Assembly (NCBI GenBank): GCA_965235115.1 | Contig: OZ249436.1 | Location: 15,936,001 to 16,000,000, forward strand | Length of the DNA: 64,000 nucleotides | Origin: Laetmonice hystrix | Lineage: Eukaryota | Reading direction: 5' to 3' | Part shown: positions 1 to 64,000 of the stretch, in pieces | Numbering within the stretch: the first letter of the stretch is position 1 | How the letters are laid out: every line of letters starts with the position of its first letter | The notes under the pieces: generated by a model | Told to the model about the DNA's origin: nothing | The model's database searches: none | What the model saw: the letters and a program-made list of their open reading frames with translations, nothing else | Program-made: the position numbers and the translations under genes

Positions 1-96
1 ATTCTCCGCGATTGGACGCAATAACGATACATAAAGAGTAAGCTGAACCTTCAAGATTCATTTTTTCCACATTTCTCCCAGAAACTATTGACTCAC

Positions 97-3000
97 CTCT
101 GCAGCAAGAGATGCCACATAGAGAGCGGTGAGAGTGGTCTGTTGAGCAGGTTTCATCACCACAGTATTGCCTAGAGCTAAGGCAGGGCTAAACTTCCAGG
201 ATTGCATCAGCAGGGGGAAGTTCCACTGTAGTTTAAAACATGTCTCACATTATTAACTCTGATCGTACACCACTTGGTCTTCTCTGGAAATACTTGCATT
301 TTCACCAAGTTACCTGAGACGATAATCTTTGGGTTAGAATATTGAAAAACCAACGAACGAACCCCAAAATCTCCCTTTGCCTATGTCACAGTAAGGTTCC
401 TGTAATTGCTGGGAAAAGGTCATATCGGAATAAAAATAGAAATGGGGGTTGGACCACAGTGGTTGGATCGTCATAATAAAAGTGAGTATGGACTTACCGG
501 AATAATCTGGCCACAAACACCCACTGGTTCATGGCGGGTGTATGTGAAGTAATCGCCAGCTGTAAGTAATAGTCTGAGCACATTAGCCTTGACGCTCATT
601 GAGCACAAGTACTTCATTAAAATTTCTGTAAAATGTACTGCTCCTGTCCTTTGTGTTACTACTTTAGAATACATTAAAGACACAAAGAAACTATTAAACT
701 GAGTTTTATCAGAAGGGGACCTTTGTGATAGAGTGTAGAAATTAGAAGATCTTCCAGAAGCATAGAATATGCCAGTCTATATCTACCATTATCTGGACTT
801 ATCCGGGGTTCAATATTATGTTACCCTAACTCTTGCATGGGCGTATGGGGACTGTTAAGGGAGGCAGGGGCCTGATTTGGCCGAAATTTCTGTCTTTTTT
901 TTGGGGGGGGGGGTTGCTTTGCCCGAATTTCCCTCACTGTTTTGCCTGAAGTTGGGAGGGCAGTTGTCCCTCCTGCCCCCACCCCCGCATCGTATACGCC
1001 TATGCTCTTTTGGGTTAGCAAGTGGCAAACGACTTGGTGCTTAATTCCAACGGTATAAATGTATCAAAATTGATCGAGACGTTACTGACAAAAATGAATA
1101 TTTTTCTCACCAATTGGAATGGTCTTTCCATGGTGTTTATCAGCCCATCCTGCATAGTACCTGCAGATAAGAATGTATATCCATATGATGAGATGGAGGC
1201 AGTCGCGGATCCAGTATAGGGTGCGCAAAAATTAGAAATTGAGCCACAAAGGGAATAAATCCTGTCATTATTGCCGGTCCGAATGTAACGACGAGCGTTC
1301 ATCCCTAGCTATATGATGTATAAATATGATGATCATGCACTCGCCCGTATGTAAGAAAAATGGAGTAGGAATCCGGTATAGGTCTATACAGCCTGCAGAG
1401 TTTACGTTCCGAAACAGCATAAAACAGTTGAATGGCGTTGTTGACAAGATGTCTATGATTAGTGGTGAGGTGAGGTTCCTGAGATGCCATTGGTGTCTGC
1501 CCATTTTGGTGTTTTTCATAACTGGCGATTGTTTGAACTCCAGGTTGCAGATAATGGGTAAGGCGGATTCCTATACTGAGCGGTCAATTCCGTCATTATA
1601 TTATATATTCAATTTTGGCAACTTAGTTATGACTGTCATGACACGCTCAACAAAATAAATGCTCTCTTACCTGTAGCAATCAATTGCAAGGGGAATATCC
1701 ACTGTCAGGGCAAGGTGGTACGGTTTTCCATTGTCCAAAGTCTCCAGAGACTGGGTAAAATGTAGAGTATAAGTAATTATAATAGCAAGCCACATGCCTC
1801 ATTATACAGCTGAAAATCTCAGAGATGATAAGATCAGAAGTTTACTAGAATATATATCCAGTGGCGGATCGGGGGGGGGGGGGGCAGGTTACGGGGGTTG
1901 CACCCCCTCCCCCGTTTCGAAGTACGGTAATTTTTCTTTTTTTTCCTGCTTGAAAGGTTCGAACCAACCAACCCCCCATAGCATGATAATAAAGACGCAC
2001 GGCTAAGTAATGCATGTCGCGCTCCATGAGGTCGGCCAGTTTATAAAGCAGTCGGCCACGTTGTGCGGCGTCCATACGTCTCCACTCGGACCCATACTGG
2101 AAGGCATCTCGGGCAGCCCTCACCGCAATGTCAATGTCCGCCTTGAGAGAAACATAAAACAAACTCAAAAACCAGGTTGATTGGTGCGGAACTAAACTTT
2201 AAATATTTGCAAGAACTCTCTTGGGTACCCTGCGCATCTCCAGTTCTTCCTAACTTGAAATCATGCCTCAGTTTGTAATGTATAGATCACGTATTTCGAA
2301 TTAACAGCAACAAAAACCAAAATGCCATTCCGTTTCCAGACTAACCCCCCCCCCCCCCCCCCCAACATAAATTCCTGGCCACGGGCCTGTATAATTATAA
2401 AACGAGCTGCAGTGAGCAAACTCTACCTTCTAGGCTGAACCCAACAAAACTATCAGTTGCTTTTCTGATGGCACCATCAGACCCAGGTGCCCAGGGCAAC
2501 GCTGCTATATGATTAAGATATTATGACGTCATAACTAAAATCATCAACATTTCTAACAACTGCATCAGAAGATGACAAGTATCCCGATATATGTACCTCA
2601 GTGATACCTAAACTTTTACTCCGCTTGATCTCTTTCACATGGCTTTTCAGGTGGAAATGAAATTAATTAGGCCTACTGCATGTCATCATGGTTACTAGTT
2701 TATTTTTTAGGTTGGTTGATTAAAGGTAATCGATCACCCTACGGCCGCCGAGTTTTGTCCCCATCTCCTGCGAATCCGCGTATTTCAAGCTTACCTGATC
2801 TTAAATCTATCCCACTGGACTAATAAAACATTCTGTCGTAATCATAACATTGTTGTGCTAGGTCTGTTGTTGATAATGAGCCATAATGAGGCGATACATC
2901 CCATATTTTTCATCTCAATGGACTGAGAACTGAGAACGACCGCCATGACCACGTTAGCATTGTTAGGCGGTCGTTACTAAGCAACGGGATTGGGCACATG

Positions 3001-6000
3001 CGTTGCCTCGCACTGCTCCGCCCGCCCTTACCCTATAATCCAAATAAGGGCATGATTTGATTCGCGTGCTCTTGTCTCTAGCCAAATAGGTAAACGCTTA
3101 ATTAATTAATTAAAAATATTGTCGATATGGACGCGCCATAGTACCAGACTGCTAGAAACCCCTTAAAATAATTGTTTTTACTCAAGTTTTGTTGAATTGA
3201 CTGCGTTTATTTCAATTTTCGGACAGATTTCCTTTAATATTCGTCATGCTCTCCTTCATGCCCCAAAAATATAACATATCCATCCAAAACAACACAATAT
3301 ACACAAGTAACCTTTGCTTTATGAAGAAGGCAACAATATATTCCTCATGGTTGGATATACGATGGTCGTTTCTTATCATGGTTTGATATTTTCCTGCGAC
3401 AAGTGTGCATGCAACATGTGCGGATCCAGGAATTATTTTTAGGGGGGCTAACCATCGGACAAAAACATATTAGGCCTAGGCTAATAGGAATTAGGGGCAG
3501 ATTTAGGATTTTGGAAGGGGGACGTGCGGGTCTGCATGAGTGGTAGACTATAGCAGCGTTATCAATGCAAGTGCGCTGTGCGGAATCTCTTTTTTTACCT
3601 TTTTTGTAACGAAAAGGGGGACCTGCGCCCCACCCCCCTGGTTCCGCCCCCTGGGAGTAAGTAGAACCCTCTGTCCCCTGTCTCAGGTACCAGTGCTTGA
3701 TATAAAAAGTGGGACATTACGGCTGTCACGACATGGCCTACTGAACAACAATAACACATATGCAGGCACGCTGCCCTTTGTGAGTGGCCTCATGCCCTAG
3801 TCATGTTACCAGGTGTAGAGGTCCTCATATGACAGATCTGGGTGAATGACACCTTTCATGAATTCATCATAATGAGATGCAGGTGAGTGAGTGAGTGAGC
3901 GACTTGTGGCTTTACGCCATGTCGCCCAGTTTGTAACTCCGTCGAAGAAGAAGGCCCTTTCCCATAATGTATATTTCGGTTCTGATTATTCATATCCGTT
4001 GCTAATAGGAAACAAATAACGGAAACATGCCAAATTAAAATTAAAACAAAAGAATATTTGTACCTTGTCTCCTTCAGCCACGTCACAGATCTTCTCTCCT
4101 GTTGATGGATTCGCAGTCTCAAATGTCTTCCCACTGACTGAGGGCACAAATTCGTTGTTGATGAAAAGCTGGAAGAGAGGGGGGATTAATACAGAGACGG
4201 TAGGCCACTACAGACTCTATACCTCCTGACCCGTGTAAATATTCAAGAGAGATTGGAGAATCCAATCTGAAACAAAATTAATGTAGGGCCTATACCTACC
4301 TGAGCATAGAGTATAGGACAGGCCCTTAGGCCCTTAAAGGTGCTATTCGTGAACAAAAATTCAATTTTTTTATTTTTAATTTTGTTGACGTTTATGTGAT
4401 CCCACTTATCATGGAAATAGATTCACAACAAAGGAAATCAAAATTTTTCATGGATAACGGCACAAATGGGGCTCTCTCAGAAGGCCTGTGGAGACCCTGA
4501 CACGCCCCACCATAGGAAATGCCTCTATCTCGGTGCGCACCGAGATAGGTTTCAAATGCTGCACACAAACTAATAGAAGGTTTATCAGGCCAATGGTATC
4601 GGTAGGAATTTTTTCTAGTACTATGTACACAATGTATGATAGGAGAAATGCCATTCTGTGCGAGACGAATAGCACCTTTAAAGGGAATCAATGACATCAG
4701 ATTTTCCAGAGTTAACCTGTCCTGTCTGGCAGAAATATCTCATATTACAACATCTATCTCATTCCGTGTCGATTTGCTTATAACAATAGCGAAACTGGAC
4801 GAGCAAACGTGCCATTCGTCGCTTTACGTCACGTTTTGCTGTAGTTAGTCCAAGTCCAAGCCCTGTTGCTCTACACGTGCTTATAGAAGAGAAGGCACTA
4901 CAAAGGGTGAATATAGGCCTATTAGAAAAACAGAACACATCGTCACGCGGCTTTTCAAATAATAGAGCTTCACGTCAATGAGGGGATCTTCAATGTTTCA
5001 TCAATATTTCTGTATTTTCATTTAGGCCTGGGTCCACATGAGCAGGGACCCCGGGAATCATTCAACAATTCCTGAATATGATCCGAGATCTTCCCAAATC
5101 GAAGATTCAAAGTATCATCAACGCAGTAGCCTGCTTGAAGGGTTCTAACCAAACATACACAACTACCCCCTTGGCACCAACCCACCCACCCACCCCTCGG
5201 CCCAAACCTAGATCCGCCACGAGTATTTGATCGAGCTGTCTAGCTATGTGTCAGATCTGGATTCAAATTAACCCATATTTGGTGACCCGAAAAGCCAAAT
5301 GCACAGAATATAGGTTAGGACCCTTGAAGTCCGTACCTTTATTACAGGTAATACGAATTACTGAATTACATAGATCTATACCTAGATGTTTCCTGCATTT
5401 GAATGACGTATAATTCCGCATTCTGCATTCCTCTCGAAATAAACGGAAGAGGCTGACCACAATAATTTAAAGAATAAGAATAGGCCTACATTCACTCCAT
5501 ACAAATCACAAGTTCATCGGAAGAAGTTCGTTTGTGTGCTCTTCCACATTGACTGTTCGCGGGGAACATGCAAGGCCGGTCAGGTGTAGGAAAAAGGAAA
5601 GAGATTGACACAAATACGGAGGGATATCGTTAAAAGGATCGAGTGTCGTCCATTTTTATGCTTTGAGGATACCGCGTTCAATTGACCAAAAGTTAGCATA
5701 CGGTGACAGGTATATGGAATGAATTGATACATGCAGGTTGTCGTTACCCGGAAGTCAGCAAAAAGTAGTATAGATGAAGCCCTCTGCGCATTCCCCCTGC
5801 TTTCAAGCGCCTCCATTCAAGTGATCCCTCTGGCAACTGTTCTTTCCAAGGGGGGCTAAGGTTTTTCGTCACAAACTTTTTTGGCCCCCAGGCCAAAGCT
5901 ATCTTTTTTTCCGCTTTGCACCATTAGGCTAATCAAACTATTTTATTCTCATTTCGACTATACTATATATTTTTGACATATGGAACAAACTATTTTTTAT

Positions 6001-7188
6001 GTAGTTTGATGACCAGACTGTTTTTTCCCGTGTTTGGTGAACAATGTTGTTTTAAACATAGCCCCTCTATACGCGTGCAGTTTTTCTAATCGCCGACCTG
6101 GGGCCGTATAGCGAGCGGGGGAAAGGGCGAAGCAGGCGGTTGCCCTGGTTATTCTGAAAAAGGTACACCTTATACCGTTTTACAACGACTCTCGGAACCT
6201 CAAACTGTCACGAACAACTTTTGATGTATGTGCCCTGTAACTATTAGTTTCTACCATAGACCTAGGTCTATGTTTCTACGTACCCCTGTTTCTACCATAG
6301 ACCTAGGTCTATGTTTCTACGTACCCCTGTTTCTACCATAGACCTAGGTCTATGTTTCTACGTACCCTGGTTTCTACCATAGACCTAGGTCTATGTTTCT
6401 ACGTACCCCTGTTTCTACCATAGACCTAGGTCTATGTTTCTACGTACCCCTGTTTCTACCATAGACCTAGGTCTATGTTTCTACGTACCCCTGTTTCTAC
6501 CATAGACCTAGGTCTATGTTTCTACGTACCCCTGTTTCTACCATAGACCTAGGTCTATGTTTCTACGTACCCCTGTTTCTACCATAGACCTAGGTCTATG
6601 TTTCTACGTACCCCTGTTTCTACCATAGACCTAGGTCTATGTTTCTACGTACCCCTGTTTCTACCATAGACCTAGGTCTATGTTTCTACGTACCCCTGTT
6701 TCTACCATAGACCTAGGTCTATGTTTCTACGTACCCCTGTTTCTACCATAGACCTAGGTCTATGTTTCTACGTACCCTGGTTTCTACCATAGACCTAGGT
6801 CTATGTTTCTACGTACCCTGGTTTCTACCATAGACCTAGGTCTATGTTTCTACGTACCCCTGTTTCTACCATAGACCTAGGTCTATGTTTCTACGTACCC
6901 CTGTTTCTACCATAGACCCTAGGTCTATGTTTCTACGTATACCCTGTTTCTACCATAGACCTAGGTCTATGTTTCTACGTACCCCTGTTTCTACCATAGA
7001 CCCTAGGTCTATGTTTCTACGTACCCCTGTTTCTACCATAGACCTAGGTCTATGTTTCTACGTACCCCTGTTGACTTGACCTCCGGGTTTCGGTTTGGCT
7101 CTACCTGCGTGGACAGGAAAACTCGGCCTTGACGTAGAATCCGACTGAAGCTCACTCCATATCGAACAAAAACAGGCAGCGACGTCAT
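97..7188 (-). CDS. ALDH2: ALDH2-like mitochondrial aldehyde dehydrogenase, copy A (5' half; continues beyond window start)
   Basis: Exons 7066-7188, 4064-4168, 2001-2141, 1671-1750, 1111-1160, 498-559, 97-225. All are GT-AG and phase-compatible. Translation begins [28 protein letters not shown] (Arg-rich, presequence-like) and includes [41 protein letters not shown]. Confidence 0.92.
2724..3233. mobile_element. Possible TTAA-flanked non-autonomous DNA element
   Basis: ttaa|aggtaatc ... gatttcct|ttaa: short imperfect TIR. Confidence 0.4.
4338..4677. mobile_element. TTAA-flanked MITE (Kolobok-like)
   Basis: ttaa|aggtgctattcgt ... acgaatagcacct|ttaa: perfect 13-bp TIR with TTAA on both sides. 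Confidence 0.8.
6247..7069. repeat. 41-bp minisatellite, ~20 copies
   Basis: Unit gtttctaccatagacctaggtctatgtttctacgtacccct, nearly invariant. It contains the perfect 18-bp palindrome catagacctaggtctatg and abuts exon 1 of ALDH copy A. Confidence 0.97.
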
Positions 7189-7222
7189 CGTTCAGGCTAA
7201 CTGACTTTCGTAATGAGTTCAG

Positions 7223-7348
7223 AGGCCGGTTCACAAGCACAGTCAAGTCAATTTTAATTGACTTGAAGTCAATTTTACCGGAATCGGATTAGCTAAAATG
7301 TATTTCAAGTGAATTAAAATCGACTTGACTTTGGTTGTGAACCGGACC
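7223..7348. mobile_element. 126-bp foldback MITE (PIF/Harbinger-like)
   Basis: aggccggttcacaa ... ttgtgaaccggacc with internal inverted arms; CAG on both sides as a 3-bp TSD. Confidence 0.7.
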
Positions 7349-8951
7349 CAGATCTACAATGCGGGCAGTAGGCCTAGAGTTCTGCGCCTTGCCACTCATC
7401 TGCTCAAGCGCAACAAATGTCACCCTTTTTCAAACCCATCGCATGATGAATATTTATTTTCTCTGACTGTGCGATGAGGCCCTCTATTGATGAGTATATG
7501 AGTCCAAATTTGCAGGTTAAGATAATGAGATAGTTACACGTCAAGACATAATGGCTTACATCAAAAACTTAAACGTTGCATATTATTGTCTAAACTGGAG
7601 AGAATGATAGTGTGATCCGTTACATACAAGCAAGGAAACAACGTCCTTCGACCGGAGAATAAGGTATGGAAAGGTAAAGATGTGACCGTGTAAAGCAAAC
7701 AATTATCTCTTGCTCCAGTGACTCCAAAATGCAGACATGGGCTGTTAGGTTACATAAGGCCTTAAACTACATAATGTATACCCACTGAAATGGAGAAATC
7801 TAATGGAATTCAACATTCTAGTTGCCTGTTGTCGATATGAAGCGAACGTCGTAATCTATGGCTGATTGTTGACCTGCTAGTCCATCTGGCGGAATATAGA
7901 TATAGAATGATCAATCCCCCACGGCCGTATCACTCCCACACCAGAGCGTTACGAAAACGAAAGTCCTTCCACCGGACTATTCGGCAGCCTACTGACTTAC
8001 TGACTCTGCACACAGCGAGTGGACTGTTTCCGGTCTATTGACCTGCATGACTAGAACAGCCAATGAAATTTATCGGGCGATGAACCGATTAATTTCATTG
8101 GTTGTTGAAGTGGCATACATAATGTCGGCCTAATTAATACATATTGATTGACCTTGAAAGGTCCCACATAACCCTGCAGGTTTGATTAATAAACTAGCAG
8201 CGTGATCGCCGCAGTTGCGCGGAGTCTGGGTGCTTATTTTTTAAATCTATTTTTTCAATGAAGGGGGGAGGCGCCCCCACTCCCCTCTATTTAACCAAAG
8301 ACAAAGTCACGACAAATCCATATCTAGTGGCGTTTATTTCCATTGGCAAATTGACACTAAATCCAGAATGTTTTGCATTCTTTGCAAATGGTTTGCAAAA
8401 TGTAGAGGAAAAATGTAAATATACAATCAAAATCGAACATATCTGTCCAGTAATCTTGTGGTACTGCTTTTCTGAACCCCAATTATACACCTATCTATGG
8501 CAAGACTATTTCGGCATAACCTACGGTATTGAAAAATACTTTGTCATCTCTGTGGAAATATCTCCTTGACAAAAAATAAACATTTTGTAGATAAATCATT
8601 TATGGCAAGACAATTAGTTACAACGGATAATTCCTGATACTGTTATTGTCTGATATCCGGTGAAGAACAATATGTTTATATTTATGGCATCGACTGGACT
8701 TCTCTGAACGAGAAAATCACCATACGATTTATATGGGGGTTGGTTCGCCACATTAATGATTGCGCATTAATGCGCCCCAGCCCCACCCGTATATGACGGA
8801 GCTATTTTATGCATAAGCGAAATTTCAGCACAGGTGTAAAAGTCTGATGATCTTCATGGATATCTATTCTGAGTTGCACAATGCACTCTCTGCTAACGAT
8901 ATAGTGCAGATGGCAAGGAAGACATTTTCCCCAGCTTTACCACTGAGGTCC

Positions 8952-11900
8952 CTATGAATTCTTCTGTGGTACCTTAATGGTTACCTGAAATAGAGAATAT
9001 CATAAGTCAATAATCATTTATAACTTTTCTCATTTGAGGAATTAAAAATGTTAATCATAAATTTCCGGCGGGACCTTGGTTTGTGAAGAACACTCCGTTA
9101 TGAAATGTCTGAATTGGTGTCACAACAGACAGAGTCAGAGCAAGGCGGTCAGATGGATTTACAGAGGATTGTAAATTCACTCATGTCAATGGAAGTGTTA
9201 TAGTCACCCACCGTTTTGACCTCAGTGTAAGCCTCCAGCCCGTACTCTCCTAACTCACGCCCGTTACCGGACATCTTGTAACCGCCAAATGGAGCGGCAG
9301 CATCAAAGGTATCGTAACAGTTGATCCTATCAAAGATTTCAAAGTCACTCATTACTATTATTATTACCAATAATATAGTACTCTACAGTACAGTGCATTA
9401 TAACACAGAAAAATGCAATACGATCTGGTAAGGAGTCATTTGCGTATAAGACGAAGTCGAGAGTGGCATCCTGCATTTCCCTCAGCTTGGCGAGACCAAT
9501 GTCAAATTGATAATGGAAATCAAAATTGACAGATTTGGATTGGCAAGGATTGACAATGTCAGATATTCAGAGTATCCCAGGGTATCTATTATGTCAGCAC
9601 TTAAATTCTCCAGATCGCAGTCAGATTTTTTCATTACTGGTGTTTTTTAAGATGTTAGGGACCGCTGTGTCGTGGATATTCCGTGAATACCGGTAACTGC
9701 CATTTGTGAGCTTACCAGACTGTCCCCGCGCGGACGCCATGAGAGATTTGCATGGCACGATCAAGGTTGGTGGTAAAGACAGCTGCTGCCAGACCATACA
9801 CAGTCTTTGCTGCTCTTTCCAACACTTCTTCTGTCGTTTTGAACTTCAGGATCTGCATCACTGGTCCGAAGATCTGAGGGAAAAACAGTCAGCGCAAAAT
9901 AGTTCGAGGCATACAGAACATTGTCTACATACATGTCATTTAGGACTAATATAATTAAGAAGAAATACCCTCTGAAGCCTACGCTGAATCTAGCCACAAC
10001 TACATGTAGAAATTTCCTTGGGCAGAATTGTATTCAAATCCACTTATTAAAGACACGCTGCTGGATATTACCGCTATACTTCAGTAAGCAGCTATATCGT
10101 GATACCAACCTCCTCATTGGCAATAACCATGTTGTCCTGGACGTCGGAGAAAACTGTTGGTTGAATGAAATAACCACGGTCACCTACGGCATTGCCACCC
10201 ACACATAATTTGGCGCCTTCTTTCTTTCCTTGATCAATGAGTCCAAGGACCTTGTCGAACTGCTCCTTACTCACCTGTGTCGGTGTATAGGTAAAGTCTT
10301 TTAGATTTCAGTGAAACTAAGACATCGAAAGACATCATCACATTCCTAGCCTGTACAATGCAAGTTCTTTATGAAAAGGCATACATACTTTTAGTTTGAC
10401 TCATGATAATTTGTAGTTTTGAAGCTTGTAGCTATAGTATATCACAGAAGCTCTTTAAACTTTAACCAAATATAAAAGCCTGCGTTGACGTTTGAGTAGT
10501 TTGCGAAGATTACCTGTGTGCCCTGTTTGACTCATGATAATTTGTAGTTTTGAAGCTTGTAGCTATATTATGATATCACAGAAGCTCTTTAAACTTTAAC
10601 CAAATATAAAAGCCTGCGTTGACGTTTGAGTAGTTTGCAAAGATTACCTGCGGGCCCTGTTCATTACTGGCATCAAACGGATCACCAACTGTACGAGTTT
10701 TTGCCCGTTCCACACTTCGTTCCACAAATTCGTCATAAATCTGTTCCTCGACAAAGATGCGAGTTCCAGCACAACAACATTGGCCCTGGTTGAAGAAGAG
10801 GCCAAAGTGGGCCATCTCGATCGCGTGGTCCACTGAAAGACACACAAACGTTGGAATGCAATAACTTTTAGAAAAGATTCTGCCACTTTATGGCAAGGAG
10901 TTATTGTTTGGATGCTTGATCCAATTCAGGACGCGCGAGGCCTTCAGAACCGTGGGGGTTACCCCCCACCCCCACCCCCACACACAATCCGACAAGAACA
11001 TGGATAACTGCAGACCAATCGTAAATACGCTGTTAATATTCTGTCTATCTTTGGACGGGTATATCCTTCTTTGAAATCATTATAATCCTACTACTATAAA
11101 ATTATTTGTAGAGGAGGAGGGATACAACCCGTAGAGCTATCAATACTTACTGTTGGCATCAGCTAGCACAATGTTGGGACTTTTTCCTCCCAGCTCCAGG
11201 GTCACTTTCTTCAGGTTGGATTTTGCAGCCATACTTGCAATTAATTGGCCAATCTATATATTTTAAAAATGTTATCAGTTTATAATTCCATGAAAATAAC
11301 CAGAAAATCGTTTTTTGTTGAAGGATTCAAAAGAGGAACCTATAGTTACGATAGAGTAGGCGTACTTATAAATAACTAGGTATTATTTTAAGACTAAATG
11401 TAAATTTTCCCACAGTGATTTACTATCACAAGTTGCCCTACCTCGGTTGAACCTGTAAAGGCCACTTTGTCCACATCCGTATGCTCGACCAAAGCTGCTC
11501 CCGCTGTTGGCCCATAGCCTGAGATGATGTTGATCACGCCAGGCGGGAAACCAGCCTAACCACACCAACGCCAGATATTATCTTAAATAAATTCTTTAAT
11601 CACAATATATCGCTCATATTTAGCTAGACTGCAGTCTGAAAACGTCACAGTGTCGAGGTCTCACAACACAAAATTTTAGCACACAGTCATTTCTTTTTGA
11701 TACAATTCACTCACCTCAGCAGCAAGAGATGCCACATAGAGAGCGGTGAGTGGGGTCTGTTCAGCAGTCTTCATCACCACAGTATTGCCCAGAGCTAAGG
11801 CAGGCCCAAACTTCCATGACTGCATCAGCAGGGGGAAGTTCCACTGTAACATATTCCATACCTTTCAGGACCCTGATAAGTGAAGTAGTTTTATTGTCAT

Positions 11901-14900
11901 TGAGAACTGGGAATTTTTCGCTTGGATTACCAATTCCCTTTAATTCAAACATTTGTTTTTGCACATAGATCTTTATGTTTATGTACACTGTCGAGATCCC
12001 CTTGCCGGTGATTCTGGCTTGACTTTGTCTTACTCTTTTTACCCAGTGCTGACCTATAGGCCTATATTTACACATGTAACCCACCGAGACACAAGGAAAC
12101 TGTCGACACACCATCTGACGTGTATCTTTACGGTGTACAAGTCATAGAGGTTCGCATACTGGTTCAGTATGACAAGACGTGTCGTTCCTCTACTTTGGAA
12201 TGTGGTATTTTTTATAGTCATATGTACCCGTAATAGGCCTATATAGGCCTACACACAATCGTTGCAAAGGTTGAATGCCTACGTCATTCCTCTCTCATTT
12301 TCAGGTGAGAGACGCCAGACAAGAAACTGGGACATCGACCTGAGCCCGTCACGGTAAGGTTGCTTGTAGTGGCTGCCTGACTCAGGGGCGCTGCTGCTGG
12401 GGAGAGGGGGGGGGGGGGGGTCCACCCCACCCCACCCCACCCCACCCCACCCCACCCCACCCCACCCCACCCCACCCCACCCCACTTTTGCTCAGTGGCC
12501 TAAAGAGGTCAAAGGCTCCTGAAGTTAGCCTAGACCTTTTGGCCTTTGAAGGACATGCCCAGTGAAATCAAACAAAAATGGCCAGAATTTCGTGAATGCA
12601 TTGTTAAACAGTAGATCTATGTGTGCCTTTTCTATTATTACTTTTTTATTATGCGAATTCTATCTACCAGCCATTCAGGGGCCGTATGGAACGCGTGTTC
12701 CATATAGGGGCTGATTTAATTGTACAAGTTACGGGGTGAGGTCCTATAGAAGCGCCGGAACATGTAGGCCTATAAATTACGCCAGGCTGTTCCAACAGGA
12801 GGCACCATCCCCTCAGTTGGCTACAACTTTGTGCCCATGGGGAGGGAGGGTGTCCACTTAACACCCCCCCCCCCCCCGTCCCGTGGCCCCGTGGACAGAA
12901 TAGAATCTATAGGTTAAAGTTAATAAATGGGTAGGCCTACTTGTTAATTTTTGTTTATACTGTTGGCTATTTTCATCAAATTAGAAATAATCCAAGCAGC
13001 ACATATAGGGGCCTAATAAACACGTAAGGGGATTCGGCTCCTTCACCGCAAGAAAGTATGGAACCCGATGTCTGGCGCATAAATACGGCACTCCATCTTT
13101 GCTCTCGTGCCGTATTCATGCGCCAGGCATCTCGTTCCATACTTTCCGGCAGTGAAGGGCCCTCTGACCCTTTGCTCTAGCCACCAATCCTTAGTTCTCT
13201 GGTGCTGCCATCTGTTGTTCAATTGCCGTGAATTGACGTTCGCGAACTGGCAGGAGGCCAGGTCAGGAGACTGGCAGACTGACGTACAGTGACAAAGTCT
13301 TGAAGAAATGGCCCGCAACAGTGCTGCCAACATTTTAGGAACACGAATGCGGGAGACACCAACCCACCCAGCCCTATCCCTCACTGAGCGCGCCGCAGGC
13401 ACGAGATAGAACTGGCGCAAAGTCCGCGAGCGCCGACGGCATATTAAAGCCCAGCTAGGGGGTCTGGGGGCATTCCGGAATATTTTAATATTTAAGGTGT
13501 ATTTTAGAGCAAAAATAAGGTCTCCCCAGCCACTCTAGCTAATGGTAGGTCTATAGCCGATGATAAGGTAGGCCTAATTCATTTTAAGGCTTATTTGTCT
13601 TTAGGCCTAGATATATAGACCTATAGGCCTATTAGGCCTATAAAAAATGATGTGAATTTTATTTATACATAATGATAGGCAATGAAACGAAAGTAATCGC
13701 ATCTTGATTATTGAAATAGGCCTACCTGTTAAACTTTAACACATAGAAAAGTGTGTAGGCCTACACTGCTATTTTACGGCTTTTTTTTAGATGCAAAAGG
13801 CATAACACATAATCAGGGTTGCCCCCCCCCCTCCCAAACTTTGAAATAGGCAGCGGCGCCCCTACATACACTGTACATGAGGAGTGGGTCTGATGAGAAT
13901 ACAATGTACATTGAATCTGGACTTACCGGAATAATCTGGCCACAAACACCCACTGGTTCATGGCGGGTGTATGTGAAGTAATCCCCAGCTGTAAACAATG
14001 AGTTGTTCATATTATCAAAGGCATAAACTTGTGAATGACTCGACATAATGTCTAACCGGTTATCGATTTTCCAAAATTGTTGGATTGCTTGACAGTCTAA
14101 AACGATTGATCAGTTGTCTTACTCAAATATCGTTCCAATTAAGTGCATGCCTTAACTTACATCTGGCTAAAACGAAATGCTTCTAGAAAGACGGAAATTA
14201 TGTTTGCTGTTTTATATTTCGTCCATTACAAAAAACTACAAGTTAGAAAAATAGGATAAACGCCTCTTTTAGAAAATATCAACATGGGGATTCAATAGAT
14301 TTATATCCTCTACAACTGTAATTAAATGCTTGATAGGTTTTCTCAAATTTCTTTTACTTAAAAGCATTGTGCTCCAATTTGCTAAAGAAGAGATAGGAAA
14401 GAGTAGAAAGATTTTTATGGAAAACAAGCATGCGTTCCTCAGACAAATACACATACATACTTGAACCCAAACCTTCATTCCCACCTGAGTTGGTAATCAT
14501 ACACTGACTTGTTACTGACAAATGTTGTCCTTACCAATTGGAATGGTCTTTCCGTGGTGTTTATCAGCCCAGCCTGCATAGTACCTTTAAACAGGAGTGT
14601 ATCCATGGATACAGAGTGCAGCTCCAAGGCAACTTATACTAACCTCAAAAATACCAGGAAGTGAATACAAATTTCTTCCACGGTAAGTTGAATTTATGGT
14701 ACCAGTAACTAGGATTGCCGGGTGTTTACCTTGAACAGGAATTTTGATTTCCATTTTGACATAGTTAAATATTTATATCCACTCTCACCTGATGCAAGCA
14801 ATTGAGAGGGGGAGATCTGCTGCCAACGCAATATGGTACGGCTTTCCATTGTCCAAAGTCTCCAAAGACTAGGTAAAGATATGCAGATATTGCACAATGT

Positions 14901-17900
14901 ATTTTTAGATTCTGTACTTGTTTACCTGATGCACCACATAGTGAACTCGCCGCTACATGTACATCGAAAGTGTTGTTGAGAAAGGGACAAAAGCAGGAAA
15001 GATACTATAGAGTGACAACTACAATCGGTTTCCATTTATAGTAAATCAGATATTTTGGTGAAAGTGGCGCATAAAAAGACTGATAACAGTTAGATGAAGC
15101 ATCTAGCATGCAAAAAAACATAACTAATCTGTATGGAGAATAAGTGGCTGCCCTAAATAAGAGACATTGAGGGCTAGTAACTTTTGATCCATCATCCAAG
15201 TATAGCAAATTTTTGACGGGAAGGTTTAAACTATTGAGGAGTTTTAGATTTCAACTGTTCTTTTCCTGAGATCATACTATGAATCACATTATTTCGTTTC
15301 ATAGAGCATGTAAAACGGTGACGTTTCTTGGACTGTCAAATCACAAGACCGTGATTCCTTTCTGTCAAGGAAGAAGGACAATTAAAGCACAGTAGGCATA
15401 AAAGGATATTAGCTCGGAAAATCTGAAAGCTTTAATGAAACAGTACACAATAAGATCTACTTTACTAGAATTGCCATTTTCAGTATAAGCTTCACCCAGA
15501 TTAAAATTAGACTAACGCATTTAACATAGTAACAAATATATATTTATGAGGACGCACGGCTAAGTAATGCATGTCGCGCTCCATGAGGTCGGCCAGTTTA
15601 TAAAGCAGTCGGCCACGTTGTGCGGCGTCCATACGTCTCCACTCGGACCCATACTGAAAGGCATCTCGAGCAGCCCTCACCGCAATGTCAATGTCTGCCT
15701 TGAGAAAAAAAGTAAGATTAATGAACAACGCGGTACTTTTACTTCCCCTAAAGTTTCCAGCACCATCGGAGCCCATCCAAGACTGTCAGGGCTTGGTTGG
15801 GGAGGGGGGAGGGGGAGGGAAGCTGGCTGGACACTGCCACCTTCTGGTGCTTTTAAAGGGAGCTATAGTTGAAACAATGGTTAGGGGTCGATATGGCCTA
15901 CTGAAAGAGGCACGCTAGCCCGTTTCTTTGAATTTTATAAAAAAAAAATGTATCGTTGCACAGTTACATGCAAAGTTTACTTATATAGCCAAGTATGGAA
16001 TCCCCGGTTGCTGTCAGTGGAAACCAACTTGCCTACCGATGTTACCTCTTTTTAATTCAGAGAACATTATAAAAAAGACAAAGGGGCAACGCAATGACAT
16101 ATTTTGTAGACATTCTGCTATACTGAAGATGAGCATCTCAGTGTAGAACGAGGATATATTTTCATTTGACGCTGTGCTGCATTGTCAATACAATTATGAT
16201 GTATAAGGATCTGTTCCTTCTGCTCAACCATTATAAAAATAAAGGCGTTAAAAAAGATGTGACATTGTACCTTGTCTCCTTCAGCTACGTCACAGATCTT
16301 CTCTCCTGTTGATGGATTCACAGTCTCAAATGTCTTCCCACTGACTGAGGGCACAAATTCGTTGTTTATAAAAAGCTAGAGATCGGAGAAAAAAACCACA
16401 TGACCATAAATATTAAATTTGATATTATCAAGTAACAATTCTCATCTGGTAACAAGAGTGTTAGGCTTATAGAGCGACTTGAAAAGGCCAGTGAAAACAA
16501 TTAACCAGACGTTTAGTGTTCAAAAACTGTTAATTTCGTGTTGAACATATCAAAAATCTGTAAATTCCCACATTTTGGTGAACTCCAAAGGGTGAAACTA
16601 CAATTCAAGTGCTGCTATTAATAATAAGTACAGCCGGTAGTTTTTTTTGGGCAGAGGTGAATGTACCTGACACGGATAAAACTAATCACATCACTTGATC
16701 TGTTCATGTGTCAGTGAACTGATCAACCTTTCAGACACAGAATTCACCATGAGTACATTGGGAGTACGCCTATTCCCTCCTCGCTCTCACCATTTTGTAC
16801 TAACAAATCTAGTCAATGGCACGGAAATAAATGGAACATTTTCTAGACACTGACCTGGTGGAGTGACAGTTCTGCACCGTCAATGGGGCAGTTATTAGCC
16901 GATAGATCTATATATGTTTGTAGTAAAACGATTTTAATCTTGTTTATTGTCCCACCGTCTTCATATACAGTCCCACCTTTGAAAAGTCTATTTCAGAGGG
17001 ACGCGGATAGTACATGTACTTCAATATACTCGATATATTATGTCACCGGCTTTATTTTGAGACGCGTGGGGCGACAACCAATAGGCCGAATCTACGCAAT
17101 AGGCCTAGGCCTACTGGTTTAGTTGCCCTGCATGAAGAGATGTTATATAGGCCGCGCCCGTCATGTTGAGCTCGGCTCTACTATGTTTATCGTGATAGAT
17201 GAAGGCCTACAAAGATGGGGGCATGGCGGCTGCATGCGAGGCGCCTATAGATGTATAACCTATGTATCTAGTCTGAAACCCGCGCCGCTGAACTTAACTG
17301 TAGGCCCTATACAAGCAGCAGCAGGCGGTCTCAGGTCATGGAAGAACGGGGTGAGCGAGGTTGTAAACGCCGCCACAACTCGCCAGCTGCATGCATGCCA
17401 CGCTCTGGCCGTGCCATGTCTTGTGTATTTGTTACAACGCGCATCACAAAGTTTGTGCCATCAACCAGACCTCGTCTCGGAATGTATCACACAAGTCATA
17501 TTCAAAAGGAATTGCAACACTGAGACGGCTTGGGTCCCGGCCCGGAGCTTGGGGTAGGCACGGTTTAGGTCCCGGCCCGGAGCTTGGGGTAGGCTATGTT
17601 ATGGTGCCCTTTTTACGCGCTGAGCTAAGCAAATCATCATCTTCAAAGCTCCATGTAGGCCGAGGCTATATGACCAATCAGTCTTGATAGGCCTATCAAA
17701 ACACAAAGTAGTTCACTCCCCTACATGGTCATAGAAACCACCTGCTTGGATGCATTTCGTCACGATTCAACCTACTTCCACAACAGTGTGTTCAGGTGTC
17801 TTAAAATAAAAAACATCTTATATAGGTCTTAGAGTCTGTACGAAGGGAACCAGTTACTTATAGGCCTAGGCCTACCTGCCCTCCTTCAGTCTATACGTTC

Positions 17901-18785
17901 TTTTTTTTATTATTTATTATTAATCATCTTTAAACAGGATATCCCACTCAACTAATAGCGCCGTTACACTGGGGGTCCTGTACACAGAATGTACAGAGCA
18001 TATAGGCCTACATATACACACATAAGTAGGCCTAACAGCTAGGCCTAGGCCTACACATCGCCACTGACACCAGTGAAATCAGTGGCGGATCCAGGATTTC
18101 AGGAAGGGGGGCACCTTTTGGTGGATAGGACCTATAGGTTAGCCTATATCGGTGGCTCATTTTTGGGGTGTCCGGGCAGGGGTATAGGCAGAACTGAGAT
18201 AAGGGGGGGGTGTTCCCAACCGTAATATTATAGTAATTCATTTAGATCTAGGCTTAGATTTAGATTTAGTTATTTAATTAGTTATTAATTATCCGGAAAC
18301 CCGAAAACCCCCCTAGCTACACCCTTGCTGGGGGCCCTCCTATAAAGGTAATTATGGCAGAAGAAATTTCTCCCAAATCTTTCAACGAAATTCCCTTATT
18401 TTTATGCATGAAACATAGAAAACAGGCAAGACTTTGACAATAGAGGGGGCTGGCAGGCCCATAGGGGCCCTACCTAGGTGGCGGGGAGAGGGAGGGGATG
18501 AGCTTCGTCTGCATCAATGTTAGCCCTGCCTATAGTCCCGTTTACCATGTGAATTCACAAAAGAACCGCATTATAGATATTTAGGCCTGGGCATAGGCGC
18601 TGCACATCGATCGAACCGGGCCAAATGAGATTAACGGCCGGAGATAGGCGGTTGATACGTACCCCTGTTGCCTTGACCTCTGGATTTCGGTTTGGCTCGA
18701 CCTGCGTGGACAGGAAAACTCGGCCTTGACGTAGAAACCGACCGAGGTGTGCTCCTTGTCGAGCAAAACGGAACAGTGACGCCAT
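8952..18785 (-). CDS. ALDH2: ALDH2-like mitochondrial aldehyde dehydrogenase, copy B (complete, 14 coding exons, 520 aa)
   Basis: Exons 18663-18785, 16271-16375, 15558-15698, 14789-14868, 14535-14584, 13927-13988, 11715-11843, 11442-11555, 11151-11253, 10648-10832, 10110-10274, 9716-9873, 9212-9326, 8952-8984; total 1563 nt, open frame. Motifs [37 protein letters not shown]-terminus [10 protein letters not shown]. Confidence 0.96.
10395..10650. repeat. ~130-bp tandem duplication in a copy B intron
   Basis: gtttgactcatgataatttg...aagattacctg occurs twice (~10395-10516 and ~10525-10650). Confidence 0.85.
12422..12485. repeat. (CCCCA)n microsatellite next to a poly-G run
   Basis: About 13 CCCCA units; a shorter version is in copy C at ~28359-28385. 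Confidence 0.9.
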
Positions 18786-19559
18786 CGCTGAGGGCCTGTA
18801 GACGCTATATTTGACTTTAGCTGTCGTAGGTGTGGATGGACGGCACTTTAATCCGTCGGAAACACAGGTCTACTGCTGTTCCGCGCCTTCCCTTTCAGAC
18901 ACAGAAACGCAGTATCGTTTGTTGCCCACTGTCTGCAGCTGCTTCATGAATATTTATAGCCCCTGATAGCCTCGGGAATGAGGCCACCTGATTGACTGAA
19001 GCAGGCGAGCTCGGGCGCTGTCCGCTCGTGCGGCAGGGATGTAGCCCATGCAGGCTATGCGCGGACTGGAAGCAAGTCCCGTGCGAGGGCCTGGACCGTA
19101 TGGATTTGGCTTTCATTAGGAAGTAGGAAGTCGAATAGGCCTCTTGGGCCATGGGTTAGGGGCTTCGATCTCGGCCTACGGTAGGGCCTATAGCCTACTT
19201 CTTTTTAGGTTTCAACTGCATGAGAGTGCTGACTGGAGCCAGGCACATGATGGGGGGGGGGGGGGCGGCAAGACCCACTTAAAACGAAAGTAAATTCGCC
19301 AGTTTGTACAGGTCAAGGGTTGACTATTCGGGCACCAAATGTGTTCAAATCTTTTCTAACTTGTTTAGAATTTCACTTGATTGAAGAAAAGTATGGTAAA
19401 CCGTATACGTAATAGTCTATTTAAGCCCATACTGGGCAAGCAGGAAGTTGGCCGATCATCAAGACTGAAGACAAGATTGCGTTAAATAATTTTGCTGTCT
19501 TCTTAACAAAGTGTGCATTATGCAATGTGCGGTGAGACACACATAGGCACACATAAAAA

Positions 19560-20490
19560 TCTACAAATGCTGGACAAGTTACCATGCAAGTTGAAGGACC
19601 GGTAGTGTGGCATGGCGCATAGCTTGATGGATGCGAGGCCAGTTCAATTCAAGGATCTGGTTGAATTTGTGCAAGAAGAAGATGTCCTGTCTTGAAAATG
19701 TGTTATTTGGCAGGTTAAGCAGTCAGAATGAACACCAGTCAGGGTCAGGTTCACAAAGGCAAACAAGTCCAAAGGCAAGAGGGGCAAGGGCTTCACGTCA
19801 GCTGCAGGAATGTAAACGGATTGTCGCCAAGCTATATGAAAAAAATGCGATTTTTAACGTCTTAAGGATTGTTGCTGGAAAAACACAAGTCACCTGGTCA
19901 AAGACTGTCAGAACATGTTGAAATGTAGCATTAATTGTTAACTATCACATCCTGCAATTCTGCACGTGGACAATGAGTAACACGCAGGAAGTGGGAACTT
20001 CCTCGCCGGCAGCAGGGACTAATGAAGCATGAAGCCAATGTGGGATACGACGTTGATAGGCCCAGAGAGCTGACAGGAGTGCCAACCATCATGCCTGTCC
20101 TGTTGAGGAGTAACAGGCATTGCTGTGAAGACTGTGAATCATTTTTAGACATCGACAGGCACAGTTGAGTGTATAAACCTGACGGATAAAAAAACAAGTT
20201 GACAGCAGTGTGATAAAAGGCTTGGAAGTCATGGACATGGAGGGAAGAACCGTGATACACCTTCCGCCCATATAGGCCTACACAGAAAAGAATTCCCGTA
20301 TCAAAAGGCGACATCGTGAGGAATTGTGACAAAGTCGTATTTGAACGGACTGAAGTTACCTAACATCGAAGCAGATATTGGCCTGTCAATACGAAATAAT
20401 GGGCCAAAGGCGTGAGAACCATGGCAAGTAATAATTAAGGGGAAACGGACCATGCTGTACGGCCAGCATTAGGATTTGCCTCTGTGATAG
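19560..20490 (+). mobile_element. Degenerate BEL/Pao LTR-retrotransposon gag/protease-region remnant
   Basis: Frameshifted patches such as VIHLPP..RIPVSKGDIV resemble the Pao polyprotein. Colinear with the clearer remnant at 35.0-37.1 kb. Confidence 0.45.
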
Positions 20491-21102
20491 GCCTCGCAAT
20501 ACTCGGCCTATTGCCAAAGCTACACAAATGAGAGCATTTTAAAACGCGCAGAATGGGATGCTATAGCGCACATAGCCAATCATTTCAAATGAAGTTTTGC
20601 CTTTACCTTCAGCCATTGAGTCCAATGAATTTAGCTCAAGTCCTCCTACAAAGCAGATTCAGGTGATTTTTCAAACGAAACGGGCACTTCTAAATCGTCA
20701 CGGCCGGCGGCCATTTTAAATAAATAAAGGAAACAGCTATTATCTAAGAAGGGGGCCTAGATCTCGGGCCATAATGGAGGAGTGCTTGCGCTCCTTGTGT
20801 GATGATATGCTCCCCTACTGGCCTTCAGTGCGCATGTGCATTAGGACTAACAATATTGCAGGCAACGGAAATCAAACTGCTCGGTTCACATTTTCAAACG
20901 TTTGTTAAATATATGGGATAAAAAACAAAAAAAAGTGAGCAGTGGAGCGGTTTGATGAGAAGGAATACACCAATTCGATCGAACGGCATGATTCACGAAG
21001 AATTGTCCACAGCGGTGAGTTCGTATTGGAGGTATACCGGCGATGTCAGTCCCTATTTGCTGGCAACTGCACTCTAAAAACTAAAGAGTTTCAGGGAGCT
21101 CG

Positions 21103-21620
21103 TAAAATTACGTTGGCCAAGTAAACCAAATTGCTACTTAATTAGTTGAGATCCAGTCTTGGAGCAAACCGTATGGCCTGATGGCTTCAGACAGATCCAT
21201 TCGTATAAAGTTCAAACGTCTGCAGCCGAAGAGGCTACTTCGCATTTGAAAACGTCGAATGTCTTTACCAAGGAGTTAATATTATGTTCTTTTGGCCCCC
21301 CCCCCCCCCCCGGGTAAAGGGGTTACGTCGCGACTCTTTCCAGAGCTACAGGGAACTCAATGAAGGGGTTCGGGTGACACTTAAGGGGTATTTTCCTACT
21401 CTTTCTTGTGGTTCAACTTTCACCCGAAAATTACGTTGGCCAATTAAACCAAATTGCTACTTAATTAGTTGAGATCCAGTCTTGGAGCAAACCGTATGGC
21501 CTGATGGCTTCAGACAGATCCATTCGTATAAAGTTCAAACGTCTGCAGCCGAAGAGGCTACTTCGCATTTGAAAACGTCGAATGTCTTTACCAAGGAGTT
21601 AATATTATGTTCTTTTGCCC
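21103..21620. repeat. ~190-bp direct duplication inside a dispersed repeat
   Basis: aaaattacgttggcc...atgttcttttg at ~21103-21294 and ~21427-21617. 21495-21832 is homologous to ~40392-40725. Confidence 0.8.
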
Positions 21621-22015
21621 CCCAAGATGGTGTTTCCAGGAGCAATGTTAACAAATCACTTAAAAAGTCATCATAATTAGGTCCCTGTTTGACATTCCGC
21701 TCTAGTCATCGACACAAAGACTGCATTTATATTATTGTCAATTTAGCTCACGGTCGCATTAACCGGCTGTCACAGGTATATGACACGCGGGGTAAAGAGT
21801 CAAAAAAAGGGCAGGTAAGAGTCAACACGTGATCAATCAAACTGACCCTTTTAAGGGTTCAAATAACTCTTTTTCTGTAAAATACAGTGAACTCGTTGAA
21901 AGAGTTAAACACAACCCCTGATATTCAGTCTTGATGATCAGCTGATATATTCGACCTATTTCGTGCCTCTTTCGGTACTTGTATCTGTATGGGTAGATTG
22001 CCTTGGGTTGCCTAT

Positions 22016-22129
22016 CTCAGTTGAACCAGTAAAGGCCACTTTATCTACATCCATGTGCTCTACCAGTGATGCTCCGGCTGTCGACCCAAAGCCAGGGACG
22101 ATGTTGACCACACCAGGTGGAAATCCAGC
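22016..22129 (-). pseudogene. Orphan ALDH exon (homolog of the 114-nt FTGSTE exon)
   Basis: Translates [38 protein letters not shown]. Acceptor AG intact, donor mutated (GAG|ataggc). No neighbouring ALDH exons found. Confidence 0.88.
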
Positions 22130-22671
22130 CTAAATACACCAACAATTACACTATAAACTAGCGCCGATGTGGCTTGGGCCAACATCTTGTATCCCATCCC
22201 CTGGCAATGAAAATCATAGATACATTATCATGTTAGACTACTTCCATGTCATCGATAGGCCCGTAGATCGAAAGAGCATACATTATTACTTCCTATATAT
22301 GACCTCAATAATTAATATTGGTCATCTATCAATGACGTCATTGTCACGTAATACGTCACCCTACATAATTGATTTTGTTATCTTTTGAAAGAACATGTTC
22401 CTATTATAGCTTCAATAGTAACCATAGCTCTACCTGGCCCCCTTTCAGAGTTATAGCTGTTTCAATAATATTGGTGATCTATCAACATCGATTTTCATTT
22501 TCATTTCGATTTTGGAGACCCCTCTGCTGAAAATCCTGGGCCCGTGGCTGTATTTTGAGTTAGCCTAACAATAATTTTTGTCAATTCTTCAAAAAGAAAG
22601 AGTGGGGATAGGGCCTATATAGAGGGAGGTGCCCACGCCAGGCGGCGCCAGGCAGGCCCTTCAGTGCTAGC

Positions 22672-23519
22672 GTATACCGCCCGGCAATCAATTTTTTCTT
22701 TCCTATAGCTATTTCTTCTTTCCTACAGCTATATTCTCACTGTGATCTCACCATTTGATCTCTCACTGTGAGATCATTTTGACATCTCTCTGACATAAAA
22801 CAGTACACATGTACCAATATATTGGGCTTTCCTTAGAAGAATACGATCTTACAGCAATCTCATAGCGATCTAACCATGATCTCAATTTCTTCTCACACTG
22901 TGAGATCATTTTGACATCTCTCTGACATAACACTACCAATATATTTTTGAAATGACGTTGTCGCACCACCTTCCTGGGTTCCCACAGGGACATTCTAGAA
23001 AAAAATCCTGGCTTAACCAGTTCTAACCATTGCGTGGGCACGCTGTAGTATCTCCTGTGCCAGTAAAGCACTGACGCTTAACACCTCACTATTGATGTTT
23101 CCCGTCGGAAATCCAAATTGATGTTTTCTATACTGGGTTGTTTAAAAAAAACACACAAAATATCATCCCTACGTCCCACTCCCTGTATTGTTCTTTTCAC
23201 AATTAGCGAAAAAATAAAGCGTAATTTTACACAATGAATAGCTCTTTTTGAATGATATGTGAATTATTTGAAGTCGCTAGAAGTTCACCTATTGACTGTG
23301 TTTCGGACAGTCTAGTCAATCTCAATGATAACAGCGCCATCACCTGAGATTTACATGATGTCAAGGTGATGTCGGAATTCTATAACATTGTGACATCAGA
23401 AAGGTCTCAATATTTGTTCTCACATAGTGAAGTCATTATGAGATTGCTGTGAGATCAATGTGTGATCTTACCAGCTGAGATTTACGTGATATCAAGGTGA
23501 TGTTGGTGATGGCGGGGTA
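22672..23519. mobile_element. Probable non-autonomous DNA element with subterminal tgtgagatc/gatctcac repeats
   Basis: Repeated gatctcac/gtgagatc motifs in both orientations; degenerate termini taccgcccggc ... ggcggggta. Confidence 0.45.
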
Positions 23520-24975
23520 AAGAGTCCAAATTTGCAGGTTAAGATAATGAGATAGTTACACGTCAAGACATAATGGCTTACATCAAAAACTTAAACGTTG
23601 CATATTATTGTCTAAACTGGAGAGAATGATAGTGTGATCCGTTATATACAAGCAAGGAAATAACGTCCTTCGACCGGAGAATAAGGTATGGAAAGGTAAA
23701 GATGTGACCGTGTAAAGCAAACAATTATCTCTTGCTCCAGTGACTCCAAAATGCAGACATGGGCTGTTAGGTTACATAAGGCCTTACACTACATAATGTA
23801 TACCCACTGAAATGGAGAAATCTAATGGAATTCAACATTCTAGTTGCCTGTTGTCGATATGAAGCGAACTTCGTAATCTATGGCTGGTTGTTGGCCTGCT
23901 AGTCCATCTGGCGGAATATAGATATAAAATGATCAATCCCCCACGGCCGTATCACTCCCACACCATAGCGTTACGAAAACGAAAGTCCTTCCACCGGACT
24001 ATTCGGCAGCCTACTGACTTACTGACTCTGCGCACAGCGAGTGGACTGTTTCCGGTCTATTGACCTGCATGACTAGAACAGCCAATGAAATTTATCGGGC
24101 GATGAACCGATTAATTTCATTGGTTGTTGAAGTGGCATACATACTGTTGGCCTAATTAATACATATTGATTGACCTTGAAAGGTCCCACATAACCACTAC
24201 AGGTTTGATTAATAAACTAGCAGCGTGATAGCCGCAGTTGCGCGGAGTCTGGGTGCTTATTTTTTAAATCTATTTTTTCAATGAAGGGGGAGGCGCCCCC
24301 CACTCCCCTCTATTTAACCAAAGACAAAGTCACGACAAATCCATATCTAGTGGCGTTTATTTCCATTGGCAAATTGACCCTAAATCCAGAATGTTTTGCA
24401 TTCTTTGCAAATGGTTTGCAAAATGTAGAGGAAAAATGTAAATATACAATCAAAATCGAACATATCTGTCTCGTAATCTTGTGGTACTGCTTTTCTAAAC
24501 CCCAATTATACACCTAGCTATGGCAAGACTATTTCGGCATAACCTACGGTATTGAAAAATACTTCGTCATTTCTGTGGAAATATCTCCTTGACAAAAAAT
24601 AAACGTTTTGTAGATAAATCATTTATGGCAAGACAATTAGTTACAACGGATAATTCCTGATACTGTTATTGTCTGATATCCGGTGAAGAACAATATGTTT
24701 ATATTTATGGCATCGACTGGACTTCTCTGAACGAGAAAATCACCATAAAAATTATATGGGGGTTAGTTCGCCACATTAATGATTGCGCATTAATGCGCCC
24801 CCAGCCCCACCCGTATATGACGGAGCTATTTTATGCATAAGCGAAATTTCAGCACAGGTGTAAAAGTCTGATGATCTTCATGGATATCTATTCTGAGTTG
24901 CACAATGCACTCTCTGCTAACGATATAGTGCAGATGGCAAGGAAGACATTTTCCCTAGCTTTACCACTGAGGTCC

Positions 24976-27900
24976 CTATGAATTCTTCTGTGGTACCTTA
25001 ATGGTTACCTGAAATAGAGAATATCATAAGTCAATAATCATTTATAACTTTTCTCATTTGAGGAATTAAAAATGTTAATCATAAATTTCCGGCGGGACCT
25101 TGGTTTGTGAAGAACACTCAGAATATACACGTTATGAAATGTCTGAATTGGTGTCAGAGCAGAGCAAGGCGGTCAGATGGATTTACAGAGGATTGTAAAT
25201 TCACTCATGTCAATGGAAGTGTTATAGTCACCCACCGTTTTGACCTCAGTGTAAGCCTCCAGCCCGTACTCTCCTAACTCACGCCCGTTACCGGACATCT
25301 TGTAACCGCCAAATGGAGCGGCAGCATCAAAGGTATGGTAACAGTTGATCCTATCAAAGATTTCAAAGTCACTCAGGAACCATATTATTAACAATAATAT
25401 AGTACTCTACAGTAGAGTGCATTATAACACAGGAAAATGCAATACGATCTGGTAAGGAGTCATTTGCATAAGACGAAGTCGAGAGTGGCATCCTGCATTT
25501 CCCTCAGCTTGGCGAGACCAATGTCAAATTGATAATGGAAATCAAAATTGACAGATTTGGATTAGCAAGGATTGACAATGTCAGATATTCAGAGTATCCC
25601 AGGGTATCTATTATGTCAGCACTTAAATTCTCCAGATCGCAGTCAGATTTTTTCATTACTAGTGTCTTTTAAGATGTTAGGGACCGCTGTGTCGTGGATA
25701 TTCCGTGAATAACTGCCATTTGTGAGCTTACCAGACTGTCCCCGCGCGGACGCCATGAGAGATTTGCATGGCACGATCAAGGTTGGTGGTAAAGACAGCT
25801 GCTGCCAGACCATACACAGTCTTTGCTGCTCTTTCCAACACTTCTTCTGTCGTTTTGAACTTCAGGATCTGCATCACTGGTCCGAAAATCTGAAGGAACA
25901 CCAATCGTCGCAAAATATTTTAAAGGCGTACAGAATATAGTCTAGGTGTATACTTATGATTTAGGACTATCCTATGAAAAAATATACCAGACAATTTCCT
26001 TCAACCTGCAGCTGAATCTAGCACGAAAAACATAAGTTAAATCTGAAGATTTCTCGAACAGCAATTTCTTCTTCACGCAAATTTAGATACATCTAGTTAA
26101 TAAAAAATCACATTCTAGATGCGGTAGTAAACCAGCATAATCAATTATCTTGACACTCGCCTCCTCATTCGCAATAACCATGTTGTCCTGGACGTCGGAG
26201 AAAACTGTTGGTTGGATGAAATAACCACGGTCACCTACGGCATTGCCGCCCACACACAGTTTGGCGCCTTCTTTCTTTCCTTGATCAATGAATCCAAGTA
26301 CCTTGTCGAACTGCTCCTTACTCACCTGAAAACCATCCAAATACGTACCATGACGGGTTTGGCAGATATAGTAACCAATGCTAACATTAACATTGTGCCT
26401 ATAGTTGTTGGCCCTTTAGTCCATAGCTCAATCTAAGAAAAAAAACGTAAATGTCAGGCACGACAAAAGTTACTTCATACAAATGTATTTTCATGGCAGT
26501 AATTATCAATGAATAGACGAATGCCTTTTGCCGCCGCCAAATTAATAATTAGCCTACAGTACAATTTGGCTGCGTTGACATTTGAGTACATTGTAGTTAC
26601 CTGCGGGCCCTGTTCATTCCTGGCATCAAACGGATCACCAACTGTACGAGTTTTGGCCCGTTCCACACTTCGTTCCACAAATTCGTCATAAATCTGTTCC
26701 TCGACAAAGATGCGAGTTCCACCACAACAACATTGGCCCTGGTTGAAGAAGAGGCCAATGTGGGCCATCTCGATCGCGTGGTCCACTGAAAGACACACAA
26801 ACGTTAGAATGCAATAACTTTTAGAAAAGATTCTGCCACTTTATGGCAAGGAGTTATTGTTTGGATGCTTGATCCAATTCAGGACGCGCGAGGCCGTCAG
26901 AACCGTGGGGGTTACGCCCCCCCCCCCCCCACACACACACACAATCCGACAAGAACATGGATAACTGCAGACCAATCGTAAATACGATGTTAATATTCTT
27001 TGGACTGGTATATCCTTCTTTGAAATTTTTATAATCCTACTACTATAAAATTATTTGTAGAGGAGGAGGGATACAACCCGTAGAGCTATCAATACTTACT
27101 GTTGGCATCAGCTAGCACAATGTTGGGACTTTTTCCTCCGAGCTCCAGGGTCACTTTCTTCAGGTTGGATTTTGCAGCCATACTTGCAATTAATTGGCCA
27201 ATCTATATATTTTAAAAATGTTATCAATTTATAATTCCATGAAAATAACCAGAAAATCGTTTTTTGTTGAAGGATTCAAAAGAGGAACCTATAGTTACGA
27301 TAGAGTAGGCGTACTTATAAATAACTAGGTATTACTTCAAGACTAAATGTAAATTTTCTCCCGCAGTGATTTACTATCACAAGTTGCCCTACCTCGGTTG
27401 AACCTGTAAAGGCCACTTTGTCCACATCCGTATGCTCGACCAAAGCTGCTCCCGCTGTTGGCCCATAGCCTGAGATGATGTTGATCACGCCAGGCGGGAA
27501 ACCAGCCTAACCACACCAACGCCAGATATTATCTTAAATAAATTCTTTAATCACAATATATCGCTCATATTTAGCTAGACTGCAGTCTGAAAACGTCACA
27601 GTGTCGAGGTCTCACAACACAAAATTTTAGCACACAGTCATTTCTTTTTGATACAATTCACTCACCTCAGCAGCAAGAGATGCTACATAGAGAGCGGTGA
27701 GTGGGGTCTGTTCAGCAGTCTTCATCACCACAGTATTGCCCAGAGCTAAGGCAGGCCCAAACTTCCATGACTGCATCACCAGGGGGAAGTTCCACTGTAA
27801 CATATTCCATACCTTTCAGGACCCTGATAAGTGAAGTAGTTTTATTGTCATTGAGAACTGGGAATTTTTCGCTTGGATTACCAATTCCCTTTAATTCAAA

Positions 27901-30900
27901 CATTTGTTTTTGCACATAGATCTTTATGTTTATGTACACTGTCGAGATCCCCTTGCCGGTGATTCTGGCCTGACTTTGTCTTACTCTTTTTACCCAGTGC
28001 TGACCTATAGGCCTATATTTACACATGTAACCCACCGAGACACAAGGAAACTGTCGACACACCCTCTGACGTGTATCTTTACGGTGTACAAGTCATAGAG
28101 GTTCGCATACTGGTTCAGTATGACAAGACGTGTCGTTCTTCTACTTTGGAATGTGGTATTTTTTATAGGCCTAGGCCTATATAGGCCTACACACAATCGT
28201 TGCAAAGGTTGAATGCCTATACGTCATTCCTCTCTCATTTCCAGGTGAGAGACGCCAGACAAGAAACTGGGACATCGACCTGAGCCCGTCACGGTAAGGT
28301 TGCTTGTAGTGGCTGCCTGACTCAGGGGCGCCGCTGCTGGGGAGAGGGGGGGGGGGGTCCACCCCACCCCACCCCACCCCACCCCAAAAATAAGGTCTCC
28401 CCAGCCACTCTAGCTAATGGAAGGTCTATAGCCGATGATAAGGTAGGCCTAGGCCTAATTCGGCTTATTTGTCTTTAGGCCTAGATATATAGGCCTATTA
28501 TTAGGCCCCAAAAAATGATGTGAATTTTATTTATACATAATGATAGGCAATGAAACGAAAGTAATCGCATCTTGATTTTTGAAATAGGCCTACCTGTTAA
28601 ACTTTAACACATAGAAAAGTGTGTAGGCCTACACTGCTATTTTACAGCTTTTTTTAGATGCAAAAGGCCTAACACATATCAGGGTTGCCCCCTCCCAAAC
28701 ATTGAAATAGGCAGCGGCGCCCCTACATACACTGTACATCAGGAGTGGGTCTGATGAGAATACAATGTACATTGAATCTGGACTTACCGGAATAATCTGG
28801 CCACAAACACCCACTGGTTCATGGCGGGTGTATGTGAAGTAATCCCCAGCTGTAAACAATGAGTTGTTCATATTATCAAAGGCATAAACTTGTGAATGAC
28901 GCGACATAATGTCTAACCGGTTATCGATTTTCCAAAATTGTTGGATTGCTTGACAGTCTAAAACGTTTGATCAGTTGTCTTACTCAAATATCGTTCCAAT
29001 TAAGTGCATGCCTCAACTTACATCTGGCTAAAACGAAATGCTTCTAGAAAGACGGAAATTATGTTTGCCGTTTTATATTTCGTCCATTACAAAAAAACTA
29101 CAAGTTAGAAAAATAGGATAAACGCCTCTTTTAGAAAATGCAATGAAATTAAATCGAACATGGGTATCAACATGGGGATTCAATAGATTTATATCCTCTA
29201 CAACTGTAATTAAATGCTTGATAGGTTTTCTCAAATTCATTTTACTTAAAAGCATTGTGCTCCAATTTGCTAAAGAAGAGATAGGAAAGAGTAGAAAGAT
29301 TTTTATGGAAAACAAGCATGCGTTTCTCAGACAAATACACATAAATACTTGAACCCAAACCTTCATTCCCACCTGAGTTGGTAATCATACACTGACTTGT
29401 TACTGACAAATGCTGTCCTTACCAATTGGAATGGTCTTTCCGTGGTGTTTATCAGCCCAGCCTGCATAGTACCTTTAAACAGGAGTGTATCCATGGATAC
29501 AGAGTGCAGCTCCAAGGCAACTTATACTAACCTCAAAAATACCAGGAAGTGAATACAAATTTCTTCCACGGTAAGTTGAATTTATGGTACCAGTAACTAG
29601 GATTGCCGGGTGTTTACCTTGAACAGGAATTTTGATTTCCATTTTGACATAGTTAAATATTTATATCCACTCTCACCTGATGCAAGCAATTGAGAGGGGG
29701 AGATCTGCTGCCAACGCAATATGGTACGGCTTTCCATTGTCCAAAGTCTCCAAAGACTAGGTAAAGATAGGCAGATATTGCACAATGTATTTTTAGATTC
29801 TGTACTTGTTTACCTGATGCACCACATAGTGAACTCGCCGCTACACGTACATCGAAAGTGTTGTTGAGAAAGGGACAAAAGCAGGAGGGATACAATAGAG
29901 TGACACCTACAATCGGTTTCCATTTATAGTAAATCAGATATTTTGGTGAAAGTGGCGCATAAAAAGACTGATAACAGTTAGATGAAGCATCTAGCATGCA
30001 AAAACATAACTAATCTGTATGGAGAAAAAGTGGCTGCCCTAAATAAGAGACATTGAGGGCTAGTAACTTTTGATCCATCATCCAAGTATAGCAAATTTTT
30101 GACGGGAAGGTTTAAACTATTGAGGAGTTTTATATTTCAACTGTTCTTTTCCTGAGATCATACTATGAATCACATTATTTCGTTTCATAGAGCATGTTCC
30201 TTTCTGTCAAGGAAGAAGGACAATTAAAGCACAGTAGGCATAAAAGGATATTAGCTCGGAAAATCTGAAAGCTTTAATGAAACAGTACACAATAAAATCT
30301 ACTTTACTAGAATTGCCATTTTCAGTATAAGCTTCACCCAGATTAAAATTATACTAACGCATTTAACATAGTAACAAATATATATTTATGAGGACGCACG
30401 GCTAAGTAATGCATGTCGCGCTCCATGAGGTCGGCCAGTTTATAAAGCAGTCGGCCACGTTGTGCGGCGTCCATACGTCTCCACTCGGACCCATACTGGA
30501 AGGCATCTCGAGCAGCCCTCACCGCAATGTCAATGTCTGCCTTGAGTAAAAAGTAAGATTAATGAACAACGCGGTACTTTCACTTCCCCTAAAGTTTTCA
30601 GCACCATCGGAGCCCATCCAAGACTCTCAGGGCTTGGTTAGGGAGGGGGGAGGGGAGGGAAGCTGGCTGGACACTGCCACCTTCTGGTGCTTTTAAAGGG
30701 AGCTATAGTTGAAACAATGGTTAGGGGTAGATATGGCCTACTGAAAGAGGCATGCTAGCCTGTTTCTTTGAATTTTATTTTAAAAAAATGCATCGTTGCA
30801 CAGTTACATGCAAAGTTTACTTATATATAGCCAAGTATGGAATCCCCGGTTGCTGTCAGTGGAAACCAACTTGCCTACCGATGTTACCTCTTTTTAATTC

Positions 30901-33900
30901 AGAGAACATTATAAAAAAGACAAAGGGGCAACGCAATGACATATTTTGTAGACATTCTGCTATACTGAAGATGAGCATCTCAGTGTAGAACAAGGATATA
31001 TTTGCATTTGACGCTGTGCTGCATTGTCAATACAATTATGATGTATAAGGATCTGTTCCTTCTGTTCAACCATTATAAAAATAAAGGCGTTAAAAAAAGA
31101 TGCGACACTGTACCTTGTCTCCTTCAGCTACGTCACAGATCTTCTCTCGTGTTGATGGATTCACAGTCTCAAATGTCTTCCCACTGACTGAGGGCACAAA
31201 TTCGTTGTTTATAAAAAGCTAGAGATCGGAGAAAAAAACAACATGACCATAAATATTAAATTTGATATTATCAAGTAACAATACTTATCTGGTAACAAGA
31301 GTGTTAGGCTTATAGAGCGACTTGAAAAGGCCAGTGAAAACAATTAGGCCTAACCAGACGTTTAGTGTTCAAAAACTGTTAATTTCGTATTGAAAATATC
31401 AAAAATCTGTAAATTCCCACATTTTGGTGAACTCCAAAAGGTGAAACTACAATTCAGAACGGCCTGGTGATAATTTTGTATACTTTTTGGTCAAGTGCTG
31501 GTATTAATAATTGAGTACAGCCGGTAGTTTTTGTTGGAAGAGGTGAATGTACCTGACACGGATAAAACTAATCACATCACTTGATCAGTTCATGTGTCAG
31601 TGAACTGATCAACCTTTCAGACGCAGAATTCACCATGAGCACATTGGGAGTACGCCTATTCCCTCCTCGCTCTCACCATTTTGTACTAACAAATCTAGTC
31701 AACGGCACGGAAATAAATGGAACATTTTCTAGACACTGACCTGGTGGAGTGACAGTTCTGCACCGTCATGGGGCAGTTAGCCTATAATAGATCTATGTTT
31801 GTAGTAAAACGATTTTAATCTTGTTTATTGTCCCTCCGTCTTCATATACAGTCCCACCTTTGAAAAGTCAATTTCAGAGGGACGCGGATATCATTGTACT
31901 TCAATATACGCGATATATTATGTCACCGGCTTTATTTTGAGACGCGTGGGGCGACAACCAATAGGCCGAATCTACGCAATAGGCCTAGTCCTATAGGTCC
32001 TACTGGTTATAGGCCTATAGGCCTAGGCCTATAGGCCGCGCCCGTCATGTTGAGCTCGGCTCTACTATGTTTATCGTGATAGATGAAGGCCTACAAAGAT
32101 GGGGGCATGGCGGCTGCATGCGAGGCGCCTATAGATGTATAACCTATGTATCTAGTCTGAAACCCGCGCCGCGAACTTAACTGTAGGCCCTATACAAGCA
32201 GCAGCAGGCGGTCTCAGGTCATGGATGAGCGGGTGGCGAAATCTTTTTTCCCACATTAGTTCTGGACCCCCCATTATCATACAGCCAATCAGAAACAGGC
32301 CACACATGGCTATGGAATACCGGCGACGACATGCGAGATGCGAGACAGTGTGTTTGGGTTAGGGTAAAGGTTAGGCCTAGGGTTAGTGTTAGTTTTCATA
32401 GCCCAAAATTATTGTTAAATAGGCACTAATTGATGAGCAGGGGATGTGTCAATAAGAAACATTCACTGACACTGTTCGGTCCCATATCGCGAGCGATAGA
32501 GTCTGGCGTTCACTGATTGGCTGAAGCTAGAATGGGGTCCGGAACTAATGCGGGAAAAAAAATTTCGCGAGCGGGTGAGCGAGGTTGTAAACGCCGCCAC
32601 AACTCGCCAGCTGCATGCATGCCACGCTCTGGCCGTGCCATGTCTTGTGTATTTGTTACAACGCGCATCACAAAGTTTGTGCCATCAACCAGACCTCGTC
32701 TCGGAATGTATCACACAAGTCATATTCAAAAGGAATTGCAACACTGAGACGGCTTGGGTCCCGGCCCGGAGCTTGGGGTAGGCACGGTTTAGGTCCCGGC
32801 CCGGAGCTTGGGGTAGGCTATGTTATGGTGCCCTTTTTACGCGCTGAGCTAAGCAAATCCTCATCCTCAAAGCTCCATGTAGGCCGAGGCTATATGACCA
32901 ATCAGTCTTGATAGGCCTATCAAAACACAAAGTAGTTCACTCCCCTACATGGTCATAGAAACCACCTGCTTGGATGCATTTCGTCACGATTCAACCTACT
33001 TCAGTGTGTTCAGGTGTCTTAAAATTAAAAAACTTATAGGTCTTAGAGTCTGTACGAAGGGAACCAGTTACTTATAGGCCTAGGCCTACCTGCCCTCCTT
33101 CAGTCTATACGTTCTTTTTTTTATTATTTATTATTAATCATCTTTGAACAGGATATCCCACTTAACTAATAGCGCCGTTACACTGGGGGTCCTGTACACA
33201 GAATTTACAGAGCATATAGCTAATTATAGGCCTACATATATACACACATAAGTAGGCCTAACAGCTAGGCCTAGGCCTACACATCGCCACTGACACCAGT
33301 GAAATCAGTGGCGGATCCAGGATTTCAGGAAGGGGGGGGGGGCACCTTTTGGTGGATAGGACCTATAGGCTAGCCTATATCGGTGGCTCATTTTTGGGGT
33401 GTCTGGGCAGGGGTGTAGGCAGAACTGAGATGGCGGGGGGGGGGGGGTTCCCAACCGTAATATTATAGTAATTCATTTAGATCTATTTAGTTATTTAATT
33501 AGTTGTTAATTATCCGGAAACCCGGAAACCCCCCTAGCTACACCCTTGCTGGGGGCCCTCCTATAAAGGTAATTTTTGTTTAAGAACGCCAGAGACGTGT
33601 TTCTGAACATAGATCTAGAGGTCTAATATGGCAGAAGAAATTTCTCCCAAATCTTTAAACGAAATTCCCTTATTTTTATGCATGAAACATAGAAAACAGG
33701 CAAGAGTTTGACAATAGAGGGGGCTGGCAGGGCCATATAGGGGCCCTACGTAGGGGGCGGGGAAAGGGAGTGTTAAATGGCCTAGTCCCGTTTATACCAT
33801 GTGAATTCACAAAAGAACCGCATTATAGATATTTAGGCCTGGGCCCGGTTTTTTTGTTTACTTTTCCACCGTAAGCAAGGGTGAGCTGAGCTGAGCAAGG

Positions 33901-34303
33901 GTGAACAGAAGCTCATGCTCACCGTTTTGCTCACTGTTTTCGTTTTTTCGGGTGTTTTTCCGCGAGCTTGCTCACCATGAGCACGCCTCATGGAAAAAAA
34001 GCAACCCAAAAACCACGAAAACGCTGAGAATGAGCTCATGCTCACCCTTGCTCAGCTTAGCTCAGCCTTGCTCACGGTGCAGTAAACAAAAAAAAACGGG
34101 CCCTGCGGGCATAGGCGCTGCACATCGATCGAACCGGGCCTAATGAGATTAACGGCCGGAGATAGGCGGTTGATACGTACCCCTGTTGCCTTGACCTCTG
34201 GATTTCGGTTTGGCTCGACCTGCGTGGACAGGAAAACTCGGCCTTGACGTAGAAACCGACCGAGGTGTGCTCCTTGTCGAGCAAAACGGAACAGTGACGC
34301 CAT
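24976..34303 (-). CDS. ALDH2: ALDH2-like mitochondrial aldehyde dehydrogenase, copy C (complete, 14 coding exons, 520 aa)
   Basis: Exons 34181-34303, 31114-31218, 30400-30540, 29677-29756, 29423-29472, 28788-28849, 27666-27794, 27393-27506, 27100-27202, 26601-26785, 26161-26325 (GC donor), 25732-25889, 25236-25350, 24976-25008. Same exon sizes as copy B, open frame. Confidence 0.94.
32236..32568. mobile_element. 333-bp MITE with 9-bp TSD (Mutator-like), present in copy C only
   Basis: TSD gagcgggtg at 32227-32235 and 32569-32577. ~35-bp TIR gcgaaat..cccacattagttctggacccc. Empty site in copy B at ~17345. Confidence 0.88.
33841..34103. mobile_element. Foldback MITE in intron 1 of copy C only
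   Basis: gggcccggtttttttgtttac ... gtaaacaaaaaaaaacgggccc with long internal inverted arms; absent at the homologous copy B site (~18590). Confidence 0.8.
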
Positions 34304-34532
34304 CGCTAAGGGCCTGTAGACGCTATATTTGACTTTAGCTGTCGTAGGTATGGATGGACGGCACTTTAATCCACTTTGTTGCCCACTCTCTGCAGCTGCT
34401 TCATGAGTATTTATAACCCCTGATAGCCTCGGGAATGAGGCCACCTGATTGACTGAAGCAGGCGAGCTCGGCGCTGTCCGCTCGTGCGGCAGGGATGTAA
34501 GCCCATGCATATGAAGACCATAAGGTGACATC

Positions 34533-34721
34533 ACCCGCCACTCGCCCCGCTACTCGCCACTCGCCCCGCTACTCGCCCGGCCCCCGCTACTCGCCCCGCC
34601 ACTCGCCCCGCTACCCGCCGGTTAGGGTTAAGGTTAGCGTTAGCGTTAGCAGGGCGAGTGGTGGGGCGAGTAGCGGGGCGAGTGGCTAGTAGCTGGGCGA
34701 GTGGCGAGTGGCGGGGCGAGT
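34533..34721. repeat. Foldback of (ctcgccccgcta)-type arms around a telomere-like loop
   Basis: Left arm of actcgccccgc repeats, loop gttagggttaaggttagcgttagcgttagc, right arm of gcggggcgagt repeats. Confidence 0.8.
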
Positions 34722-35059
34722 CAGAACATGTTGAAATGTAGCATTAATTGTTATCTAAGAAGGGGGCCTAGATCTCGGGCCATAATGGATTCGTGCTTGC
34801 GCTCCTTGTGTGATGATATGCTCCCCTACTGGCCTTCAGTGCGCATGCGCATTAGGACTAACAATATTGCTGGCAACGGAAATCGAACTGCATGCTCGGT
34901 TCGCATTTTCAAACGTCTGATTTGTTAAATATATCAGATAAAAAAAACAAACAAAAAAAGTTAGCAGTGGAGCGGTTTGATGAGAAGGAATACACCAATT
35001 CGATCGAACGGCATGTCAGTCCCTGTTTGCTGGCAACTGGGACGATACTCAGTCAACAA

Positions 35060-36400
35060 TAGGATGGGCTGTAAATAGACCCCTCAATCAATCATTGAAC
35101 AGGTCTTCAATCAAGAGTTCCGTGAAAGGACAAGAGACGATAAAGCCAAACATTTCGTTGAAGACAACAAGTTCATGGGCCTGCACGTGTGCTTGCAGCC
35201 AGTACGAAGTTTGAGGACGGTCACTATTAAATTCCGTTACCTTTCAGAGACCCGGATGTTAAACGGGCTCATTTGGTCTAAACCCACAAAAATTGCTCTT
35301 CCAAAGAGCGTTGATTGTTTCTATATAGTTTAGACACATTAAAAACTATTTGCACTATACCGTAGAGACGTATTTAAGCGCCAATTTTCACGAGATTCAG
35401 AAATGTTTTGACAGTTCATTGTCTCAAAGGGCCTGCCCACTGAAGGCACGTGGCGTGTGTTTACTGACGTGATACTTAGACTTACACCGCGCGCATGCGC
35501 GTCATGTTTGTTTTGGACTGAAATGGCTCCGAGGATGGACCAGCCACTCGATGTAGGCTACAGTAGTTGTATACGGGGCGGTGCCCGACGCTGTCACTCA
35601 GAGAAGACGCGAGTGCCCTGACCTACAACCGTATTAGCTATAGATCTATGCATTTGGTTGAATAGAATTAGACTCACTGCATACGAATTGGAATTAAGTC
35701 GGATGTCACAAATTTGTTCATGTAAATAGCCTACTTATTGACCACCCAGGGACAGATGCAAGGTATATGTCTGAAAGTCATAGATAGATTTTGCTGAAAG
35801 GATGCCAGATTCAGAGTTGGAATGTGAACCAGGCAAAATGTGGTATATACCACATGACGGAGCCTACCACCCCCGGAAGGGCAAGATTCCCGCAGGTTTG
35901 GACTGCGCAGCACAATTTTGGGGCAACTTGTGGCACTTATGGCTGACATCGAAGTTTTCAGAGGTAGACTGTGCCAAACAACTACAATAACATAGATTAT
36001 CAACGATTCCTATGATGGTCGGGCAATGACACAAGTAAACCAATGAAGAAATACCTTAAGAATGTCTTTGGCGATGTTGTCAACACAGTCCACTCCTAAA
36101 AAACGACCTGCTGAAGTCGGTGTATAAGAAATACGTTTGGTGACAGATCTGGTATATGTGCAGATTTCCAAGTAGGATCCGATTTTCTGTGGCAATCGCT
36201 GAACTACTGGCCTGACAGTAAAGCCATGTGCTGCTGGGAGACGACGCAGTCTTCCATGAGTAGGACTAGGAGGGCGGTTGGGCGAATCAACAATATCGAA
36301 GGAGGCAACTTGCCAAGGCATGCACACAATGATCTTGCCGAAGGTAATACACGTAAGCCTATCGATGCTTATCCTCAGGCACATTCACAAACGCAAATTC
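35060..36400 (+). mobile_element. Degenerate BEL/Pao retrotransposon pol remnant
   Basis: KFEDGHY*IPLPFRD (~35210), WYIPHDGAYHPRKGK..DCAA (Pao RT-adjacent motif), LMADIE, FGDVVNTVH..DLLKSV, YW.DS; interrupted by stops and frameshifts. Integrase-like RPLTPNMLL resumes at ~37085. Confidence 0.75.
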
Positions 36401-36479
36401 ACGATTTATATATATAAATATGTCTGAATTCGGCAATTTGGTATACATCCAAATGATCCCCTTTAAGATTTTAATAACT

Positions 36480-37060
36480 TATTAAATCCTGATCAAGGAG
36501 GCTTCAGAAAAGCCCTATCTACAATCTCAACCATCTTAAAAATAACAGATGATAACGGCCACAAATAACTCAGAAGCTACGCTGGCAGTATTTATAGACT
36601 TTTAAAAGACATTTGACACTGTTAATCACGATATACTTTTGAAAAAGCTCTCATGTTTTGTCTCTAAAAATGCAGTTGCATGGACGCGAGATTACTTATG
36701 TGAAAGAACACAATCTGTCTACGTTAACAATCTGGTGTCTAATTTATTGACTCTCTCCTGCGGTGTACCACAAGGATCAATTTTGGGCCCACTTTTATTT
36801 CTGTGTTATGTCAACGATATCTCTTCTTATGCTGTAAACTCTTCTGTGAAACTCCATGCTGATGACACTATGATGTATATTTCCGGATCTGACTTCGATA
36901 AAATGACCCTACTTCTTCAAGAAGACTTGAATATCCTGACTATAAATACTAAGAAAACTAAAATAATGGCCTTTGCTTCCCCACAGAAAGTAAAGATCCA
37001 CCCGAGTCCTGTACTTAAAATAGCAAATACTTTTTCTTCTGTGGAGTATACTCATAACGA
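36480..37060 (+). mobile_element. Non-LTR retrotransposon reverse-transcriptase fragment (CR1/L2/Jockey-type), degenerate
   Basis: QGGFRK..ST, AVFIDF*KTFDTVNHDILLKKL, GVPQGSILGPLLFLCYVND, LHADDT. Confidence 0.88.
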
Positions 37061-38889
37061 CGTCTGAGGACGCGCTCGATTCAAGACCGTTGACCCCCAA
37101 CATGTTGCTCCGAAAAGCAACATTTTTTCCTCCCGTAAATTCTGGGTCAAGCGAACCGTCCCAAATCGTGATGTTGTTTCCCTTTTGACGGTTATTTCTA
37201 TGGTTTCCAGGGCAAACCGTCGTGACGGTCACGTGGGACAAATGAACCAGTCAGATTGCCTATAGCTGCACCAAGTGTATAATATTGAGTTGTCAGGGAG
37301 ACCGGGGACAATCGGAATATTTCAAACGGGAGAATTTTCCAATACGTCTAGAGTGTTACAGTCGTCTTCTATACCTAGGTCAGCGTGAAAAAAACGTAGA
37401 CATCTATACTGTCCATTTAGAAAATGGCTAAATTTACGCCTAAAAGTAGGCTACATGAAACATGAATGCCGTCCAACACAAACATATACTGTGCACAGAT
37501 GGTTGGAATTAATTATCAACAATGAGCAGGTGCCTGGGTGGTATTGTATTCAATGGTAACATGTGTTACAGTCATCCCAAGATGCACCATGCAGTCTGAC
37601 ATTCACGTTTCCCCGCATGAACGAAGATGGCCGAAGATTGCCGAAAGGACTCGAGTGTGAGAATGTCTGACATTTCCATGCCCCCCCTGCATGATTTGGT
37701 ATATGCTAAGCCTAATCCAAAAGGATTACTCTCTAAAAACAAATCGGTTAATCTAACCAATATATTGGTTAAATTTAACCATTTTTTGCTGGAATGAGTC
37801 AATATTTTGGTGGAAACAACCAATCCAGATTTTTTGACTTAATACCCTATCAGAATTGGTAGATGAAACCAATTATTTGGTTAAGCATATACCATCTATA
37901 AGGTTATGACGTGGTTTGCCGCGCTCGACATAAAGCTATACTTGGATTGTTGCAATCGCCCAGTGTTTGTCCCCGTACTCACCCACCGTCCCATGCATAC
38001 ATGCACCTGCCCCCCCCCCCCCCCCCCCCCGAAGAAAAATCCTGGATCCGTAACTGATATCCGTTGAGTGACATTCAGAGGTCAGCACGTCTTGGTGGGC
38101 AGGTCAAGTGGTCAGATAAAGTTGAACATTAATTGTCGTAGGCCCTATATAGGCTAAAGCATGCTAGTGATAGGCATGTACATGTACCTATGCTATAGGC
38201 CTATAGTATAGAGGGGCGGGCGGCCCACAGGCCAGTCTCGAGTGATGCGGCTGTCACAAAAGGACACAATCCGATGAAGAGTTAGGCAATCAGGTAAAAC
38301 AGGTTAGATCTAAGTAGCAAGGCTGTGGGATCGGGATAAAGATACCGGTCCGAATCTGTCAGGTCAGACCAAGGCCAACGTAAGACAAGCTGGTCTCCCG
38401 AGTGTCACGAGGCCTGTCCAACATAATAGCCCTAGTCGGGAAAAGCTACAAGCCGACTCCAGTTTACTTGCGAGCTTTAAAGACCTTTCAAGGGTGACGG
38501 TTGGTATAGCAGCTCAGTAGAGATCTATTTTGATGAAATAACGTCACATAAGCTTAATTATATAGGGATAGGTCCTGATCCTGTAGCCCATTGCCTTCCT
38601 GTTAAATAGGGCTAGACCTAAAGGCCAAGTTAGGTAGGCCTATAGAGCAGACGACGGTCGAAGGGGCACTAAATCTCGTCTTTCCTTAAAGTTAACCTAG
38701 AAGTGTAGTCTGCTCGTAAAATGGCGATAACTTTAGTATAGGCCTATGTGAACATAATTTCCCGATAGATTTATAGGCCTAGGCATACCGACTACTGTGG
38801 AAACCCAAAGGAGGCTAAAGGAACATTCCTAAATAGGAATTCCCCCTTCTCCGCCAAATTTCTTTCCGTTTGCCCCGCTAGATTAAAGG

Positions 38890-41800
38890 ATGGAAGACGA
38901 TGCCCTCAAGTTCCACTCACGACGTCCGGTTGTCCTGTCGACCCACGGCTCGGTGGCCTGTGCTGATCCCAGGGCTGCACAGGTTGGAATCGGTAAGCTT
39001 GCTTTTTACTCGCATGATCGACCAAACCTGACGCTCCATACACTGTAAAAAAAAAAATCGGTGTAATTTTACAAGAAATTCTTTGGCAGCAGAGTTGCCA
39101 AAGATTTTCTTGTATAATTACAATTTTGGTATTTGCACATAAGTTTATAATATTACAACATTTTGTTATTTTACATTCTTTGTTTAAAAGATATTTGTAA
39201 AACATCAAAGCATTGTAATAATACAAAATATTGTAAATATGACGAATAGCATTAATTAAATTGACAAACCTACATTAGTCAAATAGACAAATATTTGAAC
39301 ATTATTGAATTTGAGCAGGGCTCGATTTGCCATTCCTTTGGTTGGGCAAGTGGCTTACCCCATAAATGGACTATCAACTGGCTGCGGCTAGGCAAGGACG
39401 GTCATTTTGACTCTCAAATGTGACAAAGAAAATGTCTTAATTCTCGTCGAGTATAAAAATGGGTGTCTGGTACTTTGAACACTCAAATCTTCAATTTTCC
39501 TTTTCCTTTCTGTAGGTAGCCAGATTTTTATTCACTTTCTGTATAACAGATAATTATATCATTAAACCTAGTTTATACTATTCAAGAATATAACAATCAA
39601 GAAGTAAATACACCATAAAATTAGGCGCCACCCAAGTTTACTTCACACCTGATGTTGACAGCGCCACCTAGTGACCAAGTAAATGACTAGCTAATGACTG
39701 GAAAAACAAGATTTTTCTTGTTTTTATTTCTCGTAATTCTACAAATTCTTGGTAATTTTACAATCTTTTTATTGTAAATGGAAAAACAAGATTTTTCTTG
39801 TTTTTATTTCTCGTAATTCTACAAATTCTTGTTAATTTCACAATATGTTCCTAGTAAATGTTCTTTACAAGAAAAACTTTGTAAAATTCTTAGTAAATTC
39901 TTTTTCTTTTTTTTAGTGTACATTCGGTTCTTTTGGTGCAAGTTTAGAAAACAATTTCTCCTACCGTCCTACGCCCTGTCCTCTTTATACAGGTCCAGGG
40001 ATCAGCAAGATATATAATAATCAACCCTTGGTTATAAGTAACTTGTAATATGACCTTGTACACTGTAAAAAAAATTCTCTGTAATTTTACAGTTAATTTA
40101 ACTGGCAGCACAGCTGCCAGTTATATTAACAGTAATTTTACAGATCTGTTAAACGACAGATAAATTGTAATGCATTTATACAGAATCCAGTTTTTAAACG
40201 CCACGTTTGTAAAATAACAAACGCAAATTATTCATTATAACTGAAATACAGTAATGTAATTATACCGAATCCAGTTTATAAACGCTACGTTTGTCAAATT
40301 ATTTACTGTATTTTTACGGTAAATACTGTTAAAAAATCGTCGATGATAAACGAGAAACAAAAATCTGGCTTTTTAGTTTAAATACATGTACGTATGGCCT
40401 GAGTGATAATTTCATTCAAGGTCCATTCAAGGGAAACTCAAACGTCTGCAACCTAAGAGGCTACTCCGCATTAGAATATAGTCTGCTTTTACAAAGCAGT
40501 TAATATTATTTTCTCTAGCGTCCAAAGATGGTGTTTTATGAGAAATATTAACAAATCCCACTTCATATTAGGCCCCTGTTTGACATTCCACTCTACTTAC
40601 CATCACAAAGAGTGTATTCATATTATTGTTAATTTATGGCCACGGTTGCATTAACCGACTATCACAGGTATAGGACACTTCGGGGTTTAGACCAATAAAA
40701 GGGGCAGGTGATAATCATCACGTGACCACTGTGCTGGTTATCCAGTAACGTCTTACGTCCTGTAAATTTACAGTTCGTTTATTGTACAGATCGAATACAG
40801 CAACAGTAGCTGTCAAACTACAGTAACATTGGCAGTAATTTCCAATAACAGGAGCATGCGCTGTTCCTTTTACAGTTTTATATCTTGCAAATGCCCATTT
40901 TTTTTCTAACAGTGCACACGGGTATTTTATTATTTTAGTTGATCAAAGGGCCATTTTTTTACGTGTTTACGTTGTAATTAGGCTATATTTTTATTATTTT
41001 GTATATTTAGTGACATTCTACATTCTACGTTATTTTACACACTTTTTCTGTAAAAACTGGGAAGTAGGCCTAATGCCAGTTTTTTTTTGTAAATTTCTAT
41101 CAATAAAATAAAATTTTTATAAATTTACCATAATAAAATGTGTAAATAGAGGGCTTACATTACACGGCTGTTTCACTGTTTTAAGTAATATTACGGAATT
41201 TACTACATTTTACCATTGTGCCATAAAGAAATATGGAAAAAACGTAAATTTAACACAAACACTTGTAATTTTATAATAACTATATTGGTAAATGATTTTT
41301 ACTGTAAAAAGTACTGTATTACTTGATAGATAATTCTACTGTAAAATAAGTTTACACCAAATTTAATAGTAAATTTTGTCTGTTATTTTACAAATATTTT
41401 TTACAGTGTAGCAAGAATAGTAGAATAAATCTATTCTACTATGTTTGCTTGTAGGCCCTATAATATAAAGCCTCTTACTGTCAGTTTAAAGGAAACGGGT
41501 TAAGGAATTCAGGTTAAAGGAATCATGGCGCTTATTTCATATAGATTTTACAAATTGGCGGAAATACTGCTTGTATATAGTCTGGAAATTGTGTTCCCTA
41601 GCACTGCCTACTTGCCTGATTGGATTTCGTGACTATTTTTTTTTAATATTAAAAAACCAGCAAATTTCGAATGACGCACGTCTTTTTCTAGACCTGCAGC
41701 CCACCTACGCGATAGAGTTTTGGCCGGGAGACTTTACACCCTTTTCACAGAACGTGAGACTAGATAGACTCTATAGCCGCATTCACGTGATCATCTCACC

Positions 41801-44800
41801 CATTGCAATGTGCCTGCAGGTCAAACATTCCCGATGGCGGAAAGCAGCGTTGTTTTTTAGTGTTCTCGATGTGAAATGTGAAGGTGACAGTGCATTTCGC
41901 TGCTGTCTGTTTACAATACGTAATGTATATTAAACCTAGGAAGTATCCTCGGGACAGAAGGTGCATAAATTTTGACGAGAGGCGTAGGAAGCACTTTAAA
42001 AGTGGGGGGGGGCCAACAGGGCCATGCGCAGGACTTTTCGAGGGGGATTACAGTTTGGCGGGGGGGACTGGTCGAGCGCCGAAGGCGCAAAGCCATGCTG
42101 GGGGTCCGGGGCATGCCCCCCCCCCCCCGAAAAATTTTGAAATTTATAGTGTAATTTGGTGACATTTGGTGCATCTTAGAGCACAAATAAATATGAGAAA
42201 ATACCCTCCCCCCATAGACTTCCATACACTTCCAATGGCAAAAGTCAAGGGGAGGGAAAAAGTGGGGGTGCCAAAAGATACTCTGGCCCCCCTCATTTCA
42301 AAGTGGGGGGGGGGGCATGGCCCCCTGCCCCCCCCCCTTTTCCTACGCCCCTGGGTAAGCGTGAAACCAGGTCGAACTGGCTTTCCGTAACGCTCAACCA
42401 GGTTGACATGATTCCTTTAAAGGAGAAGTCCAGTCAAAAATCATATTTGGACAGCTGCAAGGCCTCTATATATACTCACCTTTCAGAGTAGTGGTTGGAA
42501 ATAAATGTCCCCCTATTCCAAGAAGTCATATATTGAACATGACAACCGTGTCAAAATCACTGGCTTCAGCAGCGCAGCCATTTGTTGCTATTGGGCTGGC
42601 CGGAAGTGACGTTCCAGGGCTAATCTTTTGCATGCCAGGGCTAGGCTATACTAGGCTAAAGGCAACCGAGGCGGGTGGCAAATCGACGGGGGTCAGTCCC
42701 ACAGTCACAGTCACAACTAAACGCAGCAGGTCTGTGCTGACCATGCTGACACTAGCTGCCATTGCTCGCGGTCGTAGTCAGAGTGGCGCCGGGCCTCAGG
42801 GGCCATATGAGCTCCCGTCAACATCACACGAATCCGAGTGGGACGAATGCAGGCGGCCGAAACCCACGGCTGCCCAGATCCGTGTCCACCCTGCTATGTC
42901 CCCTGACATCGGTAGGCTTTTCCTAGCCATTCCTTATCACTATCGATGGTTTTCGTCTATGTTCTAACAAATTTTGCTTATAAGCTGTCAACGTTCGCTG
43001 CCTTCCAAATCGATCAACGCAACAGGTGCGTCAGTTTTTAGTTCCTCCCAAACTGGAGAGCAGTCGTGCTGCGCATACTCGCCTAGGGCGATCATGCGCA
43101 GTTTGAGATTAGCCCAAGGAGCAGACGGTAATGGCGGCCTTCACCAGCTGAGCAGGTTGTAAGAAGCCTCCGGCACTAAAGTGCCCATATCTTAACTATC
43201 TGAGCACCAATTGTGTTCAAATATTTTTTAACTTGCTTAGAATATCACGGCATGTGTGCCTGGCCTGTACAGACTGGCGATGGTCTTTTCTTTTAATGCA
43301 ATCAATTCACAAATAAATCGAAATAAAAGGATGTCCAAGCATGGCCGGGTTCCTAAAAACTTATGATGTTGCTTAAACTTAAGCTTAGCTACGGCCCTGG
43401 ATACTTGGACATTTGTTGATTGCACAGATATGCTGAAGTGTGGAGGAAATGCAGTAGATGCGGCTGTGGCCATGGCTGCAGCACTGAACGTCACTCTACC
43501 GATGTTCACGGGGGTCGGTGGTGACGCATTCTGCCTGGTGTACAATGCGTCGAAGAAAGAAGTACGAGGCCTGAACGGCAGGTAGGCCTACGTTATGACA
43601 TCTGGATGAAGTATCTTTAAATTTGCTAACATTTAGTAATTTGTGTTTCTGGGTCATAGTAATGCTTTCTGTGCGATACATCCAAGCAGCTAACTGCTCC
43701 GATAGTGTGATTGGTCCTTACTCCCGTTAAAGGGAATAGAAAAGTTCCTCACTAACGTACCTTTGAACACCAGTAACACCATATAAAGTGTCTATAGTCT
43801 GTTCGCTCTAAGAAGAGCTCGACCTCGGCCTCATTAAAGCTCTGACCTGCCCCCCTCCTCCCGTCTACCCACAGCTGGCGTATCACAAGTCATCACCGCC
43901 TGTCATTCAAGAATATGACCAAATTTCACGTGGTTCTGTATTACCCCAAATGAACTAACAGCTTTAATGAGGCCGAGGTCGAGCTCTTCTTAGAGCGAAC
44001 AGATTATAAGGTCACACCGATAAGTGGAACACTATCAACGGCGACTTTTTAAAAATACCGCCCGGGTCATTCACTATTTCCCACGCGAGACAGCGGGAGC
44101 TATATCTATTAATAGATTGAGATAAGGGCCAAATAGGGTAAACAAACCGACGAAGCCAGCGGGAGAATGTCTCTACATTTCGGTTGATTATTCCTTTATT
44201 AAAGATCAGATAATCGGTTCTTCCCCCATGATAACTTTCCACGAAATGTTTGGGCACGGGTTAGGGTTAAGGTCAAGGATAGGGATAGGGATAGGATAGG
44301 GATATGTTTTTGGAAGGTGTAGGGACTGGGGTTAGGGTTTAGGGATAAGGTCAGGGCCATGAATCTTTACTTTCCACCAAATTTCGTGGGGTTTAAGTTA
44401 TCATGGGCGATATACCAGATAATCACAGTAGGTAAGAACAAGCTTGTTCATGCTGAACACCCTTATATTGATAGTTTGAACTTTTCTATTCCCTTTAAAT
44501 CTATAGTACCTACTTCTGGCTACTTATACTTGTTTACCTTAACATGCACCAACCCTGACGTTGGTTTGAACCCTACAGCGGGCGGGCTCCGAGTGGTCTT
44601 ACCCTGGACAGGGTAAATGCCGAGGGTATCAGTTCTGAGAGTCCGTGGCCGAAAACTCACGGCCTCACGGTCACAGTGCCCGGGAGCGTCGGGCTGTGGG
44701 TGGACGCGGTGGAAATGTTTGGCAAGGTAGACAGTTTGTTTTCCTGAGAAAATGTTTATAAAAAGCGTTTTTAGGTTCTGTTAGTTCTTTGTCACGAGAA

Positions 44801-47800
44801 TTACTTCAGCATACATGCTTTGAGAAGGATTGGACGCATTTCCATTGGAACCGAACAATGTAGCTCTAGGATAACTTATTCCTGTGGCAGTTGCACTTCA
44901 TTCGTGTAAAGATCTAAAGGATTTAGCCCTTAAGGGGGAGGTTAAACACGATAATTTGCCAAAAATAGTGAAAAATGCTTCTACCTCCTGTATGACTTTC
45001 TGGCCCCGGTTTCAAGAAAGCAGTTAACAAAGACGATTTTTGATAATGTTAAGTAACTAAGAGATTTAAACCATTTTCTTGAAACCTTCTTTAGTGTCAG
45101 CATTCTATCGGTAAGGACTCCAAGTATAATACAAATGTATTTGAAGAATTCCAGTTTTATATCTTTTGCCAGTTTACCTTCACTTTAATGTGAATAGGGA
45201 AGTATTCACCGATTTCCTGTACCCCACAGAAAACATTAGGTGAGGTCTTACAACCCGCTATCAGCCTGGCAGAAGATGGTTATGGCATTGGACAGATTGG
45301 GGCCTATTTCTGGAACAAAGGTAGATCTGAGGTTTACTTCCTTTTTTTGACTAAATTATGGGTGACTGACATCCTTGGGTCGATTGTAGGTTTCTCCAGT
45401 GGCATTTGCAGATCTAGGGGACAGCATCGAGAGACCTCCGTCTCGAGGGTTTAGGGCTTTGCCCAACGGTTACCCCTCCTATCTCCCTACCCAATCCCTG
45501 TATCCGCCTCCGAGTGGGGCTGTTTATTCTCCAGGGTCCCATGTTCTCACGGATCACCGTAATGTGCACGCTGGTTCTCTGCTGATTGATGGTCGTGCAC
45601 CAAGGTGGGGTGAAGTGTTCAAGAATCCCGACTTGGCTCGGACATTTAGGGTATGATGGTTGAATATACCTTTAAAATATCCCTAGCTTATCATTTCCTA
45701 ATAATTTAATAACAAATTAAGTTATAACAATTTCAACTATAGACAGTGTCATTAATCGTTTATCTAGCAAGTTAAAACTAAAATAAATAGGCCTGTTAAC
45801 ATAATCTATCTGATCGTGACTGGTGGCCAGACATTAGCAGCTGAGGGCAGGAAAGGTTTCTATGAAGGAAGGATAGCTGAAGCGATCGTTGCCGCCGTGT
45901 CACGTTACGGTGGCGTGATGGCGACTGCTGACCTGGCGAGTCACCAAAGTACCACGGATCAGCCAATCAGCACCGACTACCACGGAGTGAGGCTGTGGGA
46001 GATGGCCCCTAACGGACAGGGCATTGTGGTCCTCATGGCCCTCAACATCCTCGAGCAGTACGACCTCAAAGGTTCTAATGACCATTTCAATCCGTTCTCA
46101 AGATCGTCTGGGTGCGTTTCTATAAAGCCCAAAAGACTCTTTGAGACCCTCGCTGAACCCAAGGAGTCTTTGCGGCGACGTGGTGTTTCTATAACACTCT
46201 ATTCTTTAACATTGGTTTCGAAAAGACTCTTTTGAAAGACTCTTTGCGCAAAGACATCTTTCCTTACAGAAACGCACCCCTCAGTTTGTCATCTGTAGCG
46301 ACCTATTTGCTCTCAACCATTTACAATAGAAAAATATAATTGTCCTGCATAGTATTACCGACAACGTGATGACCTCTGTAATAATAAATACACCGACATC
46401 ATACGTCAGAGAGGAGATTTTGATTTTCAGCTATGGGACATAACTCAAAGGCCTACCTGCACCACCTGATCGAGTCCCTCCGGCTGAGTTTTGCGGACGC
46501 CCTCAGTTACGTGGCTGACCCGGCGAACGTCCCAGTGCCAATGACTGGAATGCTCGACAAAGAGTACGGTTCAATCAGGCGCCAGCTTATCGACCCGAAC
46601 AGGCGAGTCCTATACGTCCTGTCTGCAGCAATCTTTGAAAGGAAGGTTTCAGCTGAGAAGCAGTTTGAGGAAAGTCCTCGCTTCTGGTTTCTCATGTCTC
46701 ACTATCATTAGGGCCGTAGGCAGTCAGAAATTGTCAGTAAGGGAACCGAGGCTCCGGAGTTCATTAATTATCATAACGGGGCACCTGTTCGAGAAGTGAC
46801 ACTTTGAACACCCCCTCCGGCTCTGTTTTCCCTCAAGTTTTTCTTTATGTAGGCCTATCATGTCTTTTCTCCTCAGAGCATTAAATGCGGTGAAGTGCGG
46901 TTTTCCCGCAAAAGGAGGAGATACCGTGTATCTAACAACGGCCGACAAGGATGGTAACGCGTGTTCCTTCATCATGAGCAATTTTATGGGTTTTGGAACT
47001 GGCATCGTCCCTGAAGGCTGTGGTTTCACGCTCCAGGTATGCGGGTATAGCCCTCCGTGGCCCTCCGTATGGGACGTTGTCTTTCTCCCGTACGCCATTG
47101 TGAACACAAATTTGAAACAAAGCGACGTGACAGTTTGAATTTTAAATCCATGTGTCGGAACTAGCGTCATTGTTCGCATCTGTGTGCAGAACCGTGGCTG
47201 GAACTTCTCCTTGGAACCTGGCCATCTCAATGTGGTGGCCCCGGGCAAGCGACCATTCCACACCATTATTCCGGCCATGATGACCGACGCAGCCACAGGC
47301 GAGTCTTGACCGAAACTTGTCTAATGGGACAGAATAGAGCCTGAGGTCGGGTATGCCGATCCATGTTCATGGATTTACATGTGTAGGGGCTTACCTCGTT
47401 GTTCATTACGCGTAGCGTTATTTGTTTTAAAGAGGCACAATTTTTCGACTGACTGCGTTTTTCTTATATGATAGCGTAAAGAGGTCCAAAATAAATATTC
47501 CTCCCCTGAAAATGGCGTTGATTGGCCTGTAATCAAGCCACAGGCAACCCCTAAAATGAATTTCGGTCTACATGTACACCGAAATTCAGTAGTTAATCAT
47601 TGTAGAGGGGCGCGTGGCTCAGAGTGTCCTCGTTGGAAGTTATGCCACTTCTCAGTCAAGACAACACTTTTCACCCAAATCGTTTATGTTTACATTTAAC
47701 TATAAAATGCCTCAGAAGAGATTCAAAAGCCATTCGAAAGTGTGATTCTTCCAATTGTGTCCCTTTAAATAACATCCATCGTGTATGCATGTGACCCCGT

Positions 47801-48435
47801 TATAAGCTAAGGACTGTTGTATGTGCTTGCAGGGGACCTTCTGGCCAGCTGCGGGTTGATGGGCGGATTCATGCAACCTCAGGGCCACGTCCAGGTGATC
47901 CTTAACATGATTGAGTTTGGCATGAACCCTCAGGAAGCCTTGGACCAGCCACGCTTCTGTATCGGATCCGGACACGAGTACGTCACCCTTGGCTATGAAA
48001 TAAATCACCGATATTCACAGAACCTACCATTGCATGGTTTACACGTATTGCTAGGCATCTATAAGCAGGAGTGCCATTAGAATTGTAATATAAATCCGAC
48101 CTTACATTTAAATCTTTGGGCCGATATATAATTTATATAGGATACTAAAAGCTTTTCTTACATTGCTCATATATTATTATGTTCTTTTCAGGGGCCCAGT
48201 CGGTGCTGTACAATTTGAGGAAGGAATCCCGAGGTCTACCATCGAGGAACTGAAAGTCCTGGGTCATAGCGTGGTCGGTCCCCTGTCAGGCCATAGGAGG
48301 GCTATATTTGGTCGAGGTCATGTCATAACACGAGGTGCCTGGTGGGCGAAGGAAAAACAAGAAATTGTCGACGACCGGAACGTGTTGTGGGCTGGCTCGG
48401 ACCCGCGAGCAGACGGTCAGGCAGTTGGATACTGA
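38890..48435 (+). CDS. Gamma-glutamyltransferase / glutathione hydrolase-like Ntn-hydrolase (YwrD-like), 11 coding exons, 560 aa
   Basis: Exons 38890-38992, 43428-43581, 44579-44726, 45230-45320, 45535-45650, 45831-46071, 46431-46602, 46877-47036, 47190-47298, 47833-47977, 48192-48435; total 1683 nt, phases consistent. Motifs [34 protein letters not shown] (nucleophile Thr), [28 protein letters not shown]. Confidence 0.93.
39041..39918. mobile_element. Non-autonomous DNA transposon with CACT termini and TA flanks (EnSpm/CACTA-like)
   Basis: ta|cactgtaaaaaa ... ttttttagtg|ta; AT-rich interior with an internal ~50-bp duplication at ~39700-39830. Confidence 0.65.
40061..41408. mobile_element. 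Non-autonomous DNA transposon, same CACTGTAAAAA family
   Basis: ta|cactgtaaaaaaa ... tttttttacagtg|ta; shares the subterminal tggcagca.ag.tgcca motif with the 39041 element. Confidence 0.75.
41518..42416. mobile_element. TTAA-flanked element (Kolobok-like) with a nested GC-rich MITE (~41980-42353)
   Basis: ttaa|aggaatcatg ... catgattcct|ttaa. Inner element has ggcgtaggaa ... ttcctacgcc inverted ends. Confidence 0.7.
43793..44008. mobile_element. MITE with ~49-bp TIRs and TA ends (Tc1/mariner-like) in GGT intron 2
   Basis: tatagtctgttcgctctaagaagagctcgacctcggcctcattaaagct and its reverse complement at ~43960-44008. Confidence 0.85.
46110..46279. mobile_element. Short MITE in a GGT intron
   Basis: gggtgcgtttct ... 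agaaacgcaccc inverted termini. Confidence 0.65.
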
Positions 48436-48590
48436 CAACTCCGAGTGGACCAACTTCCAGCGTGCCTCTTTCCCACAATACAGTATTACCGCTGATATGC
48501 TACAGTCGTTACGACCCTAAAGTAATACCAAAAAAACTTTAGACCACAAATAAGGCAAGTGTTGCTATAGGTTTTCAAATGTAGATTATA

Positions 48591-48785
48591 ATCAAATACC
48601 ATTAATAGGGCGGGCCACCAAACAGGCAGGCGACAAATATTCTCAACGTCTCGTTATCAAATACCATTAATAGGGCGGGCCACAAACAGGCAGGCGACAA
48701 ATATTCTCAACGTCTCGTTATCAAATACCATTTATAGGGCGGGCCACCAAACAGGCAGACGACAAATATTCCCAACGGCTCGTTA
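48591..48785. repeat. ~64-bp tandem repeat, 3 copies, downstream of the GGT stop
   Basis: atcaaataccattaatagggcgggcc...ctcgtt starting at 48591, 48656 and 48720. Confidence 0.9.
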
Positions 48786-49327
48786 ATGCTGCACGCCGGA
48801 GTTTTTATACATTCAGAAAATAGCCCATCTCTCAAAAACCGACACTCCCTTCTATTCACAGACTTTATTTAAATCATACATATTTTCAAAGTGTATTCAT
48901 ATATAAAAGGAATTGTACATTTATTATGTATACCATCAAATGAAATAGAAACTTTGATTTGCTTTTTGTTGCGAATTCTTCTATGCCAGTACAAAGCCTC
49001 CATCTGCTAACGTCTGGGTAGAATACAAGTGAAACTTGACAATCATTTAAAAGGGTCGGTCACCGTGACCGCAGACACCAACCAACCACACCTAACTTAT
49101 TCAGGTTTGTACGTACTACCCAATTTCACATAATACTAAACTTCACGTCGTATATAGATTGGGGACTCTGCTTCTTCATTTTGGATGTTAACGCCTTTAC
49201 ACTAAGCCGAGTGTTTCCCGGATAGTGAGAAGAGTTCCAAGGCTTTTTGCAGGGATGAGAACTCCACGCCCATCCAGGGCGGCCACTTGTTTTACATGTA
49301 CATAATGTACTGGACTGACCAGCCAAT

Positions 49328-49477
49328 TTTTGTCTGCATGATAAATAAGTCCCTGTCTAAATTCTTAGCCAGTTAGAAAGCGTTTCTAAAAATATGTCCC
49401 ATACAGACCCATATGTTGTTAACCCTCTTTGATTGGCTAATAATCAAGATAGGGACTTATCTATCATGCAGAAAAAA
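49328..49477. mobile_element. Short inverted-repeat element
   Basis: tctgcatgataaataagtccct ... agggacttatctatcatgcaga. Confidence 0.6.
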
Positions 49478-52400
49478 AATGTTGCGAACGGATAAGGGCT
49501 AACTTGTCAAGAAAATAATCATGTGGACATTTCCGGTGATCGTCAAGGTCAGAGTGACAGTATTCAAGGGCTAACATGACGAGAAAGGTTGCTATGACCC
49601 TTTGATATAGCTTGAGGTTGAAGTATGATTTCGAGATAAGGCGTAAACAATGCCTGCAGTGCTAAGACACCGGCGAATTTGTTTTTATCAATTAAACTCT
49701 ATTTTATGTGCGACAGATACAATACGTAGCATATCGAGTAGGCATACCTTGACCCCGCCGCACTGTGCAGGCCATGGCCAGAGGAATTCGTGGTACCAGC
49801 TCTAGTCTATCCCTGTATGTCATTATGAGGGTAATATACAATGTAGGTTACGGGGTTATAGAGGTAGATCTTGAAAGGTCCATGACGACCCGAGTTGATC
49901 ATTTGGTATACATCTGCTCGATCGAGTTATCTTTTCATGCTAACTTATCTCGTAATCATCATAGAGTGTAGGAATATAAAAAGATCATCGGCTCAATCCG
50001 TTTCAACTAAACTATAACACCAATAAAATAATTTGTATTTTATCTCATATTATCTGGTTCCGTATCATACACTAACCACTCAACCAGCGCGTCAGCCGTC
50101 AGACTCCTGTACACAATAGCTCGATGGAAACTTCTCCAACAAATAGCATGTACGTCTACTTGAAGACGGAGACGTTACACCAGCAGCAGGCACAGTCATG
50201 ACATAGAACCTAGCGGCTGGCTAATCGCAAATGGAATGACGCGACATTTGGCTGCCACGTTCGTTCTTTGCTGGTTTCCCTCACCAAGAAATAGATATAA
50301 CTGTATCCACGCTGGCGACGACTGGCATCAACTGGGCAATGTGGATGTTGTAGAGTATCCTACCTACTGACATGGCGCTGTGGCTAACACTGCGCCATCC
50401 GCTATGTGTCTAGTCCGGTTTTCTATGTAGCTAAGTAAACAATGGTAAACTGCATGGACAAACATTTGAACGAGGCGGGAAAATATCCACGGTCGTCGAA
50501 CTTCTCCGATGAAATGGAAACGTTTCATGCAATTTGGATGAACATTTAGTCACATGTACATGTTAGTCTTTACCGTGAGAATACTGTTGGTTGTGGTTTG
50601 GACAATCTATGAGACCTGGAAATAAACTTGAACTGGGTCAAGATAATGAATAACGTTACCACAGATAGATTTCGCCCCCCCCCCCCTCCTACAGTTTGAA
50701 ATATTTCTGAACAAACAAATGTTGGTGGGGACGTTATAAACTATCAAATACTGGTGGACATCAGCATTTTCATCTTCTTCACGTCCAGCAACACCGCTTC
50801 ATTGTCATGACACGTTGCCGTGACTGTAATCAAACCATTCCAGATGGCAGATGTGTTGTTGGATGTGAAGGTTAACTTGTAATGACCCGGTCGTTTCAGC
50901 CTCTAACACTCGATCAGGAGATGACCCAGTTTCAAATGGTTTTCTTGCCATTTTTGTGTGTCTCGCGTGTCTACAAAAGATCTACTAATTCATACAAAAT
51001 TGACCTCGTGGCCATAAGCTACGTGTTTCTTTTCTCTATATTCTGAAATTTACTCTCGAAATACAATTTTTATGTTCTGCCTATGTAATGTTGCCTTACG
51101 ATGTTGCTTTTGGTATCTTTAGGATACCCATTTCCGATTTTCATATCTCTTGAGTTCCGACAATATTCCACATTATCTATAAAACAAAAACGTTTTGTGC
51201 GAGGAATCCAATCAAATTGAAACGCGACCTTTATCATTTTTGTTGTTTTTTTTTTCAACTGTAAAATAGACTTAGCCACAACACCTTTGAAATCTAAAAT
51301 AGGGACCCAATACTACTGTCAAGCGTTTCCCTAATCGGTGGTCTTTTTTAAACAGTTGGGCACTGCCTACATTTGTTAAAACCATTAACACATGAAAATA
51401 TCAAATATCACAAATTGTAAGGATTAATGCCTGACAATAGAAGTTTTTCTCCCGTTTCCTTCCCACAATAACATGCCAAAAATAGAGTTTGAGGCTGACA
51501 GTGTATTTCCATTTCCACAAAACAAAGATAAAGTCTAACTATAGGAATATTAGATCTCAGAAAATATGGCACACATTGAGCAATTTCTTCCCTTTTTTCG
51601 CAACGTGATTTGCCCCCTCCAAAGTTTACCAAACTCGGCTGCAGATAAAGGTGATTATAGTATCTGGGTGTCGCACGCACTGATTGTGACACTGAATGTA
51701 ATTATCTTCGACAGTGACTCTGGAACAAGGTAGAGACAATACCCGGCCATCCACTACACCACTACAACTGGCACATGGAAATGAATTTACACTTCACACG
51801 CGCCACTACATTCAGAGAAGAAAAATAGAAATAAATTGTGGGTATATAATCTAGTAACATACGTGTCTATACCGTTGGCGCTCTATCAAACCCTAAACAG
51901 ATCCCTGACATATCACTTCGGACATACACAGACGGGTACTGTCTTTATGTTTATATGATGGAAACTACTCACTAAATTGACACGCCCTCATTTCAGACAC
52001 AAGAGCTACAAATCAGTCACACAACGACAAAGACATATCTGATATTTTGTCCTTCAAGTTTATGTCATATCTCTCCCTCCTGGGCTGAAATATTTGACTC
52101 TCTATCAGCTCTAACCAATCTTACTATGACCTACAACTGAGGTAGTCAACACTTCACAGATTTACACACTGGGAACTTCCAAGGACCATATATACCATGG
52201 GTTCACTTCGGGCTTACAACAACCTACTTCCTTTACAAAGGCACATGGGAAACCCTGTTTAGAACACATCCCCACATGAATCCCAACCTGTGTAGAAACA
52301 GAAAGAGGATTTTGCTGGTTAGACCTCTCTTGAAATATCCGGCTACCTGGTTACCCAGCCAGAGACACTAGTACAAGTCCTTGTGTGGAATAGCACGGCC

Positions 52401-52930
52401 ACAACCATGAAATGGTGGTCACAGTCAATAACACCTCGGTGGAACTTCTCCTGCCAAAAATATGACCTCACATGAAATTACTACCGGTACTGGACATGTG
52501 TCTCACAGACCTTGAACTGTCTAGTACCAGTGTCAAACACCACAGACATTCACTCACACATGCTAGTGTTTGTCCAATTCTTGCTGCCATTTAAGTGGGT
52601 CCGTTTTACACACTTCTGGACATAGAAGACACAACAGCGCCGGGGCATGAGGACGTAAGCAAAGACATACTCTGGCTTGAACTGACGCAGTCCATCCAGG
52701 TATACGATGTCATTAATACTTAATGTGTACATCTTACACAAAGATATAAACAAGAACACATACTACAACAATGGACCACTTTAACTGACAGATTCTTCAC
52801 TGCCCAACGTCAACCAAATCTGGTAAGTGTTACCACTCTCTGTGGTGGACAATTTTGGTCATGATCCTCCAGTCCCTGACCATGCTTCTCTCTCCTCGGT
52901 TCCTTGCACTGTGAGCGACTGGTGGCAACC

Positions 52931-55900
52931 TCAACTGGTTGCTGTCCATACCACAGCGGGCACCTTACTGAGCGGCGGCCTCAGGCCTGACGACAACACA
53001 GGCACAACCTTAAATACAGCCTTCCGTACGCCTTCCCCCAGCGACTGCTTCGCTACGCGGAAAATGTTTATGTGTGAATGTCCAATCATCTTAAAGCTGG
53101 TAGTTTTCTCTAAGGATTCTGAATGATACACGATAAAGTGGTCAGCCATGTTGGCAGGAAAGGTCCATCGAAGGTTAAGTGAGATTACAAGTGTAGAAAC
53201 ACCATCAATATCTTCTTCATGGATGATTTGGTCCTCTTCAACGATGCGGAGGTTGGTTACGAGTGGCACATCCAATAATGTGTCACTGTCCATTATCTGT
53301 TGAAACGGGGGTGAAACCAGGGTGAAACATTGTACCAAATGAGCTGTCACTACAAGTCTCTATATTGCAATGATCAAAACATCAACTTTGATCAAATATT
53401 ACATTTTCACCTATTTATAACTAATTCTGAATCAACGACAGAAACAATGTATGTTTGACAAACAGACTAAAGGGGCAAAAATAACCATTTATATTGCAGT
53501 TAAGGGGTAATACATATATTCTGCATTCAAGGGGGTGATTAACCTTGTATATGGAGGCCAATACTTAAGAAGATAGGTCCCAGTGCAGATAATGGGTGTA
53601 CAGCTAGGTGTGGACCTAAACAAGTTGGTATTTTTTACATTGAACTAAATGGGCAACCCCTTAGTGAATGAAGCTCTATATTGGGGATAGACTCACCTGT
53701 AACTTTCCCAGGAGCACCATGCTGCTGATACTGTCTGACCCTTCTGAAGGGTGAGGGAGAAACATTCCCATCTTGATCTGGGACAGCTGGAATCCTTCAA
53801 AGTCATCGGTGACAAAGTGCCTGGGGTAAGAGGTCAAAAACACATGTAATCACTAACAATAAAGTCAAACCACTGCACATTTCACTTCATAACTACTCGT
53901 AAGATACTGAACTGGAAATGGTTTGAATTGTAAATATGGAGACAAGGCTCTCACAGGTTAAAATTCTCTGATTGAATATTTTTTGAAAGTTTTCTTCTGT
54001 CTCTGTATCATTGGCCTCACCTAGTCTCCCAACCATTGTTTTGCATCTGGAACTCAAAGTTTTTGAGATTCTTTTTGACGTCTTCCTTTGACAATGGTCG
54101 GCACTCAATAACACTTGCTTCCTCTTTCCTTCGCTTGGCCTGTGTCTTTCCTTCACTGTCATGATGCTCGTCATTCCAACTAATATGTTCCGTTTCTAAC
54201 AGCTTTGTTGGCACTCCATTTCTCCCAGCAAGTATCAACCTTCGTGTCTTTGTTCCTTTACGTCCAACGAGGTCCAAGAACACGTTTGCCTCAGTCTTGC
54301 AGATTGGCTTGTGAGTGTAGGTGATGTAGAGTGACTTCCTGACACGTGTGTTTGCATCAAACAACCTGCAAGTCAACAAGTTGATACCTGACATTTATAT
54401 AACTGTCACAGACGACTTGTCCCAATTGCTGCGGAAATATTGTGAAGAATACTTCTTTCTTTGGCCTGCTATCAAAATTTGATTTTTAAAATCTACTTTC
54501 ATACTAAGGGTTTATTTCACAATGTGGCGTTATCTTGGTGTGTCTTTAACACGATTGGGATTTTTAGGTAAGACAGAATAGCACTGTTGTGAAAGGAACT
54601 CCTGGAGTTAAGAACAATTACCTGTATATTGGCATGGGGGAATCCTCAGTCAGGGTGGCTGACAATCTGAGGCAGCCACCGCCATGAAAAGCTTCCTTTG
54701 TGTAATAGTCTATGGACTGAGATGGTACTGTTGCTGCATCACCGTTGGTTTCCTCACCGTCTGTCTTGAACTGAATGTTTGTATGTGTCGGGTGTACACT
54801 CTGAAGGGCCAGATTGGTCCAGGATCCGGGGCGTACAATCTGTAAACACCATTGTGATGTTGACACAGACAATAAGTTATACTCGTAATTGTATCAGAAT
54901 TTCTACTTCAAAACAAGAAAGAAGGCACTCAACATATTTTAGACATTACCAAGACTGGCTCTGATGTTTCATGAAAATAGATCGAAAAGGTCTGTCCTGA
55001 AAAACAATATATTGATAGATGAAAGAGGTAAACTTCAGATACTCTTTATAAATTAAAAGAGCTAGTCCAAATGTACTGTTATAGCTAAAAGTATCAATTC
55101 ACAGAAAACTTGCAAACCTGTCCATCACTGTAGAAGTTAATGCCTTGGCCATGACAAAATGTTGTACAGAAAGGGAGGGTAACTGAACTGTGGGGTGTGC
55201 ATAGATCATGCAGAAGACTCCAGAATCTGCAATTTTAAGTGTGATTAAGTTTAGCTACTCGTAAAAATCTGGCTTTCTTTTCAACTACCGGTAATATACT
55301 TCTAGGTCAGAATAAGCTTTGAATTTGTGCCTTTCTGATCAATAAATGTAAGGCATTTCTTACCGTAGGGCATTTCTTACTGTCACAATTGTAACTTTTT
55401 TATTCTTTTGAATATGTCTACATCCAGCTTTCACACTGACTAGCATCTCTGGACACAACTTCATTCTCCAGTTAAATCTTTTAGTTTCCTTCCATTTAGA
55501 AGAATACTCACTTGTTTTCATTTTGTGTGAAATTATCCTTTCCCTGCTTTTCATACACCCAACCTTGTGCAAACAGTGCCACTGAAAGGTTGTAGTCCCT
55601 CACAACTTCAACTGCCTGAAAAATATTTACATGTACTTGCAAGATTAATTATTTTGCTGATGAAATTTTGAAAATAGATGGAAGTTGGATTTGAGGCAAA
55701 GGATACACTTGAAGTTAGTTAGACTGCTGGCGCCGCCTGTCGGTACAAGTTCTCCATCACCTACATAGTCAGTGCTGCCACCTGGTACACATGGTTTCAC
55801 TTTTAGCATGCACACATCTCTGATTTTTTTTTCTCAAATTACACAAGATTACTTTAGCATGGAGAATAGACTGGTGGTGCCGCCTGTCGGTATAAGTTCT

Positions 55901-58900
55901 CCATCACCTACAGTCAGTGCTGCCACCTGGTGCACACGGGTTCACTTTTAGCATGCACACATCTAACAGTAACTTTAAGTGTATCCTTTGCCTCAAATCC
56001 AACTTCCATTTATTTCCAATTCCACACTGGCCTTTTTTTATACCACCTCAAACGAAAAAATTTCTAGGAAGCGTCTAGTGAACAGAAAAACTGAAAAACT
56101 ACAACAATTCATCATCTACCATACCTCTTTGGTATTGTAGCCACCACCACCTCGACATCCACGGCCAAATACATCAACCCCAACATAGGCGTCGTAGAGG
56201 CAGCCACGGGCCGAGGCACAGTCAGCTGTACGCTGCAGATGATCATCATTCCAGGTGTAGTTCAGGAAGATGGTGTCACAGGCATCAAAGAAACCACTGT
56301 CAACAGAAAAAAGACACTTAAACGTTTTTATAGGTTTTAATAATAGTGTCATGTCATTTGTAAACCAATAAATAACCCCCACTCGGTTACAAATAGTAGG
56401 CTTTTCCATATTCACCGTTCCTCACTGATACTTTGGGTAATTTTGGAAATGTTCAAAAGAGGGACTGGCAGTTTGTAATAACTTTTTCAATGCAGATGAT
56501 GATGATGGCGTCTCTCACCTGTTAAGGTCATTCAGTTCATTCTGCCACTTGAGTTCTCCGGAGGAAATGACGCTGTCATACCAGACTACCTGCGAGTTGG
56601 GGATTAGGAGATGCATGCGCTCTGTCAGCCGTCGTACAAAGTCTACCAAATTGTACACCTTTTCAGGCTGCAAAGAGATTGATGAAAGAATTATTCACAA
56701 TTCACTCAGTAAGGCAGTAAGTCCAAGAAAAAGTAAACTATCATCTGACAGCGCTTGCTGACCTCTGAAATGTCCCCTACATATACTTCATAATTAAAGA
56801 TTATCACAATAAAAGCAAGAAACTGTAAGTACAATTATTTTGCTATTTCTAATAATACAGCTTTCTATCATTCCTTGTCTTACATAATAGGCAGAAATGC
56901 TCGCCAGTACAGAAACTAAACTTAAAATAAAATCTTTGAGCGATATCCTACCTCAATTTTGTTCTCTATATTGACAAGCCAGCCATCAAACTTGTAGTAG
57001 GCAGCTATGCTGACAAGTTTTTCTGCCAGCCCCAAGTAGGTTTCTTCTGTCTGAAGAAACCTTTCACATCTTTCTCTGCCGTCTTCCCACTCAGTAATGA
57101 TGGTACCTACATCAACACAAGCATGGTTAACCTTCCTACTGGCGGGATCACCCTCATTTTCTTTCAGTGCCCCCCCCCCCCCACCTCGCACTTTACCAAA
57201 GCATACAACAAGAAAAGGATATCTAGTTTTGATGACAAGACCCCACGAAGTCACAGCCCTCAACTGGGAAGGGACTAATTATCTGTGGGTATAGGAACTA
57301 ATATACTATGCATACAGTGTATTTCTGAGATACAGTCCATATCATTTGATAACAACTTTGATACATGATTCACAAAGAAACTTCATAATATGTCTTCATC
57401 CATTATTCGTAATGAGTAGTTATCTTTAAGTGTTTTCTAGATATGGAATAGGTTGCCTGACCTTGATTGACTGACAATATGCATACCTTGTTTGACCATT
57501 ATACCATTATATTCACAGAAAATGGCACCAAGTTCACAACTGACTTCTTACTTGTAGTTATGTCATAATAATTATATTATATTAAACTGTTTTTTGGAGA
57601 CGAATACAGGCCACTAAAAAAATACAAGACCTGACGACCCATTCACAAATGCAGCCATTGACCTTTGAATGTGCAGCAAAAGGAGTACAAGACCCATTGC
57701 ACTTTATCTTCTAACGAGAATCGTTGCTAGTTGTCCCCAATCCCAATACAGGGACACTGGCTTGTAAATTTTTAAAATATTAATGTCCAGTGCTAACGTT
57801 TTGGGTCAGCCATGGGCCTTCACCAGGGCTTTATCTTTAAAGCACAGACTGAGCAGTGCACAAACTTCAAAATGTTTTGTGCTTCAACAAGTATCTCGTA
57901 GTCCTAGGGCAAGTTTTTGAACTGAGATTTATGTTCACTGAACAAATCGAAAGAGGTCTCACCAAGAACTGGAACTCCGTGTTTGTGAGCTGCATTAGTC
58001 CAGCTGGGTGGTGGGATGGTGATGAAGTTGTGTGAAAAGTAGACAAACATGTCTACATATTGCCAGTGATAAAACCTGTATGCATCTCCACTGCTGCAGC
58101 CCTGGATGAACCTAGGTAGAACAGATATCACGTTTTCAAATAAGATGTAATTGACAAAAAATATTACATGTTTTCAAGACAGTTGAAGCAGTCCCATTTT
58201 AAAAGGTACCCTGCAGTGTGACAATAGCCAGTCTCTGTGCTGCTCATTTTTCAACTGATTTCGATAAAAGTCAAACATTGTATCTCTATCTATACAGTAA
58301 TTGCATTTTAAATTAAATTAAAGGTCTGGCATGAGTAACTTAATGAATCAATATTTTTGAGGTACAATGTACATCTAAATATTATCAGTCACCATTCAGA
58401 AGATATAATTAATAATTAATCATATATATATACACAAAGGTCAAAATCAAAGCCTCTACTACCTTAACCAAAACTGGCATAAACATTACCCTTTTCCCAT
58501 TTAAGATACTCGTAATCAATAATTTATACCAGTCAGGCTGTTGTAAGCTTGCACTGAACTACCCCGAGGTATGGCTCCATGTTAACAACATGTATACTAA
58601 GTCACGTCCACTGATAAGAGTGATAGCTTAGTGGACAAGAGTAAACATGAACATAGAGAGCAGCATATTCTGGAGACAATGAAACAATAATCCTCCTGAA
58701 AACTTATATTAAGAAAATAAATTACATTTCTACACACACAAACACAATCACACAATGCTGTATGCAAAGAAATTATATGTGCAGTCAATCACATGACACA
58801 CTATGACGTCAGCCTGAATTTTTCTAAATATTCTGTTTGGCTTTTACTCAAATATTCCACTGCCCACACAAATGATCACTGTTGGGGACAGTTTGCAGAA

Positions 58901-59136
58901 TCTCTCTGTGTATGCGACCATGAAGCAGTTTGACGATACCTACCTGTCATCCAGGTATCCTCCATCCATATCATGACAGACCAGAGTCCGGGGTCGACCT
59001 CCAACTGACTCGACTCTTGTTGCCAGTGGTACTGTGGCCACACAGAACTCATCACATCCACTTCTCCACGCTTCAACTTCTTCCAGTGTTTTAAGTGGCC
59101 TCGATATTGGCTCTTGACTTTCTGCATCATAGCGAT
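52931..59136 (-). CDS. ENGASE: Cytosolic endo-beta-N-acetylglucosaminidase (GH85); start-codon exon not located
   Basis: Exons 58944-59136, 57963-58111, 56952-57106, 56519-56667, 56125-56296, 55512-55615, 55118-55226, 54622-54839, 54021-54365, 53697-53820, 52931-53296; phases consistent. Motifs LVCHDMDGGYLDD, FVYFSH, AHKHGVPVLGT, FDGWLVNIEN (catalytic N-x-E), WYDSV, FLNYTW, YVGVDVFGRG. Confidence 0.93.
55672..56015. mobile_element. Inverted-repeat element with internal direct duplication in an ENGase intron
   Basis: atggaagttggatttgaggcaaaggatacactt ... aagtgtatcctttgcctcaaatccaacttccat, with an ~100-bp internal segment present twice. Confidence 0.75.
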
Positions 59137-62100
59137 CTGGAACACATTGACCCGAACTTTCATGATGAGATAATTATCAAGGAAAACGTAACAGTCCTTT
59201 GTGACAGGCAGCACAATTCCCACCTGCATTAAAAAACATGACGCCCCTGCCTGAGTTTAAATGGTACAGAAACTTAACTGTACACTAGTAGATGACAAGA
59301 TCTCGACAAGATAGAGCTGACCACCAATTTACCATAATAAATTAAACTTCTGCTAGAGTCCAGGCTTTGTCATCAGTTTCTTTTGTATGCATCTGCCTAG
59401 CCTCACACTGGTCCTTTTTATCTGGTCCAGAATATCTGTCTTTTTAAATACAGCAAAACCACACTCCACCATGGCGAGGGAGTGGATAGAAAGGAAACAG
59501 GAACTGCAGTAGGTGTTGTACCAGTTGGACATCAAAGTCCTTCTTCCTGTGCACCGACAATTTGACATTGACGCTTAGACCACAGAGCTCTATACCAGGG
59601 GGCCAATAAAACGATAACCGCCAGTTGTGTCTCTCGGTAAATATACACTGAAAGTGCAGCAAACCGGTTCTGGTTCAGTCTGGGCAAAACGTCTGAAAGC
59701 ACAAATGGGACACTGGGCTCTAGTACTTGCCTTTCTGTAGGAAAACTAATTTCCTATTCCAGGAAATCAACAACTGTACTCATTACCCATACCTCCTGGT
59801 GACTAGGCTCTGGTCACTTCTGAGGTCAACCAAGTACGGTACATATCATCAATCCACTTCCTTTGAGTTACTCCTTATTTAATAAATTAATTTCTCTAAC
59901 TATGAAAGACACTTAAAAACAGTTAATTTTACTACAAATACCTGGGTACATGTACCATCAATAGATTTACACAAGTTACCAGGTGCAGTTTATCTACTTG
60001 TTAAAATTAATGGCAAAAACTATGCATTTTTTTAAACGTACATGTATTTGAGGCATATCTTTATAAAAATACTAGGGCCACGTTGCACTAAGAGATTGCA
60101 GCTTGCAATCGGCTCATAACTATCTAGGCACCTCCATAATTTCCTTCCAAGTTATATTATATCCACGCCTAACGGGAGAGTGTAACTTTACAACAATTTA
60201 TTTGTGATCTAACTGTCCTACTGGTCTTTTCCACTAGATTTCCATTTTAAACTGATCCTTTTCTTGCCGTCACAACTTACTGAGTGAATAATCTAATATT
60301 GAAGACTCATATTTAGTGCCCCTGACTAAGCTTCAGAAATTAGGCCACAGCTGTTCGACCTCATATCTGGTCGATTCTTCATCAACAATTAACTTAACAA
60401 GCAGACTTATTTTAACTTAATTACCAAATTATTATAAAATTATATTGGCGAGGTCAGCTGGAGAGGTTCCATGTTAGCAATTGAGGTTTAATTGGAGAAA
60501 ACATTACTGAACAAATTGCAACAAACTTATTGGCTCCAATCTTACCATTCTAGGCCACTGTGTATTATTATATACTGTATATTATCCTGTATAGCAGGAT
60601 AATCTAAATAAGACTTCACAGACTTAGGAAAAACTTAAACATAACATGCATTCAAAAATGCTGGAGAAATTGATGAAATTCATTTAGCGCGACCTAAAAC
60701 CATTCAAACCAGGTTTAAATGCCAATAATAAAATTTAGATTTAGATAGATAAAACACTATTTGGGACAGATAGACAGGCAGAAAGAATGGCCAACTGGCA
60801 ATACAGATATCATCTAGGTTGATATAACAATACTGATATAGGTCTTTCAATTATCCAAGAATTGGACACTGGTTGACAAACACATGGACAAAATGTGATG
60901 CCTCTGCAGGTCAACCAGGACGAAGTCTGACGCAGACTGGCGACAGACCCAGGCTGCGAGGGCCAAGGGAAAGTGGATGTTTTATTTACACTGCACAGGA
61001 TATTGCCCTGACTGAGTTCCTGTTTCCTGGAATTGGCTGTAAATGGCGTTTGGACGGGTCCTTTGGTCAGACCACTCCTCCTACTTCAGCACACATCTGT
61101 GGCTGACCATAAAGTCGCCAATGCAAGTAGCTGTAAAACGTCCCCCACCTCTCCTTTGCCACCCTAAGCCACTGCGAAGAACACACAGCTGGACTAGAGC
61201 CATGCAAACACAATGGAAAACGTACTTTTTCATTCAAATGACTGAAATGAGGTGTTATAAGAAACCTCTGATCTGATCAGTCATTAAACCAAACACAACC
61301 ACTGCACATTTAAAACAACGATCCCGGGGTGCATTTCTCATCTATCGTTATCCTGTCGTGCGTTAAAATCCCAATTGATGCATTGTAGTTAATGATACGA
61401 CAAGCTAACAACACGATGAGAAACACCCCCCAGTTGTGTCATGTTAAAAATGTCATGGAGCCTCAGTCTTTTTTGCTGAAAACTGCTGAAAATTCCAAGG
61501 ATTTGTACTTAAATTAAAACTAAATCCCCCTAAAATCCCAAATCCTCAAAAGATACCCTTCAGGAGGTATTATTGAGCTCGTAATAATGACATTGGTGTC
61601 AACTCTACTCTCACTCATTTATTGGGTCTACTGAGTCTGATAACAAAGCCTTTAATAAGGTTAGTCATTGCACTCATTGGTTCCTTCCAATATTAAAATA
61701 TTTGTGGCAATCTTTTGTTCAGAAAATAAAATATATGTATGAAAAATAACATTTGTCACATAATTAAGAGGAAAGTATAGTGACAGTCTGTCAACGTCAA
61801 TGCATAATCTTGTTATTAAGTCTATGTTGGGTCAGAGCACTGGCCATCAGGCTATCGTCTTTGGTCTGTTGGATGAGCCCTACCATTCTATCAACTTGCC
61901 CCGGGCGTCAGGCGATCTGAATTGGCCATCCCTGGATCACGTTACCAGCATCGTCAAGACAAATTTCAAGCTGTTGTGGCCAACTCTTTTCAAGCCATTG
62001 CCCTCTGAAACTTTTGTTCAGAAAATATAATCTGTCAAAGTCTCTGCTGCCATCATGTCACCTGCAGTGGTAGCTCAAACTCTTTTCCATCCATTACCCT

Positions 62101-64000
62101 TCTGAATCATTTTTATTGGCAAGGTCATTACTAACGTATAACAAAAATTACAAAAGAAATATAACATCAGAAATGAAAATCGATTTACAGTACACTTACT
62201 AGTAGGTCCATGTAACCTTACCTAAAGAAGAACGTACCGGTAATCAAAACTTCATTTATGGGTTGATTCCCTCATTTAATTTAGGGGAAAAAAACTTCTA
62301 TGCATTATTTTTACGGTTAGATTTACGTCTGCCAAATGTTATAGTATAGGAGCTCAAGGGTTTAAATCAGGCACGATTTCTAACTTTTATGATGCCTGAA
62401 CTTTTAGAACAGGAACCTGTTATTTTAAAAGGTTCCGCTTTAAAGTATGGCAACTAACAGTAACACAGTTCTGGTGGTGAACTCAAACTAGGGCATCCTG
62501 GTTCATCACATAACCTGAATATAATAAATGTGAATGTAAGCCACCATGGACCGAACACTATTCCTGCTACACAACTGAATTTCAAGTCTCAATATCAGTG
62601 TACATGTAACAATGATCAACAGGAAGAACTATTTTAAGGAACTCACACTTGACTTAGTTATATTGTAGCGTGGGTTATTGTTGACACAAGATAAATACTA
62701 ATGATAAAAGATAACTAGTGCCACATTGGCCTTGCGTCAGAAGACTACTGTAGCAGTGGTTGAGTGTTCCTCCCAGACACACACCCCATCCAGTCTCTGG
62801 CACGGTGGCTCTGCATAGCAATTTTGTTGTCCTCGCCCTAATGACTGGCTTTGAAAGATGTCTCGTTCAAAAAATCAGACTGCACAAACTCAAGAACACC
62901 ATGTAAAGTTTTGAATGGAAAATGTGCAAAAATGTGAAAATAACTCAAACTATAGTATCAAACTTTCCAGGCCACAGACTATGGGTATTCATTTTTACAC
63001 TTAAAAGTACTTGTCTCCTTAATTAATATACCAAATAAATGAACAGCAGTACCAATTACCCCGAAACTTTAGGAGAACATGGCCACAATAGTAGAACACC
63101 TGAAAATGTTGAGAAAATTGTTGCCAGGATTGCAACATTTATCTGGTCATTCTTTTGTTTTGAGTATGAATACTATTTACTTATTTTCATTACCAAAATT
63201 CAATGGAGCACTATTCATTTCAGTATGTATTTAGGAATCTGACAAATACATGTACACCAGTTCCGTACATGTTTACACAAACAGACGGGATGCCTAAAAG
63301 TACTTGATCTACAGTCTACTTAATAACTCATCAAATATTCAAATTTTCTTTGTCCAGAGTTTTTCTAGCAATACACACAGTCCTTAAAGGCATAAGAGGC
63401 TATAATTTGAGGGTGTTCTAGGTATTTTTCGAAGAGTAAAATGTAATATTTTAAAGATTTTCCTAGGAAAGTTTCTGTGACGAAGAGCAGGGGAGAGGTG
63501 CAAAAAGCATGAAGTCCTGAGGAGATGGCATGGTTGGGTGGTAATGCATTAGGCTTTTACTGATACACATCATGTATACATAGGAAAGAATCTGAAATAA
63601 GCAAAGGAGGGCTGCACATGAATGATGCAGATGACAAGCATAAGGAAAGCACTGACACTAGGAAACAAAACAAATCAAGTACATTATGCAAAGGCAGGCC
63701 TTACTTGTTCAGGTATATAAGCACGCATGCACCAGAAAGTGCCTAAAATCCTTCAAAGTGTGGAACAACATGAAAACATCAAAGCTCAAAATAATATTTC
63801 GAAGGGGGTTCGTTCAAGACCTGTATTCTCTCTCGATGCTGGGGGGGGGATGGAGCAATTTTGCTATTCATTGTTCTTGAGCAAAAGATCCCTGTGCACA
63901 CAACATCACTGACAGGGTCGGACTTAACATTTTTGAAAGAAGGGTGGGGATTCAAGAGGGAAAAGTGGCAAAATGGGTGCCCAAACTGGTCAAATCAGAA

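Follow-up and report, generated by a model that had tools for sequence, protein, structure and literature searches.

The first intron of copy A, one of three ALDH2-like genes in the window (the whole stretch of 64,000 nucleotides of Laetmonice hystrix DNA that was analysed), opens with a 41-bp minisatellite of 20 units carrying 19 GT donors (6247..7072, minus strand). This array is a splice-junction minisatellite, a class already described under the names of F7-type VNTR and mirage, since the exon/intron border falls inside unit 1 and the GT is kept in 19 of the 20 units, the two structural features by which such repeats are recognized. It would probably be a neutral by-product of repeat instability, with the first donor predicted, in view of the analogues studied so far, to remain the main one and, possibly, a transposon scar as its seed.

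A donor-spanning array of 20 copies of a 41-bp unit on the minus strand had been described in an earlier note on this DNA. TRF finds it at 6247-7072 with a period of 41, 20.1 copies, 97% matches and a score of 1576, and the contexts read unit by unit agree. Unit 1 begins 7 bases inside exon 1 and straddles the border with intron 1. It contains the authentic intron 1 donor, GTACGT (7060..7065, minus strand), the context of which is that of the B and C donors and which is in phase 0 to exon 2. Over the 20 units, the donor +1 positions run from 7065 down to 6283 on the minus strand. With a slash for the exon/intron border or its copies, the context is GGG/GTACGT in 16 units and AGG/GTACGT in three (units 7, 8, and 18); in unit 4 the GT is lost. 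In copies B and C the donor is likewise ACAGGG/GTACGTA and, as the note had stated, the array is missing.

Most units were also said to contain a perfect 18-bp palindrome. This palindrome, CATAGACCTAGGTCTATG, is perfect in 18/20 units, units 2 and 4 having one extra base. In its first copy (7037..7054) the last three minus-strand bases (7037-7039) read ATG, 15 nt upstream of donor 2 and in frame with exon 2; the other palindromes end likewise, so that 18 of the 19 downstream donor positions are preceded by an ATG at this distance. A 7-bp direct repeat flanks each palindrome. The last copy (6255..6272), which may be what a P-type element left behind on excision, is preceded (6273..6279) and followed (6248..6254) on the minus strand by the 7-bp direct repeat GTAGAAA, the two occurrences of which are candidate copies of a target-site duplication. 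The ends of the array are bounded by a 3-nt microhomology, AAC, and sequence variants are common to units 2 and 4, on the one hand, and to units 6, 7, and 17, on the other hand. Finally, the in-frame stop announced in the first unit is present: when the frame of exon 1 is read on into unit 1, a TAG is reached at codon 52 (7033..7035, minus strand), and it is met for any downstream donor.

The three ALDH2-like genes lie in tandem on the minus strand, with exon 1 at 7066-7188 in A, 18663-18785 in B, and 34181-34303 in C. In copy A, exon 1 (41 codons, 123 nt) has the same length as in B and C, with 21 differences, and would encode a mitochondrial leader, the first 26 residues of which include four R/K and no D/E. 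Exon 2 (4064..4168, with the acceptor at 4168) and exons 3-7 (2001-2141, 1671-1750, 1111-1160, 498-559, and 97-225, minus strand) have an open frame, and the remainder of the gene is outside the window. Exons 1-7 could be mapped in A, B, and C, with open frames of 690 bases. The top PDB matches of the host gene are mitochondrial aldehyde dehydrogenases, and the homologues of one exon are 77-87% identical across many animal records. From these best matches and the Arg-rich, acid-free leader, the gene is predicted to be of the mitochondrial ALDH2 type.

The relationships between the three copies are not uniform. Between A and B, only 1-4 bases differ in exons 2, 3, 5, and 6, as against 11-21 in exons 1, 4, and 7, and the introns are unalignable. 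Such a patchy identity suggests exon-limited gene conversion. The segments 7500-21000 and 23522-35015 are 88-99% identical over introns and flanks, with 4 differences in 690 coding bases; as judged from the sequence, a recent tandem duplication gave rise to B and C. At residue 65, copy C carries a G>R replacement. Unique DNA upstream of A is limited to about 300 bp, the segment starting at 7500 being duplicated with the flank of C. A MITE-like inverted repeat (7216-7355, 62-nt arms, 82%) stops about 27 bp short of the start codon of copy A.

When compared with B, copy A shows a dN/dS ratio of 0.27 (0.056/0.205) overall and of 0.16 in exons 2-7, and its 690 coding bases are free of stops and frameshifts. 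Its exon 7 (97-225, minus strand) displays the replacements G>S, E>Q, and P>T. Among 66 proteins, the E replaced by Q in copy A is an E in 41/41 homologues having the motif; it corresponds to E195 of human ALDH2, a residue that binds the NAD ribose. These substitutions at conserved sites suggest that copy A may be under relaxed selection, either decaying or changing function, and its cofactor preference may be altered. Farther in the window, exon-like frames at about 43300-48450 (plus strand) and at 52900-59700 (minus strand) resemble a gamma-glutamyltransferase gene and an endo-beta-N-acetylglucosaminidase gene, respectively.

At the RNA level, the 19 GT donors have a predicted U1 pairing of -7.7 or -7.4 kcal/mol, equal to that of the authentic donor. 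The candidate donors had been viewed in the note as separated by hairpins. Palindromes are indeed found between the donors, but adjacent ones are predicted to pair with each other, forming an 18-bp stem of -31.4 kcal/mol (z -5.8 vs 200 shuffles); for a lone unit, the predicted hairpin amounts to -9.1 kcal/mol. Because adjacent palindromes pair, the donors would be in loops or in linkers and would not themselves be paired by the palindromes. With a pair span of 80 nt, 10/10 even donors are within the 23-nt loop of a stem and 0/10 odd donors, the latter being in linkers. Overall, donors are predicted to be mostly unpaired. Donor 2, the nearest competitor, is in a 23-nt loop at all four pair spans, odd-numbered decoys are mostly outside stems and, at a span of 300, donor 1 becomes enclosed too. 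A masking of the decoys by hairpins that would leave donor 1 free is, in this form, unsupported by these predictions, the decoys being as a rule unpaired and donor 1, with an unpaired fraction of 0.25-0.49, being less open than most of them. Thus, structure alone gives no reason for a preference for donor 1.

The view that donor 1 is mainly used comes from the studied analogues and from the intact state of copy A, the latter argument being weak if the array is young. According to the available part of the work on human cases (PMC1557585), the 37-bp repeat in intron 7 of F7 offers five to nine identical donors, of which the downstream ones, although functional, are not used, the choice falling on the most upstream one. 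In the same text, LMNB2 and PDGF use the authentic donor only, the two nearest of 25 pseudo-sites are also used in 6-16 (IFI6), and two extra sites are used in intron 13 of CBS, which has 15-20 units (PMC1557585). As in F7, the most upstream donor of the copy A pre-mRNA would be picked. A limited use of donor 2 or 3, similar to that seen in CBS and 6-16, is plausible; the resulting transcript would contain the codon 52 stop and would probably be degraded, and copies B and C would buffer any loss. Should competition be confined to the first donor or the first two or three, a change from 10 to 20 units would be expected to have little effect. Several points count against a predominant donor 1. 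Additional donors serve in two of the five human cases, the predicted folding gives donor 1 no advantage and copy A carries substitutions at conserved sites. Moreover, in classic experiments with duplicated donors, the donor nearer the acceptor was often favoured.

The note had gone further, proposing that the use of distal donors would yield substrates of nonsense-mediated decay and that repeat number could thereby tune the expression of copy A. In such a model, decoys would be used in proportion to their number. The near-identical candidate donors and the premature stop downstream, on which this proposal was built, are there. Tuning by repeat number is unsupported here, is disfavoured by the closest studied cases and appears unlikely. 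It could make use of 19 GT donors predicted to pair with U1 as well as the authentic one, and of a codon 52 stop common to every decoy. It would find precedents in the extra donors of 6-16 and CBS (PMC1557585) and in human tandem repeats, which, in the accessible text of one report, can alter splicing with their length (PMC10078293). However, none of the five human cases makes use of more than two additional donors (PMC1557585), so that a dose effect across 20 units is unexpected, and the lancelet mirages are reported, in the portions available, to be silent (PMC3087553, PMC3902484). In addition, nothing in the analysis, which had contigs of a single sample, points to length variation between individuals or to selection on the array.

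In another model, which we regard as quite improbable, the array would have crippled copy A. Downstream donors would win, most transcripts would be unproductive and this decaying duplicate would be made harmless by B and C. The conserved-site substitutions in exon 7, the inverted-repeat element next to the start codon and the two intact-looking paralogues that adjoin copy A would fit with a decay. On the other hand, the 690 coding bases free of stop or frameshift and the dN/dS values argue for a gene kept in function, an argument which is weak because an array of recent origin would have left no trace in these figures so far.

It is very doubtful that the decoy donors give rise to a leaderless cytosolic ALDH2, started at the ATG of a unit through re-initiation, leaky scanning or an internal start. 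Such a form would rely on the ATG found five codons upstream, in the frame of exon 2, at 18/19 decoy positions. Moreover, 6/24 full-length homologues start 5-23 residues from the exon 2 motif, which indicates that short N-termini exist in the family. However, chance alone would give the matching frame in one case out of three. The ATG is part of a hairpin stem, has a poor context with a T at position -3 and, for donor 2, overlaps the codon before the stop. If true, a cytosolic isoform derived from the ATG of a scar would represent a new way of re-targeting an enzyme, but this is unlikely. As for a combined scheme, in which the scar would both seed the array and supply the ATG, and the minisatellite would switch copy A among mitochondrial, degraded, and cytosolic products, it is hardly to be expected.

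For the array itself, an independent check was sought in Logan contig sets from three runs, belonging to one sample and one study, in which 0.25-0.30 of 40 words were present. The sample behind these contigs may be the source of the window itself. The runs are DNA-like, since the contigs cover introns. Contigs were compared over 1-6316, that is, 70 bases into the array. Two of them, X2 record 16 (6000-6313) and X3 record 24 (5884-6313), proceed from the flank to the last unit and then to the next palindrome, and they differ from the window at 4 and 5 letters, respectively. Both contigs at the array end thus carry the palindrome and, because contigs with other letters enter the second-last one, at least two palindromes are present outside this assembly. 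That the array was created by the assembly, or that the animal has a much shorter one, is therefore most improbable, even though its units are 97% alike, three of them differ by single-base insertions and none of the contigs of the three sets, over 1-6316, spans it; besides the contigs reaching the second-last palindrome, the recurrence of variant units at separate places of the array stands against such an artefact.

The same contigs give some indications on the neighbourhood. In the bin containing the array end, the summed contig depth is 4-6 times that of the flank, depth being here no measure of copy number. Two segments in the introns of copy A, 2744-3377 and 4221-4853, have a very high summed depth, which points to high-copy interspersed repeats. 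Among the joints listed for the contigs, those between exon-sized pieces likely come from the own introns of the paralogues. With regard to palindromes, one of 24 bp is found at 4525-4548, in an intron of copy A, and many palindromes based on TAGGCCTA occur window-wide (for example at 12234-12251, 17100-17113, and 32010-32037).

Repeat instability at donors is not restricted to copy A. Copy B contains a donor-spanning duplication of 134 bp x 2 (10394..10661, minus strand), in which the true donor, at 10647, is followed by a decoy at 10513, and this duplication is missing from C. Being unrelated to the array, this second case shows that duplications of this type happen repeatedly at the locus. 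Both the A array and the B duplication, two cases only, begin with AACAGGG in the exon and end with AAACTAA(A/T)AG. This boundary motif was not seen in the other tandem repeats listed by a script, which missed several repeats, that of B included.

The formation of the copy A array likely comprised three steps. In the first step, a 25-bp insertion, made of the 18-bp palindrome and an extra copy of the 7-bp site, would have occurred in intron 1, 4 bases from its start; a P-type transposon that inserted and was then excised may have left it as a scar. In the second step, a duplication bounded by two AAC triplets would have affected a 41-bp segment that includes the last 7 bases of the exon and ends shortly after the scar. 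The array would then have been expanded to about 20 units by slippage or unequal exchange, perhaps aided by hairpins. Since the array starts and ends on AAC, as its boundaries show, the mechanism of the first duplication was likely one of 3-base microhomology. The variants common to units 2/4 and 6/7/17 suggest a later turnover involving several units at a time. The first 12 intron bases of A and B match at 10/12 positions before diverging, so that the left copy of the 7-mer looks ancestral.

Concerning the first step, we would give the excision scar of a P/Galileo-type transposon a little less than an even chance. An excised P-type transposon could leave a short inverted pair enclosed by two copies of a 7-mer. 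P excision scars keep the terminal bases of both element ends, and the ends carry a CANRG motif. The palindrome of the array is a perfect inverted 9 + 9 bp starting with CATAG, which is too short for an assignment to P-type ends. A direct repeat of at least 7 bp flanks 98/63041 control 18-mers (0.16%, in a post hoc test) and 0/58 other palindromes of at least 12 bp. In the P superfamily, Galileo produces 7-bp duplications with the consensus GTAGTAC or GTANTAC, and the P transposase makes a 17-nt staggered cut, leaving a gap that can be shut by end joining, according to the parts available of these studies (PMC2775673, PMC4168063, PMC7776569, PMC10983969). The 7-bp direct repeat of the array, GTAGAAA, is close to this consensus, with a 5/7 match to GTAGTAC. 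As far as the same sources go, the superfamily and the palindrome also have in common inverted ends beginning with CAT, zebrafish Pdre2 having CATAC where CATAG is found here, with a divergence after 4 bases. In contrast with P elements, only 9 bp per end are present here. Within the 64-kb window, no parent element with the ends of the palindrome and no transposase were found, and a scan for CANRG-ended elements of up to 6 kb with 7/8-bp duplications returned array units only. Near matches such as CATAGATCT are devoid of such flanking duplications. In metagenomes, the exact palindrome was found at 3 loci, 0/3 with a flanking direct repeat, a number near chance for an 18-mer according to a rough estimate.

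A Helitron 3′ end located at the end of the array also fits with part of the data. In the available text on these elements, a palindrome of 16-20 nt lies near a terminal CTRR (PMC13404089). Comparably, the last palindrome of the array is followed by CTAA + T, ending 11 nt past it, an arrangement met by chance at 1260/127960 positions (1.0%). However, the 5′ TC end expected for a Helitron is missing between the donor and the palindrome, the CTRR is outside the repeated unit, and the direct repeat would be left unexplained. As another possibility, inverted and direct repeats arranged as in a scar would also result from a templated repair insertion.

Whatever its seed, the array is comparable to the minisatellites of human F7, CBS, 6-16, LMNB2, and PDGF, in that the first unit lies over the exon/intron border and the donor is reiterated in the intron. 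The dimensions are also close, with a unit of 41 bp as compared with 37 bp in F7, and 20 copies as compared with 5-25 in the human cases. Unlike these, the present array is located at a first exon and contains an 18-bp palindrome with flanking direct repeats, an ATG and an in-frame stop. Around the F7 pseudo-sites, the authors saw no specific structure, in the available part of their article (PMC1557585). On the most likely reading, the array is of small importance. It could serve, modestly, as a natural system in which to see whether the upstream donor is chosen first outside mammals, since it combines 19 near-identical donors with a stop of its own. The array may also be a rare case in which the seed of a splice-junction array is readable. 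No publication dealing with a transposon-seeded splice minisatellite was found, in a literature search too thin to claim absence from print.

Among invertebrates, the nearest relatives of the array are the lancelet mirages, which are found in Adh3, in the globins BflGb6 and BflGb9, in troponin C, and in PGBD5, and which reportedly leave splicing undisturbed, as far as the accessible text goes (PMC3087553, PMC3902484). As in these mirages, an invertebrate intron/exon boundary is repeated in tandem, the unit is within the range of 10-160 bp, the units are homogeneous and most of them keep the splice signal. The difference lies in the candidate palindromic, transposon-like seed, none being mentioned for mirages in the portions available of these papers (PMC3087553, PMC3902484). 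In one of them, the origin of mirages is called unclear (PMC3087553); a confirmed transposon scar at the start of the copy A array would therefore give a concrete route by which such repeats can arise.

Follow-up and report, generated by a model that had tools for sequence, protein, structure and literature searches.

Does a tandem array of ALDH2 genes in Laetmonice hystrix include a young copy whose substrate pocket has been changed by selection, or do the few differences between its copies reflect decay, gene conversion or assembly? The stretch analysed, hereafter the window, covers 64 kb of one contig and consists of animal DNA free of N throughout. Self-comparison and exon mapping revealed three ALDH2 copies (A, B, and C) arranged in tandem, all on the minus strand. 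Copy C (24976-34303) has 14 exons (34303-34181, 31218-31114, 30540-30400, 29756-29677, 29472-29423, 28849-28788, 27794-27666, 27506-27393, 27202-27100, 26785-26601, 26325-26161, 25889-25732, 25350-25236, and 25008-24976, minus strand) and encodes an intact protein of 520 aa, according to an exon-by-exon model with which the joints of a spliced contig and a Pfam Aldedh match (PF00171) on exon 10 agree. Its 1563 coding bases and 26 splice sites contain no stop, frameshift, or lost splice site; the donor of intron 11 is GC, versus GT in copy B. Copy B (8952-18785, minus strand) also comprises 14 exons and encodes an intact protein of 520 aa, whereas only exons 1-7 of copy A (1-7188, minus strand, start at 7188) are present, as this gene runs off the window. 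By comparison with B, copy A is an older paralog, with unalignable introns and partly homogenised exons. Its intron 1 contains a tandem array of an 82-bp unit (6247-7072), which starts where exon 1 ends and seems to duplicate the last part of this exon together with its donor site.

The block that includes copy C (23522-35015) matches the block that includes copy B (7500 to about 20990). Upstream of copy B, about 1.7 kb (19052-20740) lie between two shared promoter-side blocks, where copy C has about 240 bp. Between B and C we found the relic exon 8 of a further ALDH2 copy (22016-22129, minus strand), with an open frame, a donor changed from GT to AT, and 12 silent and seven amino acid codon differences from copy B; we considered that it might be an alternative exon and rejected this, given its position outside both genes and its AT donor. 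Upstream of the array are a reverse-transcriptase fragment (36606-37064), a gamma-glutamyltranspeptidase-family gene (44000-48500, plus strand), and an ENGase (GH85) gene (52900-61000, minus strand).

By every sequence test run, B and C are members of the ALDH2 family. The top PDB hits for exons 7, 10, and 13 are human and bovine ALDH2, and residues N169, K192, E195, E268, C302, E399, F401, and F465 are all present in both copies, as is the small-channel signature formed by L124, F459, and C303 (L is the commonest residue at site 124 in homologs). A quick IQ-TREE search on 36 chosen rows, which included only two ALDH1A-like rows and for which the careful search was incomplete, placed both proteins within a group of 21 rows (SH-aLRT 97), made up of ALDH2-like sequences that are spiralian or unnamed. 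The nearest homolog is 80% identical, and neither the homolog nor the representative searches returned an ortholog above about 80% identity, the window's own proteins not being among the matches. At the N terminus, a basic extension of about 25 residues without acidic ones can be seen, which may be a mitochondrial presequence.

Over the two 520-aa frames, B and C differ at exactly seven amino acid codons and ten synonymous ones. The exon-by-exon models thus bear out the count of seven residues given in the sequence-only reading, and the four codons on which it had focused are all in place; the alignment to human ALDH2 for which it had called, made with single exons (7, 10, and 13) against 500-residue human ALDH2 PDB chains, showed that its numbering of L173, F292, A304, and D457 was right. 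In human numbering and from B to C, the seven changes are G45R, L173V, F292I, A304G, S338R, L356F, and D457H, all on the minus strand. At L173V (27777-27779, CTG to GTG), both A and B have L, and V occurs in 2 of 174 close homologs. For F292I (26757-26759, TTT to ATT), I was seen in none of 176 close and in 2 of 125 distant homologs. A304G (26721-26723, GCT to GGT), two residues after the catalytic C302, replaces an alanine found in 176 of 176 close homologs, with G in 1 of 127 distant ones, and D457H (25335-25337, GAT to CAT) introduces a histidine that occurs in none of 173 close and in 18 of 126 distant homologs. G45R (31147-31149, changed letter 31149) lies outside the pocket; A and B have G there, and R is found in 1 of 172 close homologs. 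The other two changes, S338R (codon 26621-26619) and L356F (26292, in exon 11), lie respectively at the edge of and inside a diverged tract that spans introns 10-11.

At each of the four focal sites, copy B matches the consensus (for 292, 304, and 457 as judged from 176 full-length homologs of 239 fetched). Because A shares B's letter at 45 and 173, and the consensus of the homologs agrees with B at 292, 304, and 457, C is the derived copy at these five sites. Positions 173, 292, and 457 vary widely among distant ALDHs (128 of 150 distant representatives), so that three of the changes occurred where ALDHs normally differ, while A304G affects a site that is almost never Gly. We take L173, F292, and D457 to be residues that contact Alda-1 in crystal structures; literature searches for Alda-1 contacts in one-letter form and for ALDH1B1 Glu292/Asn457 gave no match. 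A304 is a residue of the catalytic loop and is not documented as channel-lining in the literature examined, where a search for Ala304 together with Cys302 gave no match either.

We then asked how the changes are placed relative to the substrate tunnel, using literature residue lists in place of 3D distances. The reference set contained 28 tunnel residues, that is, all those named in the available text of two ligand-binding papers (PMC8908493; PMC10650273). In this test, which is not fully blind because the papers were found via the residue names of the finding itself, and in a window chosen from a very large scan, four of the seven changes (173, 292, 338, and 457) fall among the 28 residues (hypergeometric p 2.5e-4; 4.6e-4 when weighted by mutational opportunity, and 5.6e-4 when also weighted by site variability). 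With our own core subset of 17 residues, three of seven changes are included (p about 1e-3), and three of five when the tract is set aside (p 3e-4 to 6e-4). Adding A304 to the core, a post hoc choice, gives four of seven in 18 residues (p about 5e-5) and four of five outside the tract (p about 1e-5 to 1.5e-5). These five changes outside the tract consist of the four focal sites and of G45R, the only one outside both pocket and tract. The earlier claim that the changes lie preferentially at substrate-channel residues therefore stands for 173, 292, and 457, which are among the named tunnel residues, and does not extend to A304, which belongs to the catalytic loop and is in neither list.

The number of changes says less than their location. 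The C branch carries five amino acid and one or two silent changes, giving a dN/dS of about 0.9-1.9 from few changes, compared with about 0.23 for the whole gene. If C evolved neutrally, 3.8-9.8 amino acid changes are expected, and five are seen. Split by location, four changes are seen in the pocket versus 0.16-0.43 expected (P 1e-3 to 3e-5), and one outside it versus 3.6-9.4 (P 0.13 to 0.0008), so that the pocket-only rate on the C branch is above neutral. The evidence for selection is thus where the changes are, and their number is compatible with neutrality. In addition, four of the five C-derived changes are transversions between C and G (31149, 27779, 26722, and 25337; p about 1e-4, post hoc), which is the rarest class among non-coding B/C differences (8 of 167). 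Selection for particular residues would account for this excess, as would an older donor; we have no other explanation for it.

Information on expression came from contigs of four public runs of one sample (X1-X4), which were aligned to positions 21640-38000; X1-X3 are DNA, and the kind of X4 is unrecorded. Run X4 yielded a contig of 2124 nt with 10 listed joints, which we regard as a spliced transcript because its joints are at modelled exon edges and it is absent from the DNA runs. This contig reads F292, A304, and D457, as B does. It shows eight differences from C in exon 10 and four in exon 11, where B shows four and seven, and therefore represents either another allele or a mosaic path. 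The 63 letters at its start do not align to C, and their length is that of a B leader segment missing in C: the 63 nt of this segment in B (18855-18917) correspond to only 2 nt in C (34373-34374, minus strand), at a point that follows a TATA-like box by about 30 nt, so that C lacks 61 nt of B's likely 5′ leader. C is not the main form in the X4 library; contigs drop minority forms, so the absence of a C transcript is not implied. A lack of expression of C had been named beforehand as an argument against retuning: the only spliced contig is indeed B-like at F292/A304/D457, which is not proof of silence.

These observations bear on the alternative that survives best, although we consider it rather improbable, namely that C is a redundant copy, or a rare allele, under relaxed selection and that the clustering is a chance pick from a large scan. 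Five amino acid versus one or two silent changes match neutrality, both the invariant A304 and the conserved G45 have been altered, the 5′ leader of C is shorter, the spliced contig is B-like, and a fourth copy beside C has already decayed to one relic exon. Against this, random placement would put three of five changes in the 17-residue core with p about 6e-4, and four of five with A304 included with p about 1.5e-5, and no disabling lesion has accumulated in the coding bases or splice sites of C.

Gene conversion has probably left its marks on the array. B and C are about 30% diverged in introns 10-11, versus about 2% (0-3%) elsewhere. In C, the diverged tract covers introns 10-11 and exon 11 (25890-26600, minus strand; counterpart in B, 9874-10647) and is likely a gene-conversion tract. 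Exon 11 shows seven B/C differences; the tract holds L356F and five silent codons, and its edges hold S338R and two more silent codons. Because DNA contigs follow C at introns 10-11, it is probably B that carries the converted tract, and L356F and S338R are probably not changes of C's own. Between A and B, exons 2, 3, 5, and 6 differ by only 1.6-4%, yet the introns are unalignable; identical runs reach up to 102 nt (p 0.004 by chance). Exons 1, 4, and 7 differ by 17%, 20%, and 8.5%, respectively; exon 4 of copy A (1671-1750, minus strand), which encodes the mouth helix, differs from that of B at seven amino acids, including 116, 119, 120, and 127. This pattern makes exon-level gene conversion that spared the pocket exons a likely history for A and B.

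Such activity opens the way to a second alternative, which we regard as unlikely: the pocket residues would be older than the B/C duplication and would have been copied into C, then a chimera, by short conversion tracts from another paralog, either the 3′ half of A or a copy beyond the window. Beyond the signs of conversion between A and B (1.6-4% in exons, the 102-nt run) and between B and C (about 30% in introns 10-11), the eight exon 10 differences of the spliced contig from C, versus four for B, indicate that further sequence types exist, and an older donor would also explain the rare C/G class of changes. However, A has L173 and G45 and so was not the donor of V173 and R45; moreover, the nearest other B/C difference is 37-95 nt from the focal sites, with no silent difference adjoining them, and four separate tracts would be needed.

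The low non-coding divergence between B and C, 167 of 7945 aligned bases (2.1%) outside introns 10-11, raises the question of whether they are two loci or two alleles. The B and C blocks have different flanks and a unique junction without N. Contig depth over C, taken from the six longest listed pieces per run and compared with two upstream pieces, was 1.85, 1.74, and 2.28 times in X1-X3, and that of an A-type exon 7 contig was 0.7-1.1 times that of the upstream pieces; these depths are a rough guide and cannot be read as copy numbers, and the assembled animal may not be the source of the runs. In the contigs, 28 variant letters were classified (of 40 shown and 316 in total): 14 match B, nine match A, and five match neither, all five being in C-type introns 10-11. 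Given the roughly twofold depth, the third sequence type, the different flanks, and the unique junction, B and C most likely arose by a genuine tandem duplication, and the runs contain at least three sequence types. A collapse of the two copies to alleles on read mapping had been set out beforehand as a result that would refute retuning, and, as far as contigs tell, B and C do not look like collapsed alleles. The contigs have B's letter at 26759 and 26722 in all three DNA runs, and at 25337 in the two runs with coverage there. Collapsed contigs would be expected to hide variants derived in C in this way, so that C's letters are neither confirmed nor refuted; at these three positions they rest on the assembly alone and may be fixed or private to one chromosome. 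We consider it very unlikely that the distinctive letters of C, or the pair as a whole, arose in assembly, through consensus errors or through the placing of two haplotypes one after the other. In favour of such an artefact, alleles differ by about 2% in many marine invertebrates, none of the contigs listed has C's letter at 26759, 26722, or 25337, and the C/G excess is unexplained. Against it, the depth, third sequence types, different flanks, and gap-free unique junction all argue for two loci, ancestral letters shared by B and probably A are expected to win in collapsed contigs, and errors would not target the pocket.

We therefore rank adaptive retuning first, ahead of relaxed decay, then conversion import, and then assembly artefact. 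On balance, we favour the interpretation that C is a very young tandem ALDH2 duplicate whose pocket may have been changed by selection for an altered aldehyde range. It is supported by the enrichment of changes in the pocket, by the intact catalytic and cofactor residues, and by the finding of only one change outside both pocket and tract, and is further favoured by the high variability of 173, 292, and 457 among distant ALDHs, which is typical of specificity sites. Copy B would keep the ancestral job while selection favours the changed range in C. With smaller side chains at two positions, L173V and F292I would make the funnel wider in its middle and at its mouth. The mouth would also lose a negative charge through D457H, and the loop next to C302 would become looser through A304G. 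The combined effect would be a preference for aldehydes that are bulkier or acidic, with the ALDH2-type neck and bottom (F459 and C303) retained. With exons exchanged by conversion, pocket differences would need selection to persist; the older copy A probably illustrates what comes later, its mouth helix and cofactor loop having diverged while the scaffold was homogenised. C may be a fixed or a segregating allele, and may be expressed at a low level or in other tissues.

Several observations temper adaptive retuning. The classical signature sites 124, 303, and 459 are unchanged in C, and A304G or G45R could equally impair the enzyme. The sequence-only reading had proposed a rapid retuning after duplication, which is only partly supported: where the changes fall speaks for selection on the pocket, but their count on the C branch fits neutral drift; A304 is otherwise invariant (176/176) and R at 45 is rare; and the leader is shortened, the only spliced contig is B-like, and C's letters may be fixed or private. 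As for the dietary toxin or specialised metabolite suggested as the selective agent, no evidence here points to either, or to any named substrate, and a literature search on polychaete bromo-aldehydes found nothing linking them to an ALDH.

A broader scenario, which we put forward tentatively and hold to be possible rather than probable, is that the array has been caught while diversifying: conversion would maintain the similarity of the scaffold exons as selection drives the copies apart in their chemistry, B being the ancestral NAD enzyme, C, at only about 2% divergence, a pocket variant with four changes, among them an A304G that is hardly ever seen in the family, and A a mouth-helix variant in which E195Q would allow NADP. 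In exon 7 of copy A, E195Q (144-142) and P198T (135-133; together 133-144, minus strand) alter the adenosine-ribose, cofactor-selecting loop, where 174 of the 175 close homologs have E. According to section 7 of one review (PMC8160307), the adenosine ribose is bound by Glu195, and NADP is disfavoured when the residue at this site is acidic. Copy A may thus be a candidate NADP-accepting mitochondrial ALDH2 paralog. If the diversifying array is real, the B/C pair is a natural five-residue experiment on a first ALDH2 specificity shift. If C is active and different from B, the pair isolates the handful of substitutions behind such a shift in a medically familiar enzyme. A route through 173, 292, 457, and 304 would, if true, bypass the three textbook channel signatures, and the array would be a well-defined example of how functional divergence begins in the presence of gene conversion.

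Our literature searches, to which subscription literature was mostly out of scope, found no paper on a comparable spiralian ALDH2 array, and a search for invertebrate ALDH2 tandem duplication with selection gave no ALDH2 paper among the matches listed. Pocket retuning in ALDH1/2 duplicates has already been described in flies, beavers, plants, and amphioxus, so that the B/C pair extends rather than changes current views. According to the parts of the literature available to us, switches in channel size have often followed the duplication of ALDH1/2 genes (Sobreira et al. 2011, as reviewed in PMC8160307; PMC5087895). Like these, B and C are duplicated ALDH2-type enzymes whose differences are concentrated in the channel; unlike them, they retain the signature residues 124, 459, and 303, have changed at 173, 292, 457, and 304, and are only about 2% apart. 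Further parallels are the Drosophila Aldh duplicates and the Aldh polymorphism of D. melanogaster (Fry et al. 2008; Chakraborty and Fry 2015, 2016, as summarised in PMC5087895, PMC7560327, and PMC8571616), in which natural channel substitutions in an ALDH2 ortholog shift specificity in duplicates or between alleles. There, as far as these summaries go, the channel is restricted and the effect was functionally tested, whereas here the changes would widen it, a prediction made from sequence alone. The beaver Aldh1a1 expansion, in the portion of the report consulted (PMC8656434), is likewise a recent multi-copy ALDH array with modelled substrate-channel differences and some pseudogenes; it involves ALDH1A1 instead of ALDH2 and about 10 copies, with expression and activity measured. 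Lastly, divergence islands can persist under gene conversion, as in the red/green opsins described in the sections seen of one review (PMC3924837). As in these islands, tandem copies have here been homogenised while differences were kept at functional sites (exons 4 and 7 between A and B); in contrast to the opsins, whose introns are homogenised, the introns of A and B are unalignable and only exons would have been converted, conversion being read here without an outgroup species.
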